Below the pieces are notes generated by a model. The model was not told where the DNA came from, did no database searches, and saw only the letters and a program-made list of their open reading frames with translations. Below, one piece after another: positions 1 through 64,000 of a stretch of DNA of 64,000 nt. The translations under genes and the position numbers were made by a program. The stretch covers positions 36,454 through 100,453 of the forward strand of contig SWDM01000012.1 of the NCBI GenBank assembly GCA_005116835.1. The letters are read 5' to 3'. The stretch comes from Nitrospira sp. (lineage in GTDB: Bacteria; Nitrospirota; Nitrospiria; Nitrospirales; Nitrospiraceae). The number at the start of each line of letters is the position of its first letter. Positions within the stretch are counted from its first letter, which is position 1.

Positions 1-161
1 TGATGGCCGACTTAGGCGTGCGCCATCTTGGTGTCACGAAAGATGGTGAGATAGTCGGGGTCATCTCGGTGCGCGATCTATTGTTCTATTATAAGAGGTA
101 TGCGCAATCGAAGATTAGTCCGGAGGCGCCGTACAGTGAACCAAAAATATTCCAAGACTGA
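1..161 (+). CDS. CBS-domain protein, C-terminal fragment (5' end outside window)
   Basis: Frame is open from the window edge to TGA 159-161. The tail ...LGVRHLGVTKDGEIVGVISVRDLLFYYKR resembles the end of a CBS motif. Confidence 0.5.
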   Translation, partial: MADLGVRHLGVTKDGEIVGVISVRDLLFYYKRYAQSKISPEAPYSEPKIFQD

Positions 162-287
162 CGGATGCTGAAAACGGTCACCAACTTCGTTCTCAGTCGC
201 ATGCCTCCCTGCGACGTACCCCAGAGGGTACGCCTCAGTCGCCATGCTCCCTGCGGCCTTGCCGGAAGGCCGTTTTGAACATCCTCG
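162..287 (+). repeat. Palindromic MITE/REP-like element (PE), copy A, type 1 core
   Basis: Left end cggatgctgaaaacgg, apical hairpin cgtacc-ccagag-ggtacg, right end ccgttttgaacatcctcg. Begins 1 nt after the TGA of the upstream CDS. Confidence 0.8.
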
Positions 288-304
288 TATTCAAGCGTAG
301 GAAT

Positions 305-396
305 GGTGAAAGGTGAGATGTGCGAGGATGAGTCTTTGGCATTCGCGCCTCAGCTCTGAGAGGAACGTTTCACTTTTTACGTCTAACTTTTCACGC
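305..396. repeat. Inverted pair of degenerate GTGAAAG/GTGAAAA heptamer runs (hairpin-forming)
   Basis: Left arm ggtgaaaggtgagatgtgcgagg (305-327) faces right arm cgtttcactttttacgtctaacttttcacgc (366-396). Lies between a convergent CDS end and the moaB stop. Confidence 0.6.
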
Positions 397-909
397 CTAC
401 TTTGTGAGTTCCTTCACCAGATGCCCCAACTCCGGTAGGATCAGCTTCTCCATCGCGAGCCGGACGGCGTTTTCTGAGCCTGGTGTCGAGAAGAGGACGC
501 GGCCTTTGATGATGCCGGCGGTGGCGCGGCTCATGATAGCCGGTGAGCCGATGTCCTGGTAGGTTAGGTAGCGGAAGATCTCGCCGAATCCCACCAATCG
601 TTTTTCCAGCATGGCGTCGACGGCTTCAAAGGTTGAATCCCGTTGTGAGATGCCGGTGCCGCCATTGATGATGATGGCTTGAATTGCTTCGTTCGCCACG
701 CCTTCAGCGATCCGGCCTGTGATCTGGGCCGGTTCATCCTTCACCAAATGGTACGAGATGACTTGATGCCCGAACTGCCTGAGAAGTTTGTGGATAAGTT
801 GCCCGCTTGTATCGGTGTCAGGGTTCCGCGTGTCGCTACAGGTAATCACCATGCACCCGATGGAGCGGGGTGCATGGGATTTGTGTTCTGTATGGCTGGG
901 CGTTGGCAT
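397..909 (-). CDS. moaB: Molybdenum cofactor biosynthesis protein B (MoaB/MogA family)
   Basis: 170 aa with SDTR...DTSG and INGGTGIS-RD motifs plus a FSTPGS tail, all typical of MoaB. Confidence 0.8.
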   Translation of the reverse strand: MPTPSHTEHKSHAPRSIGCMVITCSDTRNPDTDTSGQLIHKLLRQFGHQVISYHLVKDEPAQITGRIAEGVANEAIQAIIINGGTGISQRDSTFEAVDAMLEKRLVGFGEIFRYLTYQDIGSPAIMSRATAGIIKGRVLFSTPGSENAVRLAMEKLILPELGHLVKELTK

Positions 910-921
910 AGAGATTGTTAA

Positions 922-996
922 GCAAGAGGCTAGGGGCGAGTGGCTAGGGGCATGATTCGGAACTCATCCCTCGCCTCTAGCCCCTTGCCTCTAGCC
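922..996. repeat. Inverted heptad-type hairpin (GGCTAGGGG word)
   Basis: gcaagaggctaggggcgagtggctaggggc (922-951) faces ccctcgcctctagccccttgcctctagccc (968-996). Arms pair with G-T wobble positions. Fills the gap between the ferredoxin stop and the moaB start. Confidence 0.6.
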
Positions 997-1001
997 CGTT
1001 G

Positions 1002-1328
1002 TTATTTCCACACCGAATCCGGATTCAGCTTCGCTGCCGGTTTCCCGCCCTTGATGTGTTCGTCCAAGATCGTTGCCACGTCCGCTTCCGTGACTTTGGA
1101 GTACCACGTCGCATCCGGATAGACGACGACGGTCGGTCCCTGCTCGCAGGGGCCGAGGCAGGAAGAACCGCTGACGAGGACTTCGCCAGGCGTCACACCT
1201 TTCTGCATGAGGCCCATGTTAAAGGCCATGAGGAGGGAGGCTGACCCTGCGCTGCCACAGGAGGGTTTTGGATGGCCGGGGGGACGGGCATTGGTGCAGA
1301 CGACGATGTGATACTTTGGCTTTGGCAT
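1002..1328 (-). CDS. Thioredoxin-like [2Fe-2S] ferredoxin
   Basis: 108 aa with HIVVC...PSCGS...CLGPCEQGPTVVVYPD pattern. AAGGAG lies 5 nt upstream of the ATG. Confidence 0.75.
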   Translation of the reverse strand: MPKPKYHIVVCTNARPPGHPKPSCGSAGSASLLMAFNMGLMQKGVTPGEVLVSGSSCLGPCEQGPTVVVYPDATWYSKVTEADVATILDEHIKGGKPAAKLNPDSVWK

Positions 1329-1353
1329 GGGTTCTCCTTTTATGGTCGATGAA

Positions 1354-1429
1354 GCAATCAGCGTTCAGCTTGTCAGCATTCAGTTATCTTCAAGACAGAG
1401 CTGAAGGCTGATTGCTGTTGGCTGAAAGC
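1354..1429. repeat. Inverted heptad-type hairpin (TCAGC word)
   Basis: gcaatcagcgttcagcttgtcagcattcag (1354-1383) faces ctgaaggctgattgctgttggctgaaagc (1401-1429). The right arm is nearly identical to 54930-54954. Confidence 0.6.
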
Positions 1430-1433
1430 TATT

Positions 1434-1877
1434 TTACTGCGGCACGTACGACTTCCACGTATCGATGGCCTCTTCTGGCAATTTCCAATGTTTGAGTCCC
1501 TTCATGACCCAATCGAGGTAGTGTGCCTTGGGTTTAAACTTACCGATCGGAGTGGCGGCATAGGTGGTGACGAGTAGTTTGTCGCCTGTTTCCGTCAGCA
1601 CGGTGACTTGAACTTGTCGGAATGCGCTTGGTGGTACGTCTTCTTCGAAGAGATCCATTAGCTTGAGATCTTCGTCGGTCACTTCAAACACGCCTCCCCA
1701 TACTTGCTCTCCCGGTGATGGGATCACACTGGCAAGTCCGCATCGCCATTGAGAGGACCAGCGGCAGAATTTGATTGTGTGTTCGGGAAGAGTCGCCAGC
1801 ATGAGGAATCGATGTTCCGGAGCGCGGCGTTTCAGCTGTGTAGGATTCAGATGGTCGCCGTAGAGAAAGAACTTCAT
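1434..1877 (-). CDS. Gamma-glutamylcyclotransferase / AIG2-like family protein
   Basis: MKFFLYGDHLNP N-terminus and VWGGVFEV motif. Start placed at the ATG giving the family-typical MxxFxYG beginning; the ORF track start (1901) is an upstream GTG. Confidence 0.6.
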   Translation of the reverse strand: MKFFLYGDHLNPTQLKRRAPEHRFLMLATLPEHTIKFCRWSSQWRCGLASVIPSPGEQVWGGVFEVTDEDLKLMDLFEEDVPPSAFRQVQVTVLTETGDKLLVTTYAATPIGKFKPKAHYLDWVMKGLKHWKLPEEAIDTWKSYVPQ

Positions 1878-2130
1878 CGATGCTTCATTGCCCAAGGACA
1901 CAGTGAATGCGGCACACTCACCATTTGTAGCACAACCACTTTCCCCCCTACAAGATGAGTTCCCGCTAGCGGCTTGGGTCGAAGTAGTTAGATTGACATC
2001 GCGCCGGTTCTCTTCCTAAGATGCCGAGCCAACAAAAGCGGCGGTACCTCGTTTCCTCTGTCCTTGTTTGTAGTATGCCCATGAAACAGAATTCTTTTTC
2101 CTCAAGCCCTGTGCGTTCTTCGTCTCCATC

Positions 2131-2574
2131 GTGAAGATCATTCATTATGCGGTCGTGGCAGTGCTCTTGGTGGGAGTCCTTTATTATCTTTGGATGAAGC
2201 CTCCGACGGTGAGTCCCGTCTTGGATAGTCGGGCAGCCGAGGCTCTTGCAATGGTGCAAACCCATAGGGCTCTGGGCTATCCCACTATTCTTGAGGCAAT
2301 GACCGAGCATGTCCGTTCGATGAGCGACCGCAATCGAGTCGCCAGGCTAGGCGAGTGGCGGGTGAAGCAGGTGGAAGGGGATCAGTACGAGATACGAGTG
2401 TGGTTGCGAGATCAGGGGGCGACGGGCCAATGGTTCGAGCGGGAATTCATTTGGCATGCCGATCTGTCGTCAAAGAGGGTTAATGCCGCGTCCTTGCCGG
2501 CGGATGGGGTGACACCCAAAGAACCCGATACAGAGCCTGCTGGCCGGCCGACGACGCCATTGCCCCAGCCTTAG
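2131..2574 (+). CDS. Hypothetical membrane-anchored protein
   Basis: 147-aa ORF with an N-terminal hydrophobic helix (IIHYAVVAVLLVGVLYYLW). No family recognised. Confidence 0.45.
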   Translation: MKIIHYAVVAVLLVGVLYYLWMKPPTVSPVLDSRAAEALAMVQTHRALGYPTILEAMTEHVRSMSDRNRVARLGEWRVKQVEGDQYEIRVWLRDQGATGQWFEREFIWHADLSSKRVNAASLPADGVTPKEPDTEPAGRPTTPLPQP

Positions 2575-2607
2575 CCGAATGGCTTCCTTCTCGCTCGCTC
2601 AAAAGAG

Positions 2608-2703
2608 CCGTCAATCGTCAACCGTCATTGTGAGAGAGAATAGGCCTTGGCGAACAGCGTCGCTACGTATTCACGTTTGACGAATGACGAGTGACGTTTG
2701 ACG
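2608..2703. repeat. Inverted heptad-type hairpin (CGTCAA word)
   Basis: ccgtcaatcgtcaaccgtcattg (2608-2630) faces cacgtttgacgaatgacgagtgacgtttgacg (2672-2703), between convergent genes. Confidence 0.6.
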
Positions 2704-2713
2704 AAATATCCTG

Positions 2714-3034
2714 CTACTTGAAATTTTCAGGTAGCGCCACCTGGACCTGATTTCCTTCAATCCTCACGGGACAGCAGGCGACGGTGATTGCAGGATTTTC
2801 TGGTCGTTCACCGGTCTGTAGGTTAAATCGCCATCCGTGCCAGGGACATTCAACGACGTGCCCATCCAGATATCCTTCTCCGAGCGGTCCCCCAGCGTGC
2901 GGGCAGGTATTGTCGACAGCGTAGAAGGTTCCATCGACATTGAAGAGAGCAATGCCGATTCCTTGTACTTGGACTGTTTGCCCTGCGCCCGGTGGAATGT
3001 CTTCTACGTTTGCGACGGCGATAAATTCTGGCAT
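2714..3034 (-). CDS. Rieske [2Fe-2S] protein, NirD-like small subunit type
   Basis: CPHAGGPL ... CPWHGWRF cluster ligands. Start at ATG 3034 (MPEFIAV), with GGAAGGA about 9 nt upstream; the ORF track N-terminal extension is discarded. Confidence 0.8.
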   Translation of the reverse strand: MPEFIAVANVEDIPPGAGQTVQVQGIGIALFNVDGTFYAVDNTCPHAGGPLGEGYLDGHVVECPWHGWRFNLQTGERPENPAITVACCPVRIEGNQVQVALPENFK

Positions 3035-3204
3035 CGTGCCGATCCTTCCCTTTGGCCGACTGGCGGATAGAACAGGTAGCGTTCTCAGACCTGTCAGTGA
3101 CTTGATTTCGACCAAGGCTTATGGCATAGAAATAGGTGCGTACTCCAATACTACACCTTGGCCTTCCCACACAAGGAGCCTCGGTTGGGAAATGAGGTTA
3201 CGGC

Positions 3205-3750
3205 ATGGAAATGACCCTTCTGCTGAACGCTACGTACGAACCCCTGCGGGTCGTCCATTGGCAAAAGGCGATCGCGCTCCTCTGGCAGGGCAAAGTCGAA
3301 GTCCTCGAGGTCTACGACCGAGAGGTCCACGCGGTATCGATCTCTTTTAAGCTTCCCTCGGTCATGCGGCTGCTCAAGCTGGTTCGGCTCAAGGATGTTC
3401 ACCGGGCAGTTAAGTTTTCCCGTATCAATATCTTTACAAGAGATGGGTATGCCTGCCAGTACTGTCGTCACAAGTTCAGGACCGAAGAGCTGACATTCGA
3501 TCATGTCGTTCCCATTGCCAAGGGCGGGCGAAAGACCTGGGAAAACATTGTGACGGCCTGTTGGCGCTGTAACAACAAAAAAAGCGGTCGTACGCCGGAA
3601 GAAGCCGGTATGAAGCTGATGAAGAAGCCGGTGAAGCCTCGTTGGAATCCAATCGTGACCATCACGATCGGGATCAGAAACACGCCGGACAGTTGGCGCG
3701 ACTATTTCTATTGGAATATGGAGCTCGATGCCGACCCCGCAGAAACCTAA
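3205..3750 (+). CDS. HNH endonuclease
   Basis: CQYC...FDHVVPIAKGG...N...CWRCNNKK, a HNH/zinc-finger signature. Confidence 0.8.
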   Translation: MEMTLLLNATYEPLRVVHWQKAIALLWQGKVEVLEVYDREVHAVSISFKLPSVMRLLKLVRLKDVHRAVKFSRINIFTRDGYACQYCRHKFRTEELTFDHVVPIAKGGRKTWENIVTACWRCNNKKSGRTPEEAGMKLMKKPVKPRWNPIVTITIGIRNTPDSWRDYFYWNMELDADPAET

Positions 3751-3760
3751 TTGGTAATTT

Positions 3761-3906
3761 TCAATGTGGAATGATGAATGATCAGTCTAGTTTTAGCCAC
3801 TCTTTCAGATCCTTCATTACCCTTCGTTAAACATTGACCATCTTTTTCAGCTCTGCCTGTCCTTTCTCCTCAACGAAACATTCATAATTCATCATTCAAC
3901 ATTCCT
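3761..3906. repeat. Inverted heptad-type repeat pair (TGAATGA word)
   Basis: tcaatgtggaatgatgaatgatc (3761-3784) faces aacattcataattcatcattcaacattcc (3877-3906). A 17-nt stretch is identical to the reverse complement of 51659-51675. Confidence 0.55.
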
Positions 3907-3954
3907 TCACCGGTGTTGTATGATACGCCCGGCGTTGAATTGGGAGGGATTATT

Positions 3955-4614
3955 ATGACGGCAAATTCTGGCTTTCCCTTGTCTCTCGATGTGAAGGGGT
4001 ACCCTGTGCTTGTCCTCGGGGGGGATGAGGAGGCCGCGGAAAAGACTCAGCGGTTGTTGGATGCTGGGGCGAAGGTAACGGTCGTGGCTCCGTCGCTGCA
4101 CGACGACTTGAAAAAGCTGGCTGCGTCGGGGAAGGTTGTGCACCGAGGACGACACTTTCGCGATGCCGATTTGGAAAACGCGATTCTGGTGCTGAACATG
4201 GTTCGCGGTGACCGGGACTTTTCCCGAGCGTTGTTTGCGAAGGCGCGCGAGAAGAAATGTGTGTTGTGGTCGGTTGACCAGCCAGAAGCCTCAACGGCGA
4301 CCATGCCGGCGGTGGTCGCTTGCGGCCATTTGCGTGTTGCCATCAGCACCAGCGGAGTTGCCCCGGCTCTATCGGGCTTTTTGAAGGAAGATATGGAGAA
4401 GATCTTCGGTGAGGAGTTTGCCGCCTTTGTCGAGTGGCTCGGCCAACTTCGCGAGCAAACCAAGGCCACAGAGCCTGATTTCGAAAAGCGCCGGACCTTG
4501 TTGCGCGAAGCGCTGGACGGGTTTCGCCTGTTGGGCAAGGTCCAGTATCCGAAGGTCTGGCTGGATGAGCGAGCGAAGTTGGCGGTGTCTCCTGGGGTAA
4601 AAGGGCAGGCGTAA
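3955..4614 (+). CDS. Precorrin-2 dehydrogenase / sirohydrochlorin ferrochelatase (SirC/Met8, CysG N-domain type)
   Basis: VLVLGGDEEAAEKTQRLLDAGAKVTVVAP Rossmann start and ISTSGVAPALSGFLK motif. GGGAGGG lies 8 nt upstream of ATG 3955. Confidence 0.7.
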   Translation: MTANSGFPLSLDVKGYPVLVLGGDEEAAEKTQRLLDAGAKVTVVAPSLHDDLKKLAASGKVVHRGRHFRDADLENAILVLNMVRGDRDFSRALFAKAREKKCVLWSVDQPEASTATMPAVVACGHLRVAISTSGVAPALSGFLKEDMEKIFGEEFAAFVEWLGQLREQTKATEPDFEKRRTLLREALDGFRLLGKVQYPKVWLDERAKLAVSPGVKGQA

Positions 4615-4664
4615 CCGGTAAGGGGTGAGGCGTAAGGCGTAAGGCGATTAGGAAGGGAGAAACG

Positions 4665-4973
4665 ATGGTATTGCTTGAATTCAGTATGTCGCCGTTGGGC
4701 AAGGGTGAAAGCGTGGGCAAGTATGTGTCACGTTCGCTCGATATCATCGATAAGAGCGGAGTGGACTACCGGTTGAATCCGATGGGGACGGTGCTCGAAG
4801 GGGAGTGGGATGACGTGTTTGCCGTCGTCAAGAAATGTTATGAGCGGATGAAGAAAGATTGCGGCCGCATTTCCTGCACCATCAAAGTCGACTATCGGAA
4901 AGGCCACGCTGGGCGATTGCAGAGCAAGGTTGCAAGTGTGGAGAAGAAACTGAAGCGATCGATCAAACAGTAG
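4665..4973 (+). CDS. MTH1187/YkoF-family (DUF77) thiamine-binding-like protein
   Basis: MVLLEFSMSPLGKGESV...YRLNPMGTVLEGEWDDV matches the MTH1187 family pattern. An RBS (GGAAGGGAG) lies upstream. Confidence 0.7.
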   Translation: MVLLEFSMSPLGKGESVGKYVSRSLDIIDKSGVDYRLNPMGTVLEGEWDDVFAVVKKCYERMKKDCGRISCTIKVDYRKGHAGRLQSKVASVEKKLKRSIKQ

Positions 4974-5140
4974 CCGGAAATTGATTGCCCTGAATGCCGT
5001 AATCCGTGAAACGGGAGATGCATCCTAAAGGTTGCGGTATTTTGTCCCGGTCATAAGCAGTGCGTTTTAGGTTTTGGGCAAGCAGCCGACATTCCTCGAT
5101 ACGCCTTTCACATCTCATGTCCGGTATGGTGGATTTGCGA

Positions 5141-5318
5141 GCAGAATGTTGAAAATGTCCGCCAGCATTGTTCTTGTTTCGCTCCCGAAGGCCGTGAAGC
5201 ACGAGGCATAAAACGTAAAACTGGGGTCAGCCTCGGAGCTGCGGCCTTGCTTGGCCAAGGCGCGTCTCGTCGCGCTAGGGCTGAATGGGTGTGAAGTCCC
5301 GCCTTTTTGAACATCCTG
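5141..5318 (+). repeat. PE copy B (type 2 core, enlarged)
   Basis: gcagaatgttgaaaatgtccgccagc ... ccgtgaagcacgaggcataaaacgtaaaac ... cctcggagctgcggccttgc ... cctttttgaacatcctg. Carries an extra segment of about 45 bp in the right arm. Confidence 0.7.
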
Positions 5319-5882
5319 AGGTTATTGGAGTCATCGCTCATTCAGTCGTATTCCACGGTGTTGTATGTGCGTATCGAGTTTTTCGTAGCCTACTAGAGTG
5401 CGTCGAGCACAAGAGGCATTTTCTCAGCCTCCCGCCATTATTCCATCGTTCCACGGTATCCCGGCTTTTCCGTGACGCTGCTAATAGCAGGCCCAGCCTC
5501 TTGCTAGATATTGCGCATGGGAACTTTCTGCACCATGGCTGAATGAGAAATGCTGGTATTTATGCGAAGAACCAAGCGTATAATTAGTATTTGAAAGTAC
5601 TAGGGTACCTATGTATACTGCCGCCCCGTACACGAGTCTTGGTCACGATGAAGATGTGTGTTGTGTTCATGTTGAGAATAATCGATGGAGTTGCAGGATC
5701 TGCGATCAGATGCAAGGGCAGGGACCTGGAAAACTCGGAGGCGCATTCATTGGGCGTGCTGAGGTTATGTCATGGGCGAGAAGACGGGTGATGGATTGAT
5801 CGCCACGGTAGAACGATTGAGAGCGACAGGCTATCAGGATAGATGGCTATTCACGGGGGAGTGAATTCCACACAGGTGACCA

Positions 5883-8807
5883 ATGAACAGCATGTTGACG
5901 GGTGAGGTCGAGGTCAAACCGCAAGCCGATTTTGGAGTATTGCCGAAGGATCGTACGATCCTTGAGCGGGAGGTGATGGGATTTCGCCCGTTTGGTTTGG
6001 ATGAAGAGGGATGCAGGATTAGAGATCTGAGCGGGTTAAGCATCAGGGCTGTCGTGATGTACCTTGAAAAGTCGATGGCGCATGGGGAAACCGATTCTTC
6101 CGCGAGCCTGGCGGTTCAGAATCTTTGCAGCCTATTGAACCAGCGCATCAAGGATCCTGCCTATCATGTCACGCCGGAATTTCTGAAGAATCCGTGGAAC
6201 AGCTATTCCTGTGAATTCACTTCCTATCTATATGAATTCTGCGAGCGCATGTCCGATGATTCACGATTTGTTTTTCATGCATCGATGGAGAAGGCCACAT
6301 CGATTATGCAGGTGCTCGCTAGGCCGTTCTCGCTCTCACAGATTTACGGCATGTTTCCCTATTTTGGGAATAAATTTGCGTCCGGTTCACTCGAATTTCG
6401 AGTGATCGAAGTGACACCGACTGCCGCAACTCTGGCGATGAAGTTTTCCGGTCGTGCATTGCGTCAGTTCGGCCCATACCGAAGGCGGTGCGCTCAGCTG
6501 ATATGTCAGGCTGCTCAGGGCATTATCGCGGGAGTACCTGCGCGCGTTCACGGATTGCCACCGGCGACATTGACGGAACATTCCTGTATTGCGAACGACG
6601 ATGAATGGTGCCAGTGGGTCATCCGGTGGCATGGAGAGGGAGAGGTAACTTGGCGTCAGAAGGCTTGGCAGATTGTGCTTGGATCGAGAGGGGACGGGGC
6701 GTCAGAGGTGCCGTCCACGCGATCCCATTCGTACGAAGCGACTGAAGCTTTTCCGTTCAAAGGGAATGTAGAAAGCCAAGAGGCAGCGATTACGCCAATC
6801 CATGCATCGGGTGGAAGAGCAGAATCTCAGCGGCATGAAAGATGGACACTCTGTTGCGCCCTGGCCGGCCTGATCTTGGCCTTGGGGCTTCGCGTAGTGA
6901 ATCCCTCGACTAGCTTGGGGGATGTCGTTCTTCTCGGGCTGATGCCCATACTTCTCACAAGGATCGTGATCAATGGTCGGCTTCGGAAGGAAAGTCGGCG
7001 TCGCGAGTCGTTGATCCAGGAACAAATGACCTTTGTGGAGTCACGGCATGAGGATTTGCGGGAAGTCTATTTGGAGCAGGAACAGACGCAGGTTGAACTG
7101 CGTCAGAGAGTCGGCCATCTGACGGCTCTTCACAGAGCCGGACTGCTGTTCAGTTCGACCTTGGACCGAGAGGCCCTGTTGCAGAAGGTGCTAGAAACTC
7201 TGACCTGCGATCTGCAGTACGATCGGGCGATGATCTCTTTTTATGATCCGTTGCGCCGGGTCGTCATGGATGCCCGTGTGCTTGGTGTGTCGCCTGATAT
7301 TCAGGCGTTTGCTCGCGCTGGCGTGATTCCTGTCACAGATCCTACGAGCCTGGAAGGTCTTGTGCTGTTACAGGGCCAGCCGTTGTTGGTTGAGGATGTG
7401 CGGGCGGCATGGGACCGCATGCATCCATTGAACCAACAGCTTGCCCTCCTGATGCAGACCAAGGCTTGGATTATCGTGCCGTTGAAAGTCAAAGACAGGA
7501 TTTTAGGAAGTCTGACGGTGGAGCGGGTACAAGCGCATAGTCTGACGCAGGACGATCTTGGGTTAATGATCACGGTCGCCCATCAAGTTGCGATCGCATT
7601 AGATAACGCGTCTGCCTACGAACAGATTGAAGCGCTGAACGTGGGGCTCGAGGCCAAAGTACGTGAGCGTACCGCTGAGCTGGAGCAGGCGGATCGCTTG
7701 CGGTCTCAATTCCTCTCACATGTCTCACATGAACTCAAGACCCCGCTGACTTCGATCAAGGGGTTTTTGCAGAACCTGCTCGATGGATTGACAGGCCCGC
7801 TCAATGAGAAGCAACAGCGGTACTTATCGAGGATGTTGGGAAATTCAGATCGTTTGATCCGAATGATCGAAGCCCTGTTAGATCGAACAAGAATTCAGTC
7901 TGGGAGATTAGATCTCGTTCCTGGAGAAATCGATCTAGGTCATTGTGTGGCGGATGCGGTCGAGCAATTGCGCTTGTTAGCCCAGGCTAAACGGCAACTA
8001 TTGGAGTTGAATGGGCCCTCAGTTCCACTGATGGTCTGGGCGGATCGCGATCGTGTGATTCAGATCGTCACCAATTTGGTCCAGAATGCCGTGAAGTTCA
8101 CTCCGGAGGGTGGCGGCATTATCGTGACGGTGTGGCAGGAGAATCAGATGCTTGCCGCTGTTTCCGTGCGGGATACTGGGCCGGGGATTCCACTAGAGTT
8201 TCTCGATCAGATTTTCGATCCTTTCTTTCAAGTCAAGCAGGTTCGAAGCGGGGTAAAGGGGCTGGGTTTGGGGTTGTCGATCGTCCGGACATTGGTGGAG
8301 TTACAAGGTGGGGCGATTACAGCGCGGAGCGAGCTGGGGCAAGGCGCGGAGCTCTATTTCACGATCCCGTTGCGTCCCACAACCGCAGCCCCATTGGATC
8401 ATGCGCCGACCGACGCGCCTCGTATCCTGATTGTCAACGAGGAGGCGGATAACCGCCAACTTCTAGAGGAATGTTTACGGGCCAAGGGATATCGCGTCCA
8501 GACAGTGGCCGATGGGGTTCAAGCGCTGGAAGCGGTGCGATCGGGAGTGTTTGAAGGCATGATTCTGGACATCGACATTCGTTCGATGGATGGGCTGCAT
8601 GTGATTCAACAAATTCGAACATGGAATCAGCAGATCCCAATTGTGACGGTCACGGAGTCAGCATCCAGAGACTTGGCGGCCCGTGCGATCGGGATGGGTG
8701 CGCAAGCCTATATGCTGAAGCCGTTCGCTATCGATGAACTGCAACGGATTGCAGATTGCTGGTTTCGTCCATTTGCACATTCGTCATCGGAGTCTGCAGG
8801 ACTGTAG
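5883..8807 (+). CDS. Hybrid sensor histidine kinase (V4R-like N-domain, 2 TM, GAF, HisKA, HATPase, receiver)
   Basis: H-box SHVSHELKTPLTSI, N/G boxes (NLVQNAVKFTP, DTGPGIP, GLGLGLSIV) and a C-terminal REC domain (ILIVNEE...DIDIRSMDG...MLKPF). The N-terminal ...EHSCIANDDEWCQWVIRW resembles a V4R end. Confidence 0.85.
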   Translation: MNSMLTGEVEVKPQADFGVLPKDRTILEREVMGFRPFGLDEEGCRIRDLSGLSIRAVVMYLEKSMAHGETDSSASLAVQNLCSLLNQRIKDPAYHVTPEFLKNPWNSYSCEFTSYLYEFCERMSDDSRFVFHASMEKATSIMQVLARPFSLSQIYGMFPYFGNKFASGSLEFRVIEVTPTAATLAMKFSGRALRQFGPYRRRCAQLICQAAQGIIAGVPARVHGLPPATLTEHSCIANDDEWCQWVIRWHGEGEVTWRQKAWQIVLGSRGDGASEVPSTRSHSYEATEAFPFKGNVESQEAAITPIHASGGRAESQRHERWTLCCALAGLILALGLRVVNPSTSLGDVVLLGLMPILLTRIVINGRLRKESRRRESLIQEQMTFVESRHEDLREVYLEQEQTQVELRQRVGHLTALHRAGLLFSSTLDREALLQKVLETLTCDLQYDRAMISFYDPLRRVVMDARVLGVSPDIQAFARAGVIPVTDPTSLEGLVLLQGQPLLVEDVRAAWDRMHPLNQQLALLMQTKAWIIVPLKVKDRILGSLTVERVQAHSLTQDDLGLMITVAHQVAIALDNASAYEQIEALNVGLEAKVRERTAELEQADRLRSQFLSHVSHELKTPLTSIKGFLQNLLDGLTGPLNEKQQRYLSRMLGNSDRLIRMIEALLDRTRIQSGRLDLVPGEIDLGHCVADAVEQLRLLAQAKRQLLELNGPSVPLMVWADRDRVIQIVTNLVQNAVKFTPEGGGIIVTVWQENQMLAAVSVRDTGPGIPLEFLDQIFDPFFQVKQVRSGVKGLGLGLSIVRTLVELQGGAITARSELGQGAELYFTIPLRPTTAAPLDHAPTDAPRILIVNEEADNRQLLEECLRAKGYRVQTVADGVQALEAVRSGVFEGMILDIDIRSMDGLHVIQQIRTWNQQIPIVTVTESASRDLAARAIGMGAQAYMLKPFAIDELQRIADCWFRPFAHSSSESAGL

Positions 8808-8865
8808 AGTCGTCAGCAGTAAGTGAGATGAGATAGACGTTGATTCATGAGCCTATGAACGGCGT

Positions 8866-10263
8866 ATGTTTAGCATAGACTCGGTCCTTCATAAATGGGC
8901 GCCGTGGATTTGTGTGATAGGGCTCTGTATAGCCTGTTTGCCCGTGATGGTATCGGCCCAGGTTCCCCGTATTCAAGGACAGGGGGCCGCCGCATCCGCG
9001 ATGAGTAGTGCGTTTGCTGCCCAAGCCGATGATCCATCGGCTGTACACTACAATCCTGCAGGGATGACACAGTTGCAAGGCATTCAATTTATGGGAGGAG
9101 CCATCGGGTCCGGAGGATCGACAAACTTTACCAGTCCGACCGGGGTGACGGCACGTGGTGATCGGAATGGAAGTGCAGCTTGGCCTCCTCCTGGCCATAT
9201 GTACATCACGGCGAACCTAAAGAGTCTTGGGGTTGCGGCTTTTGGAGACCTTTCTATCGGAATTGGTCTGACTGTACCCTTTGGCTCGCTGACTCGCTGG
9301 CCAATGGATGGGCCATTCAGGAGTTCTACGACGTTTAGTGCGCTGCCACTTTTCGATATCAAGCCCACTCTGGCTTACAAAGTGATGGAGAATCTCTCAC
9401 TTGGGCTTGGTGCGGATATCTATACGTTCAGCGGGCTTCTCGGCGAAGGTCATGTCGAAAAACAATTCATCTCGCCAGGCGCCCCCGCTTTTCCGTTGGC
9501 CCCTGCAGGTTCAAAGGTTGAATTAGCCGGCAAAGACACCACCGCCGGGTTCAATGCTAGTTTATTGTATACCGCGTTGAGAAATGAGGATGAGAAACCT
9601 CTGGCGAACATTGGGATTGTCTACCGGAGTCAAGCGACCCTGCACCTGAGTGGGGAATTATTGGCAAATGGAGCCAAAGTATCTGATGCCGACGCCACAC
9701 TCGTCTTGCCTCAAATTATTACAGGAGCGATTGCAATATGGCCAGTTCGCACAAATGAACGGGAGTGGAAAATGGAGATGGACGTCGATTATGTCGGATG
9801 GAAGTCTGTTCGAAATCTCGATGTGACCTTGGGGAATGGGATGACGATCGCACAGCCTCAGAAGTGGCGGAGCACCTACGCCGTGATGCTTGGAACCGAA
9901 TACAAATGGCTGACGCTTGAATCGCTCCCGAACTGGCAAGTGGCGCTGAGGGCCGGCTATACCAACCAGCAAAATCAAATGCCTGATTCGACGTTCGATC
10001 CTGCCATTCCTTCGTCGGACCTGCATATTGTGGGCGGAGGGCTTGGATTGCTGTGCAAGGAGCGAGCATTGTTTCTAGGGCTGATACGATGCGGAGACGT
10101 CGGCATGGGCTCGCTGAAACCCAAAGCAATCGGACTGGACCTCTCGGTTCAAGCTGGGTTGTATGAGGACCGTACCGTATCGGGCAATCAAAACCCGACC
10201 GTCGACGGAATGTACCGAACCACATTGATTCTTGGCAGTGCGTCGATTCGAATGGTGTATTAA
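8866..10263 (+). CDS. Outer-membrane transport protein, OMPP1/FadL/TodX family
   Basis: Signal peptide followed by GAAASAMSSAFAAQADDPSAVHYNPAGM, the family-typical N-terminus. Beta-rich with a terminal aromatic residue. Confidence 0.75.
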   Translation: MFSIDSVLHKWAPWICVIGLCIACLPVMVSAQVPRIQGQGAAASAMSSAFAAQADDPSAVHYNPAGMTQLQGIQFMGGAIGSGGSTNFTSPTGVTARGDRNGSAAWPPPGHMYITANLKSLGVAAFGDLSIGIGLTVPFGSLTRWPMDGPFRSSTTFSALPLFDIKPTLAYKVMENLSLGLGADIYTFSGLLGEGHVEKQFISPGAPAFPLAPAGSKVELAGKDTTAGFNASLLYTALRNEDEKPLANIGIVYRSQATLHLSGELLANGAKVSDADATLVLPQIITGAIAIWPVRTNEREWKMEMDVDYVGWKSVRNLDVTLGNGMTIAQPQKWRSTYAVMLGTEYKWLTLESLPNWQVALRAGYTNQQNQMPDSTFDPAIPSSDLHIVGGGLGLLCKERALFLGLIRCGDVGMGSLKPKAIGLDLSVQAGLYEDRTVSGNQNPTVDGMYRTTLILGSASIRMVY

Positions 10264-10269
10264 CGGATT

Positions 10270-10410
10270 GGCGAGATGCGCGGGACGGGCGAGAAAGGCG
10301 CGATGTAGAGCCTCGTTTAAAGGCGTTAATCGTGAACCGTCAATCGTCGATTCACGTTTCACGAATAACGATTCACGCTGCCTGTCCCGCTTTTCCCGCC
10401 AGTCTCGCCC
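10270..10410. repeat. Nested inverted heptad repeats (GGCGAGA/GCGGGAC outer arms, CGTGAA/CGTCAA inner arms)
   Basis: Outer arms 10270-10302 and 10376-10410, inner arms 10331-10377. Occupies the whole gap between the convergent fadL-like gene and alr. Confidence 0.55.
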
Positions 10411-10414
10411 GTTG

Positions 10415-11548
10415 TTAGGCTGATTCATAAATGCGCGGAACGCGGGAGCCGATCCCGCAGAGGACTTCATAGGGGATCGTGTCGATCCAGCCTGCCACTT
10501 CGTCCGCCCAGATCGATTCCTCTCCCTGCTGACCGATCAGTGTCACGGTCTCACCTACTTGTACCGGTCCAATGTCGGTGACATCCACCATGATCATATC
10601 CATACAGACCAGCCCGACGATCGGAACACGGCGTCCTTGAATCAAGACCGATGCTCGATGGGAGAGTCGCCGACTATAGCCGTCGGCATAACCGATGGGG
10701 AGCACGGCGATACGCGTGGGCCGTTTTGCGACGAATGTCCTGTTGTAGCTGACGGCTCCCCCTGGTGGGATCGTTCGTAATTGGGCGATGGTGGTTCGAA
10801 GCGAAAGAACAGGTTTAAGGTCAGGATCGGGAGTGGTCTTGGGTAAGGTATGGTACCCATAGAGCATGATGCCAGGCCGTACGAGCGAAAAATGCGCATC
10901 GGGAAATCTGACGATGGCGGCGCTGTTTGCCGCATGCACCAGCGGGAGAGGGAAACCTCGATGCCTGATCTGTTCCAGCATGGCATGAAACCCAGCGAGT
11001 TGGCGTTCGGTAAAGGCGCTGTCTGTCCCATCTGCATCGGCCAGGTGAGTCATGAGACCCTCAACGCGGAGGGGGTGGCGCAAGAGAGGGCTGTCCAGGA
11101 GCGCGAGCAGTTCTTCGGGAGACAATCCTAATCGGCCCATCCCGGTTTCGACCTTGAGATGAATTGGGTAGGGGGCCGAAAGTGATCCAGCTGCTTTGGT
11201 CAAGGCGGGAAGGAGGCGCGCATCGCTGATGACGGGGGTCAGCCTGTGTGCGACCAAGTCAGGTAACTGTTCCTCAAAGAGGGCTCCCAGGACTACGATA
11301 GAGGCTGAGAGACCGGCTAGGCGAAGTTCGATACCTTCGTCGAGGGAGGCGACAGCAAACTGCCCGATGCCTTGCTTTGCAAGCGCATGAGCGGTTTCAA
11401 CAGCCCCATGCCCATAGGCATTGGCCTTGACGATCGCCATGACTTCGCAGCCGGGAGATAGGTATCGCTTGATGCGAGAAAGATTATGGGCGAGTGCCGC
11501 GAGGTTGACGATGGCGCAGGTGGGTAACAAGGGCGAAGTTAAGTTCAC
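10415..11548 (-). CDS. alr: Alanine racemase
   Basis: AIVKANAYGHGA PLP-lysine motif and full-length similarity pattern. The GTG start overlaps the frr stop (GTGA). Confidence 0.9.
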   Translation of the reverse strand: MNLTSPLLPTCAIVNLAALAHNLSRIKRYLSPGCEVMAIVKANAYGHGAVETAHALAKQGIGQFAVASLDEGIELRLAGLSASIVVLGALFEEQLPDLVAHRLTPVISDARLLPALTKAAGSLSAPYPIHLKVETGMGRLGLSPEELLALLDSPLLRHPLRVEGLMTHLADADGTDSAFTERQLAGFHAMLEQIRHRGFPLPLVHAANSAAIVRFPDAHFSLVRPGIMLYGYHTLPKTTPDPDLKPVLSLRTTIAQLRTIPPGGAVSYNRTFVAKRPTRIAVLPIGYADGYSRRLSHRASVLIQGRRVPIVGLVCMDMIMVDVTDIGPVQVGETVTLIGQQGEESIWADEVAGWIDTIPYEVLCGIGSRVPRIYESA

Positions 11549-12108
11549 ACTTCCATAATTTCGTGTTCTTTTTTCTTCACTACGTCGTCGACTTTCTGAA
11601 TGTATTGATCGGTCAGTTTCTGGGTATCGGCTTCGGCCTTCCGCAGCTCGTCTTCCGTTAACTTGACATCCTTTTGCAGTTTCTTCAACTCTTCATTGCC
11701 ATCGCGACGAAACCCACGGACAACAACTTTGGTGTCTTCCCCATGCTTTTTGCAGATCTTACTGAGATCTTTCCGCCGTTCTTCGGTGAGAGGTGGAAGG
11801 GGAACGCGAATGATCTTGCCGTCGTTGGACGGTGTGATGCCGAGGTTCGAACTTGCCAAGGACTTCTCGATTTCCTTGATCAGGCTTGGCTCCCATGGCT
11901 GGATCGTGATGAGGCGAGCCTCGGGAGTTGAGATATTGGCCACCTGTTTCAACGGTGTCATCGTGCCGTAGTAGTCGACCCGGACACCGTCGAAGAGCGC
12001 GACCGAGGCTCTTCCTGTCCGTAAACCGGCTAAATCGCGCTTAAGGTGCTCCAGCGCGGACTCCATCTTTTCCATGACCTTGTGATGTATGGCAGCAGGA
12101 TTGGACAT
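11545..12108 (-). CDS. frr: Ribosome recycling factor
   Basis: 187 aa with ...LAGLRTGRASVALFDGVRVDYYG...ITPSNDG..IRVPLPPLTEERR. Confidence 0.95.
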   Translation of the reverse strand: MSNPAAIHHKVMEKMESALEHLKRDLAGLRTGRASVALFDGVRVDYYGTMTPLKQVANISTPEARLITIQPWEPSLIKEIEKSLASSNLGITPSNDGKIIRVPLPPLTEERRKDLSKICKKHGEDTKVVVRGFRRDGNEELKKLQKDVKLTEDELRKAEADTQKLTDQYIQKVDDVVKKKEHEIMEV

Positions 12109-12126
12109 GAGAGACTCCCCGAATGG

Positions 12127-12852
12127 TCAGCGGCGATCGGAGGTGACTATGGTTCCGATCGCTTCCCCAGTGGCGACGCGTTTAAAGTTGCCTTGGTCCT
12201 TCAAATTGAACACGATGAGCGGAAGGTTGTTGTCCATGCAGAGGCTGATGGCGGTGGCATCCATCACCTTTAAATTCTGATTCAAGATCGAGAGAAAAGA
12301 AATTGTTTCGTATTTTTTTGCGGAGGGATTCTTGACAGGATCGGCGTCGTAGATGCCGTCGACCTTGGTCCCTTTCATGATGACCTGGGCTCCGATCTCC
12401 ATCGCCCTGAGCGCTGCGGCTGTATCGGTTGAGAAGTAGGGATTTCCTGTGCCGCCCGCGAAGATGACAACGCGTTTTTTCTCCAGATGGCGAATGGCAC
12501 GCCTGCGGATATACCCCTCAGCCAGCTGGCGCATTTCGATTGCGGACTGGACTCGCGTAATAATGCCGGTGCGCTCAAGCGCGTTTTGCAGGGCTAAGGC
12601 ATTGAGTACGGTGGCGAGCATCCCCATGTAGTCGGCGGAAGCTCGTTCCATGCCGGAAGCGCTGGCGGCAATACCGCGGAAGATATTGCCGCCGCCGATA
12701 ACCACTGCGACCTCGATGTTGAGCGCGACGACGGAGGCGATTTCCGAAGCGAGGCCTTCAAGGATGGATGGCTGAATGCCGTAACCCTGCTCACCGGCCA
12801 ACATCTCTCCGCTCACTTTGAGGAGGATGCGCCGATAGTTGGCAGAGTTCAT
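12127..12852 (-). CDS. pyrH: UMP kinase
   Basis: [11 protein letters not shown]...[11 protein letters not shown]...[20 protein letters not shown]. Confidence 0.95.
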
Positions 12853-13445
12853 GCTTCGCCTAATTGGTACCGTGTAAAGCGACGTATGTTCATGTTCTCA
12901 CCGATTTTTGAAATCTTCAGCGCAAGGAGGTCCTTAATGGTGACGGCGGGATCCTTGACGAAGGACTGTTCGATCAGACAGCTTTCCTGGAAAAACTTTT
13001 CCAGCTTGCCTTCGACGATTTTCGGCCATGCAGCCGGGGGCTTGCCCATTTCTTTGGCTTGCCCCTCATAAATCGACCGTTCTTTATCGATGAGTGAAGC
13101 GGGGATCTCTTCCCGTTTGACGTAAGAGGGCTTCCCTGCGGCGACCTGGAGGGCTAGATCGTTGACAAACGATTTGAACTCTTCATTACGGGCCACGAAG
13201 TCGGTCTCACAGTTGACCTCGATGAGCACACCAATTTTCCCACCCATGTGGATATAAGCATGTACGAGACCTTGGTTGGTTTCGCGGCCTGATTTTTTAA
13301 GGGCAGCGGCTAGGCCCTTTTGGCGCAGGTAGTCGATGGCTTTTTCGATATCGCTGCCGTTCTCCGTGAGCGCTTTTTGGCAATCCAGGATACCGGCGCC
13401 TGTTTTTTCTCTCAGTTCTTTGACAAGCTGACTTGATCCAGCCAT
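12849..13445 (-). CDS. tsf: Elongation factor Ts (short form)
   Basis: [19 protein letters not shown]...[16 protein letters not shown]. The stop overlaps the pyrH start (ATGA). Confidence 0.9.
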
Positions 13446-13505
13446 ACGTGACGGTCCTTCTTAATCGATGGTGAGTATAGTTGCCTAACTTCGCGACGTC
13501 CGGCG

Positions 13506-14279
13506 CTATACAGCCGGGGCGCTCGCCAAGGTGACAGCTGCGGCCTTATCTCCTGCTGGGGGAACGGGTTTGAACTCCGCTTCATCGCGCTGTGTCCTCA
13601 AATGAGCGCCTTCAATGCAGGCGTTGGCAATAAGAGAGGTGATGAGCTTGATGGAGCGGATCGCGTCGTCGTTTCCAGGGATCGGGTAAGTGATGTGGTC
13701 CGGATCGCAGTTCGAGTCCAGGATCGCGATCATCGGAATCTCCAACCGCTTTGCTTCTTGTACGGCCAGGTGTTCGATGCGGGTATCCAGGACGAAAACA
13801 GCTCCTGGTACGCCGCGCATGTCCTTGATGCCGCTCAGATACTTCTGGAGCTTGACGATCTCCTTCTGCATCTTCATGATTTCTTTTTTCTTCAGGCCGT
13901 ATTGGCTGGGGTCCGCCAGCTTGAGCTCCATTTTCTTCATCTTATCGATGCTCTTCCGGATGGTCTGGAAGTTCGTGAGCATCCCGCCGAGCCAGCGCTG
14001 GTTGACGAAGAACATGTTGGCGCGCAAGGCTTCTTCTTGAAGGATTTCAGCGGCCTGCCGCTTAGTTCCGACGAACAGGACCGATTGGCCGGCGGCCACG
14101 GTGTCACGGACGAAGGCATAGGCCTGCTCCATCCGAGCCAGTGTTTGCTGAAGATCGATGATATAGATGCCGTTGCGTTCTCCAAAGAGGAATTTCTTCA
14201 TCTTTGGGTTCCACCGATTCGTCTGGTGCCCGAAATGGACTCCTGCTTCTAACAGTTCCTTGATCGAAACCACTCCCAT
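13506..14279 (-). CDS. rpsB: 30S ribosomal protein S2
   Basis: [19 protein letters not shown]... Start at ATG 14279 with GGAGGTGA upstream; the track start 14297 is an upstream alternative codon. Confidence 0.95.
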
Positions 14280-14408
14280 GCCTTCACCTCCCCTCAAGAC
14301 TTGCAGAGCGCCTACTGACGCAGGCGAGGGGGACTGGCCCCCTTATTCTCAAGTCGAGCGACGTCCATGACGTCGATATGAATTTGATACGGTCTTTTCA
14401 CGCACAAA

Positions 14409-14414
14409 ATTATA
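14409..14414 (-). promoter_or_regulatory. Possible -10 box (TATAAT) for the rpsB operon, with a roughly 125-nt leader
   Basis: Perfect TATAAT on the minus strand, but no good -35. The leader contains a GGGGG/CCCCC 5-bp hairpin at 14328-14342. Confidence 0.25.
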
Positions 14415-14514
14415 CGAGAAAGAGACTACCCCTACCGATAGAACCTTGGCACGTTATCATGCTGGCCGTTAGCTTGCAAGACCATCTGCAGGCCATATAG
14501 AGAGCACATCATCA

Positions 14515-15160
14515 GTCCGGTTTTGTAGCACGTGATCGGTCCGGTTTAGGGTGTGCCCTCAAGGAGGGCCACTATGACACGGGCGACCGTACTACAGGAG
14601 GTGAGACAGATGCGGTTTGAAGAGCTGTACGAGCAGCGGCAACGGCGTACATTCACGAGGGGGGAGGCTGCCGACATCTTAAGGATCACCGAACGAGCGT
14701 TTCGCTGCTGGAGTGGGCGCTGGCCGGGATCACGGAGAGGGCGGCGGCCAACCGGTATCTGACCGAGTGGTTCCTCCTACAGTATAACGAGCGGTTTATG
14801 GTGAGGGTGACGGAACCGGGCACCGCCTTCATCCCGTGGATCGGGACGTCCCTCGCCGAGATCCTGTGTGTGCAAGAGGAGCGAGTGGTGGCCAAGGACA
14901 ATACGGTACGGTACAGGGCCTGAGCCTGCATATCCCACAAGATTCCCAGCGGTTCCATTACGTGAAGGTCACGGTGCGGGTGCATGAATAGCCGGATGGG
15001 ACCTTGGCCGTGCTCCCTGGGCCTCGGTGTCTAGCGCGCTATCACGCGGATGGCCGGCTGCTCTTCGATCCTCGGCCAACGGTGCGCGACAATATTTCGG
15101 CGCACAGCTGAACAACTCGGAGAGAAGAACCGGACAGATCATGTGCTGCAAAACCCGGAC
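14515..15160 (+). mobile_element. Internally deleted IS remnant (ISNCY/IS1202-like) with both terminal inverted repeats
   Basis: gtccggttttgtagcac (14515-14531) versus the reverse complement of gtgctgcaaaacccggac (15143-15160). About 646 bp lies between them, far shorter than a full IS. Confidence 0.6.
14574..15111 (+). pseudogene. Transposase pseudogene (N-terminal HTH piece joined to a C-terminal piece, with frame breaks and in-frame stops)
   Basis: AAGGAG then ATG 14574 gives MTRATVLQEV...LTRGEAADILRITERAFR. The frame then changes to ...YNERFMVRVTEPGTAFIP...VVAKDNTVRYRA(stop)...HYVKVTVRVHE(stop)PDGTLAVLPGPRCLARYHADG. Confidence 0.6.
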
Positions 15161-15349
15161 AAGTTAACTTGCTATCTATAGGGATTCAATTGCGCGAAGG
15201 TGGGAGGTGGTGAAAATACATGGTAATCCGTCTGATTGCCAGGCTTGTTGATCCGATACATCCGGTCTGTTTGTTTAACCAAACAACCCGGTCTGGCCGA
15301 ATACACCAATTGCCGGCTCTCCCGGTTGGTGAATGGCTTGAGTGTCCTG

Positions 15350-16915
15350 CTAGACAAAGTATCGGCTGGTGTCGAACTGATATTCGGTGTTGTCGATCAA
15401 ACGGACAATGTTGTGACGGAAATCCCCGTTCTCGTCTTTCTCAGTGAGGTCTATTTCGCGCCCATGGTCGATCGGGTCTCCCTGCGCATCGGTGATGACC
15501 CGGACCAGTGGCCGCTCGGCATCCGCCTTTTCCACTGCGGGTTTGAGCACGACGGCCAATTCACTCGTGTCCAGCATCACCAGGCTTCCAATTGGGATGA
15601 TGCCGACACAGTTGACAAACAGTTTCAGCAGCACGGGATCGAAGGACTTTCCAGCCTTCGAGAACATCATGTTCAGCACTTTAGATGGAGACATCGGTTC
15701 CCGGCGGTACACACGGGAGGAGGTCATGGCGTCGTAACAGTCTGCGATCGTGAGGATGCGGCCGGTCAGTGAAATGGTCCAGGGTACGGTCAATTTCGGA
15801 TAGCCAGAGAAATCCAAGTTCATATGGTGTTCGAAGGAAGCCGCTGCCATCCGGCCAGGCAGATTCGCGATGCCTCTCAGCTTTGAGAGAGTGAGTACAC
15901 CCTCCGTGGGATGATTGCGCATCGCTACCCAATCGTCATCGGTAAACTCGCCCGGCTTGTTTAAGACTTCCATGGGTATCGTAGATTTGCCCATGTCATG
16001 GAACAGGGCTGCGAGGCCTAGGTCGGCCAGTTCCACTTTGGGATAGCCGGCGCGATTCGCCAACGCCATGGACAACAACGAGACATTAACCGAATGGTTG
16101 TGGGTGTACTCATCGTGGCAGCGAAGGGTCGTGAGACCGAGGACTGTGGCTTCGTCGTCCATCATGAGGTCGACGATATTTTGGATTGCGCGCTTTGCCT
16201 GCTTGAACGTGACGGTCCCTCCCTCACGGACCGATTGTGTCATCGATCCGATCGATCCCGCCACATTGGCATAGCCGTTCTTGGCTTTCATTTTCCGTTT
16301 CTGTTGTAGATTGGCGCTGTCGGACCCCATGCCCCCATCAGTTCCGGATAGTTCTTTGATGGCGAGTTGCCGTGGATCTTCCAGTTCGATGCCGGAGATT
16401 CCCCGTCCTGCGATCTCGTCCCTCAGGTCTCCGAGGGTTTTGGTATTATGATCGAAGTTGACAAAGAGAGCGGCGAACTCACGGAGATCTTTCGATTCAG
16501 CGGCCAGCGAGAATGTCACCCCGCCGATCTTCCAATCGTTCAAGGTATCGATGATACTGGTTGCCACAGCCATTTGCTGTGCGCTCACCTTCAAGTGGCT
16601 GTCCCCAAGAAATAAGAAATCGTTCTGCAGCCGGAGTGTGACGGGATGGTCGTGGGCCAGGGCCTTGATCAGCGTCAGCATCGCGGCGACGGGTTTATCC
16701 AGGGCCGAGTTGGTGCGATCGTATATATAGGAGGTCTTAATTAAGACATTTAGCTGCGTGATCAGCTGAATGCCCAGCATGGCCAGCTGCTGATCAAGAA
16801 TGTTTTCGGCTTCCGATCCGCTGGCGATCTTTCGAGAGAGGGATTTTTCGTGAGTCAGAAGCGGCTGAGTTTGTCGATCCACGACCGGAGCCTCTTTGAT
16901 TTTGGAGTCGCTCAC
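15350..16915 (-). CDS. HD-GYP domain c-di-GMP phosphodiesterase-type protein
   Basis: HSVNVS...LFHDMGK...HHMNLDFSGYP motifs. Start reassigned to GTG 16913-16915, 7 nt after AAGGAG and 16 nt downstream of the HEAT gene stop. The 620-aa track ORF would overlap the upstream gene by 280 nt. Confidence 0.8.
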   Translation of the reverse strand: MSDSKIKEAPVVDRQTQPLLTHEKSLSRKIASGSEAENILDQQLAMLGIQLITQLNVLIKTSYIYDRTNSALDKPVAAMLTLIKALAHDHPVTLRLQNDFLFLGDSHLKVSAQQMAVATSIIDTLNDWKIGGVTFSLAAESKDLREFAALFVNFDHNTKTLGDLRDEIAGRGISGIELEDPRQLAIKELSGTDGGMGSDSANLQQKRKMKAKNGYANVAGSIGSMTQSVREGGTVTFKQAKRAIQNIVDLMMDDEATVLGLTTLRCHDEYTHNHSVNVSLLSMALANRAGYPKVELADLGLAALFHDMGKSTIPMEVLNKPGEFTDDDWVAMRNHPTEGVLTLSKLRGIANLPGRMAAASFEHHMNLDFSGYPKLTVPWTISLTGRILTIADCYDAMTSSRVYRREPMSPSKVLNMMFSKAGKSFDPVLLKLFVNCVGIIPIGSLVMLDTSELAVVLKPAVEKADAERPLVRVITDAQGDPIDHGREIDLTEKDENGDFRHNIVRLIDNTEYQFDTSRYFV

Positions 16916-16931
16916 AACAAAAGCTCCTTGA

Positions 16932-18722
16932 TTATGATGCCGCCTGTTTGAACTGCTGTTGCCGCTGGGTTTGAGCGAGCGCAAGGGCGCAGGCTTGCCG
17001 CACGGAGGCGTTGCCTTTTTTCTGACCAATCCCGAGGGCGGCAATCGCGGACGGAGTGGCCAACTTCCCCAATGCCTCGGCGGCGAGGGTGGCGAGTTCC
17101 TCTTTCTTCTTCCGGTTGGTCCAAGACCATTCGGTGAATAAACTTTCAAAGAAGGGAATGACTTCATCGCCGCTGGTTGCGCGCATGGCTTGAAATACCG
17201 CGCGCTTTTCACTGAGGGTTCGGTCCATGAATATGTCAGCCGATACGAGGGGTGTCCAGGAGGAGTAAGGCACCTTATATTGACCGCTCATGAGCAGCTT
17301 GAGCGCCGCCAATCGCACCGATTCTTCTGCATCGTTCAGGCACGAGAGAAGTTTTATCCCATTCCCGTTGGGCCGGAGAATTCCGATCGCTCGCACGACT
17401 TCCTTCCGTACCTGGACGTCCGGGTAGCGGACCAGCTTTTCAATAGCGTCCGCAAATCGAGGATTGTTCCATTTGAGAAGGATGGAGAGAAGATTCTTCA
17501 CATAGAGGGGGCGGCGGTCGGATAAACCACGAAGCACCGCATCCGGCTGATCCTTTGCGAGTATCTCGATCGTCTCGATCACGACTCGCTGATGAGTCAA
17601 TGAGTTGAGATTCGCCAGGAGAGCACATAGGGCAGGAACAGCGGTCGGAGTCATCGATAACAGGACTGACTGCAAGCCCGCTGCAGTTCCATCGGGGAGC
17701 CTGTTCAAATAGGTTTCGATCATTTTCATGCGTTCCGGTCGAGCGAAGTTTTCCATCAGGGTTGCCAGCTGCTTCTTGTGATCGTCGCCGAGGTCCTGTC
17801 TGATTTCAGTCGCGTCCTGCAGCAGTTGAAGCATGCTATCCACTGCGCTCCATTTGCCATGGGCGAGCAATGAGTCGATGATCGTTCCCCATAGGCTGAA
17901 CAGTTTGGTCAGGACTGCAGGGGTCTTCTCCGATGCCAGGATCGCTGTGAGCATGTCCAACAAGTAGGTTGTGTTATCTCTGCTGCTCTCGGCTTGTATC
18001 TCTTTGGCCAAGGAGGCCAATTCCTCTTCCAAGACCTCATACCCCACAAGACCGGACTTGAATCGGCTCGCTGCTTTGCCTGCCGACGGATTGCTGCCAT
18101 CTGTTCCACCGGTCTGTTCCTTTTTCGTTTTAGCCTGCTCCTGGTCCAGGAGGTCTCGCAGGCTCGATTCCGGCGCCGCCATCGTCTTTACCGTCGGTAG
18201 CGCAAAGGCGTCGTCGCCGGTCGAAGATTTGGCAATTTCCTCGGCAGTGACTATGGTGATCGTGGGAAGGTTCTTGGACCATAGGCGAGTGACAATGTCG
18301 TCGTCGTTCTCTTCTGGGTCCAGGCTGTCCCACAGAGAATCGAGCAGGTAGGAGAGGGTTTCAGCCGTAATACCTTCGAGGAAGGTCAGTTCTCGAACAC
18401 CATCTGAGTAGAGCTTAAACGCGACGCTTTCATTGCTCGCGTCCTGCTCGGTTTTGTAAACGATTTCTTGGTTGAAGTACAGCTCGGATCGTTGAACGAG
18501 GAAGGCCAGCTTAGAGTAAGTAGCGAGATGAGCTGAAAGTTCCTCGAACAACTGATTGAAAAACTTTTGCGCCACGGGGTTTGTTGCCCCGTAGGTTCGG
18601 CATGACTTTGATGTCTTGTCCAGGAGTGCGAGGAGTCGCTTGACAGAGGTCACCTCCGGATTTGGCGCTTCTTTTGTAAGGCCAATCGGCACTGTGCCTG
18701 CGTCTGTAGTCAGCTGATCCAT
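16932..18722 (-). CDS. HEAT-repeat protein
   Basis: 596 aa. The C-terminal half has repeated D/N-xxVR-xxxxxALG units (DVQVRKEVVRAIG, EESVRLAALKLL, NASVRQACALALA). Confidence 0.7.
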   Translation of the reverse strand: MDQLTTDAGTVPIGLTKEAPNPEVTSVKRLLALLDKTSKSCRTYGATNPVAQKFFNQLFEELSAHLATYSKLAFLVQRSELYFNQEIVYKTEQDASNESVAFKLYSDGVRELTFLEGITAETLSYLLDSLWDSLDPEENDDDIVTRLWSKNLPTITIVTAEEIAKSSTGDDAFALPTVKTMAAPESSLRDLLDQEQAKTKKEQTGGTDGSNPSAGKAASRFKSGLVGYEVLEEELASLAKEIQAESSRDNTTYLLDMLTAILASEKTPAVLTKLFSLWGTIIDSLLAHGKWSAVDSMLQLLQDATEIRQDLGDDHKKQLATLMENFARPERMKMIETYLNRLPDGTAAGLQSVLLSMTPTAVPALCALLANLNSLTHQRVVIETIEILAKDQPDAVLRGLSDRRPLYVKNLLSILLKWNNPRFADAIEKLVRYPDVQVRKEVVRAIGILRPNGNGIKLLSCLNDAEESVRLAALKLLMSGQYKVPYSSWTPLVSADIFMDRTLSEKRAVFQAMRATSGDEVIPFFESLFTEWSWTNRKKKEELATLAAEALGKLATPSAIAALGIGQKKGNASVRQACALALAQTQRQQQFKQAAS

Positions 18723-18881
18723 TCTGAATACTCGTACCGTGTAGGTGCTGTTTCGTCAAGAAAATTGCCGCTCTTCACTCGTCTATCACCGTGGAAGTAC
18801 TGAGGATTCCATTCATGAGATCCATCGAAGATGCGAAGGCATTGTGCCTTCCACGGCTTGGCCGGTAGAATCTGCCGTATC

Positions 18882-19520
18882 ATGATGACTGCTTCGACTC
18901 ACATTTTGTGTTTTGGGGACAGCCTGACGGCAGGGTTTCAATCCCCCACGGCCGAAAATCCACAAGGCGCCGAGACGCCCTATGGGCGGTTCCTGCAAGA
19001 GTTGGCAGGGCCTTCCGTGCTGGTGTCTGTGAGCGGTATCTGCGGTGAATTGACCGGTGAAATGGCGATGCGGTTTCGGTCCGCTGTGCTGGCACATCAA
19101 CCGGCGTATGTGGTGATTCTTGGCGGGACAAACGATCTTGGGTGGAATGCCGCGCCCCCAGATATTATGCGTAATCTACTCAAGATGTATGAGCTGTCGG
19201 CAGGGGCGGGAATCAAGCCGGTACCGGTGACCGTTCCATCGATCAGAGTCGGTGACGATCTTCGTAGTGAAGAGGGTCGCCGGTGGTTTACAGACCATCT
19301 AGACCGGCGCCGGCGGCTTAATGAGCTGATTCTCTGTTATGCCGAGTCGAAAGGGCTGGCAGCCTTCGATCTCTTTACCGCCACGGCAGAGCCCGGGACC
19401 CTACAACTTGCGGCCCCATACTCCAACGACGGCCTGCATCTAACGACCATAGGATATCGACTGCTGGCAGAGCGGTTGTATCAGGAAGTATTTTCCGGCG
19501 CGCTAGCGAAAAAATCGTGA
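18882..19520 (+). CDS. SGNH/GDSL hydrolase family protein
   Basis: ILCFGDSLTAG (block I), ILGGTNDL (block III), DGLHLT (block V). Confidence 0.75.
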   Translation: MMTASTHILCFGDSLTAGFQSPTAENPQGAETPYGRFLQELAGPSVLVSVSGICGELTGEMAMRFRSAVLAHQPAYVVILGGTNDLGWNAAPPDIMRNLLKMYELSAGAGIKPVPVTVPSIRVGDDLRSEEGRRWFTDHLDRRRRLNELILCYAESKGLAAFDLFTATAEPGTLQLAAPYSNDGLHLTTIGYRLLAERLYQEVFSGALAKKS

Positions 19521-19535
19521 CAAAGGAAGATCGTG

Positions 19536-19847
19536 ATGCGTGAGGTGACGGACCGGGACTTCGACAATGTCGTGGGGCAGGCTGTGATCCCGGTCCTGGT
19601 GGAGTTCTGGAAACCAGGGTGCGGAAGCTGTCGCGCCTTGATGCATGAACTTGAGAGAATGGAGTCGGATGTGACCGGCAAGGTGATCCTGCTGACCATG
19701 AATGTGGATGAGAATTTTCAGATTCCAGCGGAGCTTGAAGTTCACTCCTTGCCGACCTTGGCCCTCTATCATCGGGGGGAGTTCGAGCGTTTTATCGGAG
19801 GGTTGGGAACCAGAGAGGAGATTCTCAAGCAGTTACGGCTGATGTAA
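19536..19847 (+). CDS. Thioredoxin-family protein with atypical CGSC active site
   Basis: PVLVEFWKPGCGSCRAL...LPTLALY. ATG lies 6 nt after AAGGAAG. Confidence 0.75.
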   Translation: MREVTDRDFDNVVGQAVIPVLVEFWKPGCGSCRALMHELERMESDVTGKVILLTMNVDENFQIPAELEVHSLPTLALYHRGEFERFIGGLGTREEILKQLRLM

Positions 19848-19856
19848 TGTGAGTGA

Positions 19857-21401
19857 CTACAGGGTCCGCCAGGTTCTCCCATCCTTCTCGATCAATCGAT
19901 CGGCTTCGACCGGCCCGCAGGATCCTGCCTGGTACGCAGGCAACCATCGCAACCCTTGCTGGCGCCATCCGTCTAGAATCTTGGTAATCCAGGCCCAGGA
20001 GGCTTCAACGGCGTCACGTCGCATAAATCTGGAAGCATCGCCTGCCATTACGTCCAAGAGCAGCCGTTCGTAGGCTTCGGGTGACGGGCGGCCAAAGACG
20101 TCGCTGTATTGAAAATCCATTTCCACCGGATGGGTCTGTGCGCGGGTTCCCGGCACACGAGAGACGATGCGGAGCGAGAGCCCTTCTTCGGGCTGGATGC
20201 GTAGCGCCAACACGTTCGGGGGTTGCGGTTGCTGGGTATTGGCGTTGAATAGAATGTGGGGTATGTCCTTGAATTGGACCGCAACCTCGCTGGCGCGATT
20301 GGCAAGCGCTTTCCCCGTGCGGAGGTAGAAGGGCACGCCGGCCCAGCGCCAGTTTTCCACGAAGCATTTGAGCGCGACATAGGTTTCCGTCGTGGAATCA
20401 GGGTGAATGCCTTTCTCGCCACGATAGCCTGGGATCGGCTTGCCATGGGCTGTGCCTTCACTGTATTGGGCACGGACGGTGACCTGTTCGACATCTTGAT
20501 CGGTGATGGGTCTGAGGCACCGGAGGACTTCCATCTTCGCATTGCGCACGACGTCCGGATCGAGCGAGTAGGGGGGCTCCATTGCCACCAGGCAGAGCAG
20601 TTGCAACATGTGGTTTTGCACCATGTCGCGCAGGGCTCCAGCTTCTTCGTAGTAGCCGGCCCTGGTTCCGACGCCTTCGGCTTCGCTTACCGTGATCTGC
20701 ACGTGATCGATGTACTTGTGGTTCCAGATCGGCTCGAAGATGCTGTTGGCAAACCGGACAACCATCAGATTCTGAACGGTTTCTTTTCCCAGATAGTGGT
20801 CGATCCGAAAGATCTGCGATTCGTCGAAGACACGTCCCGTCACAGCGTTGATGGCCTGAGCGGAGGCCAAATCGCGGCCGACCGGCTTCTCGACGATGAT
20901 GCGGGCATAGGGCGCATGGGCTTCCGGCTTTACGGCCAATCCTGCCTGCTCAAGCCCCTCGCATACGGATCCAAATGAACTGGGAGGGATGCTCAAATAG
21001 AAAATGCGGTTGCCGGGCAACTGGAGGTTTCGTTCTACCTCTTCTGTTCGGGACTTCAGTCTGACATAGGTGTTGGGGTCGTCATTTCCCCCCGACACGT
21101 AAAAGAGGTGTTCCGCAAAGTTTTGCCACTTGTCGTCCGCCAGGGCTTGCCGGGAATGAGCAACGACGCCGTCGCGAAGCGTTGCGCGGAATTCCTCGTC
21201 TGTCATGACCGTGCGGCCTAACCCGATCACGGCAAAGTTCGGTGGAAGGAGCCCATCGAGGAGCAGATTGTAGAGGGCAGGGATCAGGCGGCGACGAGCC
21301 AGATCGCCGGATCCTCCGAAGATGATGAGGGTGCAGCGCTGGACCGGGGGAATCGTTTCTTCCGAGGGGCTGATATCGATGCGTGGTCTATTCGATGACA
21401 T
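19857..21401 (-). CDS. zwf: Glucose-6-phosphate dehydrogenase
   Basis: IFGGSGDLARRRL, RIDHYLGKETVQN and EKPVG motifs. Confidence 0.95.
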   Translation of the reverse strand: MSSNRPRIDISPSEETIPPVQRCTLIIFGGSGDLARRRLIPALYNLLLDGLLPPNFAVIGLGRTVMTDEEFRATLRDGVVAHSRQALADDKWQNFAEHLFYVSGGNDDPNTYVRLKSRTEEVERNLQLPGNRIFYLSIPPSSFGSVCEGLEQAGLAVKPEAHAPYARIIVEKPVGRDLASAQAINAVTGRVFDESQIFRIDHYLGKETVQNLMVVRFANSIFEPIWNHKYIDHVQITVSEAEGVGTRAGYYEEAGALRDMVQNHMLQLLCLVAMEPPYSLDPDVVRNAKMEVLRCLRPITDQDVEQVTVRAQYSEGTAHGKPIPGYRGEKGIHPDSTTETYVALKCFVENWRWAGVPFYLRTGKALANRASEVAVQFKDIPHILFNANTQQPQPPNVLALRIQPEEGLSLRIVSRVPGTRAQTHPVEMDFQYSDVFGRPSPEAYERLLLDVMAGDASRFMRRDAVEASWAWITKILDGWRQQGLRWLPAYQAGSCGPVEADRLIEKDGRTWRTL

Positions 21402-21413
21402 AGGACTCCCCTG

Positions 21414-22307
21414 TTACCGGCGAACCGCATGGCCGCCAAAAGCATTTCTCAAGGCGGCCAACATTTTTTCAGCAAAGGACTCGCTCTGTCGCGATCGGAA
21501 TCGAGTGAATAACGCCGTCGTGAGCGTCGGGACCGGTACATCCTTCTCAATGGCATCGGCAATCATCCAACGTCCCTCGCCGGAATCCTGCACGTAGCCT
21601 TTTAACTGTTCCAGTCGGGGGTCGGCTTTCAACGCGCCTGCCGCTAATTCCAGAAGCCAGGACCGAACAACGCTGCCGTGCATCCAGAGGTCCGCGATCT
21701 TTGCGAGGTTGAGCTGGTAGTCGCTCTTCGCCATCAGCTCAAACCCTTCCGCGTATCCCTGCATCATGCTGTACTCGATTCCGTTATGCACCATTTTCAC
21801 GTAATGCCCGGCTCCGACTCCGCCGACGTGCGCCCAACCCTGTTCCGGCGCCAAGGTGGTGAAGATCGGCGCGAGTTGTTTGACGGGAGCCTCTTCGCCC
21901 CCGACCATCAGGCAGTAGCCGATGGTCAAGCCCCAAATCCCGCCGCTGGTGCCGGCATCGACATAGTGAAGCTGTTTCTTCTTGAGGTCCGCTGCCCGTC
22001 GAACGTCGTCGTGAAACCTGGTGTTACCGCCGTCGATTATTGTGTCGCCGGGCTGAAGCAGCGCTGAGACGGCTTGAACGGTTTCTTCTGTCGGCGCGCC
22101 GGAGGGAACCATGACCCAGACTGCGCGGGGCGCCTTAAGCCGGCCGACAAGATCGGCCAACGACGAGGCCCCGACACAGCCCACGCCTTCGGCTTGATTG
22201 ATCAGATCTGCGGATCGGTCATAGACCACGACCCGGTGCCGGTCGCGTTGCAACCGGGTCACCATGTTCATTCCCATTTTTCCGAGACCGATGAACCCGA
22301 TATCCAT
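21414..22307 (-). CDS. gnd: 6-phosphogluconate dehydrogenase, decarboxylating (short form of about 300 aa)
   Basis: MDIGFIGLGKMGMNM Rossmann start and GAGHYVKMVHNGIEY motif. GGGAGGA lies upstream of ATG 22307. Confidence 0.85.
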   Translation of the reverse strand: MDIGFIGLGKMGMNMVTRLQRDRHRVVVYDRSADLINQAEGVGCVGASSLADLVGRLKAPRAVWVMVPSGAPTEETVQAVSALLQPGDTIIDGGNTRFHDDVRRAADLKKKQLHYVDAGTSGGIWGLTIGYCLMVGGEEAPVKQLAPIFTTLAPEQGWAHVGGVGAGHYVKMVHNGIEYSMMQGYAEGFELMAKSDYQLNLAKIADLWMHGSVVRSWLLELAAGALKADPRLEQLKGYVQDSGEGRWMIADAIEKDVPVPTLTTALFTRFRSRQSESFAEKMLAALRNAFGGHAVRR

Positions 22308-22462
22308 GGCGATTCCTCCCTGCAAGGCGTGAGTGAGATTATGGAGTAAACGGCTTGCAAGTCAGGTTACTCAAGAGGAGCCATCCCTCTGATCATACCT
22401 GGCTGCGCCGACTGGCCGACAAGTGTTGCGCGATCGGAGCCGATGGTCGATCCCGAATACTG

Positions 22463-23248
22463 TCAGTCGATCCTGGCAGGATTCGGCACATCCTTAAAGA
22501 GAGTATCGGCAAGGTCGCGGCCAAAGTTAAGCCGTTCCGGCAATGAAGCTGCAGTCAGGAATCGTGCAGCCAGGTCGGCTAGCCCCGCATCGCGGGAAGC
22601 GATGAACTTCAGTATGTCAGCCGGCGCGGTAATCCAGAATCCCCTCAGCCGGAAAAAGGCGTTAACGGCATCATCGAAAAATATCGCGAGTAGATACTGG
22701 GCAGTCGCAGGCTTATCGGCCAGATCCCGTGCCTTTCCCAACCAATGAAAACACTCTGCCTTCATGCGAATCTGCTCATTGATACTGATGGGAGGCGGCC
22801 CTTGCCGGAACCGTTGGTGGGCTCGTTCGACGAGCTTGGCCCCGATGTTTTCATGATCGAAGAGGATACGGGCTTTCCGTAAAAGGGAGGGGAGGCGCGG
22901 GGAGTGTGGGATGTCTTCCTCAAGTTCTTGATGCCCTCGATAGCGGATATCGGCCAGCCGATCGGCGACACGGACAATTTCGTGGCCGTCCGCTTGCCCT
23001 TTTACAAGCGCGATCAAGTCGATATCGCTGTGAGTTGTGATGGCGCGCCGCACACTGGAGCCCACAAGGATTACGCTGACGAGATCGCCTCCGCGGCGGC
23101 CACGAACGTGGCGCAAGGCCACGGTAACGAGTTCTTCGAATCCCGGTTCCTCGATGGGGTCAGGTTGTTCCGGCGGCTCCGGCATGGCTAAGAGTTCCGC
23201 CTTTAATTCTTCGGATGTAGGGATAGAGTGTGTGGTGGGGCTATCCAT
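22463..23248 (-). CDS. Nucleotidyltransferase-domain protein (KNTase-like two-domain architecture)
   Basis: LVGSSVRRAITTHSDIDLIALV (GS...DxD) followed by a helical C-domain. Start at ATG 23248 (AGGAAG upstream), directly after the stop of the upstream small ORF. Confidence 0.6.
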   Translation of the reverse strand: MDSPTTHSIPTSEELKAELLAMPEPPEQPDPIEEPGFEELVTVALRHVRGRRGGDLVSVILVGSSVRRAITTHSDIDLIALVKGQADGHEIVRVADRLADIRYRGHQELEEDIPHSPRLPSLLRKARILFDHENIGAKLVERAHQRFRQGPPPISINEQIRMKAECFHWLGKARDLADKPATAQYLLAIFFDDAVNAFFRLRGFWITAPADILKFIASRDAGLADLAARFLTAASLPERLNFGRDLADTLFKDVPNPARID

Positions 23249-23250
23249 CT

Positions 23251-23499
23251 TTAGGCTTCCTGTAGGAGCTGAATATGTTTGGGGAGCGATTTCAGCCAGT
23301 CCTCGAAGGGTTGCTCCGCGTCGACGATTATTTCCAACTTGCCATTGGGCAACCGCCGGACAATACCCGGGGTTTCCGGAGACAAGGGGATCTCGACCCA
23401 CTCGCGGTTGAGACCGAGTAAGTCGGTGACCTCAAGGATCCTGCTGATCTGTTTAAATGACACAACGTCTAACGGCATCGGTGTTCCATCTCGCGGCAT
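23251..23499 (-). CDS. Small hypothetical protein, co-transcribed with the nucleotidyltransferase
   Basis: ORF of about 80 aa ending 2 nt before the next start. Start codon uncertain (23499 or 23478); no family recognised. Confidence 0.4.
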   Translation of the reverse strand: MPRDGTPMPLDVVSFKQISRILEVTDLLGLNREWVEIPLSPETPGIVRRLPNGKLEIIVDAEQPFEDWLKSLPKHIQLLQEA

Positions 23500-23522
23500 T
23501 CTAGATTTCAGTGGGAGAGGAG

Positions 23523-24569
23523 TCAATGAGTGAGCGGCTCAATCCCTAAGACATGGGTAAATATTTCGCAGGCTTCATCGATCATGGCGCTGGAGACATC
23601 CATATGGGTGACGGCACGAAAGCTGGCGCCGCCAAGAGCATTGATTAAGACTCCTTTCTGTTTCAATGCGGCGACGATGGCCGGGGGAGCCAGGCGGTGG
23701 CCGATCACATCGAAGATGACGATGTTCGTCTCGACATCTTGGGCATTGATCCTGACCGTCGGGATCATTTGCAGCCGTTGCGCGAGGCGTTTTGCGTGGT
23801 CGTGGTCGTCTTTCAGTCGTCCGAGATTATGCTCGAGGGCATAGATGCCGGCGGCGGCGAGGACGCCGGACTGTCGCATGGCGCCGCCGTACATGCGCCG
23901 CAGCCGTTTGGCTTTGTCGAGGAGCGCCAGATCGTTCATCATGAGAAGAGAACCGGCAGGAGCCCCTAGTCCTTTCGAAAGACAAACCGACAGGGTGTCG
24001 AAGTGCTGGGCATAGGAGGCCGGTGGCAGGGTGGTGGCAACGGCGGCATTGAATAATCGCGCTCCGTCCAAATGCATCGGCATACCATGGGTAGCCGCCA
24101 CCGCACGGATCCGTTCTATCGTTGCCAAGGGATAAATGGAGCCGCCGCCGCTGTTATGAGTGTTTTCCAGGCAGATCAGCCCCGTTTGAACCGTGTGAAG
24201 CTCTTTCGGGCGGATTGCCGCCTCCACCTGCTCCGGTGAAATGAGGCCCCGAGTTCCAGTCACCCAGTGAAGCTGCACACCAGCCAGAGCGCCGGCAGCG
24301 CCCTGCTCATATCGGACGATATGGGCGGTGCTTTCGACGATGACTTCCTGCCCCGGCTGTGTGTGAAGTCGAATGGCGAGTTGATTACCCATTGTGCCGG
24401 ACGGCACGAAGAGGGCGGCCCTTTTCCCGAACATCGCGGCCACCATGTCTTGCAGCCGGTTCACGGTGGGGTCTTCGCCATATACATCGTCTCCCACTTC
24501 GGCATGTGCCATTGCCGCGCGCATGGCTTCCGAGGGCTTTGTCACTGTATCGCTGCGTAAATCGATCAT
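23523..24569 (-). CDS. ltaE: Low-specificity L-threonine aldolase
   Basis: [13 protein letters not shown]...[10 protein letters not shown]...GTMGNQ N-terminal signature. Confidence 0.85.
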
Positions 24570-24668
24570 GAAATGTTCTTGAGCCTCCGAATAGGACTGC
24601 CGATCCGGCGCATTCTAGCAAATTTTCTCCTTGCGCGGGAGCGCCAGCCACTGCAGGATGCTGGGTCT

Positions 24669-25937
24669 ATGGTCTGGCTTCGAAACGTGCTTCCGTCGGT
24701 GACCGATGCAGAACCGGACGAAGCCGTCCCGGTGGGCTGGGCCTTTCTCTACTTCTTCTGCCTGCTTTGCGGTTACTACATTCTGCGCCCCGTTCGCGAT
24801 GAAATGGTGATTGAAGGCGGGGTACAACATCTGCCCTGGATGATGACGGCCACATTCGTCACGCTGCTGGTTGTGACGCCGCTATTTGGGTGGCTCTCCG
24901 CCCGCGTACCGCGTTATCGGTTGCTGCTGACAGTGTATACATTCTTCGGTTTCAACTTGGCGTTGTTCTTTGTGGCGATGATGGGCCATCTGTCTCCGGA
25001 GTGGACTGCCCGCGCGTTCTTCGTATGGCTATCGGTGTTCAATCTGTTCGTCGTCTCGGTCTTCTGGAGCGTCATGGCCGATATCTTTACGCCTGCGCAG
25101 GGCGTCAGGCTGTTCGGTGTGATTGCCGCAGGCGGCAGCATCGGGGCCATGGTCGGCCCTCTCCTCACCACCGGATTGACGTATCTTATCCCGGTTCCCA
25201 TGCTCTTGCTCATCTCAGCAGGCTTTCTCATCGGCTGCGGGTTCTGTCTGCAACGACTGGATCGATGGGCGGTGACGCAACCTTTGCGAGAACACACAGG
25301 GCAGGGTGAACCGCTCGGCGGCAGTATCTGGGCAGGGATCAGGTTGACGCTCTCATCGCCCTATCTCCTCGGCATCTGCCTCTATTTGTTCTTTCTCACG
25401 ACGACCGCCACATTCTTGTATCTGGAACAAATGAGGCTGGTGAGCGAACAGATTCCCTCCCCGGAAGGGCGTACCCGTCTGTTTGCCCTCGTCGACTTGG
25501 TCGTCAATGTGCTGACATTTTTGATGCAAGTGGCAGTGACGAGCCAGCTGATCGGTCGATTCGGCTTGGGAGCGGCGTTGGTCTCGCTGCCTATCGCAAG
25601 CGCCGTGGGGTTTGGCGTGATCGGCATAATGCCGTTCCTGGTCGTCTTTGTTTTGTTTACCATTGTGCGGCGAGTCGGCGAATATGCGCTCGCAAAACCG
25701 GCTCGGGAGATTCTGTTTACGGTAGTAAGCAGGGAGGAGAAGTATAAGGCCAAGAACTTTATCGACACAGCGATTTCACGGGGAGGCGATGCGACGACTG
25801 GCTGGATTGTCAGCGGGGTGAAAGCGCTGGGAGCTACGTCTGCCCAGATGATATGGGTTCTGGTTCCCCTGTCGCTGTGCTGGGGTTGTATAGGGTGGTA
25901 CCTGGCTCGGCAGAAGGAGAAGTTGAGGGGAGGGTGA
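24669..25937 (+). CDS. Membrane transporter, TLC (ATP/ADP translocase, Npt)-like or MFS-type
   Basis: About 11-12 hydrophobic helices. The N-terminal YILRPVRDEM motif recalls the Npt1/Npt2 family. Start moved to ATG 24669 to leave a divergent promoter gap with ltaE. Confidence 0.55.
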   Translation: MVWLRNVLPSVTDAEPDEAVPVGWAFLYFFCLLCGYYILRPVRDEMVIEGGVQHLPWMMTATFVTLLVVTPLFGWLSARVPRYRLLLTVYTFFGFNLALFFVAMMGHLSPEWTARAFFVWLSVFNLFVVSVFWSVMADIFTPAQGVRLFGVIAAGGSIGAMVGPLLTTGLTYLIPVPMLLLISAGFLIGCGFCLQRLDRWAVTQPLREHTGQGEPLGGSIWAGIRLTLSSPYLLGICLYLFFLTTTATFLYLEQMRLVSEQIPSPEGRTRLFALVDLVVNVLTFLMQVAVTSQLIGRFGLGAALVSLPIASAVGFGVIGIMPFLVVFVLFTIVRRVGEYALAKPAREILFTVVSREEKYKAKNFIDTAISRGGDATTGWIVSGVKALGATSAQMIWVLVPLSLCWGCIGWYLARQKEKLRGG

Positions 25938-26136
25938 CCTGGGTACTTCCTTTGCTCGCGCAACGCGCGGCCTCGGAAGGCCCTCGTTGGACGCGCGCAG
26001 TTGGAACTACTCAGGCCACCCTTCTCCTGCTTTACGTGAAAAAAAACCGCATGTTATAGTCGCCGGAAAGTGTTGAGAGAGAGGATCGCCGGCGAACTCA
26101 TTTCACGTCTCACGATTCATGTTTCACGGGGGTTAA

Positions 26137-27501
26137 ATGCCTGAAGCTCCGGTTAAGATGTACATCGATAAGCTATTGAAAGATAGCCGTATTGTGGCGC
26201 GATCTCTCGCATTTCTGTCTGGCCCTGTGAAAGACAAAGCGTTGCGGGCAATGGCGGATCGATTGGCTGCTGACGAAGAGAAGATTCTAGTGGCGAATGA
26301 GAAGGATGTGGACGCAGTCGGAAAGTCTTTCGAGGCCGACGTCATGAAGGATCGGATGAAGGCCGCCGTGGCGCGTCTACGCCTGACCTCGGACGATATC
26401 AAGGAGATGGCCGATCGTCTCCGCTTGATCGCGGACTTGCCGGATCCGGTCGGCGTCGTTACTTCACGATGGGAGCGGCCGAACGGATTGCAAGTGAGCC
26501 GTGTCCGTGTCCCGATCGGCATCATCGGTGTCGTATCGGAACTGGGCCCGCTTATTACCGTGGAGTCGATCGCGCTCTGCTTCAAGTCCGGGAACCTCTG
26601 TGTGTTTCGCGGTGCGCCGGAATGGCGCTTGACGCAACAGGCGATTGGGGCCGGATTACGCGAAGCTGCGGAACAGCATGGAATCCCGTCCGGCGCATGG
26701 ATCGTTATTGACCGTCCGGAGAAAGAGGTGGCGGTGGAGTTGATTCGAGCCGGTAAAAGTCTCGATGCGATAATTCCTCGTGGCGGAGCCGGCCTTCGCA
26801 GGGCTGTCGTCGAGCAGGCGAAGATGCCGGTGTTGTGTCACGAAGAGGGCCTCACATACATGTATGTGGATGCAGACACCGATCTGCCGGTCGCGCAAAA
26901 TGTGGCAATCAATTCCAAGGTGCAGAAGGCCATCGCGCCGAACTCGCTCGACACGTTGCTTGTAGAACAGGTGATCGGGCGGCAGTTTTTACCTCCGCTG
27001 GTCAATCGCATGCTCGAAGAGTTTAAGATCGAGGTGCGGGCCTGTCCAAAGACTATGGCCCTCATGGGGCAAATGGCGATGACAGGACATGCCTCGATTA
27101 TCTTGGCAAAGGAAGAGGATTGGCATACCCAATTTCAGTCGCCTGTATTGGCCGTGAAAATGGTTGTAAATATGGACGAAGCCTTGGCGCACATCGTGGC
27201 GCACGGACCCTGTCTCACGGCGGTTATCGCGACCACGAGCTATGAGTCAGCCTTGCGGTTCACGCGCGAAGTGGATGCCAGCGCGGTGTTTGTCAATGCA
27301 TCGTCACGCCTCAATGCCGGCGATAGCTACGGAATGGGCGCCGATATCGGACTCAGCGGCTCGCACCTCCATGCCAAGGGGCCGATTGGCCTTGAGCAAT
27401 TGACTTGCGAAAAGTATGTCGCGTTCGGTATGGGCCAGCTGCGCTACCCGCATCCGGTGCCGGAGGCGTATTTTGACGCGATCATGCTCAAAAGGCCGTA
27501 G
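26137..27501 (+). CDS. proA: Glutamate-5-semialdehyde dehydrogenase (gamma-glutamyl phosphate reductase)
   Basis: ...RVPIGIIGVV.E..P...VNASSRLNAGDSYGMGADIGLSGSHLHAKGPIGLEQLT resembles the ProA C-terminal signature. Confidence 0.8.
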   Translation: MPEAPVKMYIDKLLKDSRIVARSLAFLSGPVKDKALRAMADRLAADEEKILVANEKDVDAVGKSFEADVMKDRMKAAVARLRLTSDDIKEMADRLRLIADLPDPVGVVTSRWERPNGLQVSRVRVPIGIIGVVSELGPLITVESIALCFKSGNLCVFRGAPEWRLTQQAIGAGLREAAEQHGIPSGAWIVIDRPEKEVAVELIRAGKSLDAIIPRGGAGLRRAVVEQAKMPVLCHEEGLTYMYVDADTDLPVAQNVAINSKVQKAIAPNSLDTLLVEQVIGRQFLPPLVNRMLEEFKIEVRACPKTMALMGQMAMTGHASIILAKEEDWHTQFQSPVLAVKMVVNMDEALAHIVAHGPCLTAVIATTSYESALRFTREVDASAVFVNASSRLNAGDSYGMGADIGLSGSHLHAKGPIGLEQLTCEKYVAFGMGQLRYPHPVPEAYFDAIMLKRP

Positions 27502-27623
27502 TCGCCTGCTGAAAACGCTCTCCAGCTTCGTTCTCAGTCGTTCGAACCACTCAACGTACCCTCACCGCGTACGCCTCGTGATTCGAACTCCTTGCGGCCT
27601 TGCTGGAAAACGTTTTGAGCAGG
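27502..27623 (+). repeat. PE copy C (type 1 core)
   Basis: Starts 1 nt after the proA TAG. Both termini carry the same variant (cgcctgctgaaaa ... ttttgagcaggcg). Confidence 0.8.
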
Positions 27624-27641
27624 CGTGTCGAGACCTCATCA

Positions 27642-28850
27642 ATGACCAATGCCTCACTCGTGCAATCTCTCCATTCCCACCTGGCCCGGTGGGGCCTCCG
27701 GCGATTCACGTCGGATGAAGCTTATTTTCAGTGGCAGCGAGAGACCCTCTCGCAGGCGGAGGTCGCTGCATTACTTCGGGAAGTGGAACGGAAGCGCCGC
27801 GGATCTTCTCCCGACGAGATCTCGTTCTACGACGCCACAGCTGCGCCGAACATTCTGCCGGTTCTTTACAGCCAGCAATACGATTACTATCTCGCCATCG
27901 GGCCGCGCATAGCTGATCGCATCGGAAAAGCCCGGTCCATACAGTCCATACTTGATGTGGGCTGCGGAGTTGGCATTCTCACGACTTTCTATGCGAGGCA
28001 GTATCCCGATAGGACTTTCGTGGGGATCGATCGCTCATCTTCCTCCATTGCCCGCGCGCAGGAACAAGCAACGGCGCTTGGTTTAACCAATGTGCAGTTT
28101 GAATGTCTCGATCTTGAACAGATGCCTCTGACTCACACGTCAGACTTGATTGTTGCCACGCATGTTCTGGTGCAAGCTGAACAGGATCCAGGTGTTCCCA
28201 GTCGCAGTTGGAATACGTTTGAGCGTGCCGATGCCGATCAATTGCAAGCGGATTTCGAGCGGAGAACGGGGATCGGCGCCCGGCTCGATCGCCTGAGCGC
28301 GCTGCTTTCGGCGGAGGGGAGGCTATGTGTCTTTGAGAAGACCCGACAGTTGGCAAGACGGGTTCCGTTCCAGCGAGCCTTTGCGGCGCGGGGTTTTGGC
28401 CTAATGGAGCAGCCGGAATTGATTCGATACCGTCTCGTTGAAGAAGTGGCTGACGACGGACCTTTCTATGTGTTGGGGAGAACCGGATCGGAACGGTTTC
28501 ATTGGGACGATTCCCCTGAGCCGGATGCAGGCCCTCCGTTTGACCGAACAATCCTCACAACGAGCTCGCCTGACCCTGACGTACCGCTCTATGAGAACCA
28601 TTGGCCTTCCGCGCAACAGGTTTGGGAACAGCTGCACGATAAACGCGTGCTCGAAGAGACCACGAGCCAGGAGATAGATGGCCGGCAATTGCATGTTGAA
28701 TTGGGGCAGGCAGTCGAGGGGGTCTATCTCTATTTTGCCAACACCTTGGATCAGCGTCAGTTGGTCCTGGTGGAGCCGGCCCGCGCAACTATGCTGGAAT
28801 CCTATTATCAGGAGATCGTGAAGAGCACAGGCGATACCAGTGAAGCGTGA
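27642..28850 (+). CDS. Class I SAM-dependent methyltransferase
   Basis: ILDVGCGVGILT motif I. Start set to ATG 27642, outside the repeat; the last codons and the TGA lie inside a gtgaagc heptad run. Confidence 0.75.
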   Translation: MTNASLVQSLHSHLARWGLRRFTSDEAYFQWQRETLSQAEVAALLREVERKRRGSSPDEISFYDATAAPNILPVLYSQQYDYYLAIGPRIADRIGKARSIQSILDVGCGVGILTTFYARQYPDRTFVGIDRSSSSIARAQEQATALGLTNVQFECLDLEQMPLTHTSDLIVATHVLVQAEQDPGVPSRSWNTFERADADQLQADFERRTGIGARLDRLSALLSAEGRLCVFEKTRQLARRVPFQRAFAARGFGLMEQPELIRYRLVEEVADDGPFYVLGRTGSERFHWDDSPEPDAGPPFDRTILTTSSPDPDVPLYENHWPSAQQVWEQLHDKRVLEETTSQEIDGRQLHVELGQAVEGVYLYFANTLDQRQLVLVEPARATMLESYYQEIVKSTGDTSEA

Positions 28851-29029
28851 AGCGTTTCTCGTTTGAACAAGGAAGGTATAAGCGGAGAGAGTGGATCTGA
28901 AGAACGTATGGCATATGGTTGGAGGCTATGGGCGGCATCAGAGTGACCGAACCTCTTGCATAGGCCAGAGGCTCCTCTTTCTCCGGCAATAGGTCGGAGG
29001 CGATCATCTCCAGTCTTCCGTCCTATGCG

Positions 29030-29308
29030 CTATTCTTTGGACGAGCGACGGATTTCTGCGCGAGCGCCGGTCTTGATGGCAAGCACGAGAAGATCCTTGT
29101 CTCGAACCGTGTAGATGATCCGATAGTCGCCTTCGCGGATCCGATAGAGATGGTCTAGTCCTTCCAGCTTCGTGACGCCGGGTGGGCGAGGATTGGCGCG
29201 GAGTGCAAGGAGTCGTCTTAGGAGAAGCTTTCGAAGCGGTTTGGCGAATGTGAGGAGTTGCTGCTGAGCAGAAAGGGCCACGAAAATGGTCAAACTTGCC
29301 TGCTGCAA
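29030..29308 (-). CDS. Type II toxin, RelE/ParE family
   Basis: LYRIREGDYRIIYTVRDKDLLVLAIKTGARAEI. Abuts the antitoxin stop. Confidence 0.75.
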   Translation of the reverse strand: MQQASLTIFVALSAQQQLLTFAKPLRKLLLRRLLALRANPRPPGVTKLEGLDHLYRIREGDYRIIYTVRDKDLLVLAIKTGARAEIRRSSKE

Positions 29309-29563
29309 TCAGAGTCCCAAGTCTTTCAAAATGGCATCAAGCGATTGCGCACCCTGCTTGTGAGCTTGAGCCAAGGCTGCGCGGGCATCAACGAGATCGA
29401 TTCGATCTTCCAGAGCCTCCAGGAGCCTTAGGTCATCGAGTGGCACCACCGCAGCGACTGCACGGCCGCGCCTGCGCAGGAGAACACGTTCGTTGCCGAA
29501 TGCCGCACGGTTGATGGCATCCGCGAACCCCGCTCGTTCTTTATTACCTTCAGGATTTCCCAT
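29309..29563 (-). CDS. Type II antitoxin, Phd/YefM-like
   Basis: ERVLLRRRGRAVAAVVPLDDLRLLEALEDRIDL. Lies upstream of and adjacent to the toxin. Confidence 0.7.
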   Translation of the reverse strand: MGNPEGNKERAGFADAINRAAFGNERVLLRRRGRAVAAVVPLDDLRLLEALEDRIDLVDARAALAQAHKQGAQSLDAILKDLGL

Positions 29564-29768
29564 AGCGCGCCGTTACTGAGAGTGTTCGATTGAATGGACG
29601 GACAGATTGATTGTCTGCGCATGCTGTACAGGGGACAGGGAATAAAGTCAATCGACGAAAGAAGGTTGCATGGCCCATTTCATTTTGCCTGTAATTGGGG
29701 TATGAAGTGGGGGCGGCGATTGTGCCGAGGTGCGATTTTATTCATCAACCTATTAGAGGAGACGCTCA

Positions 29769-29867
29769 ATGGCTAAAGGTATGACACAGAAGAAGACAAC
29801 CAAAAAGAAGCCCGCCAAGTCGATGAAGGAAAAGCGCGCCGACAAGGTTGCCATGAGGCAGGGCTAA
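29769..29867 (+). CDS. Candidate 32-aa Lys-rich small protein (below the ORF-track cutoff)
   Basis: GAGGAG lies 7 nt upstream of ATG 29769. Peptide is MAKGMTQKKTTKKKPAKSMKEKRADKVAMRQG; a perfect hairpin follows downstream. Confidence 0.35.
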   Translation: MAKGMTQKKTTKKKPAKSMKEKRADKVAMRQG

Positions 29868-29920
29868 TCCCGCCCGCACGTCGACCGCTCTATCTCATTG
29901 AAGCGACACCCACTGAATCT

Positions 29921-29955
29921 ATCCACGTGCGTCGGTAGCAAGCTCGCACGTGGAT
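29921..29955 (+). other. Perfect 11-bp inverted repeat with 13-nt loop (possible terminator)
   Basis: atccacgtgcg (29921-29931) ... cgcacgtggat (29945-29955). No clear U-tract follows. Confidence 0.4.
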
Positions 29956-30091
29956 GGTTGGGGTTTCCCTTACCTGCCATGTGCATTTCTGGGGGTTATG
30001 CATGATGAGAATCATCCTTCGATAGCAGTTGCGCGCGTGGGACTGTGCCTCCGTGATCGGTATGAACCGGAGTGGCCTGCCGCATCCTGGA

Positions 30092-30397
30092 TTACGCGAT
30101 TGCGATAGTGCCTTCTGTGCGCAAATCCAGCTTTGAAAGCATCACGGGCGAGGATCCGGCTTCTTTCATTTTAGTTCCCAGACTGGTGGAGATGAGGATC
30201 TGCTGGATGTCTTCGGTGCTTCGATCGAGAAGAAAGTCGAAGCCAACGACCATGTAATGGAGGGGATGACCGTGCGGTGCATCGACACGAAAGACCTGCG
30301 CGCGGCTGGTGCCTTCCGGGAAGTCGGCAATATGGTGTTTGGGAAACTGCTGACGCAGGTAAAGACGGATCGCATCGAACTTGGCTATGTTGTCCAT
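30092..30397 (-). CDS. Hypothetical protein
   Basis: 101-aa ORF. No family recognised. Confidence 0.4.
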   Translation of the reverse strand: MDNIAKFDAIRLYLRQQFPKHHIADFPEGTSRAQVFRVDAPHGHPLHYMVVGFDFLLDRSTEDIQQILISTSLGTKMKEAGSSPVMLSKLDLRTEGTIAIA

Positions 30398-30612
30398 GTC
30401 CCTCTTGTGGGGCCTTCCCGATAATGATTGTTCCCTGCCCGACAGGACAGATTCTCACCGTGGCGCCCTGTTGACGATTCGCCACGTCATTATACGCTGT
30501 TAGTCTGTATAAAATCAGGAAGTGAGAAATAGTTTTCGGCGTCTGTCTCAGTCGAAGCTACAGATTGCGAGCATCTGTGGGGCTCCTCTGTGTATGGGGA
30601 CGACGGCGCAAG

Positions 30613-30789
30613 TCATTTTTTCCGGTACACGTTCAGTCCAACCTTCTCCTCGCGGTTGGGGATGGTGACATTCCCCTCCGTTGAAGCAATGATGATGGTT
30701 TTCCCAGATGCAGAAGGTCCAAAATCTTTGGTCAAATCGACCTTGATCGTCAATATTGTTCCCTCGACGGTCATCTCTACGTTTTTCAT
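30613..30789 (-). CDS. Candidate 58-aa small protein (below the ORF-track cutoff)
   Basis: ATG..TGA frame read by hand: MKNVEMTVEGTILTIKVDLTKDFGPSASGKTIIIASTEGNVTIPNREEKVGLNVYRKK. Non-repetitive, beta-strand-like composition. Confidence 0.4.
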   Translation of the reverse strand: MKNVEMTVEGTILTIKVDLTKDFGPSASGKTIIIASTEGNVTIPNREEKVGLNVYRKK

Positions 30790-30947
30790 AATGGTGGCCT
30801 TTCAGTGGTGGAGGGAGCGTGATGTCGCCCCGTCCGAATAATAATGGTGCAATCAGTAACTCGGGTAAGGGAGGAAGTCAACCTACGGAAGCGTGCGCCG
30901 GATGGTTTCTCAACTCAGAACTTCATCGCCCGTCCCGCCTTCCTCCA

Positions 30948-31388
30948 TCATCCTCCGGCGAACACCGGGCGGAAACCGGCCTTGGTCAAAATTCGCGCAA
31001 CCGTCTCGCGCTGGTCACCCTGGATCTCGATCCGTCCTTCCTTCAACGTGCCACCGGCGCCGCAGGCTTTCTGCATTTCTTGGGCGAGCGTCTCTTTTTC
31101 ATCCAGACCGATGCCGGTAAATCCAGTGACGACCGTTACGGTCTTGCCACCTCGGTGCGCAGTTTGACGAATGATATCGACTCGTCCACGGTTTTTCTTC
31201 CCCGCGATGCGTGGGCCATCGCTTGGGCCGGCATCGGACCGCATCTTCTCGGCAAGAGGTAGGTTTACCTTCTTTAGGACTGCGAAGGGACTGGTCCAGG
31301 CGATTGGGTCGCCGGTCGTGGGAATGCGTTTCTTTTCTTTCATCGCTGCACCCTCATCTGACGTGGGTAATGTATCCTGTCCCTGCAT
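30948..31388 (-). CDS. SUI1/eIF1-family translation initiation factor (YciH-like)
   Basis: GRGGKTVTVVTGF...LAQEMQKACGAGGTLKEGRIEIQGDQRE. ATG 31388 overlaps the yaeQ stop (TAATG). An alternative start at 31343 gives a protein closer to the 108-aa E. coli YciH. Confidence 0.75.
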   Translation of the reverse strand: MQGQDTLPTSDEGAAMKEKKRIPTTGDPIAWTSPFAVLKKVNLPLAEKMRSDAGPSDGPRIAGKKNRGRVDIIRQTAHRGGKTVTVVTGFTGIGLDEKETLAQEMQKACGAGGTLKEGRIEIQGDQRETVARILTKAGFRPVFAGG

Positions 31389-31948
31389 TACCGTCTAAAG
31401 GGGACAGAAGCATTTTTCAAAACCGCTAATTCCAAATGCGCGCGATTCTCTCCTGTAGCCATCCAAACCTGTCCTTCTTGCACCGTGCATTCCAGCTGCA
31501 TGCTGGATTGCGCGAGCGCGGCTAAGGCGCGGCTCCCAGCTACGGGAAGATTCAGCACGGACAGATTGTTCAGCCGATCGAGTGCAGCCTGGTTTTTCTC
31601 CCACCACTGCTCTGCGCCACGGCCGCCGTAGGTATAGAGATACACCTGTTTCGCGCGACCACAGGCCCGTCGAACTGTTTTCTCCTCCGGTTGGCCCACC
31701 TCGATCCAGAGGTCGATGGCGCCGGTCAAATCCTTGAGCCAGAGCGCGGGCTCTTCTTCGGCGCTTACCCCGCGTCCAAACGACAAGGCCTCATGTGCGT
31801 GCAGCGCAAAGGCCAGCAGGCGCACCATCATGCGTTCATCGGTTTCAGATGGATGCCGGGCCAAGGTGAGGGCATGGTCCTGATAGTATTGGCGGTCCAT
31901 GTCGGAGACCTGCAGCGTCGCTTTGTATATGGTGGCGTTTGAGGCCAT
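31388..31948 (-). CDS. yaeQ: YaeQ family protein
   Basis: TIYKATLQVSDMDRQYYQDHALTLARHPSETDERMMVRLLAFAL, the family-typical N-terminus. Confidence 0.85.
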   Translation of the reverse strand: MASNATIYKATLQVSDMDRQYYQDHALTLARHPSETDERMMVRLLAFALHAHEALSFGRGVSAEEEPALWLKDLTGAIDLWIEVGQPEEKTVRRACGRAKQVYLYTYGGRGAEQWWEKNQAALDRLNNLSVLNLPVAGSRALAALAQSSMQLECTVQEGQVWMATGENRAHLELAVLKNASVPFRR

Positions 31949-32006
31949 GGAGTTATGGTTCCCGTATTCCGTAAAAGCTCAGGTGGATACAGCCTACATC
32001 GATCGT

Positions 32007-32228
32007 TCACACGTCTTTATATGCGATGTACCACCCTTCGACTCGTTCCCGCGCCCAGGGTGTCTTTCGGAGAAACGTGAGGCTGGATTTTACGCTCGGA
32101 TCGTGGAGGAAACAGCGGATGGGAACCCGGCGTCCCATCTCGGCCCAGCCATATCGCTCAACCAGTTCCTTGATGATGGATTCAAGTGTGATCCCGTGCA
32201 GCGGATCGCGGGGATGGGCGGAACTCAT
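32007..32228 (-). CDS. VF530-family (DUF2132) DNA-binding protein
   Basis: [21 protein letters not shown]...[13 protein letters not shown]. Confidence 0.75.
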
Positions 32229-32407
32229 GAGCGAATGGCGAATGGCATATGGTTAAGGGATGCAATCGAGGTTCTGCCGTATGGGTAGGCATCATGCACG
32301 AAGGAGCAGCACCTGGTCTATAGCGACGGCCAGGGTAAGAATCGTGAGATGTGCAGATTCCCACTTTGTCGCACCGGAATCACCCGTGACTGGCCAGACC
32401 AAACATA

Positions 32408-32534
32408 GCAGGATGCTCAAAAAGGTCGCCCAGCAAGGCCGCACCTCCTCGGCAGCCCCTCGTTTCACGTTTCACGTCTCACGTTTAACGGTCCCTAAGC
32501 GAGAACGCCGCTGGCGGACTTTTTCAGCATCCTG
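32408..32534 (-). repeat. PE copy D (type 2 core, minus orientation)
   Basis: On the minus strand it reads caggatgctgaaaaagtccgccagc...cgtgagacgtgaaacgtgaaacg...gcggccttgctgggcgacctttttgagcatcctgc. Abuts the TAA (32535-32537) of the minus-strand yajD. Confidence 0.8.
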
Positions 32535-32864
32535 TTAGGTCTTCCGCTTGAGCAAGCTCTGGAGTTGGGCAAAGGGAGTGAAGGTCGAGGGTTGATCTTG
32601 CTCTCGGTCAGGCGCCGGCTCGTCGGATGGGTGGGGCACCTGATGCCGCTGGTGCTCATTGTCGTGGCAGTACAGACAGAGCAATTCCCAATTGCTACCG
32701 TCCGGCGGATTATTGTCATGGTCGTGGTCTTTGTGATGGACCGTGAGTTGACTCAGCTTCTTACCGTCAAACTCACGCCCGCAGTGTCCACAGATCCAGG
32801 GAAACATTTTGAGTGCGCGTTCCCGGTAGGTCTGTTGCAGCTTTACCTGGGTGTTCCGTGCCAT
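32535..32864 (-). CDS. yajD: YajD-family HNH nuclease
   Basis: CGHCGR...LTVHHKDHDHDNNPPDGSNWELLCLYCHDNEH. Confidence 0.8.
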   Translation of the reverse strand: MARNTQVKLQQTYRERALKMFPWICGHCGREFDGKKLSQLTVHHKDHDHDNNPPDGSNWELLCLYCHDNEHQRHQVPHPSDEPAPDREQDQPSTFTPFAQLQSLLKRKT

Positions 32865-33032
32865 GTGCGCCTCGGAAAGAATTGGGGCGAACTACTGAGC
32901 GATTCTACATTAAGTTCCAGCGAGATGCTCTTAAAGACTGTCCAATGATCCGTGATATGTTTCGGAGGAAGAGCCCGCAGCAGTCCTACGTTTTACCTTT
33001 CACGTCTTACCTTTTACGGTTTTTGAGCGAAG

Positions 33033-33347
33033 CTAAATGAGCTGAGTGCAAGGCCAACAAAATACCCGGATCGCCGGCTTGATCCATCCAGCCTGTTCTG
33101 CCTCTGTGCACCAGGCTTTGACCGCGTCTGCGACCTTGTCGCGTCTTTCTGGTTCGAGTGATGTCAGGATCACACTGTTTCCTCCTGCATAGAAAGACAC
33201 CCCTTCAGTCGATCCCGATTGCCCTGTCCCAATCGTCTGAGGAATTTCGGTGTAGGCCGTCACTCCACATGTTCGTAACAGCTCATGTACGCGTTCTTTC
33301 AGGGCAGCGCGAAAGACGATCATCAACATATCCATAGATGGCTCCAA
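33033..33347 (-). CDS. Small P-II-fold-like protein (PG0541-like), function unknown
   Basis: MLMIVFRAALKERVHELLRTCGVTAYTEIPQTIGTGQSG... resembles small GlnB-fold accessory proteins. Weak assignment. Confidence 0.45.
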   Translation of the reverse strand: MEPSMDMLMIVFRAALKERVHELLRTCGVTAYTEIPQTIGTGQSGSTEGVSFYAGGNSVILTSLEPERRDKVADAVKAWCTEAEQAGWIKPAIRVFCWPCTQLI

Positions 33348-33495
33348 ACAGTGTGAGTGTGGAATATAGCAGGTTCACGACCGACCTTGGAAGTCGGGAC
33401 GAGACCTGGTACTGGTATGATTTCAAAAAGATGCCCCCGTTGACCTCATTATCTGTTCCTGCGAAGCTTCGCACCCTCAACCAAGGGGGTGTCTT

Positions 33496-34110
33496 ATGGT
33501 CAGATGTCATAATTGCGGATTGTTGGCGATATGGAACAGTGTTGACTTAGTGCTCCTAGAAGCTCCCGAACACTTCAGGCGGGAGGGCGAATTAGTAAAT
33601 CATCATAACAGCATGAATACGTGCGCTCCCAAATGCTTTATCAGGAAAGCAGATCTAGAGAATGAGGTTTTGACAGATCATGAGCTTAAGCACCTATTTA
33701 ATCTCAGTGATGGCATCAAGCGTGTCATACAGCAGGAACGGTCGTGTGATGGATTTACTCCTTGGCTGCAAGGGTTCCATCCAAAGGAGCACACGGAAAT
33801 GTTATTAAACCAAGAAACTCTAGAGCGTCAAAGACGCTCTGCCAACCGTAGTTTGATGGTTGCTACTCTGGCAGCAGTGGGTACAGTTATCGGCGTAGTG
33901 GTTGGTGCATTTATTAACAACAATTCAGCTCATCTTGGAGCAGAGGCCACAATAAAAGCTGCCCAAATGCAAATAGAGGCTCAGATGGAGAGGAGTAGGC
34001 AGGCACAACCGATCAATGTCACCATCCAGATGCCAGAAATAAAACAACCTATTGCAGCGCAACCAATTCCTCCAAAGATCACACATGGTCAGAAACCCCC
34101 GCAGCCATAG
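33496..34110 (+). CDS. Hypothetical Cys-rich, single-TM protein; 3' end probably altered by an IS fragment
   Basis: CHNCG...CAPKC N-terminus and TM helix MVATLAAVGTVIGVVVGAFI. AT-rich codon usage; the last 30 nt overlap the transposase fragment. Confidence 0.4.
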   Translation: MVRCHNCGLLAIWNSVDLVLLEAPEHFRREGELVNHHNSMNTCAPKCFIRKADLENEVLTDHELKHLFNLSDGIKRVIQQERSCDGFTPWLQGFHPKEHTEMLLNQETLERQRRSANRSLMVATLAAVGTVIGVVVGAFINNNSAHLGAEATIKAAQMQIEAQMERSRQAQPINVTIQMPEIKQPIAAQPIPPKITHGQKPPQP

Positions 34111-34381
34111 CTGGAGTTACTCTCAGGGCCTGATTGATTCGCGCAAAGTTGTACCGCATGAATGTGATATTCAGAAAATGAATGTGGTTCGCTACTTTCT
34201 TGGAGTGCGCATTCGTGAGGCGGGTAAAGCGCCGGTTCATCATGCGGATGGTGAGATTCATACGCTCCGCATAGCTGGTGGAAACGTGCTGGCTATCGGG
34301 GTTGCCCATAATTCGATGTGTGCGAGTTCCGCAGCATTCAGCCGCGGACGTCCAAGATGGGGTCAGTTCTTGACTTTGCAC
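34079..34381 (-). pseudogene. DDE transposase C-terminal fragment (IS1-family-like)
   Basis: ...STSYAERMNLTIRMMNRRFTRLTNAHSKKVANHIHFLNITFMRYNFARINQALRVTPAMAAGVSDHV. Only about 75 residues of a protein expected to be over 200 aa. Confidence 0.5.
34359..34381. repeat. Left copy of the 23-bp inverted repeat bracketing the Y1 transposase gene
   Basis: ggggtcagttcttgactttgcac is the reverse complement (22 of 23 nt) of 35331-35353. Confidence 0.7.
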
Positions 34382-35305
34382 GTTTGGAACGCTTGGATTT
34401 GTGCCGGAGTGAGTTGGCGGTCCTCCACGTCGCGCTGAATTTTCGAGATACGCGAAGGCGAAATGCGAAAGCGAATGGCCACCGTCTGCAACGGTTCATT
34501 CGCCGCGCGCCGTAACAGATGGACAGCGGTTTGGTAGGCCTCGCGATGTGAGCGATCGAGAAGGGCGCCCAAACGGACTCGATAAGCGGCGGCGACCTGC
34601 TTGAGCACCTCGTCGGCAGAAAGTCGGGTAGGACGGCCCTGTGCTGACGGGACATTCACCAGAGACTTGCCGCGCACCACGCGGTCGATCCGCTCCAGAA
34701 ATTCTGGACTGCCAAGGTAAATCTGACCGATTACGTCTCTCCACGGCGAGGGTTGATTCGCTCCGTCCGCGACGAATCGGCGGTAGGCCGCTTGTGCTGT
34801 TGAGGCTGAGTGATCGAAGAGGGTGAGCAACGACGGCACATCGAGCCAGTCCGGTATCTCCTGCAATCCGGCTGTTGCGCGATAGCTGCTCCACACCCAC
34901 TCGCTCGTGTCTCCTACGAGTCCGGCCCGCACAGGATTCAACACAACATAGCGACACAGCTCAAGCAGGTAGCTCTCCTTTTCCACCAACAGACTTTTGA
35001 AGCGGCCCTGCAGGAGATGGCCGACCCGCCTGATGCCGACGATTGAACCATTGCGTATAGGTGCCATGGAGTCGTTTCAGACCACGGCTTAGGTTGGGCT
35101 CGGGGGTTTCTATTACCAGGTGATAGTGATTTCCCATCAAGCAGTAGACGTAACAGCGCCACTGCTGTTGCTGCACTTCACGGCCCAGGAGCCAGAGGAA
35201 GTGGCGGCGGTCCCCATCATCCAGAAAAATGGCTTGTTGCGCATTGCCTCGGGCGGTGACGTGATAGAGTGCGCCGGGAAATTCCAAGCGAAGAGGACGA
35301 GCCAT
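34363..35305 (-). pseudogene. HUH/Y1 (IS200-like, RAYT-type) transposase with DnaA-C-like HTH tail, frameshifted
   Basis: LRLEFPGALYHVTARGN...GNHYHLVIET...TQWFNRRHQ | RVGHLLQGRFKSLLVEKESYLLEL...NPVRAGL. The two frames join with one extra G in caGGcgggtc on the minus strand (about 35029-35034). Confidence 0.75.
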
Positions 35306-35330
35306 GAGGTGGGTCGATAGGTGCGGTGGG

Positions 35331-35353
35331 GTGCAAAGTCAAGAACCGACCCC
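35331..35353. repeat. Right copy of the 23-bp inverted repeat bracketing the Y1 transposase gene
   Basis: gtgcaaagtcaagaaccgacccc. Its 3' part plus the following gtgttttc recurs as a direct repeat at 36309-36326. Confidence 0.7.
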
Positions 35354-35361
35354 GTGTTTTC

Positions 35362-36308
35362 TTGCGACATTTTAAAAAAAGCCGCGGTGTTCTTTGCCAA
35401 GGAGTCGCGGTGAAGTACCGGTTCATGCAGACGCATCAGTGGGAGTTTCGTGTGACGCGAATGTGTCAGGTACTTCGGGTTAGCCGGAGTGGGTTCTATG
35501 CCTGGCAGCATCAGGGGGGCGTGTGCACGGGCGCAGGCGAATCAAGCGCTCATAGATCGGATGCGGGTGCTTCATCAGCAGACGCGGGCTGCCTACGGAG
35601 CGCGCAAGATGTGGCAACTGCTGACGCGCGAAGGCCTGGTCTGTGGGCGACACCGCGTGGCGCGACTGCGGCGGCTGGCCGGCATTGTGGCGTTGCGCCG
35701 CCAGCGCTATATTCGCACCGTGCAGGTGCGCCAGCACGAGACGCCACCGATCCTGAATCGTCTTGACCAGCAGTTTACCGTGTCGGCTAAGAATCGGGTA
35801 TGGGCCGGAGATCTGACGTTCGTGCCGACCCGCACGGGCTGGCTCACCGTGGCAGTGTTACTGGATCTCTACTCGCGGCGGGTCGTGGGGTGGGCCATGA
35901 GTCCGCGCCAAACGCTCTCAGTCGTCGTAGAGGTGTGGTGGATGGCCTGGCGGCGGCGCCACCCAGCACCGGGACTGATACATCATAGCGACCAAGGCAA
36001 TCAGTATCGTGTGACGCTGTATCAGACGCTCTTAGCCCGTCGCGGGGTGGTCGTCAGCATGAGTCGGAAGGGCAACTGTTATGACAATGCTCCCGTGGAA
36101 AGCTTCTTCAGTTCGCTGAAGAACGAGTTGGTGCACCATCGGCAGTTTCAGAATCAGGCGGAGGCCCAGGTGGCGATTGTGGAGTATATTGAACGGTTCT
36201 ATAACCGGCAGCGCTTGCATCAGGCGCTGGGCTATCGCAGTCCAGAAGAGTTCGAGCGGCAGGAGCCTGACTCTCAATTCACGTGTCTGTTATTCCGGGG
36301 CCACCTCA
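35362..36308 (+). mobile_element. IS3-family remnant: orfA reduced to its last 15 codons, orfB frameshifted
   Basis: DILKKAAVFFAKESR(stop) with an A7G slippery run at 35374-35381. orfB has ...VTRMCQVLRVSRSGFYAW | ...ARAQANQALIDRM...DLTFV...HSDQGNQY...NCYDNAPVESFF (DDE). The frame break is in the G6 run at 35514-35519. Confidence 0.75.
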
Positions 36309-36428
36309 AACTGACCCCGTGTTTTCGCACCGTAAACGGAGAGGGTCTAGCTTATATCATACCGAGCAATCCTGAAAAGACTTCCGCCCGTGTGTCTCAC
36401 AATAACTTTAACCAGTAAGGAGTCGAAA

Positions 36429-36680
36429 ATGACACCAATGCTAGACGGCAATAGTGCAACGGTCGAGGATATTCATCAAGCCCTAGGGAATCAGAGTATG
36501 TCTCCCGTGTGGAGAAGCAGCATGACAAGTTTTTACACGATGCCAGAATTGACAAATTGGGTTACTCAAGGATTAACCCGGCTTGGGGTTAACGCGGATC
36601 GTGCAAAGGTTTCTTTCATCATCGGGGCTGATCAAAGTGGGAAGCCATGGTATGGCGCGCTAATTTTTTGGTTGGGGTAA
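36429..36680 (+). CDS. Hypothetical small protein
   Basis: AAGGAG lies 6 nt upstream of ATG 36429. 83 aa, AT-rich. No family recognised. Confidence 0.4.
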   Translation: MTPMLDGNSATVEDIHQALGNQSMSPVWRSSMTSFYTMPELTNWVTQGLTRLGVNADRAKVSFIIGADQSGKPWYGALIFWLG

Positions 36681-36786
36681 TTATTGGGGGTAACGTGTTT
36701 CAGAAATAAGACTGCATCGAGCAATTTAAGTAAGGTACTGGCTTCATTGTCTCTACGATGAGGTGCATGGGTTGCACCATCTATCC

Positions 36787-38307
36787 TCACTTTGGCAATG
36801 AAACTCTCATTTCCGCCGTGACCCCTATCTGATTCGCTTCCGCAGTGCCATTTGAGGGAATAACTGACGTCTTCACGATATCGGGGTTGATCCGATGCTC
36901 TCTGAGCGCCGCTTGGATTCTAATAAGCCGAGTTGTTGCCATTGCCACATTTTCTTGGCCATAAGCCACCAGGCGGATCTCTACAATATTTTCAGGCTTC
37001 AGGGATTGAAGAAACGTGTTCAGCGGTTTCGGCGGTCGATCTTCTTCATTCTGATAGTCTAATCGTATGGACTGTTTTTTTGTAGGCCTCAGCGCTAGAT
37101 GTTTGGATGCGATATAGCCCGTCATGCCATTTTTACGCCGGGCTAAAGTCCACTCAGCGGCCTCACTAGGAGGAGGTAAGAATGCGTCTAGCTCGACGCC
37201 TCGATTGAAGGTTGCAAGGACTTGCCCACTTGAGGATGCCGATTGTCTGAACTTTACCGCGTCACCTGCGACCATGACCTGCCGGAAAGACTCTTGCAGT
37301 GATGCCAAGGACCGACTTCTATTTTTACCAGACCGAGCTTTTTCCGAATAATATCCGGCGGGATATGAGTCGATATATGTTTTATACTGATCTGGCCCAG
37401 CCGTAGAGGAATCTATTGTGTCCCATACTTTTTTTTCTTCATTAAATGTTTGAATGGTTGGCGAGAAATAAAACTCTGCACCGCCCTTATTAAGGTATAT
37501 GGGGTCTTGTTTCTGGTCATCGGAGACACCTTCGTTAAGTCGCTTGAAATACTTTGAAACATTACCGAATGTCTTGGCAATTGGCTCATTCTTTAGCTTC
37601 ATGGATTCTGCTAGCGCTTCAGCGTATGGGCTGTTATTTCTATTGCCATCTTTAGCCTTCTGGCCTACGTCTGCGGAGGTAGCAAAGGAAATGTCGGGTG
37701 GTCCTTTGAAGCGTATCCCTGCCGTGACCTCTACAATCTCACTCTTTCCAAGAGTGGGAAGCTTCCCTAAACCTGGATCCCTACACGCATCCAGAATAAC
37801 AATGTGATATACGTCTGGCATTGCTGCTAGGGCATCAGAGAGTAGATCCATCGGGAGGAGCTCTTCTCTGATATCCCGGCTATATAGTGCCATTCCATCA
37901 TAGGGAACGAGATAATCACTGCCGCTATATGAAAGGCCATGTCCGGCAAAGTAGATTAGACTTGTACCGCCTGTTTGTTTCACATGCAGAACATAGTCAT
38001 ACAAAACCCTCTTAAATGTCTGACGAGTTAACGGTGTTTGATCGCTTTTTGGAAAAACGTCAAAGCCAAGGCCTTGAAGAACGGTGGTGATCAACTGCAC
38101 ATCTTTCGTTGCATTAGGTAAGCGAGGGAATGTGGCTTCACCGTAGGTCGAGATACCAATCACTAGGGCTGATCGCGGAGCAAGTTGCGCACCGTCCATG
38201 CCCTTGAAGTAGAATTCTTCTTCAGCGACGGCGACACCTAGTATCCCAATACCCCAGGTACACGCCATAGCTACTTCGAATACGGCCTTTCCCAATAAAT
38301 TGAACAT
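36787..38307 (-). CDS. Caspase-family (peptidase C14) protein with N-terminal signal/anchor and SH3b-like C-terminal region
   Basis: Catalytic dyad contexts IYFAGHGLS and IVILDACRD. Hydrophobic N-terminus, then a later ...GDAVKFRQSASSSGQVLATFNRGVELD...MTGYIASKHL SH3b-like segment. Confidence 0.8.
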   Translation of the reverse strand: MFNLLGKAVFEVAMACTWGIGILGVAVAEEEFYFKGMDGAQLAPRSALVIGISTYGEATFPRLPNATKDVQLITTVLQGLGFDVFPKSDQTPLTRQTFKRVLYDYVLHVKQTGGTSLIYFAGHGLSYSGSDYLVPYDGMALYSRDIREELLPMDLLSDALAAMPDVYHIVILDACRDPGLGKLPTLGKSEIVEVTAGIRFKGPPDISFATSADVGQKAKDGNRNNSPYAEALAESMKLKNEPIAKTFGNVSKYFKRLNEGVSDDQKQDPIYLNKGGAEFYFSPTIQTFNEEKKVWDTIDSSTAGPDQYKTYIDSYPAGYYSEKARSGKNRSRSLASLQESFRQVMVAGDAVKFRQSASSSGQVLATFNRGVELDAFLPPPSEAAEWTLARRKNGMTGYIASKHLALRPTKKQSIRLDYQNEEDRPPKPLNTFLQSLKPENIVEIRLVAYGQENVAMATTRLIRIQAALREHRINPDIVKTSVIPSNGTAEANQIGVTAEMRVSLPK

Positions 38308-38319
38308 GGAAAGCCTCCA

Positions 38320-39330
38320 CTAATCTTTGGGATAAAGCTGACGTTGTTGATTGAGTAAATCTCGGAAGCCGCTAAAACGCTTGGCACCGAGAAGCGTATC
38401 GATGCTTCGGAGTCGTTGACCATTATTCGGGCGGCTCCGATAAGCATCTTTCATCGCTTGCTTATCTGTTGGAGAAAGATCGGGGGGTTGCACAATACTG
38501 CAATGTTCAGGGTCACCATCAGTAAACATCGCTGGCGGAAAGGAATAGTGCATGATAGAGCGATTGTCGTATGCGGTATATGTGTAGGCATGTTGACCAG
38601 TGCTTAACACTTCATCCTTCAACCGTTCCATGTTGAAGTGCATGGATTTTTTCTTTTCCTCCAATGTAGACCCAGGCCATTGATAAGACGTCAGTATTTT
38701 GTCCCAGTTCCATTTTGTGCATGGACTCGCTGGGCTTTGATGCTCATGATGGAACCCAACGGCATGTCCAGTCTCATGTTCAGTGAGTTCCTTGATTGTT
38801 TGATCATCGGGCACCGGGCGTGTATCGAAGTCGAGGTTCATACTGTTTTCAGGAAAAACGGCATCGCTCATCGTTCCGATTTGAGACCAATGGCCTCCGC
38901 CACGGACAAATCCAATCCTGATATTGTAATGTGTAATACCATCGCACTCTTTGAAAGTTTGCGGCCGACCATTCGATGGGTCGATTTGACCTCCAAAGGC
39001 AAACGTCACATTCCCTTGGCTCGCAGCTGACCACTCCATCATAGCTGCCGCAATCTTAGTGCGAAGCTCAACAGGACCTTTGTTGAAGCAAACCGTTATC
39101 TGAGCTGGAATCGGCCAGATAAATGCGTTCACAAGTACGCCACGAGTTTGTGCATCCCCTTCAGTAATATAGGCCCTGTTGAAACTTTTCACTGATTCAG
39201 GAATTTCAGGGCTTGTTAGGTCGTGCATAAGACCGGGGAGGTCATGTGCGAAACTCGTCGCACTAGAAAACGTTGTTGCCGCGAATATCATAAGACAAGG
39301 GAGCAACAAGGAAAGTCGTAGGGCATTCAT
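38320..39330 (-). CDS. Astacin-like (M12A) zinc metalloprotease, secreted
   Basis: HETGHAVGFHHEHQ (HExxHxxGxxHE) plus the SIMHY Met-turn. Signal peptide MNALRLSLLLPCLMIFAATTFSSATSFA. Confidence 0.8.
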   Translation of the reverse strand: MNALRLSLLLPCLMIFAATTFSSATSFAHDLPGLMHDLTSPEIPESVKSFNRAYITEGDAQTRGVLVNAFIWPIPAQITVCFNKGPVELRTKIAAAMMEWSAASQGNVTFAFGGQIDPSNGRPQTFKECDGITHYNIRIGFVRGGGHWSQIGTMSDAVFPENSMNLDFDTRPVPDDQTIKELTEHETGHAVGFHHEHQSPASPCTKWNWDKILTSYQWPGSTLEEKKKSMHFNMERLKDEVLSTGQHAYTYTAYDNRSIMHYSFPPAMFTDGDPEHCSIVQPPDLSPTDKQAMKDAYRSRPNNGQRLRSIDTLLGAKRFSGFRDLLNQQRQLYPKD

Positions 39331-39564
39331 TACAGGTCTCCTTCTTTACATGGACACTTCGGGTAGTACTGTCCACATGGGAACAATGTGCGTTTCCTTA
39401 TCAATAACTACAACTGGGCTTGTAAGCCCGCATCGCAAGGATGGGACACAGAACGAGGAACCCAGATTCTCTGGGCCGTCAGTTATGGTATGCGTGTCTC
39501 TGAGTATGCAGGGCGCCTCTGGGTGCTTGACATTCAAGACTGTTGCTTTCTTTCACTTACCTGC

Positions 39565-41274
39565 CTAGGGAACCGTAGCTGATAAATTCCTGGCCTTCTG
39601 TTCGGCAATTTCTTGTTCCAATTTCATGATCTTTAGACGCTGTATCAGTAGTTGCTCCTGCGTGCCGAGACTTTCCAGTTCCACTTCCGATGAAGTGGCG
39701 GTACCGGTACGTACAGCGTCGAGCCGTTGTTGATCACGAATTAACTGCAACTGAGCAGACACCAAGGCCTGCTGTAACTCTGCTTCCGTCTTTGCAGCCG
39801 TGGCATTGGCTTGCACCTTTGAAAGAGCCAAATCAGATTTGGCCTTATCAAGGGTTACTTGTGCTGTCGCTTGCTCAAGCAGCGCCTTGTTTGCCGCAAT
39901 CCGATCATCTCGTTTGTCTTTCTGCAACTGCAGATAAGTTCCAGCTGCATCACGTACAGTCGCGGAGGCCGATTCTGCCTTCGACTTTGCTCGGAATGTT
40001 AGTTTGCTCGGAGTCCCCGTGGCTCCATTAAATGCCAATTCAATTGAGTTCTCGTCAAATACTATGTTGTCTAAATTGATTGAGCCGATTGGGCCAAATT
40101 GCGGAATTTGCGTTGACTTTTCAAGCAGCAATTCCGCCTGATTCGACGAACTCCGATCATGCTTGAAATGAAGTTTGGCAACAGCGGCCACAGGGATTCG
40201 ATAGGCGATGCCGATCTTCTTGGAATCTGGGCCTATTGCCCCTTGGTTTATATCGATGGCCCGGCCCTTAGGAATCTCAAGAGTCATTATGACTACCGGT
40301 AGGTTTTCTTCTTTGAAATCAAGGTTTCCGCCAACTATCTTTGAAAGATCATCAGCTGTTATTCCAACGTCCATAGCCAAACCATCATGTGTTATCGCGC
40401 CTTGGTTGTTACGAATAATACTCGGAACAAAATCTTTCGAAGCCACAATGACCAGTTGACCCTTCGCTTCAGCGAGTTCTTTTGTTTTTTGTTGGGTTTG
40501 AGACTCACCTAAGTCTTTCAGCTTTTTCTCAGCTTCCCCCAGTTCCTTTCGATAGGCATTGACTTCAGTAAGCAAGTTATCTCTATCTTTTGGGGTACCC
40601 AATTTTTCATAGATTACAGTTAAATCCATGAAAGCCTTTATCCGGCGATCCATCTCTCCGATGTGAAGTTCGGCCGCTGCCCTTTCGTCATCCTTTAATT
40701 TTTCAGCTTCTAACTTACTTTTCGCGGTGCGTATTCTATCTAACGCTAGCTTGATCTGTTCACATGGATCCGGGGGTGGTGTGGATGACTCGGTAGTTGC
40801 TGGTACGGTTGAGAGTGGCGGGATAGATCCTGGCGCGCCTGGGAGAGCAATTGCCCTGGCAATACTGGCAGCAGCGGTACCTGCATTACGAATAACCGCT
40901 CCTGTCTGATCGGCGATTGAAGCATTCACACTAGTAAGCAGGCCAGCTTCAGATAACTGAAACTCGGTATTGGCCACCTTGGTTAACGCATTTAACCGTT
41001 GATAGTCGATGGTATAGGCCTCGGCACCAATGAGCGATTCCGTAAAAGATGCACTGACCTTCGTATCGAGTTTACCCTTGCCACTAGTTTGGTCGACGGT
41101 GCACCCTGTAATCTCATAGATTGCCTTGACCGCAAACTGCTTCGCCGGTAAGCGATAGGTTAAGCCTGACGGAGTATTAGTTTGACTATCGAGTCTTACG
41201 CTTTGAAGCGATGTACAGCCAGGGATCACAATGCAGCATAGCCCAGCAGTTACCAACATAGTTTTTCCGCTCAT
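39565..41274 (-). CDS. Large coiled-coil lipoprotein, unknown function
   Basis: AAGGAG upstream of ATG 41274, then MSGKTMLVTAGLCCIVIPGC with a lipobox. Beta-rich domains are interrupted by long K/E/Q/A-rich heptad segments. The 651-aa track ORF is trimmed. Confidence 0.7.
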   Translation of the reverse strand: MSGKTMLVTAGLCCIVIPGCTSLQSVRLDSQTNTPSGLTYRLPAKQFAVKAIYEITGCTVDQTSGKGKLDTKVSASFTESLIGAEAYTIDYQRLNALTKVANTEFQLSEAGLLTSVNASIADQTGAVIRNAGTAAASIARAIALPGAPGSIPPLSTVPATTESSTPPPDPCEQIKLALDRIRTAKSKLEAEKLKDDERAAAELHIGEMDRRIKAFMDLTVIYEKLGTPKDRDNLLTEVNAYRKELGEAEKKLKDLGESQTQQKTKELAEAKGQLVIVASKDFVPSIIRNNQGAITHDGLAMDVGITADDLSKIVGGNLDFKEENLPVVIMTLEIPKGRAIDINQGAIGPDSKKIGIAYRIPVAAVAKLHFKHDRSSSNQAELLLEKSTQIPQFGPIGSINLDNIVFDENSIELAFNGATGTPSKLTFRAKSKAESASATVRDAAGTYLQLQKDKRDDRIAANKALLEQATAQVTLDKAKSDLALSKVQANATAAKTEAELQQALVSAQLQLIRDQQRLDAVRTGTATSSEVELESLGTQEQLLIQRLKIMKLEQEIAEQKARNLSATVP

Positions 41275-41526
41275 TTGCTTCACTCCTTTATCTCTGAGCT
41301 GTTGGGGCGATGAAAAGGGGTCGAGAGTCTTTGTTTGGGAATGATGGCTTGTAACGCGGGACATGGCCACCAGAGTTTCGTAGAGGTTCTTGGCAAAGAT
41401 GGCGTTGCTGATGTGCCATGAGGGATTGGATATGCCAATCATTCCCTTGTGACATCGCATCCTGCATGAGGAGCTCCTACTCACGTCTAGTGCGCGCGAT
41501 AGTCCTGCTGTGTTGCTCATGCTTTG

Positions 41527-41805
41527 CTATTCCTTCGTCGCCGTACTCTTGCGAGTCCACGGCACTTGTTGACGCAGTATCTTTTGGGCTCCGACGAGGT
41601 TGGGGGTCTGATCGTATTTCAGTGTTTTCAGCCGGGCCTGGCTGCCTTCCTTCAACTGGGGGAACGTCGGTTTTCTGCTCCGACGGCGTTGAGTTGACGG
41701 TCGACCTAGGCTCGGAGCACTGCCAGTATCGAAGAGTATTCGAAGCGTTGTGATTGATGATCGCGTGGGATGTGGAAGGGTATCAGGAATCATTTCGTAT
41801 TCCAT
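41527..41805 (-). CDS. Questionable hypothetical ORF
   Basis: 92-aa ORF with basic, low-complexity composition. No RBS seen. Confidence 0.2.
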   Translation of the reverse strand: MEYEMIPDTLPHPTRSSITTLRILFDTGSAPSLGRPSTQRRRSRKPTFPQLKEGSQARLKTLKYDQTPNLVGAQKILRQQVPWTRKSTATKE

Positions 41806-41951
41806 GATGCGCGGGACGATAGCACAAGTCGTTAAAGATTCCTATCCAAACTGTTAGGTCTCGTTAAATATTTTCATATTATTCAAAGGAGTGATATTTC
41901 GCAGTTAAGCAAATTGCAGGCCTCGCCTGAAAGTATTCATTCATGGCTCTG

Positions 41952-42074
41952 GCAGGATGCTGAAAAAGTTCGCCAGCATCGTTCTCGTATCGCTTCCAAA
42001 GACCGTGAAACGCGAAACGCGAGGATCAACCTCGGAGCTGCGGCCTTACTGGACAGCCTTTTTGAACATCCTGC
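41952..42074 (+). repeat. PE copy E (type 2 core)
   Basis: gcaggatgctgaaaaagttcgccagc...ccgtgaaacgcgaaacgcgagg...cctcggagctgcggcc...cctttttgaacatcctgc. Confidence 0.8.
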
Positions 42075-42427
42075 GGCTTTGTTGATGTCGACGCCAATAT
42101 GGAAGGTTCCACTGGCATTTAGTGCATCAACTGAGTTTTTCGCAGCCTGATGGATATGTAATATCAGAGCCTCACACGACGAGCATTAACTCTGATGTGA
42201 ATCGTTTTTGATTCGCCGATGAATCTAAATTGATTCATCGCGCTGAATGATTATGATGGTGGAGGATGGGTAAGTGAGGGGAGTGTATAACGAGTTCATG
42301 GGGTGTCCCGGGCTCCGGTTTAACCCGCATAACTCATGGCTTTTCGCCGCGAAATGACGGAGTGGCGTAGGACTCGCTTGAGTCAGGTATTGGAAGTTTC
42401 GGTAGAAGTCTTCGTGAGTTAAACGGG

Positions 42428-42697
42428 CTAGGCGCGGTGGGTTTCGATGCGGTCCATGCGAGCTTTGAGGGTGGAAATATCAGTTTCGAGTGTCCGAATC
42501 CGTTGGTCGAGCTGTGAGAATGAGAGTCGGATCAGAGCACGCAGCTCTTTGAATTCGTCTCTGAATTCATCCCGTAGCTCCTGTAATTCACGGCGTATCC
42601 CTGAATGGCCCTCCGCAATTTGTCGGATGTCGCTACGAAGGGCTTCAGACACCACTCCGAAGTGTCGTTTGATTTCTTCAACCTGGGCATCATTCAT
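42428..42697 (-). CDS. Small coiled-coil protein, unknown function
   Basis: 89 aa with continuous heptad-like R/E/L pattern. Confidence 0.45.
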   Translation of the reverse strand: MNDAQVEEIKRHFGVVSEALRSDIRQIAEGHSGIRRELQELRDEFRDEFKELRALIRLSFSQLDQRIRTLETDISTLKARMDRIETHRA

Positions 42698-42963
42698 AGG
42701 CTGCTTGTATAGCCTGATCGAACAGAAAATGCAACGCGACTCTTCGAGATTGAAAGGGAATGATTGTTACCGAGAGGTGCACAGGAGGTGGGTGGCATCT
42801 GTTGCGGTCCAGAGAGTTCGAAGGAATCCCTATTGCGTGCCTTGCCGATTTTCTAAGGATGACCCCGTCTGAATGATCGAGTGCTGGAATCGGCCTCACG
42901 CCTGTTAGCTGGCTCAATTTTGAAGAAGCATTAACGTCTGCTCTTGTGGTATCAGTTCACTCT

Positions 42964-43644
42964 ATGCTGCCTCCTATTCCTCTCGGCTGGCGATCGTTGC
43001 TCACGGAAGAAACAAGTAAGCCCTACTATCGCGCTCTTGAGGTGTTTCTTGACAAAGAGCTGGCAGGCGGGCAGACGATTCTTCCTGCTCGCACGGATGT
43101 CTTCAATGCATTAGTTGCCACATCGTACGATCAGGTCCGAGTGTTGCTGATCGGCCAGGACCCCTATCCAACCCCTGGTCATGCCCATGGCCTCTGTTTC
43201 TCCGTGCAGCCGGCTGTTCGGCCTCTGCCCTTCTCACTGCGAAATATCTATCGGGAACTCCATGACGATGTGGGATGCAAGATTCCCAATAATGGGGATT
43301 TGGAACCCTGGGCTCAACAGGGTGTTCTCATGCTCAATACGGTCCTCACGGTGCGGGCGCGCCAGGCTAACTCACATCAGGGGCGTGGATGGGAGCGATT
43401 CACCGATCGTATTATTGAATTGGTTGCGGCGAAGCAGCAACGGGTGGTCTTTGTACTCTGGGGACGGGATGCTCAGAAGAAGCGGGTGCTGATCACGCAA
43501 CCGCACCATACAGTGATCGCAACTGCCCATCCCTCGCCCTTATCGGTCAGAAAGTTTTTCGGTTGCCGCTGCTTCTCACAGATCAACCGAGACCTCGTTG
43601 ATGCCGATTTGCCACCGATTGACTGGCAGATCCCAGATGTCTAG
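42964..43644 (+). CDS. ung: Uracil-DNA glycosylase (family 1)
   Basis: GQDPYPTPGHAHGLCFSV and AHPSPLS motifs. Confidence 0.9.
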   Translation: MLPPIPLGWRSLLTEETSKPYYRALEVFLDKELAGGQTILPARTDVFNALVATSYDQVRVLLIGQDPYPTPGHAHGLCFSVQPAVRPLPFSLRNIYRELHDDVGCKIPNNGDLEPWAQQGVLMLNTVLTVRARQANSHQGRGWERFTDRIIELVAAKQQRVVFVLWGRDAQKKRVLITQPHHTVIATAHPSPLSVRKFFGCRCFSQINRDLVDADLPPIDWQIPDV

Positions 43645-43734
43645 CAGAAACCGTGAAAGGTAAAACGTAAAAGGTGAAACGAGAGATATCTGCGGACCTG
43701 CGGCCTTGCTGGGCGAACTTTTTGAGCATCCTGC
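43645..43734 (+). repeat. PE copy F (type 2 core, left arm missing)
   Basis: Begins right after the ung TAG: cagaaaccgtgaaaggtaaaacgtaaaaggtgaaacg...ctgcggccttgctgggcgaactttttgagcatcctgc. Confidence 0.65.
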
Positions 43735-44105
43735 AAGAGTGGAGTTCTGTTCGGTGCGGGCTCCAAGGGGGCTGAAAAGCCCAGCCTGCTTTATTGTTCA
43801 TTCATTCTCTCTGGTGTGGTTGGCTACACGAAACCAACCAAATGAACCAGATAGACCAGACTTCCGCTCATTGACTCTCCCCTTTGAGCCCTGTATGGTG
43901 AGGTACGACGTATTGAGCCACGCCGACTGTCCCATCTCTCGCACTGCACTCCCTCCCACGTTCCCGTGCGTCTGATTCTCCGGTCTCCGCCGCTTCTACG
44001 CCAGAGTGCCCATTGGGGCAGGCTGTATCTAGATCTGTTCCGTATGGACGGACTTTTTCATTCTTCGACGAGCGGTCATCTACTAATGAACGAAGGGAGT
44101 GCCAT

Positions 44106-44351
44106 ATGAATCAAGAACAATTCGGCGCGTTTTGGATACAACTGAAGGCGCCACTCAAGGCCAAGTGGGAGAAGATCACGGATGCCGATCTCCTGGAGAT
44201 TGCAGGGAGTCTGGTCACGTTCACCGCTGTGCTGGTTAAGCGCTATGGCGCAACTGAGAATGACGCAGTCAATACATGGGCTAATAGACGCTATTCTCAT
44301 TGGTCCGGGAACTATACGAGTAAGTATGCGGATCCGGTGAAGGTAGCTTGA
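44106..44351 (+). CDS. CsbD-family stress-response protein
   Basis: FWIQLKAPLKAKWEKITDADLLEIAG. ATG follows GAAGGGAG. Confidence 0.65.
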   Translation: MNQEQFGAFWIQLKAPLKAKWEKITDADLLEIAGSLVTFTAVLVKRYGATENDAVNTWANRRYSHWSGNYTSKYADPVKVA

Positions 44352-44442
44352 TTCGTCGCGTAGGGAGAGGTGACCGATGCGGGGCTGGCTCGTGAAGAGT
44401 GCAATGTTAAGAAATCTGACGAGGAAGAGGAAAGGGTAGTTT

Positions 44443-44787
44443 ATGAAAAAGATTGTGATCAATAAGAGCTACGATAAGTTTTCAGTCAGTCACCTGGCAT
44501 TTGTACGATTGCGTGAACTGGGCCAGCAGGATGCGCTCAAGGAAACGGATCTCGGGGCCTATTGGCCTGAGGCTGCGACGCCGAGAGAGCCGAGTCTCAA
44601 TCAGTGCGGAGTCATGATTCCCCGCGACGATTTGAAGCTGGCCCAAGTGGTGGAGGAACTCGGTGTGGCTGCCAATGGCCATGGCGCAGAGCTACGGGTA
44701 GTGACGATTCCAGACGATATTCGATGGGAAATCACAGCGGTGGGCGGAAGAGAGCACGTGAGCGAGGTTCACCGGACCTGGGCGTAG
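44443..44787 (+). CDS. Hypothetical protein
   Basis: 114-aa ORF. No family recognised. Its TAG overlaps the first base of PE copy G. Confidence 0.5.
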   Translation: MKKIVINKSYDKFSVSHLAFVRLRELGQQDALKETDLGAYWPEAATPREPSLNQCGVMIPRDDLKLAQVVEELGVAANGHGAELRVVTIPDDIRWEITAVGGREHVSEVHRTWA

Positions 44788-44910
44788 CAGGATGCTGAAA
44801 AAGTCCGCCAGCTTTGTTCTCGCATCGCTCAGAGGCTCAACGTACCGAAACGTACGCCTCGCCTCTTCGCTCGCTGCGGCCGCGCTGGACGGCCATTTTG
44901 AGCATCCTGC
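44787..44910 (+). repeat. PE copy G (type 1 core; used here as reference copy)
   Basis: gcaggatgctgaaaaagtccgccagc...ctcaacgtaccgaaacgtacgcctc...gctggacggccattttgagcatcctgc. Confidence 0.85.
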
Positions 44911-44997
44911 TGGTTGTCCCTGGGTGAGTCGGAACTCTATCTTTGCGAGTCGCGCTTGTCGCGCACCTCTCGCCAGTCTCGCCCATGAAACTACAGG

Positions 44998-45246
44998 CTA
45001 GGCCTTCTTCGGAAGGTGGCTCTGTGTCATGTCCAGTGTCCCTTCCAGCAGCAACTTTGCTCGTTGAAACGAGTTAGATCTTGCTTCCCATTCCGTCTTG
45101 TAGCCCTTCGAGGGATCTTGGTCCTGTAGGCCTCCGTCGAGGTGGCTGAACCCAGGAATCGAAAACCTGCATAGCCATTTACCACTCTTGATTTGGCTGG
45201 TCACCAAGATCACTTTCTGGCCTTTGGCATAGCAGACTTCTGTCAT
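44998..45246 (-). CDS. Hypothetical protein
   Basis: 82-aa ORF. No family recognised. Confidence 0.35.
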   Translation of the reverse strand: MTEVCYAKGQKVILVTSQIKSGKWLCRFSIPGFSHLDGGLQDQDPSKGYKTEWEARSNSFQRAKLLLEGTLDMTQSHLPKKA

Positions 45247-45354
45247 GATCAGCTCCGAATTGCGCTAGGGGCAGGACAAGCGAGACCGGCGCGACGTATA
45301 AGCATGATGCAGCTAATCACGCTTTTCCCGCCAGGCGCATGTCTCGCATGATTT

Positions 45355-45705
45355 TCAGGACGGCTTGACGAACCGATCCGGTGACAGCACGCTGTGCAGC
45401 GACTGTGTGACGGCGCGGCGATAGGGTGCTTTCTGCCGCAGGATGATGACCAGATCTTCATCGTCGATCAAGATCGATAAATCGCTTTCGGTCACGAGCT
45501 GCCGATCCGGGGCTCCGATATTCATACGATACTGTGTCTTTCCGTCAGGATTCCGGTCTGGACCACTAACAATCTCGGTCAGCCCATCGATGAATCCAAC
45601 ATGGCCTTCATGTCGGTGCTTGACCTTGGTGCCATCAGGAATGCGGACCCATGCTGATTTGGCTGCTCCTAGCTGTGGGGGCTTCGTGGGCTTGACGACA
45701 TTCAT
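45355..45705 (-). CDS. Hypothetical protein
   Basis: GGGAGAGAG upstream of ATG 45705 (MNVVKPTKPP...). No family recognised. Confidence 0.5.
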   Translation of the reverse strand: MNVVKPTKPPQLGAAKSAWVRIPDGTKVKHRHEGHVGFIDGLTEIVSGPDRNPDGKTQYRMNIGAPDRQLVTESDLSILIDDEDLVIILRQKAPYRRAVTQSLHSVLSPDRFVKPS

Positions 45706-46324
45706 GGTCTCTCTCCCTGTAAATCTATACGGAGTGAACAATATTCCTGCTTGTTTCCATCGCCGATTCCGCTGTTACGGAGTCGGCGGATCGCCGGTCT
45801 CTTACGTGTGGCTTCAATTCAAGCACGGTATGAGTCTGTATGTCGTTGACGTAGGCAGCAGAAACTATGAGAACGATCCTATCGCGTACCGTTATACGAA
45901 ACGACATGCGAGGGATAATTCCGCACCCATGGTTCGGCTGGGTGAATCACTGTACCACACACCGATCTGCCAATGCGAGCTTGGTTGGTGCATCCTCTTG
46001 TGAGTCAGATCCTCGCGCTCCGACCAGAGTGGCCTATCCATGGTCTGCCGGTCTGTGTTGTGCATTATTGTCCAGATAATCGACTCAATGAAATCGGCAA
46101 AATCAATACAAGAGATCAGACTGGGAGGTCGTTCTCCATTGCCCCGCCTATCTGCACATATGTGAAAAACTCTTTGCTTCCAGGGCTAGAGCTGGTACCT
46201 CTATGAAAGATAGAGTGATTTCCCTTGAAGACATACGATGCTCTATGCAGCAACAGGGTGGTGGATTCATAGAAGGCATGGTCCTCTGGGCCATTGCATG
46301 GAAACGAACCTAATGAGGCGAGGT

Positions 46325-47020
46325 ATGAAGCTCCAGATCTTGACAGGTGGAATGTTGTGCCTGGCCATCTTCAGCAGCACCGCTTGTGTCACGCAGGGTA
46401 CTTACAACATCGCTGCTGCCGAACTTGAAGCGAGGAAAGCCGAGATTGATGGCCTCAATAGCCAATCTCAGGCGCTTGCAGAACAAGTTCGCGAGCTTGA
46501 ACAACACAAGGTCGTTCTGAGCGGGCAAAGGGAGGCAGTGTCGTCGGTACTCCAGCGGGCTAAGCAGCAAGCAAAGATCGAGCACAGGTTTTGGGAAGAA
46601 CGAATCAGTAAACTCAATCGCACGATCACTGAGTTGACTGTCGAGCAGAAGAAGCTGCGGTCCACCATTCAACGTGCCCATAAAGAGCAACCTGAGTTGC
46701 AATTGCTCGTTGAAGTATCTAAATCGAAAATCGATGAGTTAGTCAGAATCAGAGAGTCACAATCCTCACCACCGAATGAACGGACCAATCAGCCGACTCA
46801 GGCAGCTGTTACCCCGCCACAAGGAGGAGGTCAGACAGACTCCGCTTCAAAGCCGATTGTGACGACGGCTGCAACATCAGCAGATCCGAACGCCGGCGAC
46901 CAGAAGGTGGCGCCGAGAAGTAAGCCGACTCCCGAACCAGTCGAAGATGACTGGCTGTCAATCGTCAAGGAATGGGCTGCGTCTATCTGGCAGTCGATCT
47001 TCTCCTTAACAGGGCTGTAA
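46325..47020 (+). CDS. Coiled-coil lipoprotein
   Basis: MKLQILTGGMLCLAIFSSTAC lipobox, a long coiled coil and a Pro/Thr-rich tail. Confidence 0.6.
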   Translation: MKLQILTGGMLCLAIFSSTACVTQGTYNIAAAELEARKAEIDGLNSQSQALAEQVRELEQHKVVLSGQREAVSSVLQRAKQQAKIEHRFWEERISKLNRTITELTVEQKKLRSTIQRAHKEQPELQLLVEVSKSKIDELVRIRESQSSPPNERTNQPTQAAVTPPQGGGQTDSASKPIVTTAATSADPNAGDQKVAPRSKPTPEPVEDDWLSIVKEWAASIWQSIFSLTGL

Positions 47021-47029
47021 AGTCTGGTA

Positions 47030-47154
47030 GCAGGCTGTTGACAAAGTCCGCCAGCGGCGTTCTCGCATCGTTCAGACCCTCAACGTACCGCAAGGGTACG
47101 CCTCGGGCCTTCACTCGCTGCGGCCTTGCTGGACGGCCTTTCTGAACAGCCTGC
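47030..47154 (+). repeat. PE copy H (type 1 core)
   Basis: Both termini carry gcaggctgtt instead of gcaggatgct. Starts 9 nt after the upstream TAA. Confidence 0.8.
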
Positions 47155-47296
47155 GAAGAATCGTGAATGAAGTCTGTCGGCATCCAGGTGCTAATGGTTT
47201 CGGGGTGTGTACGTTGTTTGTCAACTCCCGATCGCGCCGAGACGCGCGTTTGTCCCAAGCGACCACATTTCAATAATGGCCCTTCCTTCTCCCTTC

Positions 47297-48325
47297 CTAT
47301 TGCTGAATCGCCGAGAGCAACCATTTTCCGTTCTGGAACCGCACGAATGTCCAGACTTCGTTGGCATCGGTCGGCGTCTCTTCATTGCCCTCGAAGAGAT
47401 AGCCTGGTTCTCCCCGCTTCTTCGTCAAGGATACGGTGTAGTCACGGGCGCTCCAGCGAAGCCCGATCGTTGCGTACTGCGTCGTGTCTTCTATCCAGGT
47501 TTCCTTGACCTCTGCCTGTAGCAGCACCACATCCTCTACATGATTGGCGATGTCCAGGCTGGCCTGTTCGGCCAGGGCGGTGCTGAAATACGACAACATT
47601 TCCGGTGTGACGGACCGCCGCAATCCCGCCAGGTCTTGGTTGCTCCAGGCTGTTTGGACATCGGTCAGCAGTTGTTGAAAGACGGTTTTGTCAGCGGAGG
47701 TGACTTCCCCACCCACTGCTGTGGTCTGGAGGGTTGCGGGAGAAGATGTCGATAACAGGCTGCCGCTGACTGCGCTGCTTCGTGAGATTCCAGAAAATTC
47801 AGGGGCGGGCCGTCGTACTTTCATGAAGTAAAAGAACGCGCCGGCTCCCAAGAGCATGAGGATCAGGAGTATTCCGGTGGAGCCAAAGCCCCCCCCGGCG
47901 GTCGTGCCGGTCTCTCCAGCTTCGGTGGTTGTCGCAGCGCTGCTGTTTGTTGCGCCGAACAGCATATGGCCGATCCATGATCCGGCAACGCCGGCAGCGA
48001 GACCGGCCAAGAGGGGATTGCGCTGCATAAACGAGGGCTGCATGGCTGGCGCCGGCTGGGCTGTTGGCGTTGGGCTGCCGGAGGCAGAGGGAGGTGTGCC
48101 TGCAGCAGGCTTTGGAGTGACCGACTGCTCAATCGGCTTTGCGCCGTTTTGGTCATAGGTGCGCGATCCACGGCTGCCCATGCTTCCAGGGGAGCCCATC
48201 CCTCTTGAACCGCCGGAATAGCCGCCACCGCCGTATCCGCCGCCCCTCGCCCTTGCAAAGGAAAGGGAGGGGAGCCCGATTAGAGCGATCACAACAATTG
48301 CGGCAATGAGTTTCGTAGAGTTCAT
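47297..48325 (-). CDS. Tim44-domain membrane protein
   Basis: Signal/TM, Gly-rich linker, TM, then a C-terminal ...FQQLLTDVQTAWSNQDLAGLRRSVTPEM...EVWTFVR...WLLSAIQQ Tim44-like domain. Confidence 0.75.
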   Translation of the reverse strand: MNSTKLIAAIVVIALIGLPSLSFARARGGGYGGGGYSGGSRGMGSPGSMGSRGSRTYDQNGAKPIEQSVTPKPAAGTPPSASGSPTPTAQPAPAMQPSFMQRNPLLAGLAAGVAGSWIGHMLFGATNSSAATTTEAGETGTTAGGGFGSTGILLILMLLGAGAFFYFMKVRRPAPEFSGISRSSAVSGSLLSTSSPATLQTTAVGGEVTSADKTVFQQLLTDVQTAWSNQDLAGLRRSVTPEMLSYFSTALAEQASLDIANHVEDVVLLQAEVKETWIEDTTQYATIGLRWSARDYTVSLTKKRGEPGYLFEGNEETPTDANEVWTFVRFQNGKWLLSAIQQ

Positions 48326-48645
48326 AAGTAGCGTCCTTTCTATCGAAGTCGCAGGTCAATCACGTAACGTCATCCTAGCAGAAACGGTCCTGGAAAAGCC
48401 TAAGATTCGAGAAGTGCAGGATCGGACTAAGCTCGCTTGCTTTTCCTCTTCGGAAAGGGCACTCATGTTGGTCGAAGTGCGGCCGTCGAACGAGGCCCTT
48501 CTCAGGGCGCGCGTTCCGGGAGCACAGGATCAACGTGGGTGTCCTTTCCAATCCCCCCTCTTTTTTTACGTTGCCGGGATGCTATGATCGGGGTTGTTCC
48601 GCAGAACGAACTGCCTATTTATATTTTCACAAGGAGTCCATGCCC

Positions 48646-49053
48646 ATGAAGCTGGCGCGTAACATCATTGGGGTCTCATTGGGGGTTCTGTTGTTCTCGA
48701 GTGTCAGTCTTGCGGTAGAACCGGGTGAAGTGGAAAAGTTCGTGAAGGCCCGCGTCGATATCGGGGAGATGATGACGAACTATTTTCAGGGTGGAGGGAT
48801 GTTCAAGGATGGGCAGCGCCCGTCGGCTGATCAAATGAAGGATATGGGCGCGGACATTCACACGAAGCTTGGCAAGTTGTTGGCAAAGTATGATCTAACA
48901 GTTGAGGAATATCGCAAGCGTAGTCCAGAGGTTTTTGCCGATGAAGCGGCGGTCAAGGGTTATCTCAACGAGCATCCAGAGATGAAGACACGATACGAAG
49001 CGCTTCCGCTGGATCGGATGGGGCGGGGCGGCAGTACCGGGCGGGGATACTAA
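48646..49053 (+). CDS. Secreted hypothetical protein (DUF4168-like)
   Basis: Signal peptide MKLARNIIGVSLGVLLFSSVSLA. AAGGAG lies 9 nt upstream. Confidence 0.55.
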   Translation: MKLARNIIGVSLGVLLFSSVSLAVEPGEVEKFVKARVDIGEMMTNYFQGGGMFKDGQRPSADQMKDMGADIHTKLGKLLAKYDLTVEEYRKRSPEVFADEAAVKGYLNEHPEMKTRYEALPLDRMGRGGSTGRGY

Positions 49054-49065
49054 TTGCGCGAAGTG

Positions 49066-49151
49066 CGTGACAAGCGGGACGAGCGAGAGGGGTAGAGACA
49101 GGACTAATCTTTTACGTCGCGATTTTCTCGCCTGTCTCGCTCATCTCGCCC
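49066..49151. repeat. Inverted heptad-type hairpin (GCGAGAC/GCGGGAC word)
   Basis: cgtgacaagcgggacgagcgagaggggtagagacagg faces gattttctcgcctgtctcgctcatctcgccc. Confidence 0.55.
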
Positions 49152-49224
49152 TTATTTGACTCTCTTTCCCCCTCTTCATATAATGCCGCTCGATAGTTGA
49201 TTTCGACAGCCTTTCCAGACACTT

Positions 49225-49617
49225 ATGGCTTCCTCGACCAAGACAGTCCTCCCAGGAAAATGGGGCAAGATTCGCGCGGAACTTGCCCATGCCTTTTCGA
49301 CACACTCCGGGCCTGAGCGGTTCACGGGCGAAGATATTGAGTTACTTGAACGGATGGCCGATGCGGTGGTGAAACGGGGCATGGCTGCTCCAGCCACGGT
49401 TTTTCTGGAATCGCTTGGCCCCATGAACTTCCTCGGCAGCCAGGCACTGTATTTCCTGACCCCCATCGTTGAATGGGCCTTTCAGGCGATAGAAATCGAG
49501 CAGGTGGCTCGGTTGCTTGAACGTCGCGATACGATTGCCCGTCTTATCGCTATCATTGAAACAAAGGCTACCCCCCCAATTCCTCCCCCGGCTCCGGAAG
49601 GAGCCTCCGCTCCATGA
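49225..49617 (+). CDS. Hypothetical protein (first gene of the 49.2-58.0 kb cluster)
   Basis: 130-aa ORF with a Pro-rich tail. No family recognised. Confidence 0.5.
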   Translation: MASSTKTVLPGKWGKIRAELAHAFSTHSGPERFTGEDIELLERMADAVVKRGMAAPATVFLESLGPMNFLGSQALYFLTPIVEWAFQAIEIEQVARLLERRDTIARLIAIIETKATPPIPPPAPEGASAP

Positions 49618-49625
49618 CAAAATGC

Positions 49626-49710
49626 CGTGAAACGTTAAACGTGAAAGGTGAAACGTCTCTCGTGAAGCGTAGTTCGCGAACGACGAGATACGAGATGCGA
49701 ACGACGTTTG
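49626..49710 (+). repeat. Tandem run of about 12 degenerate heptamers
   Basis: gtgaaac gttaaac gtgaaag gtgaaac gtctctc gtgaagc gtagttc gcgaacg acgagat acgagat gcgaacg, with strict 7-nt phase. Confidence 0.7.
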
Positions 49711-49744
49711 TCCAGTTACACATTTCAGATCAAGAGCCTGCCGC

Positions 49745-51568
49745 ATGACGATCCAGGAATCAGGCAAGATCACCCACCCCCTCAACGTGATTGTGGCTAC
49801 CGACTGCGGCAGTACCACGACCAAAGCCATTTTGATCGAGAAGGTCGGCGACGAATACCGGCAAACCTATCGCGGTGAAGCGCCGACGACGGTGGAAGCG
49901 CCCTTCGAAGATGTGACGCGCGGGGTCCTGAATGCGATCGCGGAGATTGAAGAGCTGTCCGGTCGGAAAATCCTCGACGGCGACAAGATCATCACACCCT
50001 GTCGCGATGCCAAGACCGGCGTCGATATTTATATTTCTACCAGCAGCGCGGGTGGCGGATTGCAAATGATGGTGACCGGGGTCGTGCAGAATATGACGGG
50101 CGAGAGCGCCCAACGAGCCGCACTTGGGGCCGGCGCGATTGTTATTGACGTGCTCGCGTCGAACGATGGCCGGTTGCCGCATGAGAAGATCGAACGTATC
50201 AGGACCATGCGTCCGGACATGATCTTGATGTCCGGTGGGACGGACGGCGGCGCGGTCACCCATGTGGTCGAAATGGCGGAATACATATCGGCAGCGGAGC
50301 CACGCCCACGCTTCGGGGCGACCTACAAGCTCCCGTTGGTCTACGCAGGCAATAAAGATGCGCAGCCGCAAGTGAAGAAGATTCTGGGGGAGAAGACCGC
50401 ATTGGTGCTGACCGATAATATTCGTCCAGTGTTGGAGCGGGAGAACCTCGCGCCGGCGCGCAACAAGATCCACGACTTGTTTCTCGAACATGTCATGCAG
50501 CAAGCGCCGGGCTACAAGAAACTGATCGAGATGGCCGGCGCGCCGATCATGCCGACGCCGGCGGCGGTCGGCGTCATCATGGAAACGATCGCCAAGCGGG
50601 AGCATCTGAACTTGATCGGGGTGGATATCGGAGGCGCCACCACGGACGTGTTCTCGGTGTTTGAAGGACTCTTCAATCGAACCGTCAGCGCGAACCTTGG
50701 AATGTCGTACAGTATTTCCAATGTGCTGGCGGAAGCAGGGCTCGCCAATATCATGCGATGGGTGCCCTTCACGATCGACGAACAGACGCTTCGCAACCGG
50801 ATCAAGAACAAGATGGTCCGGCCGACGACGATTCCGCAGACGTTGGACGAGTTGCAGATCGAACATGCAATTGCCCGCGAAGCGCTCCGGCTTGCCTTGA
50901 TCCATCATAAGTCCCTTGCGACGGCTCTCAAGGGCATACAGCAAGAACGCACGATTTCTGATGTGTTCGAGCAGCAGCAGTCCGGCAAAACGCTGATCGA
51001 CATGCTCAAGCTGGATTTGATCGTCGGAAGCGGCGGGATTCTGTCCCATGCGCCGCGTCGTGTGCAATCGATGCTGATGATGGTGGATGCCTATGAGCCA
51101 CTCGGGGTGACGAGGCTCTCAGTGGACAGCATCTTTATGATGCCGCATCTGGGTGTCCTCTCGACGATCAACGAAAAGGCGGCAACCGATGTGTTCGTTC
51201 GCGATTGCATGGTCTACTTGGGGACCTGCGTTGCGCCGATCGGGCAGGGAAAGGACGGGGAACGGTGCGCAGATTATGTCATCACGTTCCCGGATGGCCG
51301 AGTGGACAAGGGGCAACTGTTGTTCGGCGACCTGCGGCTGGTGCCCCTGGCCGGCGATCAGAAAGCGTCGATCACGATCCAGCCGGCCAAACAGGTCAAT
51401 CTTGGGGCCGGGGCGGGACTGTCGGTCACGCGAGAGGTGCAGGGCGGTGTGGTGGGCCTCATGCTCGATAGCCGAGGGCGTCCGTTACAGTTGCCGTCCG
51501 ATCACAATGCCAGAGTCGCAGCCTTGATGAAATGGTACAACGCAGTCGGGCTATATCCGACGGCATAA
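49745..51568 (+). CDS. GlmL/MutL-like (glutamate mutase accessory protein family) ASKHA-fold ATPase
   Basis: VATDCGSTTTKAIL (phosphate-1), GVDIGGATTDVF (phosphate-2) and SGGTDGG. 607 aa. No B12 mutase gene nearby. Confidence 0.75.
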   Translation: MTIQESGKITHPLNVIVATDCGSTTTKAILIEKVGDEYRQTYRGEAPTTVEAPFEDVTRGVLNAIAEIEELSGRKILDGDKIITPCRDAKTGVDIYISTSSAGGGLQMMVTGVVQNMTGESAQRAALGAGAIVIDVLASNDGRLPHEKIERIRTMRPDMILMSGGTDGGAVTHVVEMAEYISAAEPRPRFGATYKLPLVYAGNKDAQPQVKKILGEKTALVLTDNIRPVLERENLAPARNKIHDLFLEHVMQQAPGYKKLIEMAGAPIMPTPAAVGVIMETIAKREHLNLIGVDIGGATTDVFSVFEGLFNRTVSANLGMSYSISNVLAEAGLANIMRWVPFTIDEQTLRNRIKNKMVRPTTIPQTLDELQIEHAIAREALRLALIHHKSLATALKGIQQERTISDVFEQQQSGKTLIDMLKLDLIVGSGGILSHAPRRVQSMLMMVDAYEPLGVTRLSVDSIFMMPHLGVLSTINEKAATDVFVRDCMVYLGTCVAPIGQGKDGERCADYVITFPDGRVDKGQLLFGDLRLVPLAGDQKASITIQPAKQVNLGAGAGLSVTREVQGGVVGLMLDSRGRPLQLPSDHNARVAALMKWYNAVGLYPTA

Positions 51569-51689
51569 ATGATGAATGTTGAATTTTGAATGATGAATGG
51601 TAAACGAGGATTCATAGAAAGCACAGGTTTGTGGGGAGCCGAGGGGATGAGTTTCTTAATTCATCATTCCACATTCCAGATTCCACATT
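51569..51689. repeat. Inverted heptad-type repeat pair (TGAATGA word)
   Basis: atgatgaatgttgaattttgaatgatgaatgg faces ttaattcatcattccacattccagattccacatt. Starts 1 nt after the TAA of the upstream gene. Confidence 0.65.
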
Positions 51690-51699
51690 GAGCTGAAGT

Positions 51700-52833
51700 A
51701 TGGCCCATTCCTATACTCCAGGCTTAACCGTGACAGAGCACACGACAGTCCGACGTCGTCGGATGTTGTCGTTGCCTGGCACTGTATTGGTTGCGGCTGG
51801 GGAGGTCGTGCGGGCGAATCAGGCGGTCGCTCGCGCGGAACTGCCAGGGAAGGTCTATCCCTTGAATCTCGCCAATCAGTTGGGGGTGGGACCGGACGAG
51901 ATCCAGGAGTATTTGATCAAGAAGGCCGGCGACAGGGTGCAGAAGGACGAGATTCTGGCGGAGAACAAACCGCTTATCAAGTGGCTCAAGACGGAGGTTC
52001 GCTCACCTGTGACAGGTGTTGTGGAATCTGTGTCCATGGTCACGGGGCAGGTGTTGTTGCGGGAGCCGCCGCGTGTATTGGAGTTGTTGGGTTATGTGGA
52101 CGGGCGCATCGTCGAGGTGATCCCACAGCAGGGTGCCGTGGTCGAAACTGATTGCAGTCTGGTGCAGGGCATCTTCGGCATCGGTGGGGAAACCAGGGGT
52201 GAGATCATGCTCGCGGTGACATCGCCGGACGAAGCGCTGACCCCTCGTCAACTCACGGCAGAGATGAAAGGCAAGATCGTTGTGGGAGGTTCCTTTATCT
52301 CTTCCGACGCGCTCACTCGAGCAAAAGAGGTGGGAGTAGCAGGCTTGGTGATCGGCGGCATTCACGATAAGGATTTGCGCGCATTGCTGGGCTACGACCT
52401 TGGCGTGGCCATCACCGGTACGGAGCAGGTCGGCTTTACCCTGATCCTCACCGAAGGATTCGGCGCCATTCCCATGGCCGGTAAAACATTCACGTTGCTT
52501 TCCGCCCATGCAGGTCAGCCTGCTTCTATTTCAGGCGCCACACAAATTCGTGCCGGTGTCATTCGTCCGGAGATCATCATCCCCACACAGCTAAGTGCAG
52601 TTGGCACTCTCAGTGCGGTTGCCGTGCCGCAGCGGGAAGGTATCAGGATCGGTGACCAAGTTCGGATCATTCGAGATCCCTTGTTCGGCAAGATCGGAGA
52701 AGTCTCAAGTCTGCCATCGGAGCTCCAGAAGATTCCGACCGAGAGCGAGGTACGTGTGATGGAAGTTCGCTTTGCCGATGGCAGCAAGGCTGTGATTCCG
52801 CGGACGAATATTGAATTGATTGAAGGAGCTTAG
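51700..52833 (+). CDS. Hypothetical soluble protein with barrel-sandwich-like N-region and KOW-like C-terminus
   Basis: 377 aa. ...VRSPVTGVVESV... hybrid-barrel-like segment and IGDQVRIIRDPLFGKIGEV KOW-like segment. Weak motif-level call. Confidence 0.6.
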   Translation: MAHSYTPGLTVTEHTTVRRRRMLSLPGTVLVAAGEVVRANQAVARAELPGKVYPLNLANQLGVGPDEIQEYLIKKAGDRVQKDEILAENKPLIKWLKTEVRSPVTGVVESVSMVTGQVLLREPPRVLELLGYVDGRIVEVIPQQGAVVETDCSLVQGIFGIGGETRGEIMLAVTSPDEALTPRQLTAEMKGKIVVGGSFISSDALTRAKEVGVAGLVIGGIHDKDLRALLGYDLGVAITGTEQVGFTLILTEGFGAIPMAGKTFTLLSAHAGQPASISGATQIRAGVIRPEIIIPTQLSAVGTLSAVAVPQREGIRIGDQVRIIRDPLFGKIGEVSSLPSELQKIPTESEVRVMEVRFADGSKAVIPRTNIELIEGA

Positions 52834-52959
52834 CGGGATGCTGAAAACGTCTGCCAGCTTCGTTCTCGGCTCTTCGAAATCCTCAACGTACCCCAGAGGG
52901 TACGCCTCCGGTTTCGACTCGCCTGCGGCCTTGCTGAACAGACGTTTTGAGCATCCCGC
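52833..52959 (+). repeat. PE copy I (type 1 core)
   Basis: Overlaps the last base of the upstream TAG. Both termini carry gcgggatgct / agcatcccgc and acgtctg / cagacgt variants. Confidence 0.85.
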
Positions 52960-52975
52960 CTTATGGAAGGCATTG

Positions 52976-54220
52976 ATGCTCCTGCTCATGACTGTTCTGA
53001 GTCAGTCATGGTCGCCGGTGTTTGCCCAAACCGACATCCAGACGAAGACGCCACTCGCGCCGCCGCAAGATGTTCGTGTGTTCGATACACCGAGCGATGG
53101 TGGCGATAGCCTAACCGTGATATGGGCTCCCGCTCCCTACGATAGTGCTGCGGTGAGGTATCAGGTATTACTCAGTGAGGGAACGTCGGTCGCAGATCCG
53201 GCTACCATGAAGGTCGTGGCGGAATTTCCGGCGAACCAGCGCTATGTCCGAGAATCCAAGTGGCCCTGGTGGACGAGGCCGGCGACCGGCGACCAGCACC
53301 AGTATACGCTGAGGAGTGGAAGGGGAGTCGAGCTGAAGAGCGGAACTCTATACAGCATCACCGTGGCTACGGTGCTGAACGACGAACGCAGCATTGCCGC
53401 GCCGGGACAGGCCGCGCCGGAACCGAATTGGATCAATTGGAACCAGATGAATAATCTTCTATTGGCGCTCCTGTTCGGCGGGATCGTGTTCTACGCCATC
53501 GGTACCGCCAGAAAACGTGAGATTTTCCTCCGGCGCATTCCCGGCCTCGATGCAGTGGATGAGGCGATCGGCCGCGCAACCGAGTTGGGTAAGCCGATTC
53601 TGTACATGACCGGCGCCCATGACATGAGCGATCCATCGACCATTGCGGCGGCGGTTATTCTTGGGCGTGTGGCCAAACGAGCGGCGGCCTATGAGACCGA
53701 TTTACTGGTACCCCACCGCGAGCCGATCACCATGGCGGTGTGCCAGGAGATTACGAAGCAGGCCTATCTGGAAGCAGGCAAACCCGATCTTTACAAGGAC
53801 GATTCCAATTTCTTCATTACGTCGGATCAGTTCAGCTATACCGCGGCGGTGGACGGCATCATGTTGCGGAAAAAACCTGCAGCGAACTTCTTTATGGGAC
53901 ATTATTTTGCCGAGGCATTGCTTCTGACGGAAACGGGCGCGAGCACCGGCGCAATCCAAATCGCCGGGACGGACTCCGATCATCAGCTGCCGTTCTTCGT
54001 CACTACCTGCGATTACACCTTGATCGGGGAAGAACTCTACGCTGCCAGCGCGTACCTCTCCAGAGAGCCGGTGCAGGTCGGCACATTGCGTGGGCAAGAC
54101 ATCGGCAAAGCCCTCATCCTCGGCGTCCTTGGTATCGGTACGATACTGGCTACTCTTGGGATCCTGTTCGATGCCCAGTGGCCAAAATTATTCCTAGACT
54201 TTTTCAGGGACGTGAAATGA
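52976..54220 (+). CDS. Membrane protein: signal peptide, FN3-like domain, TM, large conserved domain, C-terminal TM
   Basis: MLLLMTVLSQSWSPVFAQ; PPQDVRVFDTPSDGGDSLTVIWAPAPY...YQV (FN3-like); hydrophobic helices at about aa 150 and at the C-terminus. The N-terminal track extension lies in PE copy I and is rejected. Confidence 0.6.
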   Translation: MLLLMTVLSQSWSPVFAQTDIQTKTPLAPPQDVRVFDTPSDGGDSLTVIWAPAPYDSAAVRYQVLLSEGTSVADPATMKVVAEFPANQRYVRESKWPWWTRPATGDQHQYTLRSGRGVELKSGTLYSITVATVLNDERSIAAPGQAAPEPNWINWNQMNNLLLALLFGGIVFYAIGTARKREIFLRRIPGLDAVDEAIGRATELGKPILYMTGAHDMSDPSTIAAAVILGRVAKRAAAYETDLLVPHREPITMAVCQEITKQAYLEAGKPDLYKDDSNFFITSDQFSYTAAVDGIMLRKKPAANFFMGHYFAEALLLTETGASTGAIQIAGTDSDHQLPFFVTTCDYTLIGEELYAASAYLSREPVQVGTLRGQDIGKALILGVLGIGTILATLGILFDAQWPKLFLDFFRDVK

Positions 54221-54867
54221 TCTTTCTCCGACGACAGGGTCCGCTCCTGGTTACCCTCATCACCGGGCTCGTGTTTGCGGCTCAATACTATGTGCCGCAC
54301 CCGGCTTCGGAGCAGATGTTGACCTCCGTCACGAAATGGCTCCAGATCATCGGTGGGTTCGCGCTGGTGCTGGGAGTCAGCAGTCTGTTCCACGTCCATG
54401 CCGCCAAGATCCGGCGCAAAGAAGCGGGCTGGGGTTATAGTTTTGTCCTCTATGTCGGCATGCTGGGGACTATTGCGCTCGGCTTCTGGTCTAACGGCAA
54501 GGAAGCAATCGACGGCACCATGACGGCATTCGGGTGGATCTATAACTATATGATGGTCCCGCTGCAGGGAACGATGTTTGCGATTCTCGCCTTCTTCATC
54601 GCCTCGGCAGCCTATCGCTCGTTCCGCGCGCGGAGCCGTGAGGCGGCGGTGCTGCTCATTGCGGCGGTGATTGTCATGATGGGTCGCGTCCCGCTTGGAG
54701 AATATCTGATCCCGATCAGCGGCGACCTGTCCCAGTGGATCTTAAATGTGCTGAATGCGTCGGTGCGGCGCGCGATCCTGATCGGCGTCAGTCTCGGCAC
54801 AGTTGCGCTCTCCATCAAGATCATCTTCGGCATGGAACGGTCGTATCTTGGGGGAGGCAAGGAGTGA
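54217..54867 (+). CDS. Integral membrane protein (about 5 TM)
   Basis: The ATG overlaps the upstream TGA (ATGA). 216 aa, hydrophobic throughout. Confidence 0.6.
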   Translation: MIFLRRQGPLLVTLITGLVFAAQYYVPHPASEQMLTSVTKWLQIIGGFALVLGVSSLFHVHAAKIRRKEAGWGYSFVLYVGMLGTIALGFWSNGKEAIDGTMTAFGWIYNYMMVPLQGTMFAILAFFIASAAYRSFRARSREAAVLLIAAVIVMMGRVPLGEYLIPISGDLSQWILNVLNASVRRAILIGVSLGTVALSIKIIFGMERSYLGGGKE

Positions 54868-54874
54868 TGACGAG

Positions 54875-54955
54875 CGATCAGCTATCAGCCGTCAGCTCTC
54901 AGCTCCGGAATCGAGGACTCGCCTGTTACCTGAAGGCTGATTGCTGATGGCTGAG
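54875..54955. repeat. Inverted heptad-type hairpin (TCAGC word)
   Basis: gcgatcagctatcagccgtcagctctcagctc faces cctgaaggctgattgctgatggctgag. Confidence 0.65.
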
Positions 54956-54981
54956 TGCCCGGTGGCGACGAAGGAGCGACC

Positions 54982-55827
54982 GTGACTTTCGCTGAACGCA
55001 TGCTCAAGATCGACCGGCGGATCATCTTTCTGGTGATCGGTCTCTGCACGCTTATCCCGTTACTCTATCCGGTCGGGTTGCCGATCAAGATTTCGCCGGA
55101 GGTGCGCGGGGTCTACGACCATATTGAATCGCTCCCTGAGGGATCCGTGTTTTTGCTCTCGCTGGACTTCGATCCGGCGTCGAAGCCTGAACTGATGCCG
55201 CAATCGATTTCATTGCTGCGCCATGCGTTCCGGAAGAAGCTTCGCGTCATTGCGTTGACGCTCTGGGTATCCGGCACCGGCATGGCCGACCAGGTCGTCA
55301 CGCAGGTCGCCCGGGAGATGGGCAAGGAGAGCGGAAAGGATTATGTATTCCTCGGCTGGAGCCCAGGTGGAACCGCTGTCATCATCAACATGGGGCAGGA
55401 TCTCTATGGCGCGTTCCCTGCCGACTACAACGGTAAACCTACAAAGGGACTATCGGTATTGCAGGGTGTCGCCAGCCTGCGCGATGTGAACTATGCCGTC
55501 AGCCTGGGCGCAGGCAATCCCGGCGTCGAAGCCTGGTATGTGTTCGGCAAGGACAAATACAAGTTCGAACTCGGCGGCGGCTGCACGGGCGTCATGGCGC
55601 CTGGACTCTATCCGTTATTACGGAGTGGTCAGATCAACGGTCTGATCGGCGGCCTGCGCGGCGCAGCAGAATATGAAATCTTGATCGATCAAAAGGGCAA
55701 AGCCGTTGCCGGGATGGATGCCCAGTCGGCCACCCATTTGGCCATCATCGTGCTGGTCGTCCTGTGTAACCTGTTCTATTTCGCATCGCGCAATATTGCC
55801 AGACGGCAAAGTCAGTCAGGGGCATAA
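54982..55827 (+). CDS. Bitopic membrane protein (N- and C-terminal TM helices around a soluble domain)
   Basis: GTG 54982 lies 5 nt after AAGGAG. No family recognised. Confidence 0.55.
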   Translation: MTFAERMLKIDRRIIFLVIGLCTLIPLLYPVGLPIKISPEVRGVYDHIESLPEGSVFLLSLDFDPASKPELMPQSISLLRHAFRKKLRVIALTLWVSGTGMADQVVTQVAREMGKESGKDYVFLGWSPGGTAVIINMGQDLYGAFPADYNGKPTKGLSVLQGVASLRDVNYAVSLGAGNPGVEAWYVFGKDKYKFELGGGCTGVMAPGLYPLLRSGQINGLIGGLRGAAEYEILIDQKGKAVAGMDAQSATHLAIIVLVVLCNLFYFASRNIARRQSQSGA

Positions 55828-55833
55828 CGATCG

Positions 55834-56586
55834 ATGCCGATTGAAACTATCATCGGGGGCTGGGTGGCGACGGGGTTAACCCTCTTCATCTTTTCATTTC
55901 TCTATAAGGATAACCCGCTCTTCAAGCTGGCGGAGAATCTCTACGTCGGCGTGTCGGTCGGCTACACGATCATCAAGACCTACGACACCGTAGTCGTCCA
56001 GCTCATCTGGAAGCCGATCGTCGAGAACGGGGAATGGACATTGTTGATTCCAGTCGCCATCGGGATGCTCATGCTCACACGTTATGTTCCGAAAGCCGCC
56101 TGGATCTCGCGATACGCATTTGCCTTCATTGTGGGCGTCGGGTCAGGGCTCGCCATCCCTCGGACCATCTCCTCCTTTATCTTGAAACAGATCGAAGATA
56201 CGGTTCGCCCGCTACTGACGTTGATACCGGGCGAGGGTGTGACCTTTACTTGGAGCCTGTTGAATCCCGCTAGTAGCGTGAACACCATCATTATCCTGAT
56301 CGGCGTCAGCTCCGTGCTGTTCTATTTCTTTTTCTCTGTCGAGCACAGGGGGCCTGGCAAGGTTGTGGCCCGCACGGGCATCATGTTCCTGATGATCGCC
56401 TTCGGCGCGGCCTTCGGCTACACCGTGATGGCCCGCATGTCGCTCTTGATCGGGCGATTGACCGACCTCATCGAGTTCACCGATCCCTCCTATGGCAGGC
56501 CGAGCCTCTGGCTCGCTGGGTTGACCATTCTCACCCTAGTGGTGATGGCTCGCCGGTCCAGAAGCCATCCACCCGAAGAAAAGTAG
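55834..56586 (+). CDS. Integral membrane protein (about 7 TM)
   Basis: 250 aa. Starts 6 nt after the upstream stop. No family recognised. Confidence 0.6.
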   Translation: MPIETIIGGWVATGLTLFIFSFLYKDNPLFKLAENLYVGVSVGYTIIKTYDTVVVQLIWKPIVENGEWTLLIPVAIGMLMLTRYVPKAAWISRYAFAFIVGVGSGLAIPRTISSFILKQIEDTVRPLLTLIPGEGVTFTWSLLNPASSVNTIIILIGVSSVLFYFFFSVEHRGPGKVVARTGIMFLMIAFGAAFGYTVMARMSLLIGRLTDLIEFTDPSYGRPSLWLAGLTILTLVVMARRSRSHPPEEK

Positions 56587-56668
56587 GTTTGTTTTGTTTG
56601 TTTGGTTGAACGAGACTGCCTAATGAATCAAATCAACAAAATAAACCAGATGAACCAACCAAACCAGC
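56587..56668. repeat. Inverted heptad-type hairpin (AACCAGA / GTTTGTT word)
   Basis: gtttgttttgtttgtttggttgaac faces caacaaaataaaccagatgaaccaaccaaaccagc. Begins at the base after the TAG. Confidence 0.6.
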
Positions 56669-56726
56669 TCCCGGTTGCAGCTAGCGCGACTCCCTCGCTA
56701 CAATGGGCGCTCAAAAAAGGAGCGTC

Positions 56727-57974
56727 ATGACCACATCTCCCAGCATCGACAGAGATCCCAAACAGTATCCCGCTCTCCGCAACCTGCAATTCTCGCCGAT
56801 CAAAGAGGGTGAGGAGCAGTACATGGTCTTGTGGGATCCGACTGGACTAAGCAAAGAGAAGCTCGTGTTGCCGCTCAACTATTTTTTCATCATTCAGCAT
56901 TTCGACGGCGAGCACTCGCTGGCTGAAATCGGAGCGCTCTATCTCAAACGATTCGGTGAATTTCTGGTGCCCAGCAAAATCGATCAGCTGGTGTTCGATC
57001 TGAATGAGAAGCTGTTCTTGGAAGGTCAGCGAGCTGAAGACGCCCGCAGGCTGGCGCGGGAGACCTATCGCCAAAGCCCGCTACGCCGCGCAGCCTTTGC
57101 CGGGCGGGGGTACGAGGCAGACGGAGCGAAACTGAAAAAACAAATCGACGGATTCTTTACGTCCCAAGAAGGACCGGACTTCAAACCGTCAGAGCATGCG
57201 GGGAAAAAGATCAAGGGCCTCGTCGCCCCGACCTACGACCTGAAACACGCAGGACCGATCTATGCCTGGGCCTATAAAGAGCTGCAAGATGCGGAGGAGC
57301 CGGATCTATTCGTGATTATCGGCACTGCTTCTGCCGGACTGGACCATGTATTTGCCGTGACGGACAAGGATTTCGAAACGCCTCTCGGTGTCGTGTCCGC
57401 AGACCAACCGATTCTGAGCCAACTCAAGGCCAAGCTCCCGGATTTCTTTGAAGACGATCTTTGCCATCAGGCCGAGCAGGCTGTGGAATTTCAGCTTCCG
57501 TTTCTTCAGGACATCGTGGGGAAGAAGAAGCCTTTCACTATCGTGCCGATCTTGAGTGCTTTTTCTGCGGCGAGTCTGGGAGATCCAACCGTGCGCCAAT
57601 CGGTCGATCAGTTCTTGATCGGACTTAGTGAGATCCTCTCACAATCGGGCAGGGCTTACTGTGTGATCGCAGCGGGAGACCTGGCGCATCTGGGTATGCG
57701 CTACGGAGACAAGGCGCCTCCAACGGACTTTTCCTTTCATCGGTGTATGCAGTTCGACCTGGAAATGTTGAAACCGGTGGAGGAGCGCCAGCCGGAAGAG
57801 TTTGCCAACTACATCAGGAAAGAACAGGACCAGCGCCGGATCTCCGGCTTCTCCCCCATCTATTCCTTACTACGTTTGATCGAAGCGGAGAGCGGGCAGG
57901 TCTTACGCTATGACCGCGGGATCACCGACCAATACAATTCCACCGTGACTTACGCATCGATGGCATTTTTCTAG
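56727..57974 (+). CDS. MEMO1-family protein (AmmeMemoRadiSam system protein B type) with an N-terminal extension of about 140 aa
   Basis: C-terminal 270 aa follow the MEMO pattern (RRAAFAGRGYE...LVAPTYDLKHAG...GDLAHLGMRYGD...SGFSPI). N-terminal extension is LWDPTGLSKEKLVLPLNYFFIIQHFDGEHSLAEI... Confidence 0.75.
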   Translation: MTTSPSIDRDPKQYPALRNLQFSPIKEGEEQYMVLWDPTGLSKEKLVLPLNYFFIIQHFDGEHSLAEIGALYLKRFGEFLVPSKIDQLVFDLNEKLFLEGQRAEDARRLARETYRQSPLRRAAFAGRGYEADGAKLKKQIDGFFTSQEGPDFKPSEHAGKKIKGLVAPTYDLKHAGPIYAWAYKELQDAEEPDLFVIIGTASAGLDHVFAVTDKDFETPLGVVSADQPILSQLKAKLPDFFEDDLCHQAEQAVEFQLPFLQDIVGKKKPFTIVPILSAFSAASLGDPTVRQSVDQFLIGLSEILSQSGRAYCVIAAGDLAHLGMRYGDKAPPTDFSFHRCMQFDLEMLKPVEERQPEEFANYIRKEQDQRRISGFSPIYSLLRLIEAESGQVLRYDRGITDQYNSTVTYASMAFF

Positions 57975-58060
57975 CATCGGCTGCTGAAACAGACTCCCAG
58001 CTGCGTGCTCACCTCGAACAGGTCCTCAACGTACCCGATTGGGACAAGAGCTGCTTGGCA
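57974..58060 (+). repeat. Degenerate PE copy K (approximate limits)
   Basis: Follows the TAG: gcatcggctgctgaaacagactcccagctgcgtgctcacctcgaacaggtcctcaacgtaccc... The right arm has largely decayed. Confidence 0.35.
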
Positions 58061-58351
58061 GCTCGGGGTGGGCGGGTGAGAACTGTTACGCCTCCTGTTG
58101 TGGCTCCCTGCAGCCTCGTTGTTTGTCCTGTTGGAAGTGCCTGGGCCTTTCGAGTTCGTGTCTTGCTCATGGACCATTTCCCTCGCTCGTGCGAACTAAC
58201 AAACCGCAGTTCAACACAGCGGTTGAGTCAGTGCATTGCGCCATAACGACATCAATTCCAAGAGGCTTGTCATCAGTTCAGGCTAGTCAGAGACTCTTCA
58301 TGAGGCGGATAATAATGTGGAAAAGTTATTTGTGAATTATGGATAAAACCG

Positions 58352-58636
58352 TTAAGCCTTTGGGTTCTCTTTCTCTGGTCCAGATGGACCCCAGAGATCG
58401 CCTAAGCCTAGCGAGTCCCACAAGTCTTTCTCAGACTTGGGGGGAGCTCCCTCAAGAAAGTTGGCGAGGATTTTCGATTTGTAGGCTGCAGCGTGCGGGC
58501 GGCATTTCTTTACCGCAGCTGCATATTCCTGTTTCGATACACGCAAGCTTTGAAGGAGAACGCCCTGAGCCAGTATGAGAGCGTGATGAACCGAAAGCGC
58601 ATGGGCCAGACTCTCAATGAGTTTGCGATTTGTCAT
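58352..58636 (-). CDS. Hypothetical protein
   Basis: AAGGAGG lies 7 nt upstream of ATG 58636. 94 aa. No family recognised. Confidence 0.45.
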   Translation of the reverse strand: MTNRKLIESLAHALSVHHALILAQGVLLQSLRVSKQEYAAAVKKCRPHAAAYKSKILANFLEGAPPKSEKDLWDSLGLGDLWGPSGPEKENPKA

Positions 58637-59023
58637 GAGTGAACCTCCTTAAGGATGATGCCATTCAACACCTCAATATGGTCACTAATCTGCTGCCATG
58701 GCCGCGTCATGTGGAGAGAGCGATGAATCAGGCGGAAATAAAAATCCGGAAATACAGCACGATGGCGGCTGCGAGGTTAGCCAACTTGCTTGAGAAAGCC
58801 AAGGTCAGCCTGTGAAAACGAGCGATTTTTATTCTGCGCTCATGCGTTCTCCTCTTGCACCTTCATCCTCGCCCGGCTAAAATAGCATGAGTTTTCCTGA
58901 AAATAAGTGCTCTAGAACCGCTGGAGCACCAACGGCTGTCTAGAGGACAGGTGGCACTCTCGTCATTCTGTTAACTAACCCTGAATATTTCCCTATCTTT
59001 GTGGGAATAAGGAGTTGAGGGTC

Positions 59024-59371
59024 ATGGCACTACTGATTACCGACGAATGTATTAACTGTGGAGCTTGTCTGCCAGAATGTCCGAATGAAGCGATCTTCGA
59101 AACTCGCGGCGACGCGGAGGCGAAGGGAAATCATGTGGGCGACGGTCAGGGAGTCGGAGACGCTATTTACGTGATTACCCATGAGCGGTGTACTGAGTGT
59201 GTCGGTCATTTTGACGAACCTCAATGCACGGCGGTTTGTCCGGTGGATAATTGTTGCATCGCTGATCCAGCCTATCCGGAGGCCACGGATATTCTGCTGG
59301 AAAAGGCGAAGAAACTCAATCCTGACAAGGCCATCGACCCGGCAAAAGTTTGGAGCGGCGTGCGGAACTAG
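59024..59371 (+). CDS. YfhL-type 2x[4Fe-4S] ferredoxin
   Basis: CINCGACLPECP and CTECVG...CTAVCP. AAGGAG lies 9 nt upstream of ATG 59024. Confidence 0.85.
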   Translation: MALLITDECINCGACLPECPNEAIFETRGDAEAKGNHVGDGQGVGDAIYVITHERCTECVGHFDEPQCTAVCPVDNCCIADPAYPEATDILLEKAKKLNPDKAIDPAKVWSGVRN

Positions 59372-59781
59372 TCATTATCCCTTGGAAGAACCGCGCGACA
59401 CTTGCCATCTGTATTTGCCACCACGCTGCTACCAGGACAGGACATATCCCCCCCAGCACCCCCAACGTAGGAGCATTATGGCTTGTGGTTCCTTGTGGGG
59501 TTAGGTTGTCTGCGTTAGGGCTAGGGAAGTCAAATCTCAGGGTTCAAAAACTACGGTTTGTGATTGGCTTGGCCGGCAAAGGCATGATCGAAGACCGCTC
59601 TAAGGTGTGAGTTGAAATGCCTGAGCGATGATTCCACTGCGGGCATCGAGCGATCACCGTTTTATTACTTTCTCCCATGAGGGCTGGCTAGATGGTTTCC
59701 CTACGCGTGTTCTGCGGGGGGTCTTCCGAGACCGCGCGTTGCTCGAGCACAGGAGATTATTTAGGCTGCCCTCCGCTCCCT

Positions 59782-60303
59782 CTATTCTTTGACTGACATG
59801 GTGATCGTAATCGGCTTCAGAGGGTTGTCGAATTCGTCGCGCGGCGCGGCGACGATCTTGTCCACCACGTCCATGCCGCGAAAGACCTCGCCGAAGACGG
59901 TGTAGGTACGGTCCAGCCCGCTGTTATCATCGACACAGATATAAAACTGCGAGCCGTTATCGTTGGGGTCACGCGTGCTGTTGCTCTCTCGTGGAACCTT
60001 TGCCATGCCGATCGCGCCCCGTTTATGCGGACGATCGCTGGTTTCAGGATTGAGCCAATAGCCAGGACTGCCGGATCCGTGGAGTGCACGGTCTGCGGTC
60101 TTGCTCAGTGGATCGCCGCCCTGGATGATGAATCCTGGAACGACGCGATGGAAAGTGGTTCCATCGTAGAACCTCATCTTGGCGAGCTTCAGAAAGTTCT
60201 CGACGTGGCGTGGAGCGTCATCCGGGTAGAATCGAATCTTGATCTCGCCGAGTGGCGTCGTAATGGTAACGCGCGGGTCGATCTTTTGAAATTGCATGGT
60301 CAT
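59782..60303 (-). CDS. ppiB: Peptidyl-prolyl cis-trans isomerase, cyclophilin type
   Basis: FHRVVPGFIIQGGDP...GSQFYI. Confidence 0.9.
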   Translation of the reverse strand: MTMQFQKIDPRVTITTPLGEIKIRFYPDDAPRHVENFLKLAKMRFYDGTTFHRVVPGFIIQGGDPLSKTADRALHGSGSPGYWLNPETSDRPHKRGAIGMAKVPRESNSTRDPNDNGSQFYICVDDNSGLDRTYTVFGEVFRGMDVVDKIVAAPRDEFDNPLKPITITMSVKE

Positions 60304-60343
60304 TGCGTCAACCTAGCAAGGACAACGTTCAAGAGGCAAGAGA

Positions 60344-60450
60344 CGTGAAAGGTGAAACGTAAAAAGTGAAACGTCTCAGAGCACCCAAGACATCGGCCTC
60401 GCTTTTCTGCTTCATCCGTTTCACGTCTAACCTTTCACGTTTCACGCTTC
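60344..60450. repeat. Inverted heptad-type hairpin (GTGAAAC word)
   Basis: cgtgaaaggtgaaacgtaaaaagtgaaacgtct faces ccgtttcacgtctaacctttcacgtttcacgcttc. The right arm supplies the last codons (KRET) and the stop of the MFS gene. Confidence 0.7.
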
Positions 60451-61718
60451 AATCCTTTCCCCGGATCGATTTTGAGCCACAAGATCCCACCTAGGATGGC
60501 CACGGCCGCGGCCACGCCTAACGAGACAGGCCAGCCCCACTGATCGGCCAACCACGGAGTTAGGGTTGGTGAGATGGTCCCGCCGATATTGGCTCCGGTG
60601 TTCATGAGCCCTGACAATGTGCCTGCATGGGCTTTCGATAGGTCAGTCGTCGAAGCCCAGTAGGCGCCGACCGCAAAGTAGAGCCAGCCTGCGCCGAATG
60701 ACAGGCTGGTGATCGCCAGAAATGGAGAATCCACGACCCCACCCAGCGCAATCGCGCATCCAGCCAGGATCATGCCGGTCATGCCGGTCACAGATCGTCC
60801 GGTAGTGAGACCGTAGCGGGCCGCAAGTCGATCCGTCACCCAGCCTCCCAGGGGGCAAAAGATCAACATGGCTACAAAGGGAGCGGAGGCATAGAATCCG
60901 CCGCGGAGTACATCGAATCCACGGACATTCACGAGGTACAAGTAGAACCAGGACAGATAGACGTAGGCGACATAGCCGAGGCAACTGTAGCTGAGTACCA
61001 GCCACCAGATGGTCGGAGTCCGACTGAACGTTCGCCAGGGCACGGCGGTGGTGGCGGTCGGCACACGCGTGAGCAGGGCCTGTTCACCTTCATTCACCCA
61101 GGGATGTTCGTGCGGGTGGTTGCGCGACAGGAGCCACCAGAGGATCGCCATCCCGATTCCCAGCAGGCTCGCGAGGAAAAATACGGTCGGCCAGCCCCAG
61201 TTCACCATCACCCAGGCGGCAATGGGCGGGGTCATGGCGGAACCTAATCCAATGCCTCCGATGGCGATTCCGATGCCAAGGCCTCGCCTATCAGCCGGGA
61301 GCCAATTGGTGACGGCGCGATTGAAGGCAGGCAGCGCCACGGCTTCTCCCACGCCCAGCGAAAACCGCACGAGCATCAGGGCGCCGACCACTCCGAAGAG
61401 ACTCGCGAGCGACGTGGCAGCGACCATGGCAGTGAAGGCCGTACAGATCGACCACCAGAGAAGCGCGACGGTGAGCACCACGCGGACTCCCCAGCGATCG
61501 GCCAGCCATCCACCGGGAATCTGAAACAGGGCGTAGCCGACGACGAAGGCCGAGAAGATCCAACCCATCTGTTGATCGGTCATCCCATAGGCCGGCATCA
61601 TCTGACGCGCGGTCACGGAGATATTGACGCGGTCGATATAGGTGACGACGCTGATGAGAAACAGCAGGGCGAGGATGAGCCAGCGGATGCGTGATGGGCG
61701 AGTCGTGAGTGTCTTCAC
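60435..61718 (-). CDS. MFS transporter (anion:cation symporter, ACS-like)
   Basis: 12 TM; GWLADRWG motif between TM2 and TM3. Confidence 0.85.
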   Translation of the reverse strand: MKTLTTRPSRIRWLILALLFLISVVTYIDRVNISVTARQMMPAYGMTDQQMGWIFSAFVVGYALFQIPGGWLADRWGVRVVLTVALLWWSICTAFTAMVAATSLASLFGVVGALMLVRFSLGVGEAVALPAFNRAVTNWLPADRRGLGIGIAIGGIGLGSAMTPPIAAWVMVNWGWPTVFFLASLLGIGMAILWWLLSRNHPHEHPWVNEGEQALLTRVPTATTAVPWRTFSRTPTIWWLVLSYSCLGYVAYVYLSWFYLYLVNVRGFDVLRGGFYASAPFVAMLIFCPLGGWVTDRLAARYGLTTGRSVTGMTGMILAGCAIALGGVVDSPFLAITSLSFGAGWLYFAVGAYWASTTDLSKAHAGTLSGLMNTGANIGGTISPTLTPWLADQWGWPVSLGVAAAVAILGGILWLKIDPGKGLKRET

Positions 61719-61790
61719 AAAGTTGAGTCGTGCAGTCTGTCCATCGTGATAGCGGTGGCGGATTATACAGAGTCGGGGTGCGGGGCACTA

Positions 61791-61920
61791 GCAGGATGCT
61801 GAAAAGCGCCAGCGGCAGAAGATCGTTATATTGGTTAATTTGGTTTGTCTCGTTTGTTTGGTTAAACCAGACAGGCCAGATAAACCAGATGAACAAAACA
61901 AACCAGCTTGAGCATCCTGC
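61791..61920 (+). repeat. PE copy J (PE termini around an AACCAGA heptad core)
   Basis: gcaggatgctgaaaagcgccagcgg ... ggttaatttggtttgtctcgtttgtttggttaaaccagacaggccagataaaccagatgaacaaaacaaaccagc ... ttgagcatcctgc. Confidence 0.7.
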
Positions 61921-62057
61921 GGCTATTTTGAAATCAGTGCCATATGGAAGATTCCAATGGTGATTTATGAATAAACCGAGTTTTTCGCAGCCTGCTAGAT
62001 AAGGGAGGGAGGCCTCATGGTCTCCCTCCCTTGGAAGACCTTCCATCGCATCTATTC

Positions 62058-62470
62058 GGCTCCTGTTGAACCCATTCCTTGCAGCCAATTGAAACAGCGT
62101 CTTAAGTAAACATACCCCCTGCGAACGTAGGACTGTTTGGACTCTGTTGTTCCAGATCAATGGCGTCGACGCCGAAACAGGGCCTGTTTGAGCCCAGTCC
62201 TTACAGCCAATTGAGAATACGTCCGAGTACGCCACCCCCTACCTTTGCAGAATTGTTTGTTCTCCTTTGATCGGGTTATTAAACACTCGCGTCGAAACAG
62301 GACCTATTTGAACCCATGTTGAGCCTATTCGCCATACAGCCAATTGAGAATACCTCAGAGCACATACTTACTACTTTAGTACTAGTTGTTAGTACCTCGG
62401 AAGTATTGTTTGTTCTCCTTCGTTAAGGTTATTAATCGCCAGCATCGAAACATGGCAATCATCGAAACAA
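62058..62470 (+). repeat. Three tandem units of about 117, 120 and 153 bp upstream of the peroxidase gene
   Basis: The cagccaattga anchor occurs at 62082, 62204 and 62337. Each unit also carries ...ctgtttga[ag]ccc... and ...ttgtttgttctcct...cgaaaca... blocks. Confidence 0.7.
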
Positions 62471-62523
62471 AACAAGTGTCGAACCAATAACAATAGTCGA
62501 TCCATTCATCATTAGGAGGTACC

Positions 62524-64000
62524 ATGACAACCAGCTTTAACGTGAACAAAGCCGACCTGGAATTCATCCTCAAGCAAATCATTCTCGCCGAGACGACGTC
62601 GAAGGCGTACACCGACACACCGCTTACCATACTGGCGGCGATTCAGGCTGCCTTCGGCGTGTCGGCTACCCAGGCGGCGATACTGCCGTTCGGCCTACGC
62701 ACCGTCGACGGTTCGGACAACAATCTCATACCGGGCCAGGGCGACTTCGGCGCCGCCGATACGCTCTTCCCGCGGTTGACCGATCCGGTGTTCATGAACG
62801 AACAAGACGGTGATCAGATGCCGCTCGGCGGGCCGACGGTCATCACGAACACCAACTATGACCCGACGATTCCTGGGTCGCACAGCGTGGCCGATGCCGA
62901 CCCGCGCATCATCTCCAACCTGATCGCGGACATGACCGCCGGCAACCCGGCGGCGGTTGAAGCAGCGCTGAAGTACTTGGTCTTTACCGGTGCGATCGCC
63001 GAAGCCGATGCCGCCGCCGCCGCCCCTGCCATCGCCGCAGCGTATGCGCTGACCGTTCAGACGAGGGTCGCTGCCGCGCCGGCAAACGTGGCCGCGCTCC
63101 TGGCGACAGTCACTACGGAGATCGGCGAACAAGCCATCGCGCAGGGTGCCTATAACGCTGCGGTTCTGGCCGATGCCGGGAATGCCGACAACGCGGCCGA
63201 CGCCGGTGCATTGAGCAACCTTGTTGCCAACGCGAAGGCAACGGTGGACGCGCTATACGCATCGATTATCGTGGACACGGACAGTCCCTTTGACGGCGTG
63301 CTCGATGTCAATGTGTTGGATGCTGCAAACTTGGCCGCGGCAGTTGCTGCCGCCGACGCCGCGAGTGTCGCTGCATCGGCTTTGGTGACACAGCTTGGTG
63401 GGTTACACCCAGAATTTGCCAACGCACAGGCCGTTGAGACCAATGCAATTGCGCTGGTCGCAGCCATGGCAGCGGTCTCCATTGCTTTGGCAGATTCAAT
63501 AGTCGACGGAACAGATGGTTCAGACTTGGTGGCAGCACAATCGTTGGCAAATGCCAATGTCGCGCCAGCGCAGAGCCTCACTGTCGACTTGACCGCCTTG
63601 GTAGATCTAAGCGGTCAGGTTGCCACGACCCTGACCGCTCTCAATATGGCCAATACGGAATTGGCAGCTGCGCAGACGGCGTATGACGCCGCCAGCAACC
63701 CTGCAACCGTGGCAGCGGCCGATGCGGCCCTAGCCGCCACCCTAGCTACCTACGGCGTCGAGGTCGATCCATCCGGCAGTTTGGTCATCCCCAACACAGC
63801 GCCGGACGCAGGACTGACGGCGCCGTTCAACGCGGCGATGACGTTCTTCGGCCAGTTCTTCGACCATGGTCTCGATTTGGTCACCAAGGGCAAAGCTGGT
63901 ACCGTCTACATCCCGCTGATGGCGGACGATCCTCTCATTGCCGGCGCCGATGGCATACTCGGCAACGCGGATGACTTGCCCGCGCACTTGCGCTTCATGG
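62524..64000 (+). CDS. Animal-haem-peroxidase-family protein, N-terminal part (runs off the window)
   Basis: AGGAGG (62514-62519) then ATG 62524. Frame read by hand is open to 64000, so it is absent from the ORF track. Motifs are LRTVDGSDNNL, FPR and MTFFGQFFDHGLD. Confidence 0.8.
   Translation, partial: MTTSFNVNKADLEFILKQIILAETTSKAYTDTPLTILAAIQAAFGVSATQAAILPFGLRTVDGSDNNLIPGQGDFGAADTLFPRLTDPVFMNEQDGDQMPLGGPTVITNTNYDPTIPGSHSVADADPRIISNLIADMTAGNPAAVEAALKYLVFTGAIAEADAAAAAPAIAAAYALTVQTRVAAAPANVAALLATVTTEIGEQAIAQGAYNAAVLADAGNADNAADAGALSNLVANAKATVDALYASIIVDTDSPFDGVLDVNVLDAANLAAAVAAADAASVAASALVTQLGGLHPEFANAQAVETNAIALVAAMAAVSIALADSIVDGTDGSDLVAAQSLANANVAPAQSLTVDLTALVDLSGQVATTLTALNMANTELAAAQTAYDAASNPATVAAADAALAATLATYGVEVDPSGSLVIPNTAPDAGLTAPFNAAMTFFGQFFDHGLDLVTKGKAGTVYIPLMADDPLIAGADGILGNADDLPAHLRFM

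Follow-up and report, generated by a model that had tools for sequence, protein, structure and literature searches.

The window analysed here, a stretch of 64,000 nucleotides from Nitrospira sp., contains at 44787-44910 an imperfect palindrome of about 124 nt that abuts the stop codon of an upstream ORF (Table 1). Its sequence, GCAGGATGCT-G-AAAAAG...CATTTT-G-AGCATCCTGC, is as described in a first-pass annotation of this DNA, which had counted 44787 as the first base of the element. This base, however, is the G of the TAG stop codon and the last base of a YTAR target, and it lies outside the element. Folding of both strands, as had been suggested there, predicts one long imperfect hairpin on either of them, with -57.7 kcal/mol (z -5.3) for the + strand and -66.4 kcal/mol (z -6.8) for the - strand. 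No curated model of Rfam 15 reached its gathering score over the window, and none matched 44760-44940 at E <= 1. A coding reading of the palindrome (ATG at 44792, 69-aa ORF, 44792-45001) was rejected: copies of the element differ in length by 1-2 nt, so that no frame is kept, and an in-frame TGA in the right arm is true of only some length classes. Spurious small ORFs in such spacers, that at 44792-45001 being an example, are explained by the element family described below, which is of relevance to gene callers.

Table 1. Parts of the focal element and further copies in the window (positions are those of the window).
Feature	Position	Strand	Sequence or basis
Stop codon TAG of upstream ORF 44443-44787	44785..44787	+	ORF list
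Left target copy at the focal element, GTAG (family consensus YTAR)	ending 44787	+	left-flank logo, 106 copies
Left arm: left terminal inverted repeat and subterminal helix	44788..44812	+	CAGGATGCT-G-AAAAAG-T-CCG-CCAGC
Mismatched G, left arm	44797	+	anchor L0
Core with invariant unpaired motifs GTTCTC and CTGCGGCC and covarying middle helix	44813..44883	+	columns of alignment A1
Apical hairpin within the core, CGTAC / GTACG	44841-44845 / 44852-44856	+	covarying pairs in A1
Right arm: internal inverted repeat	44884..44909	+	GCTGG-A-CGG-C-CATTTT-G-AGCATCCTG
Bulged A, right arm	44889	+	
Mismatched G, right arm	44900	+	anchor R0
Copy A	160..287	+	
Copy C, arms divergent yet complementary	27501..27627	+	TCGCCTGCT / AGCAGGCG
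Copy D, heptamer-type core	32408..32535	-	
Copy E, long form	41952..42149	+	palindrome 41952-42074, then 75-nt tail
True right terminal repeat of copy E, GAGTTTTTCGCAGCCTG	42133-42149	+	flanks CTGG / ATGG
Copy H, subfamily GCAGGCTGTTGACAAAG	47030..47154	+	arms GCAGGCTGTT / AACAGCCTGC
Copy I, fills the entire gap from a TAG stop to the next gene	52833..52959	+	arms GCGGGATGCT / AGCATCCCGC

Distribution of the element family

A profile HMM was trained on seven copies of the window and searched with nhmmer against the 3.94-Mb, 24-contig genome that contains the window. It gave 170 matches, 107 of which were full length; the full copies have palindromes of 123-128 nt, with length differences that are not multiples of three. 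The family is small, non-coding and dispersed, as is typical of miniature inverted-repeat elements (MITEs). For the comparisons below, the arms of 106 full copies were read gap-free, each copy being anchored on both mismatched G's (L0 and R0).

An exact left-arm pattern of 25 specified bases is present in at least 119 contigs, all of them from Nitrospira/Nitrospiraceae/Nitrospirota MAGs. A covariance model built from alignment A1 (see below) found matches in 115 of 121 sampled Nitrospiraceae genomes, representing 37 of 39 genus-level groups, and across the phylum its strong matches fall in the Nitrospiraceae, plus a few copies in a sister family and in one other family. The element family is specific to the Nitrospiraceae and nearly universal there. 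A literature search found no publication on a Nitrospira repeat of such kind; the family is undescribed, and hairpin MITEs as such are already known.

Architecture of the transposing unit

The left flanks of the 106 copies follow the consensus YTAR (Y 80, T 82, A 76, R 97). A target duplication directly after the right arm of the ~124-nt palindrome is found in at most 2 of these 106 copies. Further downstream the result is different: of the 52 copies whose left flank is YTAR, 17 have their own word again 75-77 nt past the right arm, as against 5 with any other YTAR word (binomial p = 4e-7). An identical 4-mer on both sides was detected in 19 copies, and in 17 of these it is a YTAR word (CTAG, CTAA, TTAA or TTAG). 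Only the long form of about 200 nt shows the 4-bp duplication. The same distance is marked by an inverted copy of each element's own left repeat, which ends ~75 nt downstream of the right arm in 22 of 105 copies and once in a control window. At the end of the 75-nt tail stands GAGTTTTTCCGCAGCCTG, which is the true inverted counterpart of the left end; when the left end CAGGATGCTGAAAAAG is compared with the reverse complement of the right end, CAGGCTGCGGAAAAAC, 13 of 16 positions match. Moreover, the right terminal repeat varies with the subfamily to which the left one belongs. The far right end of subfamily H, ...TTTGTCAACAGACTG, mirrors its left end CAGGCTGTTGACAAAG, and the internal arm reads CTTTCTGAACAGCCTG. 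Recognisable long forms make up about one third of the copies, the remainder, including the focal copy, having no recognisable tail end.

The focal element belongs to a family of non-autonomous DNA transposons (MITEs). The transposing unit of ~200 nt consists of a left terminal repeat CAGGATGCTGAAAAAG, a body of ~125 nt that folds back on an internal inverted copy of the left terminal repeat, a tail of 75 nt and, as its true right end, the terminal repeat ...TTTTTCCGCAGCCTG. Insertion takes place at YTAR, with duplication of these 4 bp. The sequence agcatcctgc, previously taken for the right terminus of the element, is the internal inverted repeat, and in the long form the real right end lies 75 nt further on. 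An autonomous partner was not found in this genome: pairs of family ends 0.6-3 kb apart enclose no transposase gene and only ordinary genes between separate copies. The only DDE_Tnp_1 element (C17:75852-76687, IS5-family) has different ends, GGCACTGTTATCAAAGG, yet YTAR flanks.

A long hairpin of inverted repeats with compensatory changes has also been described for REPINs, which are mobilised by RAYT (Y1 HUH) transposases, and the genome does contain three Y1_Tnp matches, two of them RAYT-like. In addition, an IS110-family element sits inside one copy of the Nitrospira palindrome, just as IS621 inserts into REPs of E. coli. The RAYT-like genes, however, are not flanked by the Nitrospira palindrome; the REP that flanks the C5 gene is another one, GTAGCCTGTCCCC. 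No copy lies within 6 kb of the Y1_Tnp genes of C23 and C5, the copy nearest to the C4 match is ~2.5 kb off, and the RAYT scores are below the NCBIfam cut-off. The Nitrospira element also makes a 4-bp target duplication, which HUH single-strand transposition is not known to do. An origin as REP/REPIN is largely refuted by these data, and we give it almost no probability.

Covariation of the arms

For every one of the 15 outer pairs, Watson-Crick pairing is seen in 86-98% of the 106 copies of this genome, and as many as four types of pair occur at a single position. The 68 distinct arm haplotypes hold 94 Watson-Crick-preserving double changes, compared to 9.4 expected for independent arms and 2-9 in a control in which the partner was slid by 1-3 nt. 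Copies from other genomes gave 49 such double changes as against 4.0 expected. Pairs were also counted on a named structure of 34 pairs in an alignment of 89 copies made with MAFFT (alignment A1). RNAalifold recovered the outer helix and the apex from this alignment; double changes occur at 27 of the 34 pairs, 190 cells are changed on both sides and 91.1% of the cells are paired, the outer helix covarying at 16 of 16 pairs. The covariation score of 0.201 was reached by none of 500 shuffles (0.071) and compares with 0.03-0.06 for slid partners.

The first-pass annotation had claimed, from the copies of the window, that pairing is preserved by double changes, and had named a covariation test over the genomic copies as the way to check this. 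In the larger copy set the covariation is far above the shuffled and slid controls, so that the claim is borne out. Its examples were changes against the common terminus on both arms of copies C, H and I, and all three are present in the sequence. The pairing ACGTCTG / CAGACGT, reported as a further double change of copy I, likewise exists; it arose, however, through a change on one arm only, by which a pair was gained. Some of the arm variation represents subfamily structure that is common to the arms and the true right end. In the most distant genomes the outer arms are entirely different and still complementary, for example GGGTCGGTT/AACCGACCC and GGGAATGTT/AACATTCCC. These distant copies retain TGAAAA...TTTTGA including the G-G opposition, and are still located directly behind TAG, TAA or TGA.

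The double changes include many transversion pairs without wobble intermediates. This is also what would be expected if there were no selection on the fold and the covariation were a mutational by-product, either of template switching at a quasi-palindrome during replication or of gene conversion among the >100 copies, by each of which a change on one arm is transferred to the other. The irregular positions of the hairpin and the comparison of orthologous loci bear on this explanation.

Fixed irregularities of the hairpin

The opposition of two G's (44797 and 44900 in the focal copy) is present in 209 of 221 copies overall, namely in 97 of 106 copies of this genome and in 112 of 115 copies from other genomes. 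The assertion that one G-G mismatch is kept across copies therefore holds well beyond the window, including distant genera with wholly different outer arms. A change of the right-arm G to C was found in none of the 221 copies and a change of the left G to C in 7. The true right end carries C where the internal right arm carries the mismatched G. Besides the G-G mismatch, the bulged A and a number of unpaired motifs have remained fixed. Templated correction from arm to arm should erase the mismatch and the bulged A, and their persistence in 209 of 221 copies and 37 genera argues against a by-product of mutation. The deeply conserved G-G and the unpaired motifs seem to point to a specific binding partner.

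In the explanation that we favour below, the mismatched G also sets the internal repeat apart from the true right end, so that a transposase should not take it for an end. According to a rival explanation the hairpin could matter as DNA for transposition, in that the transposase or some host factor would have to recognise a single-stranded or cruciform fold-back. Strand or end would then be told apart by the G-G, which is C-C on the other strand, and by the bulged base, as happens with irregular hairpins and enzymes of the IS200/IS605 type; the covariation would reflect which master copies remain mobile. That the internal repeat differs from the true right end exactly at the mismatch, and that a perfect complement never arises (0/221), fits well with such a role. 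The 4-bp target duplication, on the other hand, points to a DDE-type cut-and-paste enzyme, and enzymes of this type are not known to need an internal hairpin.

Turnover and conservation at orthologous loci

At the focal site the upstream gene ends at the same codon (TAA, TAG or TGA) in 11 relatives. The element is present in none of the 11, and each has a different filler of 93-398 nt from the stop codon onward. Copy C occurs at the orthologous site in about ten relatives, at least five of which were aligned, and 5 others are without it; in 4 aligned relatives that lack copy C a hairpin of CGTGAAA heptamers is found in the same place. Copy I is orthologous in two relatives and absent from at least three. 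Presence and absence at orthologous sites, as known for MITEs, is thus seen for the focal copy, copy C and copy I. A clean empty site was not found at any of these three loci in the relatives, as another hairpin element was always there.

At the copy C locus the palindrome of the five aligned orthologues has an identity of 0.87-0.94 to the window copy, whereas the values are 0.85-0.87 for the upstream coding sequence, 0.73-0.79 for a 48-nt tail and 0.76-0.79 downstream. At this locus the tail and the right end have diverged more rapidly since insertion than the flanks have, and the palindrome has remained conserved. The private arms of copy C, TCGCCTGCT / AGCAGGCG, are retained in all six species. 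The orthologue in relative G010 shows two nearby double substitutions, A-T to C-G and C-G to G-C, and in relative G011 the G-G has become C-G. At copy I the pair L-8/R+8 is A-T in one species and G-C in the other two.

Some of these changes are compatible with a purely mutational origin of the covariation: two nearby pairs were changed together in the G010 orthologue, as one templated event would give, and the G-G of G011 looks 'repaired' to C-G. Some of the double changes may well have come about by templated correction from one arm to the other. Such correction cannot explain the lasting mismatch and bulge, nor the drift of the tail beside a stable palindrome. The copy C palindrome is more conserved than the adjacent coding DNA while its tail drifts, and its private arms were not overwritten from consensus copies in any of the six species. 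We therefore consider it quite improbable that the covariation arose without selection on the fold.

Base pairing is kept by compensatory changes, also between orthologous copies of different species, and the fold is under selection. Because the changes in place occur in copies that have no right end and cannot move, pairing is maintained after insertion. The earlier view that pairing is actively preserved and that the palindrome is not drifting junk agrees with the covariation, the compensatory substitutions across species and the slow evolution of the copy C palindrome. The latter two observations weigh against a hairpin that is needed as DNA for transposition: compensatory changes in place and conservation above background include short forms without tail or right end, which are unable to transpose.

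Stop codons and the role of the hairpin

A co-oriented ORF of at least 80 codons adjoins 63 of 102 copies. The abutting stop codons are TAG in 34, TAA in 20 and TGA in 8 of 62 cases, compared to a share of 39% for TGA among the stops genome-wide (p = 5e-6), in keeping with a target of YTAR. As TAG or TAA is contained in YTAR, it is mostly right at a stop codon that copies survive. Among the long forms, 14 have a stop codon at the left duplication, and 9 have one at the right duplication, where it belongs to a convergent gene (p = 0.40). Contact of the right end with a stop codon is nearly as common as that of the left; therefore the abutment and the rule of orientation are largely a matter of target choice and of the survival of harmless insertions. 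When all copies are counted, the side of the palindrome is directed toward the upstream gene in 78 as against 27 (p = 6e-7). A bias of strand is weak: of the 106 copies, 68 have the orientation of the local GC skew and 60 that of most genes nearby. A recoding hairpin of the selenocysteine or pyrrolysine type was considered and dropped, as the abutting stops include TAA besides TAG, and TGA is depleted.

Since most copies lie directly behind a co-oriented gene, they are unavoidably part of its transcript, and we infer that the most likely function of the hairpin is that of an RNA module at the 3' end. Copy I, which takes up the entire spacer before the next gene, and comparable MITEs, which work via RNase III or RNase E or resemble terminators (PMC10969869), speak for a role as RNA as well. 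Two modes of action can be envisaged. The inner helix G-N-CCG-CCAGC / GCTGG-A-CGG-N-C is preceded by AAAAA and followed by TTTTT in nearly all copies and encloses a loop of ~70 nt; a GC-rich helix flanked by A5 and U5 would resemble a bidirectional intrinsic terminator. A simple terminator scan gave 20 sites with 15.8 expected, none of them at the copies. The imperfect duplex of ~55 bp would be suited to cleavage by a double-strand-specific RNase, for example RNase III, and the fixed irregularities might guide this processing.

Several properties of the hairpin are neutral in this respect or speak against a role as RNA. Among the non-Watson-Crick cells of the outer stem, read on the + strand, A-C outnumbers G-T in this genome (30 vs 8), and the two are about equal in copies from other genomes (13 vs 14). 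Wobble pairs of the + strand are not favoured, and the counts give no clear sign of an RNA helix formed by this strand; the strictly Watson-Crick covariation speaks for a DNA fold-back. Of the 106 copies, 94 fold more stably on the - strand. Unpaired positions number 2.43 of 23 in copies next to a co-oriented gene and 2.85 in the rest (p = 0.35); the integrity of the hairpin does not differ with the transcriptional context, which also speaks for a function as DNA. With the changes in immobile short forms and the type of target duplication on the other side of the balance, we regard a role of the hairpin as DNA in transposition as unlikely. The explanation that we favour, and consider rather probable as a whole, combines a MITE family, selection on the fold and a hairpin that most likely serves as an RNA 3'-end module.

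A more far-reaching version of this RNA module can be put forward only tentatively, and we assign a low probability to it. The palindrome might be domesticated: Nitrospira genes would need a long hairpin from the stop codon onward as a transcript end or processing signal, and this need would be met interchangeably by the MITE body or by the unrelated hairpins of CGTGAAA heptamers that sister species have at this position. If this were true, a dedicated RNA- or DNA-binding factor would dock at the G-G, the bulged A and the unpaired motifs GTTCTC / CTGCGGCC, and an entire bacterial family would be using a transposon family as its standard signal of gene ends.

In soils, waters and treatment plants Nitrospira oxidise nitrite and carry out complete ammonia oxidation; their gene regulation is almost unstudied. 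A repeat that is present at least 100 times per genome, on the stop codons of a sizeable share of the genes, and that has kept its shape for longer than the separation of species is a strong candidate for a 3'-end signal of general use, be it in termination, mRNA stability or processing, and provides a handle for studies of transcript ends. It is also a natural case of a mobile element whose structured part outlasts its mobility, which bears on the co-option of MITEs.

Comparison with known systems

In ~16-bp terminal inverted repeats, a 4-bp YTAR duplication, a non-coding length of ~200 nt, more than 100 copies per genome and presence or absence between species, the Nitrospira family resembles the MITEs of the IS5 group. 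It differs from these by the lack of an autonomous partner with matching ends in this genome, by a third, internal copy of the terminal repeat that forms the 124-nt hairpin together with the left end, and by the fact that this hairpin outlives the rest of the element.

The Correia elements (CREE, NEMIS) of Neisseria are likewise hairpin MITEs of 100-200 bp that are co-transcribed with their neighbours and occur in many copies and size classes. Their sequence, with Correia repeats of 26 bp, is unrelated, and the host range of the Nitrospira family is the Nitrospiraceae. Correia elements duplicate TA and are found mostly 5' of genes, whereas the Nitrospira family duplicates YTAR and lies 3' of genes on stop codons.

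Hairpin MITEs with effects at the transcript level are known: Correia with RNase III, ERIC with RNase E, and the terminator-like SPRITE; ERIC, Correia and QMITE2 are examples of hairpin MITEs at gene ends (PMC10969869). In Correia the long duplex formed from the repeats is a substrate of RNase III, and in Yersinia the insertion of ERIC at 3' ends of genes affects mRNA levels via an RNase E site in the 3' repeat (PMC10969869). ERIC (IRU, 127 bp, Enterobacteriaceae) is similar to the Nitrospira family in size, in its build as an imperfect palindrome and in its family-wide distribution, but has no sequence or Rfam relationship to it; ERIC-type repeats have TA flanks (PMC3184786), and an architecture with a tail or a third repeat is not described for ERIC.

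With REPINs and their RAYTs the family has in common the long inverted-repeat hairpin, compensatory changes on both sides of the hairpin (PMC3116915) and the use as an insertion target by IS110-family elements. It is distinguished by its target duplication, by the absence of a linked RAYT and by arms that are not small palindromes. SPRITE of pneumococci, which resembles rho-independent terminators, and bcr1 of Bacillus, which is transcribed and keeps its structure by compensatory changes (PMC3184786), are further mobile repeats that resemble or act as 3' structures of transcripts; hosts, sizes and target duplications differ from those of the Nitrospira family. Distinctive in the latter are the architecture of three repeats, with a fold-back body that outlives the transposon, and the deeply conserved G-G and unpaired motifs.

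Hairpins at stop codons

At two sites where the window carries a MITE copy directly after a stop codon, the orthologous loci of species lacking that copy carry a hairpin made of runs of CGTGAAA-type heptamers instead. This is the case at L169–L172 for the site of copy C (window ~27500) and at L176, L178 and L180 for that of copy I (window ~52830). The heptamer hairpins begin at exactly the same stop codon as the MITE copy, and thus two unrelated hairpin elements swap at one position. This suggests that the feature kept at these sites is a hairpin directly after the stop codon, as such.

The probable start of the next gene lies ~20 nt or less from the right end of copy I (window 52949–52985). 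This leaves no space for a promoter of the gene's own, so copy I must be transcribed as part of an operon. A 69-aa ORF (window 44792–45001, + strand) takes its ATG from the left arm of the MITE (GGATGCTGAAAAAG...). Most copies will create similar spurious ORFs, which may be annotated as hypothetical proteins.

Composition and arrangement of the copies

Across all 106 copies of its own genome, the + strand of the MITE is rich in C (32.6%, against 26.5% G), and the − strand folds on average 6.4 kcal/mol more stably than the + strand. A-C oppositions outnumber G-T oppositions by ~4 to 1 in these copies, an excess not seen in MITE copies of other genomes. At C16:276860-277067 a full copy runs straight into the 3' two-thirds of another (junction ...CCTGC|AAATCCTCAACG); either one copy inserted into another here or the element was partly duplicated in tandem. 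The covariance model found weak matches in several other Nitrospirota families (genomes G165–G234; E 1e-7 to 1e-13, at most 25 per genome); these could be distant relatives of the MITE or just similar hairpins.

Transposases in the same genome

The sole DDE_Tnp_1 match in the genome belongs to a small IS5-family element. Its flanks conform to YTAR, and a YTAR-targeting transposase is therefore present; the ends of the element do not match those of the MITE. Y1_Tnp matches number three. The one on C5 is flanked on both sides by an inverted repeat distinct from the MITE, AAAAGGGGACAGGCTACTTT / AAAGTAGCCTGTCCCCTTTTC; this repeat would represent another family, of the REP type.

Transposase-related features of the genome (G000)
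Feature	Location	Locus	Strand	Details
MITE copy split by IS110-family element	C19:267882-269167	L135		316-aa transposase; PF01548 + PF02371
Small IS5-family element	C17:75852-76687			inverted ends GGCACTGTTATCAAAGG; flanks TTAG / CTAG
Y1_Tnp match	C5:2643-2978	L121		IS200/RAYT-like
Y1_Tnp match	C23:492-815	L120		IS200/RAYT-like
Y1_Tnp match, short fragment	window ~35027-35269		−	IS200/RAYT-like

One MITE copy outside the window, on C19, is interrupted by a 1.15-kb IS110-family insertion sequence; it lies between a urease alpha-subunit-like ORF on one side and the next gene on the other. A second copy of the IS110 element (C14:91.4-92.5 kb) is 68% identical to this one and sits outside any MITE copy. 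REP sequences are known targets of IS110 relatives, e.g. IS621.

Follow-up and report, generated by a model that had tools for sequence, protein, structure and literature searches.

A MutL/GlmL-family ASKHA ATPase is encoded with four membrane proteins in a conserved, probably unstudied seven-gene system of Nitrospira and other bacteria

The characterised members of the GlmL/MutL family are described as reactivating chaperones of B12 (glutamate) mutases (PMC4682846). The relatives of the ATPase described here carry the NCBI-derived names 'glutamate mutase L' or 'methylaspartate mutase'. Proteins of the same ASKHA fold are also encoded with bitopic and polytopic inner-membrane partners, as for MreB-MreC-MreD, PilM-PilN-PilO and FtsA. 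A sequence-only reading of a 64-kb stretch of a Nitrospira sp. contig (the whole stretch that we analysed, hereafter the window) had pointed to such an ATPase in a cluster of eight genes, four of them for membrane proteins, with no mutase in sight. We located all eight genes as co-directional plus-strand ORFs, g1 to g8, at the positions given by that reading (49225-57974; Table 1), and the letters of the sequence also contain the ATGA start/stop overlap of g4 and g5 (54217-54220) and the 6-nt gap between g6 and g7 (55828-55833) that it had described. The remaining intergenic gaps are 127, 131, 87 and 116 nt, and g3 and g4 overlap by 14 nt when the TTG at 52820 is taken as the g4 start; the ATG at 52838 is an equally plausible start. 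A strong promoter candidate, with 11 of 12 consensus matches, lies ~40 nt upstream of g1.

Table 1. Features of the locus, in window coordinates
Feature	Description	Position	Strand	Basis
Promoter candidate	sigma-70-like, TTGACT-17-TATAAT	49156..49184	+	consensus match only
g1	small soluble protein, 130 aa	49225..49617	+	orthologues and alignment
g2	ASKHA-fold ATPase, MutL/GlmL Pfam family, 607 aa	49745..51568	+	PF13941
g3	soluble protein, 377 aa	51700..52833	+	Pfam, AlphaFold, Foldseek, alignments
g4	DUF6754 membrane protein	52820..54220 (or ATG start 52838)	+	PF20539
g5	membrane protein, 216 aa, ~6 TM	54217..54867	+	hydropathy, alignment
g6	two-TM protein, 290 aa	54955..55827	+	alignment, hydropathy
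g7	membrane protein, 250 aa, 6 core TM and an optional seventh	55834..56586	+	alignment
g8	MEMO-family protein, 423 aa	56703..57974	+	PF01875, TIGR04336

The g2 protein aligned end to end with the Pfam MutL model (PF13941; 435.9 bits against a cut-off of 27, E = 2e-130), its residues 16-487 covering model positions 1-449 of 450. All three motifs by which the ASKHA fold is recognised (phosphate-1 DxGxT, phosphate-2 DxGGxT and adenosine GxGG) were present, as DCGSTTTK (residues 20-27), DIGGATTD (294-301) and GSGG (428-431), which bears out the assignment of g2 to the GlmL/MutL family with intact phosphate-binding motifs. These motifs and C488 are invariant among 18 sequences from many phyla, and g2 proteins of other phyla are 58-73% identical to that of the window. 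Four Pfam families were matched by g2 (MutL, Hydantoinase_A at E = 5e-6, Hydant_A_N and BcrAD_BadFG); DDR and EutA were not among them. Against this family likeness, g2 scored below every curated subfamily cut-off that we compared: 238.1 vs. 475 bits for the GlmL equivalog NF040745, 208.6 vs. 600 for NF040744 (Or-4) and 170.5 vs. 204.05 for TIGR01319. It also carries a conserved, family-specific C-terminal extension of ~120 aa (residues 488-607) with three conserved Cys.

The genomic setting of g2 likewise differs from that of GlmL/MutL proteins: it was never found beside a B12 mutase and always beside g1 and g3, usually together with g4-g7. Our search for a mutase covered gene neighbourhoods, namely the window and its homologous loci. 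By Pfam, no B12 mutase or B12-binding domain occurred in the ten largest other ORFs of the window, and no B12 mutase in the annotated homologous loci (L001, L083, L084 and L086-L088) or among the 25 most frequently matched Pfam families of the flank ORFs, out of 146 matched in all. The absence of a nearby mutase, already remarked on from the sequence, was thus found across the annotated loci as well, and we conclude that the seven-gene system g1-g7 is not a B12-mutase accessory. That g2 is an ordinary GlmL for a distant B12 mutase, with the membrane genes as unrelated neighbours, would agree with the NCBI-derived names. This explanation, to which we assign almost no probability, is refuted by the conservation of the neighbourhood, whose seven-gene order recurs in nine phyla; the score of 238 bits against an equivalog cut-off of 475, the conserved extra domain and the lack of a mutase in any locus examined speak against it too.

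The order g1-g7 was kept in at least nine phyla (Nitrospirota, Methylomirabilota, Elusimicrobiota, Binatia, Planctomycetota, Latescibacterota, Gemmatimonadota, BRC1 and Armatimonadota) and in dozens of genomes, an arrangement far beyond chance. The flanks differ between loci, for example between L001 and the window, while this order stays, and around it a census of 19 loci without complete Opp sets showed no more than heterogeneous housekeeping genes. At least 596 species genomes encode DUF6754, the marker of g4, and at least 2376 protein clusters (50% identity) contain it; the names of the cluster members give little taxonomic information. The module breaks at consistent points, (g1,g2) | g3 | (g4-g7). 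In some lineages g1-g3 and g4-g7 are at separate places, and in WOR-3, Brocadiaceae and other lineages the neighbourhood of g4-g7 contains no adjacent g1-g3. Two loci (L067 and L072) have one g1-g3 set beside two divergent g4-g7 sets (38-50% identity), as would be expected if a single energising module worked with paralogous membrane modules. In other lineages a further small membrane protein, 'g0', is encoded upstream of g1. We conclude that g1-g7 form one conserved chromosomal multi-protein system in two halves, a cytoplasmic one (g1, g2 and g3) and an inner-membrane one (g4, g5, g6 and g7).

We found no copies of the module on plasmid or viral contigs, and none of the eight proteins matched PADLOC; a defence system or mobile element was rejected on these grounds. 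Sequence and profile searches of g2 to g7 against PDB chains gave nothing meaningful, and a literature search, with most subscription journals outside its coverage, returned no relevant description of DUF6754 or of PF13941/TIGR01319 relatives. Because the order is kept in at least nine phyla and the set matches no described system, g1-g7 are probably an unstudied membrane machine. The central idea of the sequence-only reading, an orphan ASKHA ATPase tied to a dedicated and uncharacterised set of envelope proteins, holds up, since the neighbourhood is conserved in the same order in nine named phyla, none of the membrane proteins belongs to a characterised family (g4 is in a Pfam DUF and the other three match neither Pfam nor NCBIfam) and no B12 mutase was found among the large ORFs of the window or in the annotated homologous loci.

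The eighth gene does not share this distribution, so that the unit proposed earlier stands for g1-g7 and fails for g8. Thirty Nitrospirota loci have a g8 gene after g7, no locus of the other phyla sampled does, and we conclude that g8 is a Nitrospirota-specific passenger or accessory. Its description as an extended MEMO protein was correct: PF01875 (Memo) matched residues 130-420 (129.9 bits, cut-off 27, E = 1e-37), leaving an extra N-terminal region of ~125 aa, and TIGR04336 (AmmeMemoRadiSam system protein B) scored 104.7 bits against a cut-off of 26. No AMMECR1 or radical-SAM partner was annotated beside the g8 orthologue in L001.

Within the cytoplasmic half, g1 matched nothing in Pfam or NCBIfam; it probably has a helical fold and shares the core motif AHAFA...PA(I/V)xFLES..PLNFLGSQ with its orthologues, whose genes immediately precede g2 in 57 loci. 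In two loci (L045 and L070) g1 lies directly upstream of g4. The g3 protein consists of an N-terminal barrel-sandwich-hybrid (lipoyl-like) domain, a beta region, an alpha/beta domain and a C-terminal KOW/SH3-like domain, and alignments showed the invariant motifs GIFGIGGE, TEGFG and SGATQIRAGVxRPE. The barrel-hybrid-like and KOW-like segments noted from the sequence were both recovered: the window protein gave weak matches to Biotin_lipoyl, RnfC_N and KOW, its orthologues matched Biotin_lipoyl or RnfC_N in 17 of 20 cases, NQRA_N in eight of 20 and KOW in five of 20, and in the AlphaFold model (pLDDT 80.6) the C-terminal domain resembles the KOW domains of NusG/Spt5. Foldseek returned only domain-level matches to g3 (KOW/SH3, a PA-like domain and a weak NqrA match). 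Biotinyl and lipoyl carriers have a modifiable Lys at the tip of a beta-hairpin (EAMKM or DKA); the g3 hairpin reads IKWLK, LRWLQ, WGIFH or FGLMR depending on the phylum, and lipoylation or biotinylation is unlikely because no Lys is conserved.

The N-terminal domain of g3 also recalls the Rnf/Nqr redox-driven ion pumps, whose subunits are similar in size and topology and which likewise combine a barrel-sandwich-hybrid soluble subunit with two small 6-TM proteins and one protein that has a periplasmic domain. The RnfC_N, NQRA_N and NqrA matches and the SGAT motif of g3, which resembles a flavinylation site, would fit such a relationship. Profile-profile comparison (hhalign) of g3-g7 with E. 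coli RsxA, C, D, E and G, however, gave probabilities of at most 1.4%, neither g5 nor g7 matched the Rnf-Nqr Pfam family, the translation of g5 has no cysteines, no Fe-S or FMN_bind domain or other redox cofactor motif was found, and a pump of that kind leaves no role for an ATPase. A redox pump is therefore largely refuted and, in our estimate, very improbable.

A second possibility is that g2 and g1 use ATP to repair a membrane-bound enzyme (g3 and/or the DUF6754 protein g4) or to load its cofactor, and that the system is not a transporter. The sizes of g1 and g2 (~120 and ~600 aa) recall two-subunit reactivases, and the pair would resemble DdrAB/PduGH and EutA in joining a ~600-aa ASKHA ATPase to a ~120-aa partner and in a presumed ATP-driven remodelling of a partner protein. 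It differs from them in having membrane proteins as partners; their Pfam families were not matched, and no cofactor-dependent enzyme was recognised in the module. The full-length MutL match, with its mutase-chaperone relatives, agrees with this proposal, as does the constant company of g1 and g2; the invariant Gly-rich motifs of g3 and g4 (we counted GIFGIGGE, TEGFG, SGATQIRAG, GRATEMG, AGTD and CDYTL) are typical of active sites or cofactor loops, and the three Cys at the C-terminal end of g2 could bind a metal. Against it, none of the seven proteins matched a B12-binding, radical-SAM or other cofactor domain in Pfam or NCBIfam, no locus examined contained a mutase, and four dedicated membrane proteins with periplasmic domains, encoded in modules that can be duplicated, would be left unexplained. 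We consider a reactivase unlikely, while giving it more weight than any of the other alternatives discussed here.

Of the four membrane proteins, which the earlier reading could place in no family, g5, g6 and g7 indeed have none in Pfam or NCBIfam, and g4 does. It matched PF20539 (DUF6754), a Pfam family without a described function, over residues 201-450 (383.7 bits, cut-off 27, E = 4e-115). The predicted order of a signal peptide, an FN3 domain and a TM segment was found (a signal-peptide-like segment at 51-69, a periplasmic FN3 domain assigned by Foldseek on the AlphaFold model, and a TM segment at 212-230 assigned by hydropathy), and is followed by a cytoplasmic DUF6754 domain of ~200 aa and a second TM segment (432-450). 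The model has a pLDDT of 69, its most conserved stretch (ORF residues ~336-423) is poorly modelled, and Foldseek recognised nothing in it but FN3. In other phyla the g4 domain is 47-61% identical to that of the window. DUF6754 relatives reach ~1276 aa, with an envelope-exposed FN3 region of variable length and long N-terminal extensions in which no Pfam domain was found.

The reading had given g5 about five TM helices and had called g6 bitopic; we found ~6 hydrophobic segments in g5, and two TM segments in g6 (23-41 and 259-277) flanking an alpha/beta domain of ~215 aa that positive-inside charges predict to be periplasmic. Conserved features are a PHP motif and an FFIASAAYRxFRAR loop in g5, LLRHAF and GAAEYE in g6, and FLYKDNPLFKxAE, SVEH and MARMSLLIGR in g7. 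Identity to the window proteins in other phyla was 41-61% for g5, 32-62% for g6 and 38-54% for g7. None of 24 g6 orthologues matched Pfam, g7 had no PDB profile match, and eight of 24 g5 orthologues gave weak TMD0_ABC matches. In the g5 protein of L064, the periplasmic loop between TM3 and TM4 carries an inserted g6-like domain, supporting both a physical association of g5 with g6 and the proposed topology. Comparison by hhalign supported no paralogy between g5 and g7 or between g4 and g6. The beta-alpha-beta pattern after the first TM segment looks alike in g4 and g6.

Outside Nitrospirota, 16 of 42 loci have Opp/Dpp-type ABC genes beside or within the module, in four different places. In several phyla they are interleaved with it, as in the orders g1-g2-oppABC-g3..g7-oppDF (L055) and g2-g3-oppABCDF-g4..g7 (L057 and L068), with gaps of 12-71 nt at the interleaved loci; complete oppABCDF sets with their own permeases were present at L045, L055, L057 and L068. 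Two OppD/F-like ATPase genes directly follow g7 at L048, L052, L056, L062 and L073, with no canonical permease within 10 kb, and at L069 an SBP gene and two ATPase genes follow g7 without permeases. No Opp genes were found near the module in any Nitrospirota locus or in the window. Latescibacterota loci have TonB-dependent-receptor-like and giant peptidase genes downstream of the module.

These orphan ATPase genes, together with the weak TMD0_ABC matches of g5, would be explained if the system were a divergent ABC importer in which g5 and g7 are the TM domains for the OppD/OppF-like ATPases, substrate capture falls to g6 or an SBP_bac_5 protein, and g1-g3 are a regulatory or processing add-on. 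The seven proteins do resemble Opp/Dpp and ECF-type systems: some domains are exposed to the periplasm, two of the membrane proteins are small and polytopic, the ATPase set is cytoplasmic, one such set sits with two paralogous membrane sets at L067 and L072, and Opp genes are physically interleaved with the module. Yet BPD_transp_1 was absent from 24 g5 and 18 g7 orthologues even at E <= 1, neither protein gave another permease signal or an evident EAA-type loop, four loci encode full Opp sets that bring their own permeases, and the Nitrospirota modules have no Opp genes nearby. From such importers the module differs in an ATPase of the ASKHA and not the P-loop fold, and g3, g4 and g6 have no counterpart in them. 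We judge this explanation improbable.

As a possible function of g1-g7 we tentatively favour transport or processing by an ATP-energised complex of the inner membrane, linked to peptide uptake. In such a complex, g4-g7 would assemble in the inner membrane, with the FN3 and g6 domains facing the periplasm and DUF6754, which is very conserved, facing the cytoplasm, where g1-g3 would dock; ATP binding and hydrolysis by g2 would drive a conformational cycle of the membrane part. The substrate would be periplasmic, probably peptide-like or envelope-derived, and the complex would act in the same pathway as Opp-type ABC importers. In favour of such a transport or processing complex we count the gene order, the conservation, the break points, the L067/L072 and L064 arrangements, the Opp linkage, the invariant g2 motifs, the Latescibacterota downstream genes and the absence of plasmid, viral or PADLOC matches. 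Against it stand the chaperone role of characterised g2 relatives, the low-confidence model of the most conserved part of DUF6754, the g4-g7 sets with no adjacent g1-g3 and the Opp-free Nitrospirota loci, and no component resembled a known transporter or motor in Pfam, NCBIfam, PDB profiles or Foldseek. We know of no primary transporter driven by an ASKHA ATPase.

The ASKHA fold of g2, the very high conservation, the several housekeeping neighbourhoods and the envelope-exposed FN3 regions of variable length would also suit a structural role, in which g2 polymerises like actin, is anchored through g3 and g4-g7, and positions or remodels the envelope as MreBCD or FtsA do. However, g2 is nearest to the hydantoinase/GlmL branch of the fold and not to the filament-forming branches, its partners are not homologous to those of MreB, PilM or FtsA, and neither duplicated membrane modules nor Opp linkage is expected of a cytoskeleton. 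To our knowledge, no member of the hydantoinase/GlmL branch polymerises. A cytoskeletal function thus appears to have a small probability; of the functions suggested from the sequence alone (transport, envelope remodelling or a cytoskeletal anchor), the evidence leans towards transport, or else processing, with nothing specific for a cytoskeletal role. The bolder form of the transport or processing proposal, which we hold with more doubt, is that g1-g7 represent a new class of inner-membrane machine, Opp-integrated and present in many poorly studied diderm phyla, in which an ASKHA ATPase, and not a P-loop, P-type or rotary one, energises a four-subunit complex that moves or processes a periplasmic substrate.

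If g1-g7 work as one machine, then Nitrospira, anammox bacteria, NC10, Latescibacterota, Gemmatimonadota and others share a widespread, strongly constrained part of their cell envelope or transport apparatus. They are lineages that matter for nitrogen and carbon cycling and in which most conserved 'hypothetical' genes are unexplored. DUF6754 now has a defined genomic context, together with obligate partners. The reading of the GlmL/MutL family would change as well, since the present database names 'glutamate mutase L' and 'methylaspartate mutase' mislead metabolic reconstructions. Energising a membrane complex through an ASKHA ATPase would add a new mode of coupling between ATP and membrane work.

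All eight plus-strand genes described in the sequence-only reading, here called g1 to g8, were present in the ORF listing of the window, and direct reading of the sequence confirmed both the ATGA shared by g4 and g5 and the 6 nt that separate g6 from g7. A near-consensus promoter candidate lies just 5' of g1, and no Rfam family matched in the g1-g8 region. We also noted an ORF 3' of the MEMO gene g8 whose two CxxCxxCxxxCP-like cysteine motifs, read from the translation only, suggest a 2x[4Fe-4S] ferredoxin. Elsewhere in the window, one stretch drops to a GC content of 0.48 (vs. ~0.55 outside it) and may be an acquired island; it holds an ORF with a caspase domain (Peptidase_C14) and a 651-aa ORF without a Pfam match.

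Positions of features in the window and in homologous loci (L-number:range, position within that locus), with the identity of window proteins to orthologues from other phyla
Feature	Position	Strand	Description	Identity
Promoter candidate	49156-49184		sigma-70-like, TTGACT-17-TATAAT	
g1	49225-49617	+	130 aa	
g2	49745-51568	+	607 aa; GlmL/MutL-family ASKHA ATPase	58-73%; mean column identity 71%
g2 residues 488-508	51206-51270		conserved cysteines	
g3	51700-52833	+	377 aa; soluble partner	~47-59%
g3 residues 278-291	52531-52572		invariant S-G-A-T-Q-I-R-A-G-V-x-R-P-E	
g4	52820-54220	+	466 aa from TTG; alternative start, ATG at 52838	47-61% (DUF6754 domain)
g5	54217-54867	+	216 aa	41-61%
g6	54955-55827	+	290 aa	32-62%
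g7	55834-56586	+	250 aa	38-54%
g8	56703-57974	+	423 aa	
Candidate ferredoxin ORF	59015-59371			
Low-GC stretch	36001-42000			
Caspase-domain ORF	36787-38307	-		
651-aa ORF	39565-41520	-		
g1 directly followed by g4-g7	L045:9060-13182; L070:30-4199			
Two g4-g7 sets	L067:9566-16815; L072:2421-10804			
g5 with g6-like domain	L064:1255-2598			
121-aa gene	L086:9592-9957			
ORF recurring in five loci	L052:2005-2853; L055:586-1461; L056:21-521; L067:16843-17703; L073:4996-5829			

The first 487 residues of g2 matched Pfam MutL (E = 2e-130), and its score stayed below all the curated NCBIfam thresholds for proteins of the GlmL type; its nearest relatives are Nitrospira proteins (88-93% identity). 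The B12 mutase reported as missing was indeed absent from the window's large ORFs and from the annotated homologous loci. A GlmL-type reactivase might maintain the cofactor or state of a membrane-bound enzyme, and we regard this as the main rival to the transport or processing role proposed below, if a rather unlikely one. The soluble protein g3 gave weak matches to Biotin_lipoyl, RnfC_N, and KOW, g4 consists of FN3 and DUF6754 (E = 4e-115 for the latter), and g8 is a MEMO/AmmeMemoRadiSam-B protein with ~125 additional residues at its N-terminus. No Pfam or NCBIfam family matched g1, g5, g6, or g7, and sequence and profile searches of the PDB found no relative. Foldseek recognized only the FN3 domain in the AlphaFold model of g4, in which the most conserved part of DUF6754 is poorly modelled; for g3, likeness was at the level of domains (KOW/SH3, a PA-like domain), with NqrA as a weak match. 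PADLOC gave no defence match for any of the eight proteins, no plasmid or viral copies were found, and our literature search turned up no publication dealing with DUF6754 or this g2 subfamily.

DUF6754 (Pfam PF20539) comprises 2376 representative clusters at 50% identity and occurs in at least 596 species-level genomes of a GTDB-based collection. We searched the ORFs of the best 80 of these at least 596 genomic matches with iteratively built g1-g8 profiles and found the neighbourhood conserved well beyond this genome. Within these 80 loci, the order g1-g2-g3-g4-g5-g6-g7, on a single strand, recurs in Nitrospirota, Candidatus Methylomirabilis (L037), Elusimicrobia (L042), Binatia (L043), Planctomycetota (Scalindua and Anammoxibacter, L046-L048; Phycisphaerae, L081), many loci of Latescibacterota, Gemmatimonadota (L056, L071), BRC1 (L069), and Armatimonadetes (L077). 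The flanking genes vary from genome to genome, and in 19 loci without complete Opp sets they are heterogeneous housekeeping genes (e.g., pgk, ffh-rimM-trmD, greA). Coincidental juxtaposition of g1-g7, which we place below the reactivase alternative, is hardly credible. The proposed eight-gene cluster stood for the g1-g7 core but not for g8, which sits 3' of g7 at 30 loci, every one of them from Nitrospirota among the phyla sampled; since it accompanies g7 in Nitrospirota alone among these phyla, we consider g8 a lineage-specific addition outside the core.

Alignment showed the ASKHA motifs of g2 to be invariant and its C-terminal extension (residues 488-607) to be conserved. This extension opens with an invariant cysteine, C488, followed by C495 and C508, each at least 90% conserved; together the three may bind a metal or a cluster. 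Invariant Gly-rich motifs run through g3 and g4 (GIFGIGGE, TEGFG, SGATQIRAGVxRPE, GRATEMG, and AGTD...QLPFF..CDYTLIGEELYAA). The SGAT core of the g3 motif is reminiscent of the site that ApbE flavinylates in NqrC/RnfG; however, g3 has neither a signal peptide nor an FMN_bind match, and no ApbE gene was seen near it. Its lipoyl-like hairpin lacks a lysine conserved across the aligned orthologues.

Hydropathy and positive-inside charges were used to derive the topologies of the membrane proteins. The g4 protein is predicted to run from a signal-peptide-like segment through a periplasmic FN3 domain, a TM segment, and a cytoplasmic DUF6754 domain of ~200 aa to a second TM segment. For g5, ~6 TM segments with the N-terminus inside are predicted, for g6 a periplasmic domain of ~215 aa between two TM segments, and for g7 six core TM segments and an optional seventh. 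The module resembles Rnf/Nqr in composition, with a barrel-sandwich-hybrid soluble subunit, two 6-TM subunits, and a periplasmic-domain subunit. Kinship failed in direct profile comparison (hhalign probabilities ≤1.4%), and an Rnf-like pump, also rated below the reactivase alternative, is very improbable.

Parts of the module also occur separately. The g4-g7 genes lack adjacent g1-g3 in WOR-3 (L059, L060, L065), Brocadiaceae (L049, L076), and further loci (L066, L079, L082, L039, L083, L088), and a Brocadiia contig (L084) carries g1-g3 without g4-g7. On a Binatia chromosome (L045) and in a Myxococcales MAG (L070), g1 directly precedes g4-g7, without g2 or g3 between them, and in two loci (L067, L072) a single g1-g3 set is accompanied by two g4-g7 sets that share only 38-50% identity. 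Insertions are confined to the g2/g3 (L052, L055, L056) and g3/g4 (L057, L068, L078, L086) junctions; the 121-aa gene between g3 and g4 in the Scalindua-like locus L086 has a 23S_rRNA_IVP Pfam match. In a Planctomycetota MAG (L064), a g6-like domain of ~200 aa lies within the periplasmic TM3-TM4 loop of g5, in addition to a separate g6 gene. We infer from this g5/g6 domain fusion, the fixed order, and the tight or overlapping junctions that g4-g7 assemble into one complex. The g1-g3 proteins would dock onto the cytoplasmic DUF6754 domain, and ATP turnover by g2 would drive the membrane complex. That the system is a cytoskeletal anchor seems improbable to us, and we rank this beneath the reactivase alternative.

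Eighteen loci carry, directly 5' of g1 and overlapping its start, a small gene that we call g0 (L050, L052, L054-L056, L058, L061-L063, L067, L069, L071, L073-L075, L077, L080, L081). Its ~135-aa product has two TM segments followed by a C-terminal domain with the motif RY..P..Y.L...GVFLSPF..PSRLD.FRG. The carriers are Latescibacterota, Gemmatimonadota, BRC1, Armatimonadetes, Phycisphaerae, and unclassified MAGs; g0 was not found in Nitrospirota loci or in the window. A homologous ORF (single BLAST cluster) adjoins the module in five loci, and the L073 copy, the sole member scanned, matched LplA/LipB-type lipoate/biotin protein ligases in Pfam.

All-against-all clustering of non-module ORFs yielded one recurrent set, which Pfam identified as an Opp/Dpp-type ABC transporter (SBP_bac_5, two BPD_transp_1 permeases, and two ABC_tran + oligo_HPY ATPases). 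Such genes accompany the module in 16 of 42 non-Nitrospirota loci, at four different positions, and in none of the Nitrospirota loci or the window. An SBP gene lies just 5' of g1 in L054, L058, L063, L071, L074, and L075; L055 has oppABC between g2 and g3 and oppDF after g7; complete oppABCDF sets separate g3 from g4 in L057 and L068; and a complete set lies 5' of the module in L045. Two ATPase genes directly follow g7 in L048, L052, L056, L062, and L073, where whole-locus BLAST detected no permease among the remaining neighbouring ORFs scanned, nor did Pfam in selected ORFs of L052 and L073; in L069, g7 is followed by an SBP gene as well as two ATPase genes. That the system is a divergent ABC importer which uses OppDF is improbable, and we rank this, too, below the reactivase alternative. 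Gaps of 12-71 nt separate Opp genes from the module, and from this spacing the two are probably co-transcribed. Genes for a TonB-dependent-receptor-like protein and for giant peptidases lie 3' of the module in Latescibacterota.

We conclude that g1-g7 constitute a chromosomal system of seven genes, conserved and modular in its make-up, in which the set around a GlmL-family ASKHA ATPase is combined with a set of four inner-membrane proteins. Three features lead us to propose, tentatively, that the system may act in transport or processing linked to peptide-like substrates: a single ATPase set can adjoin two membrane sets that are paralogues, some domains are exposed to the periplasm, and interleaving of opp genes with the module recurs.
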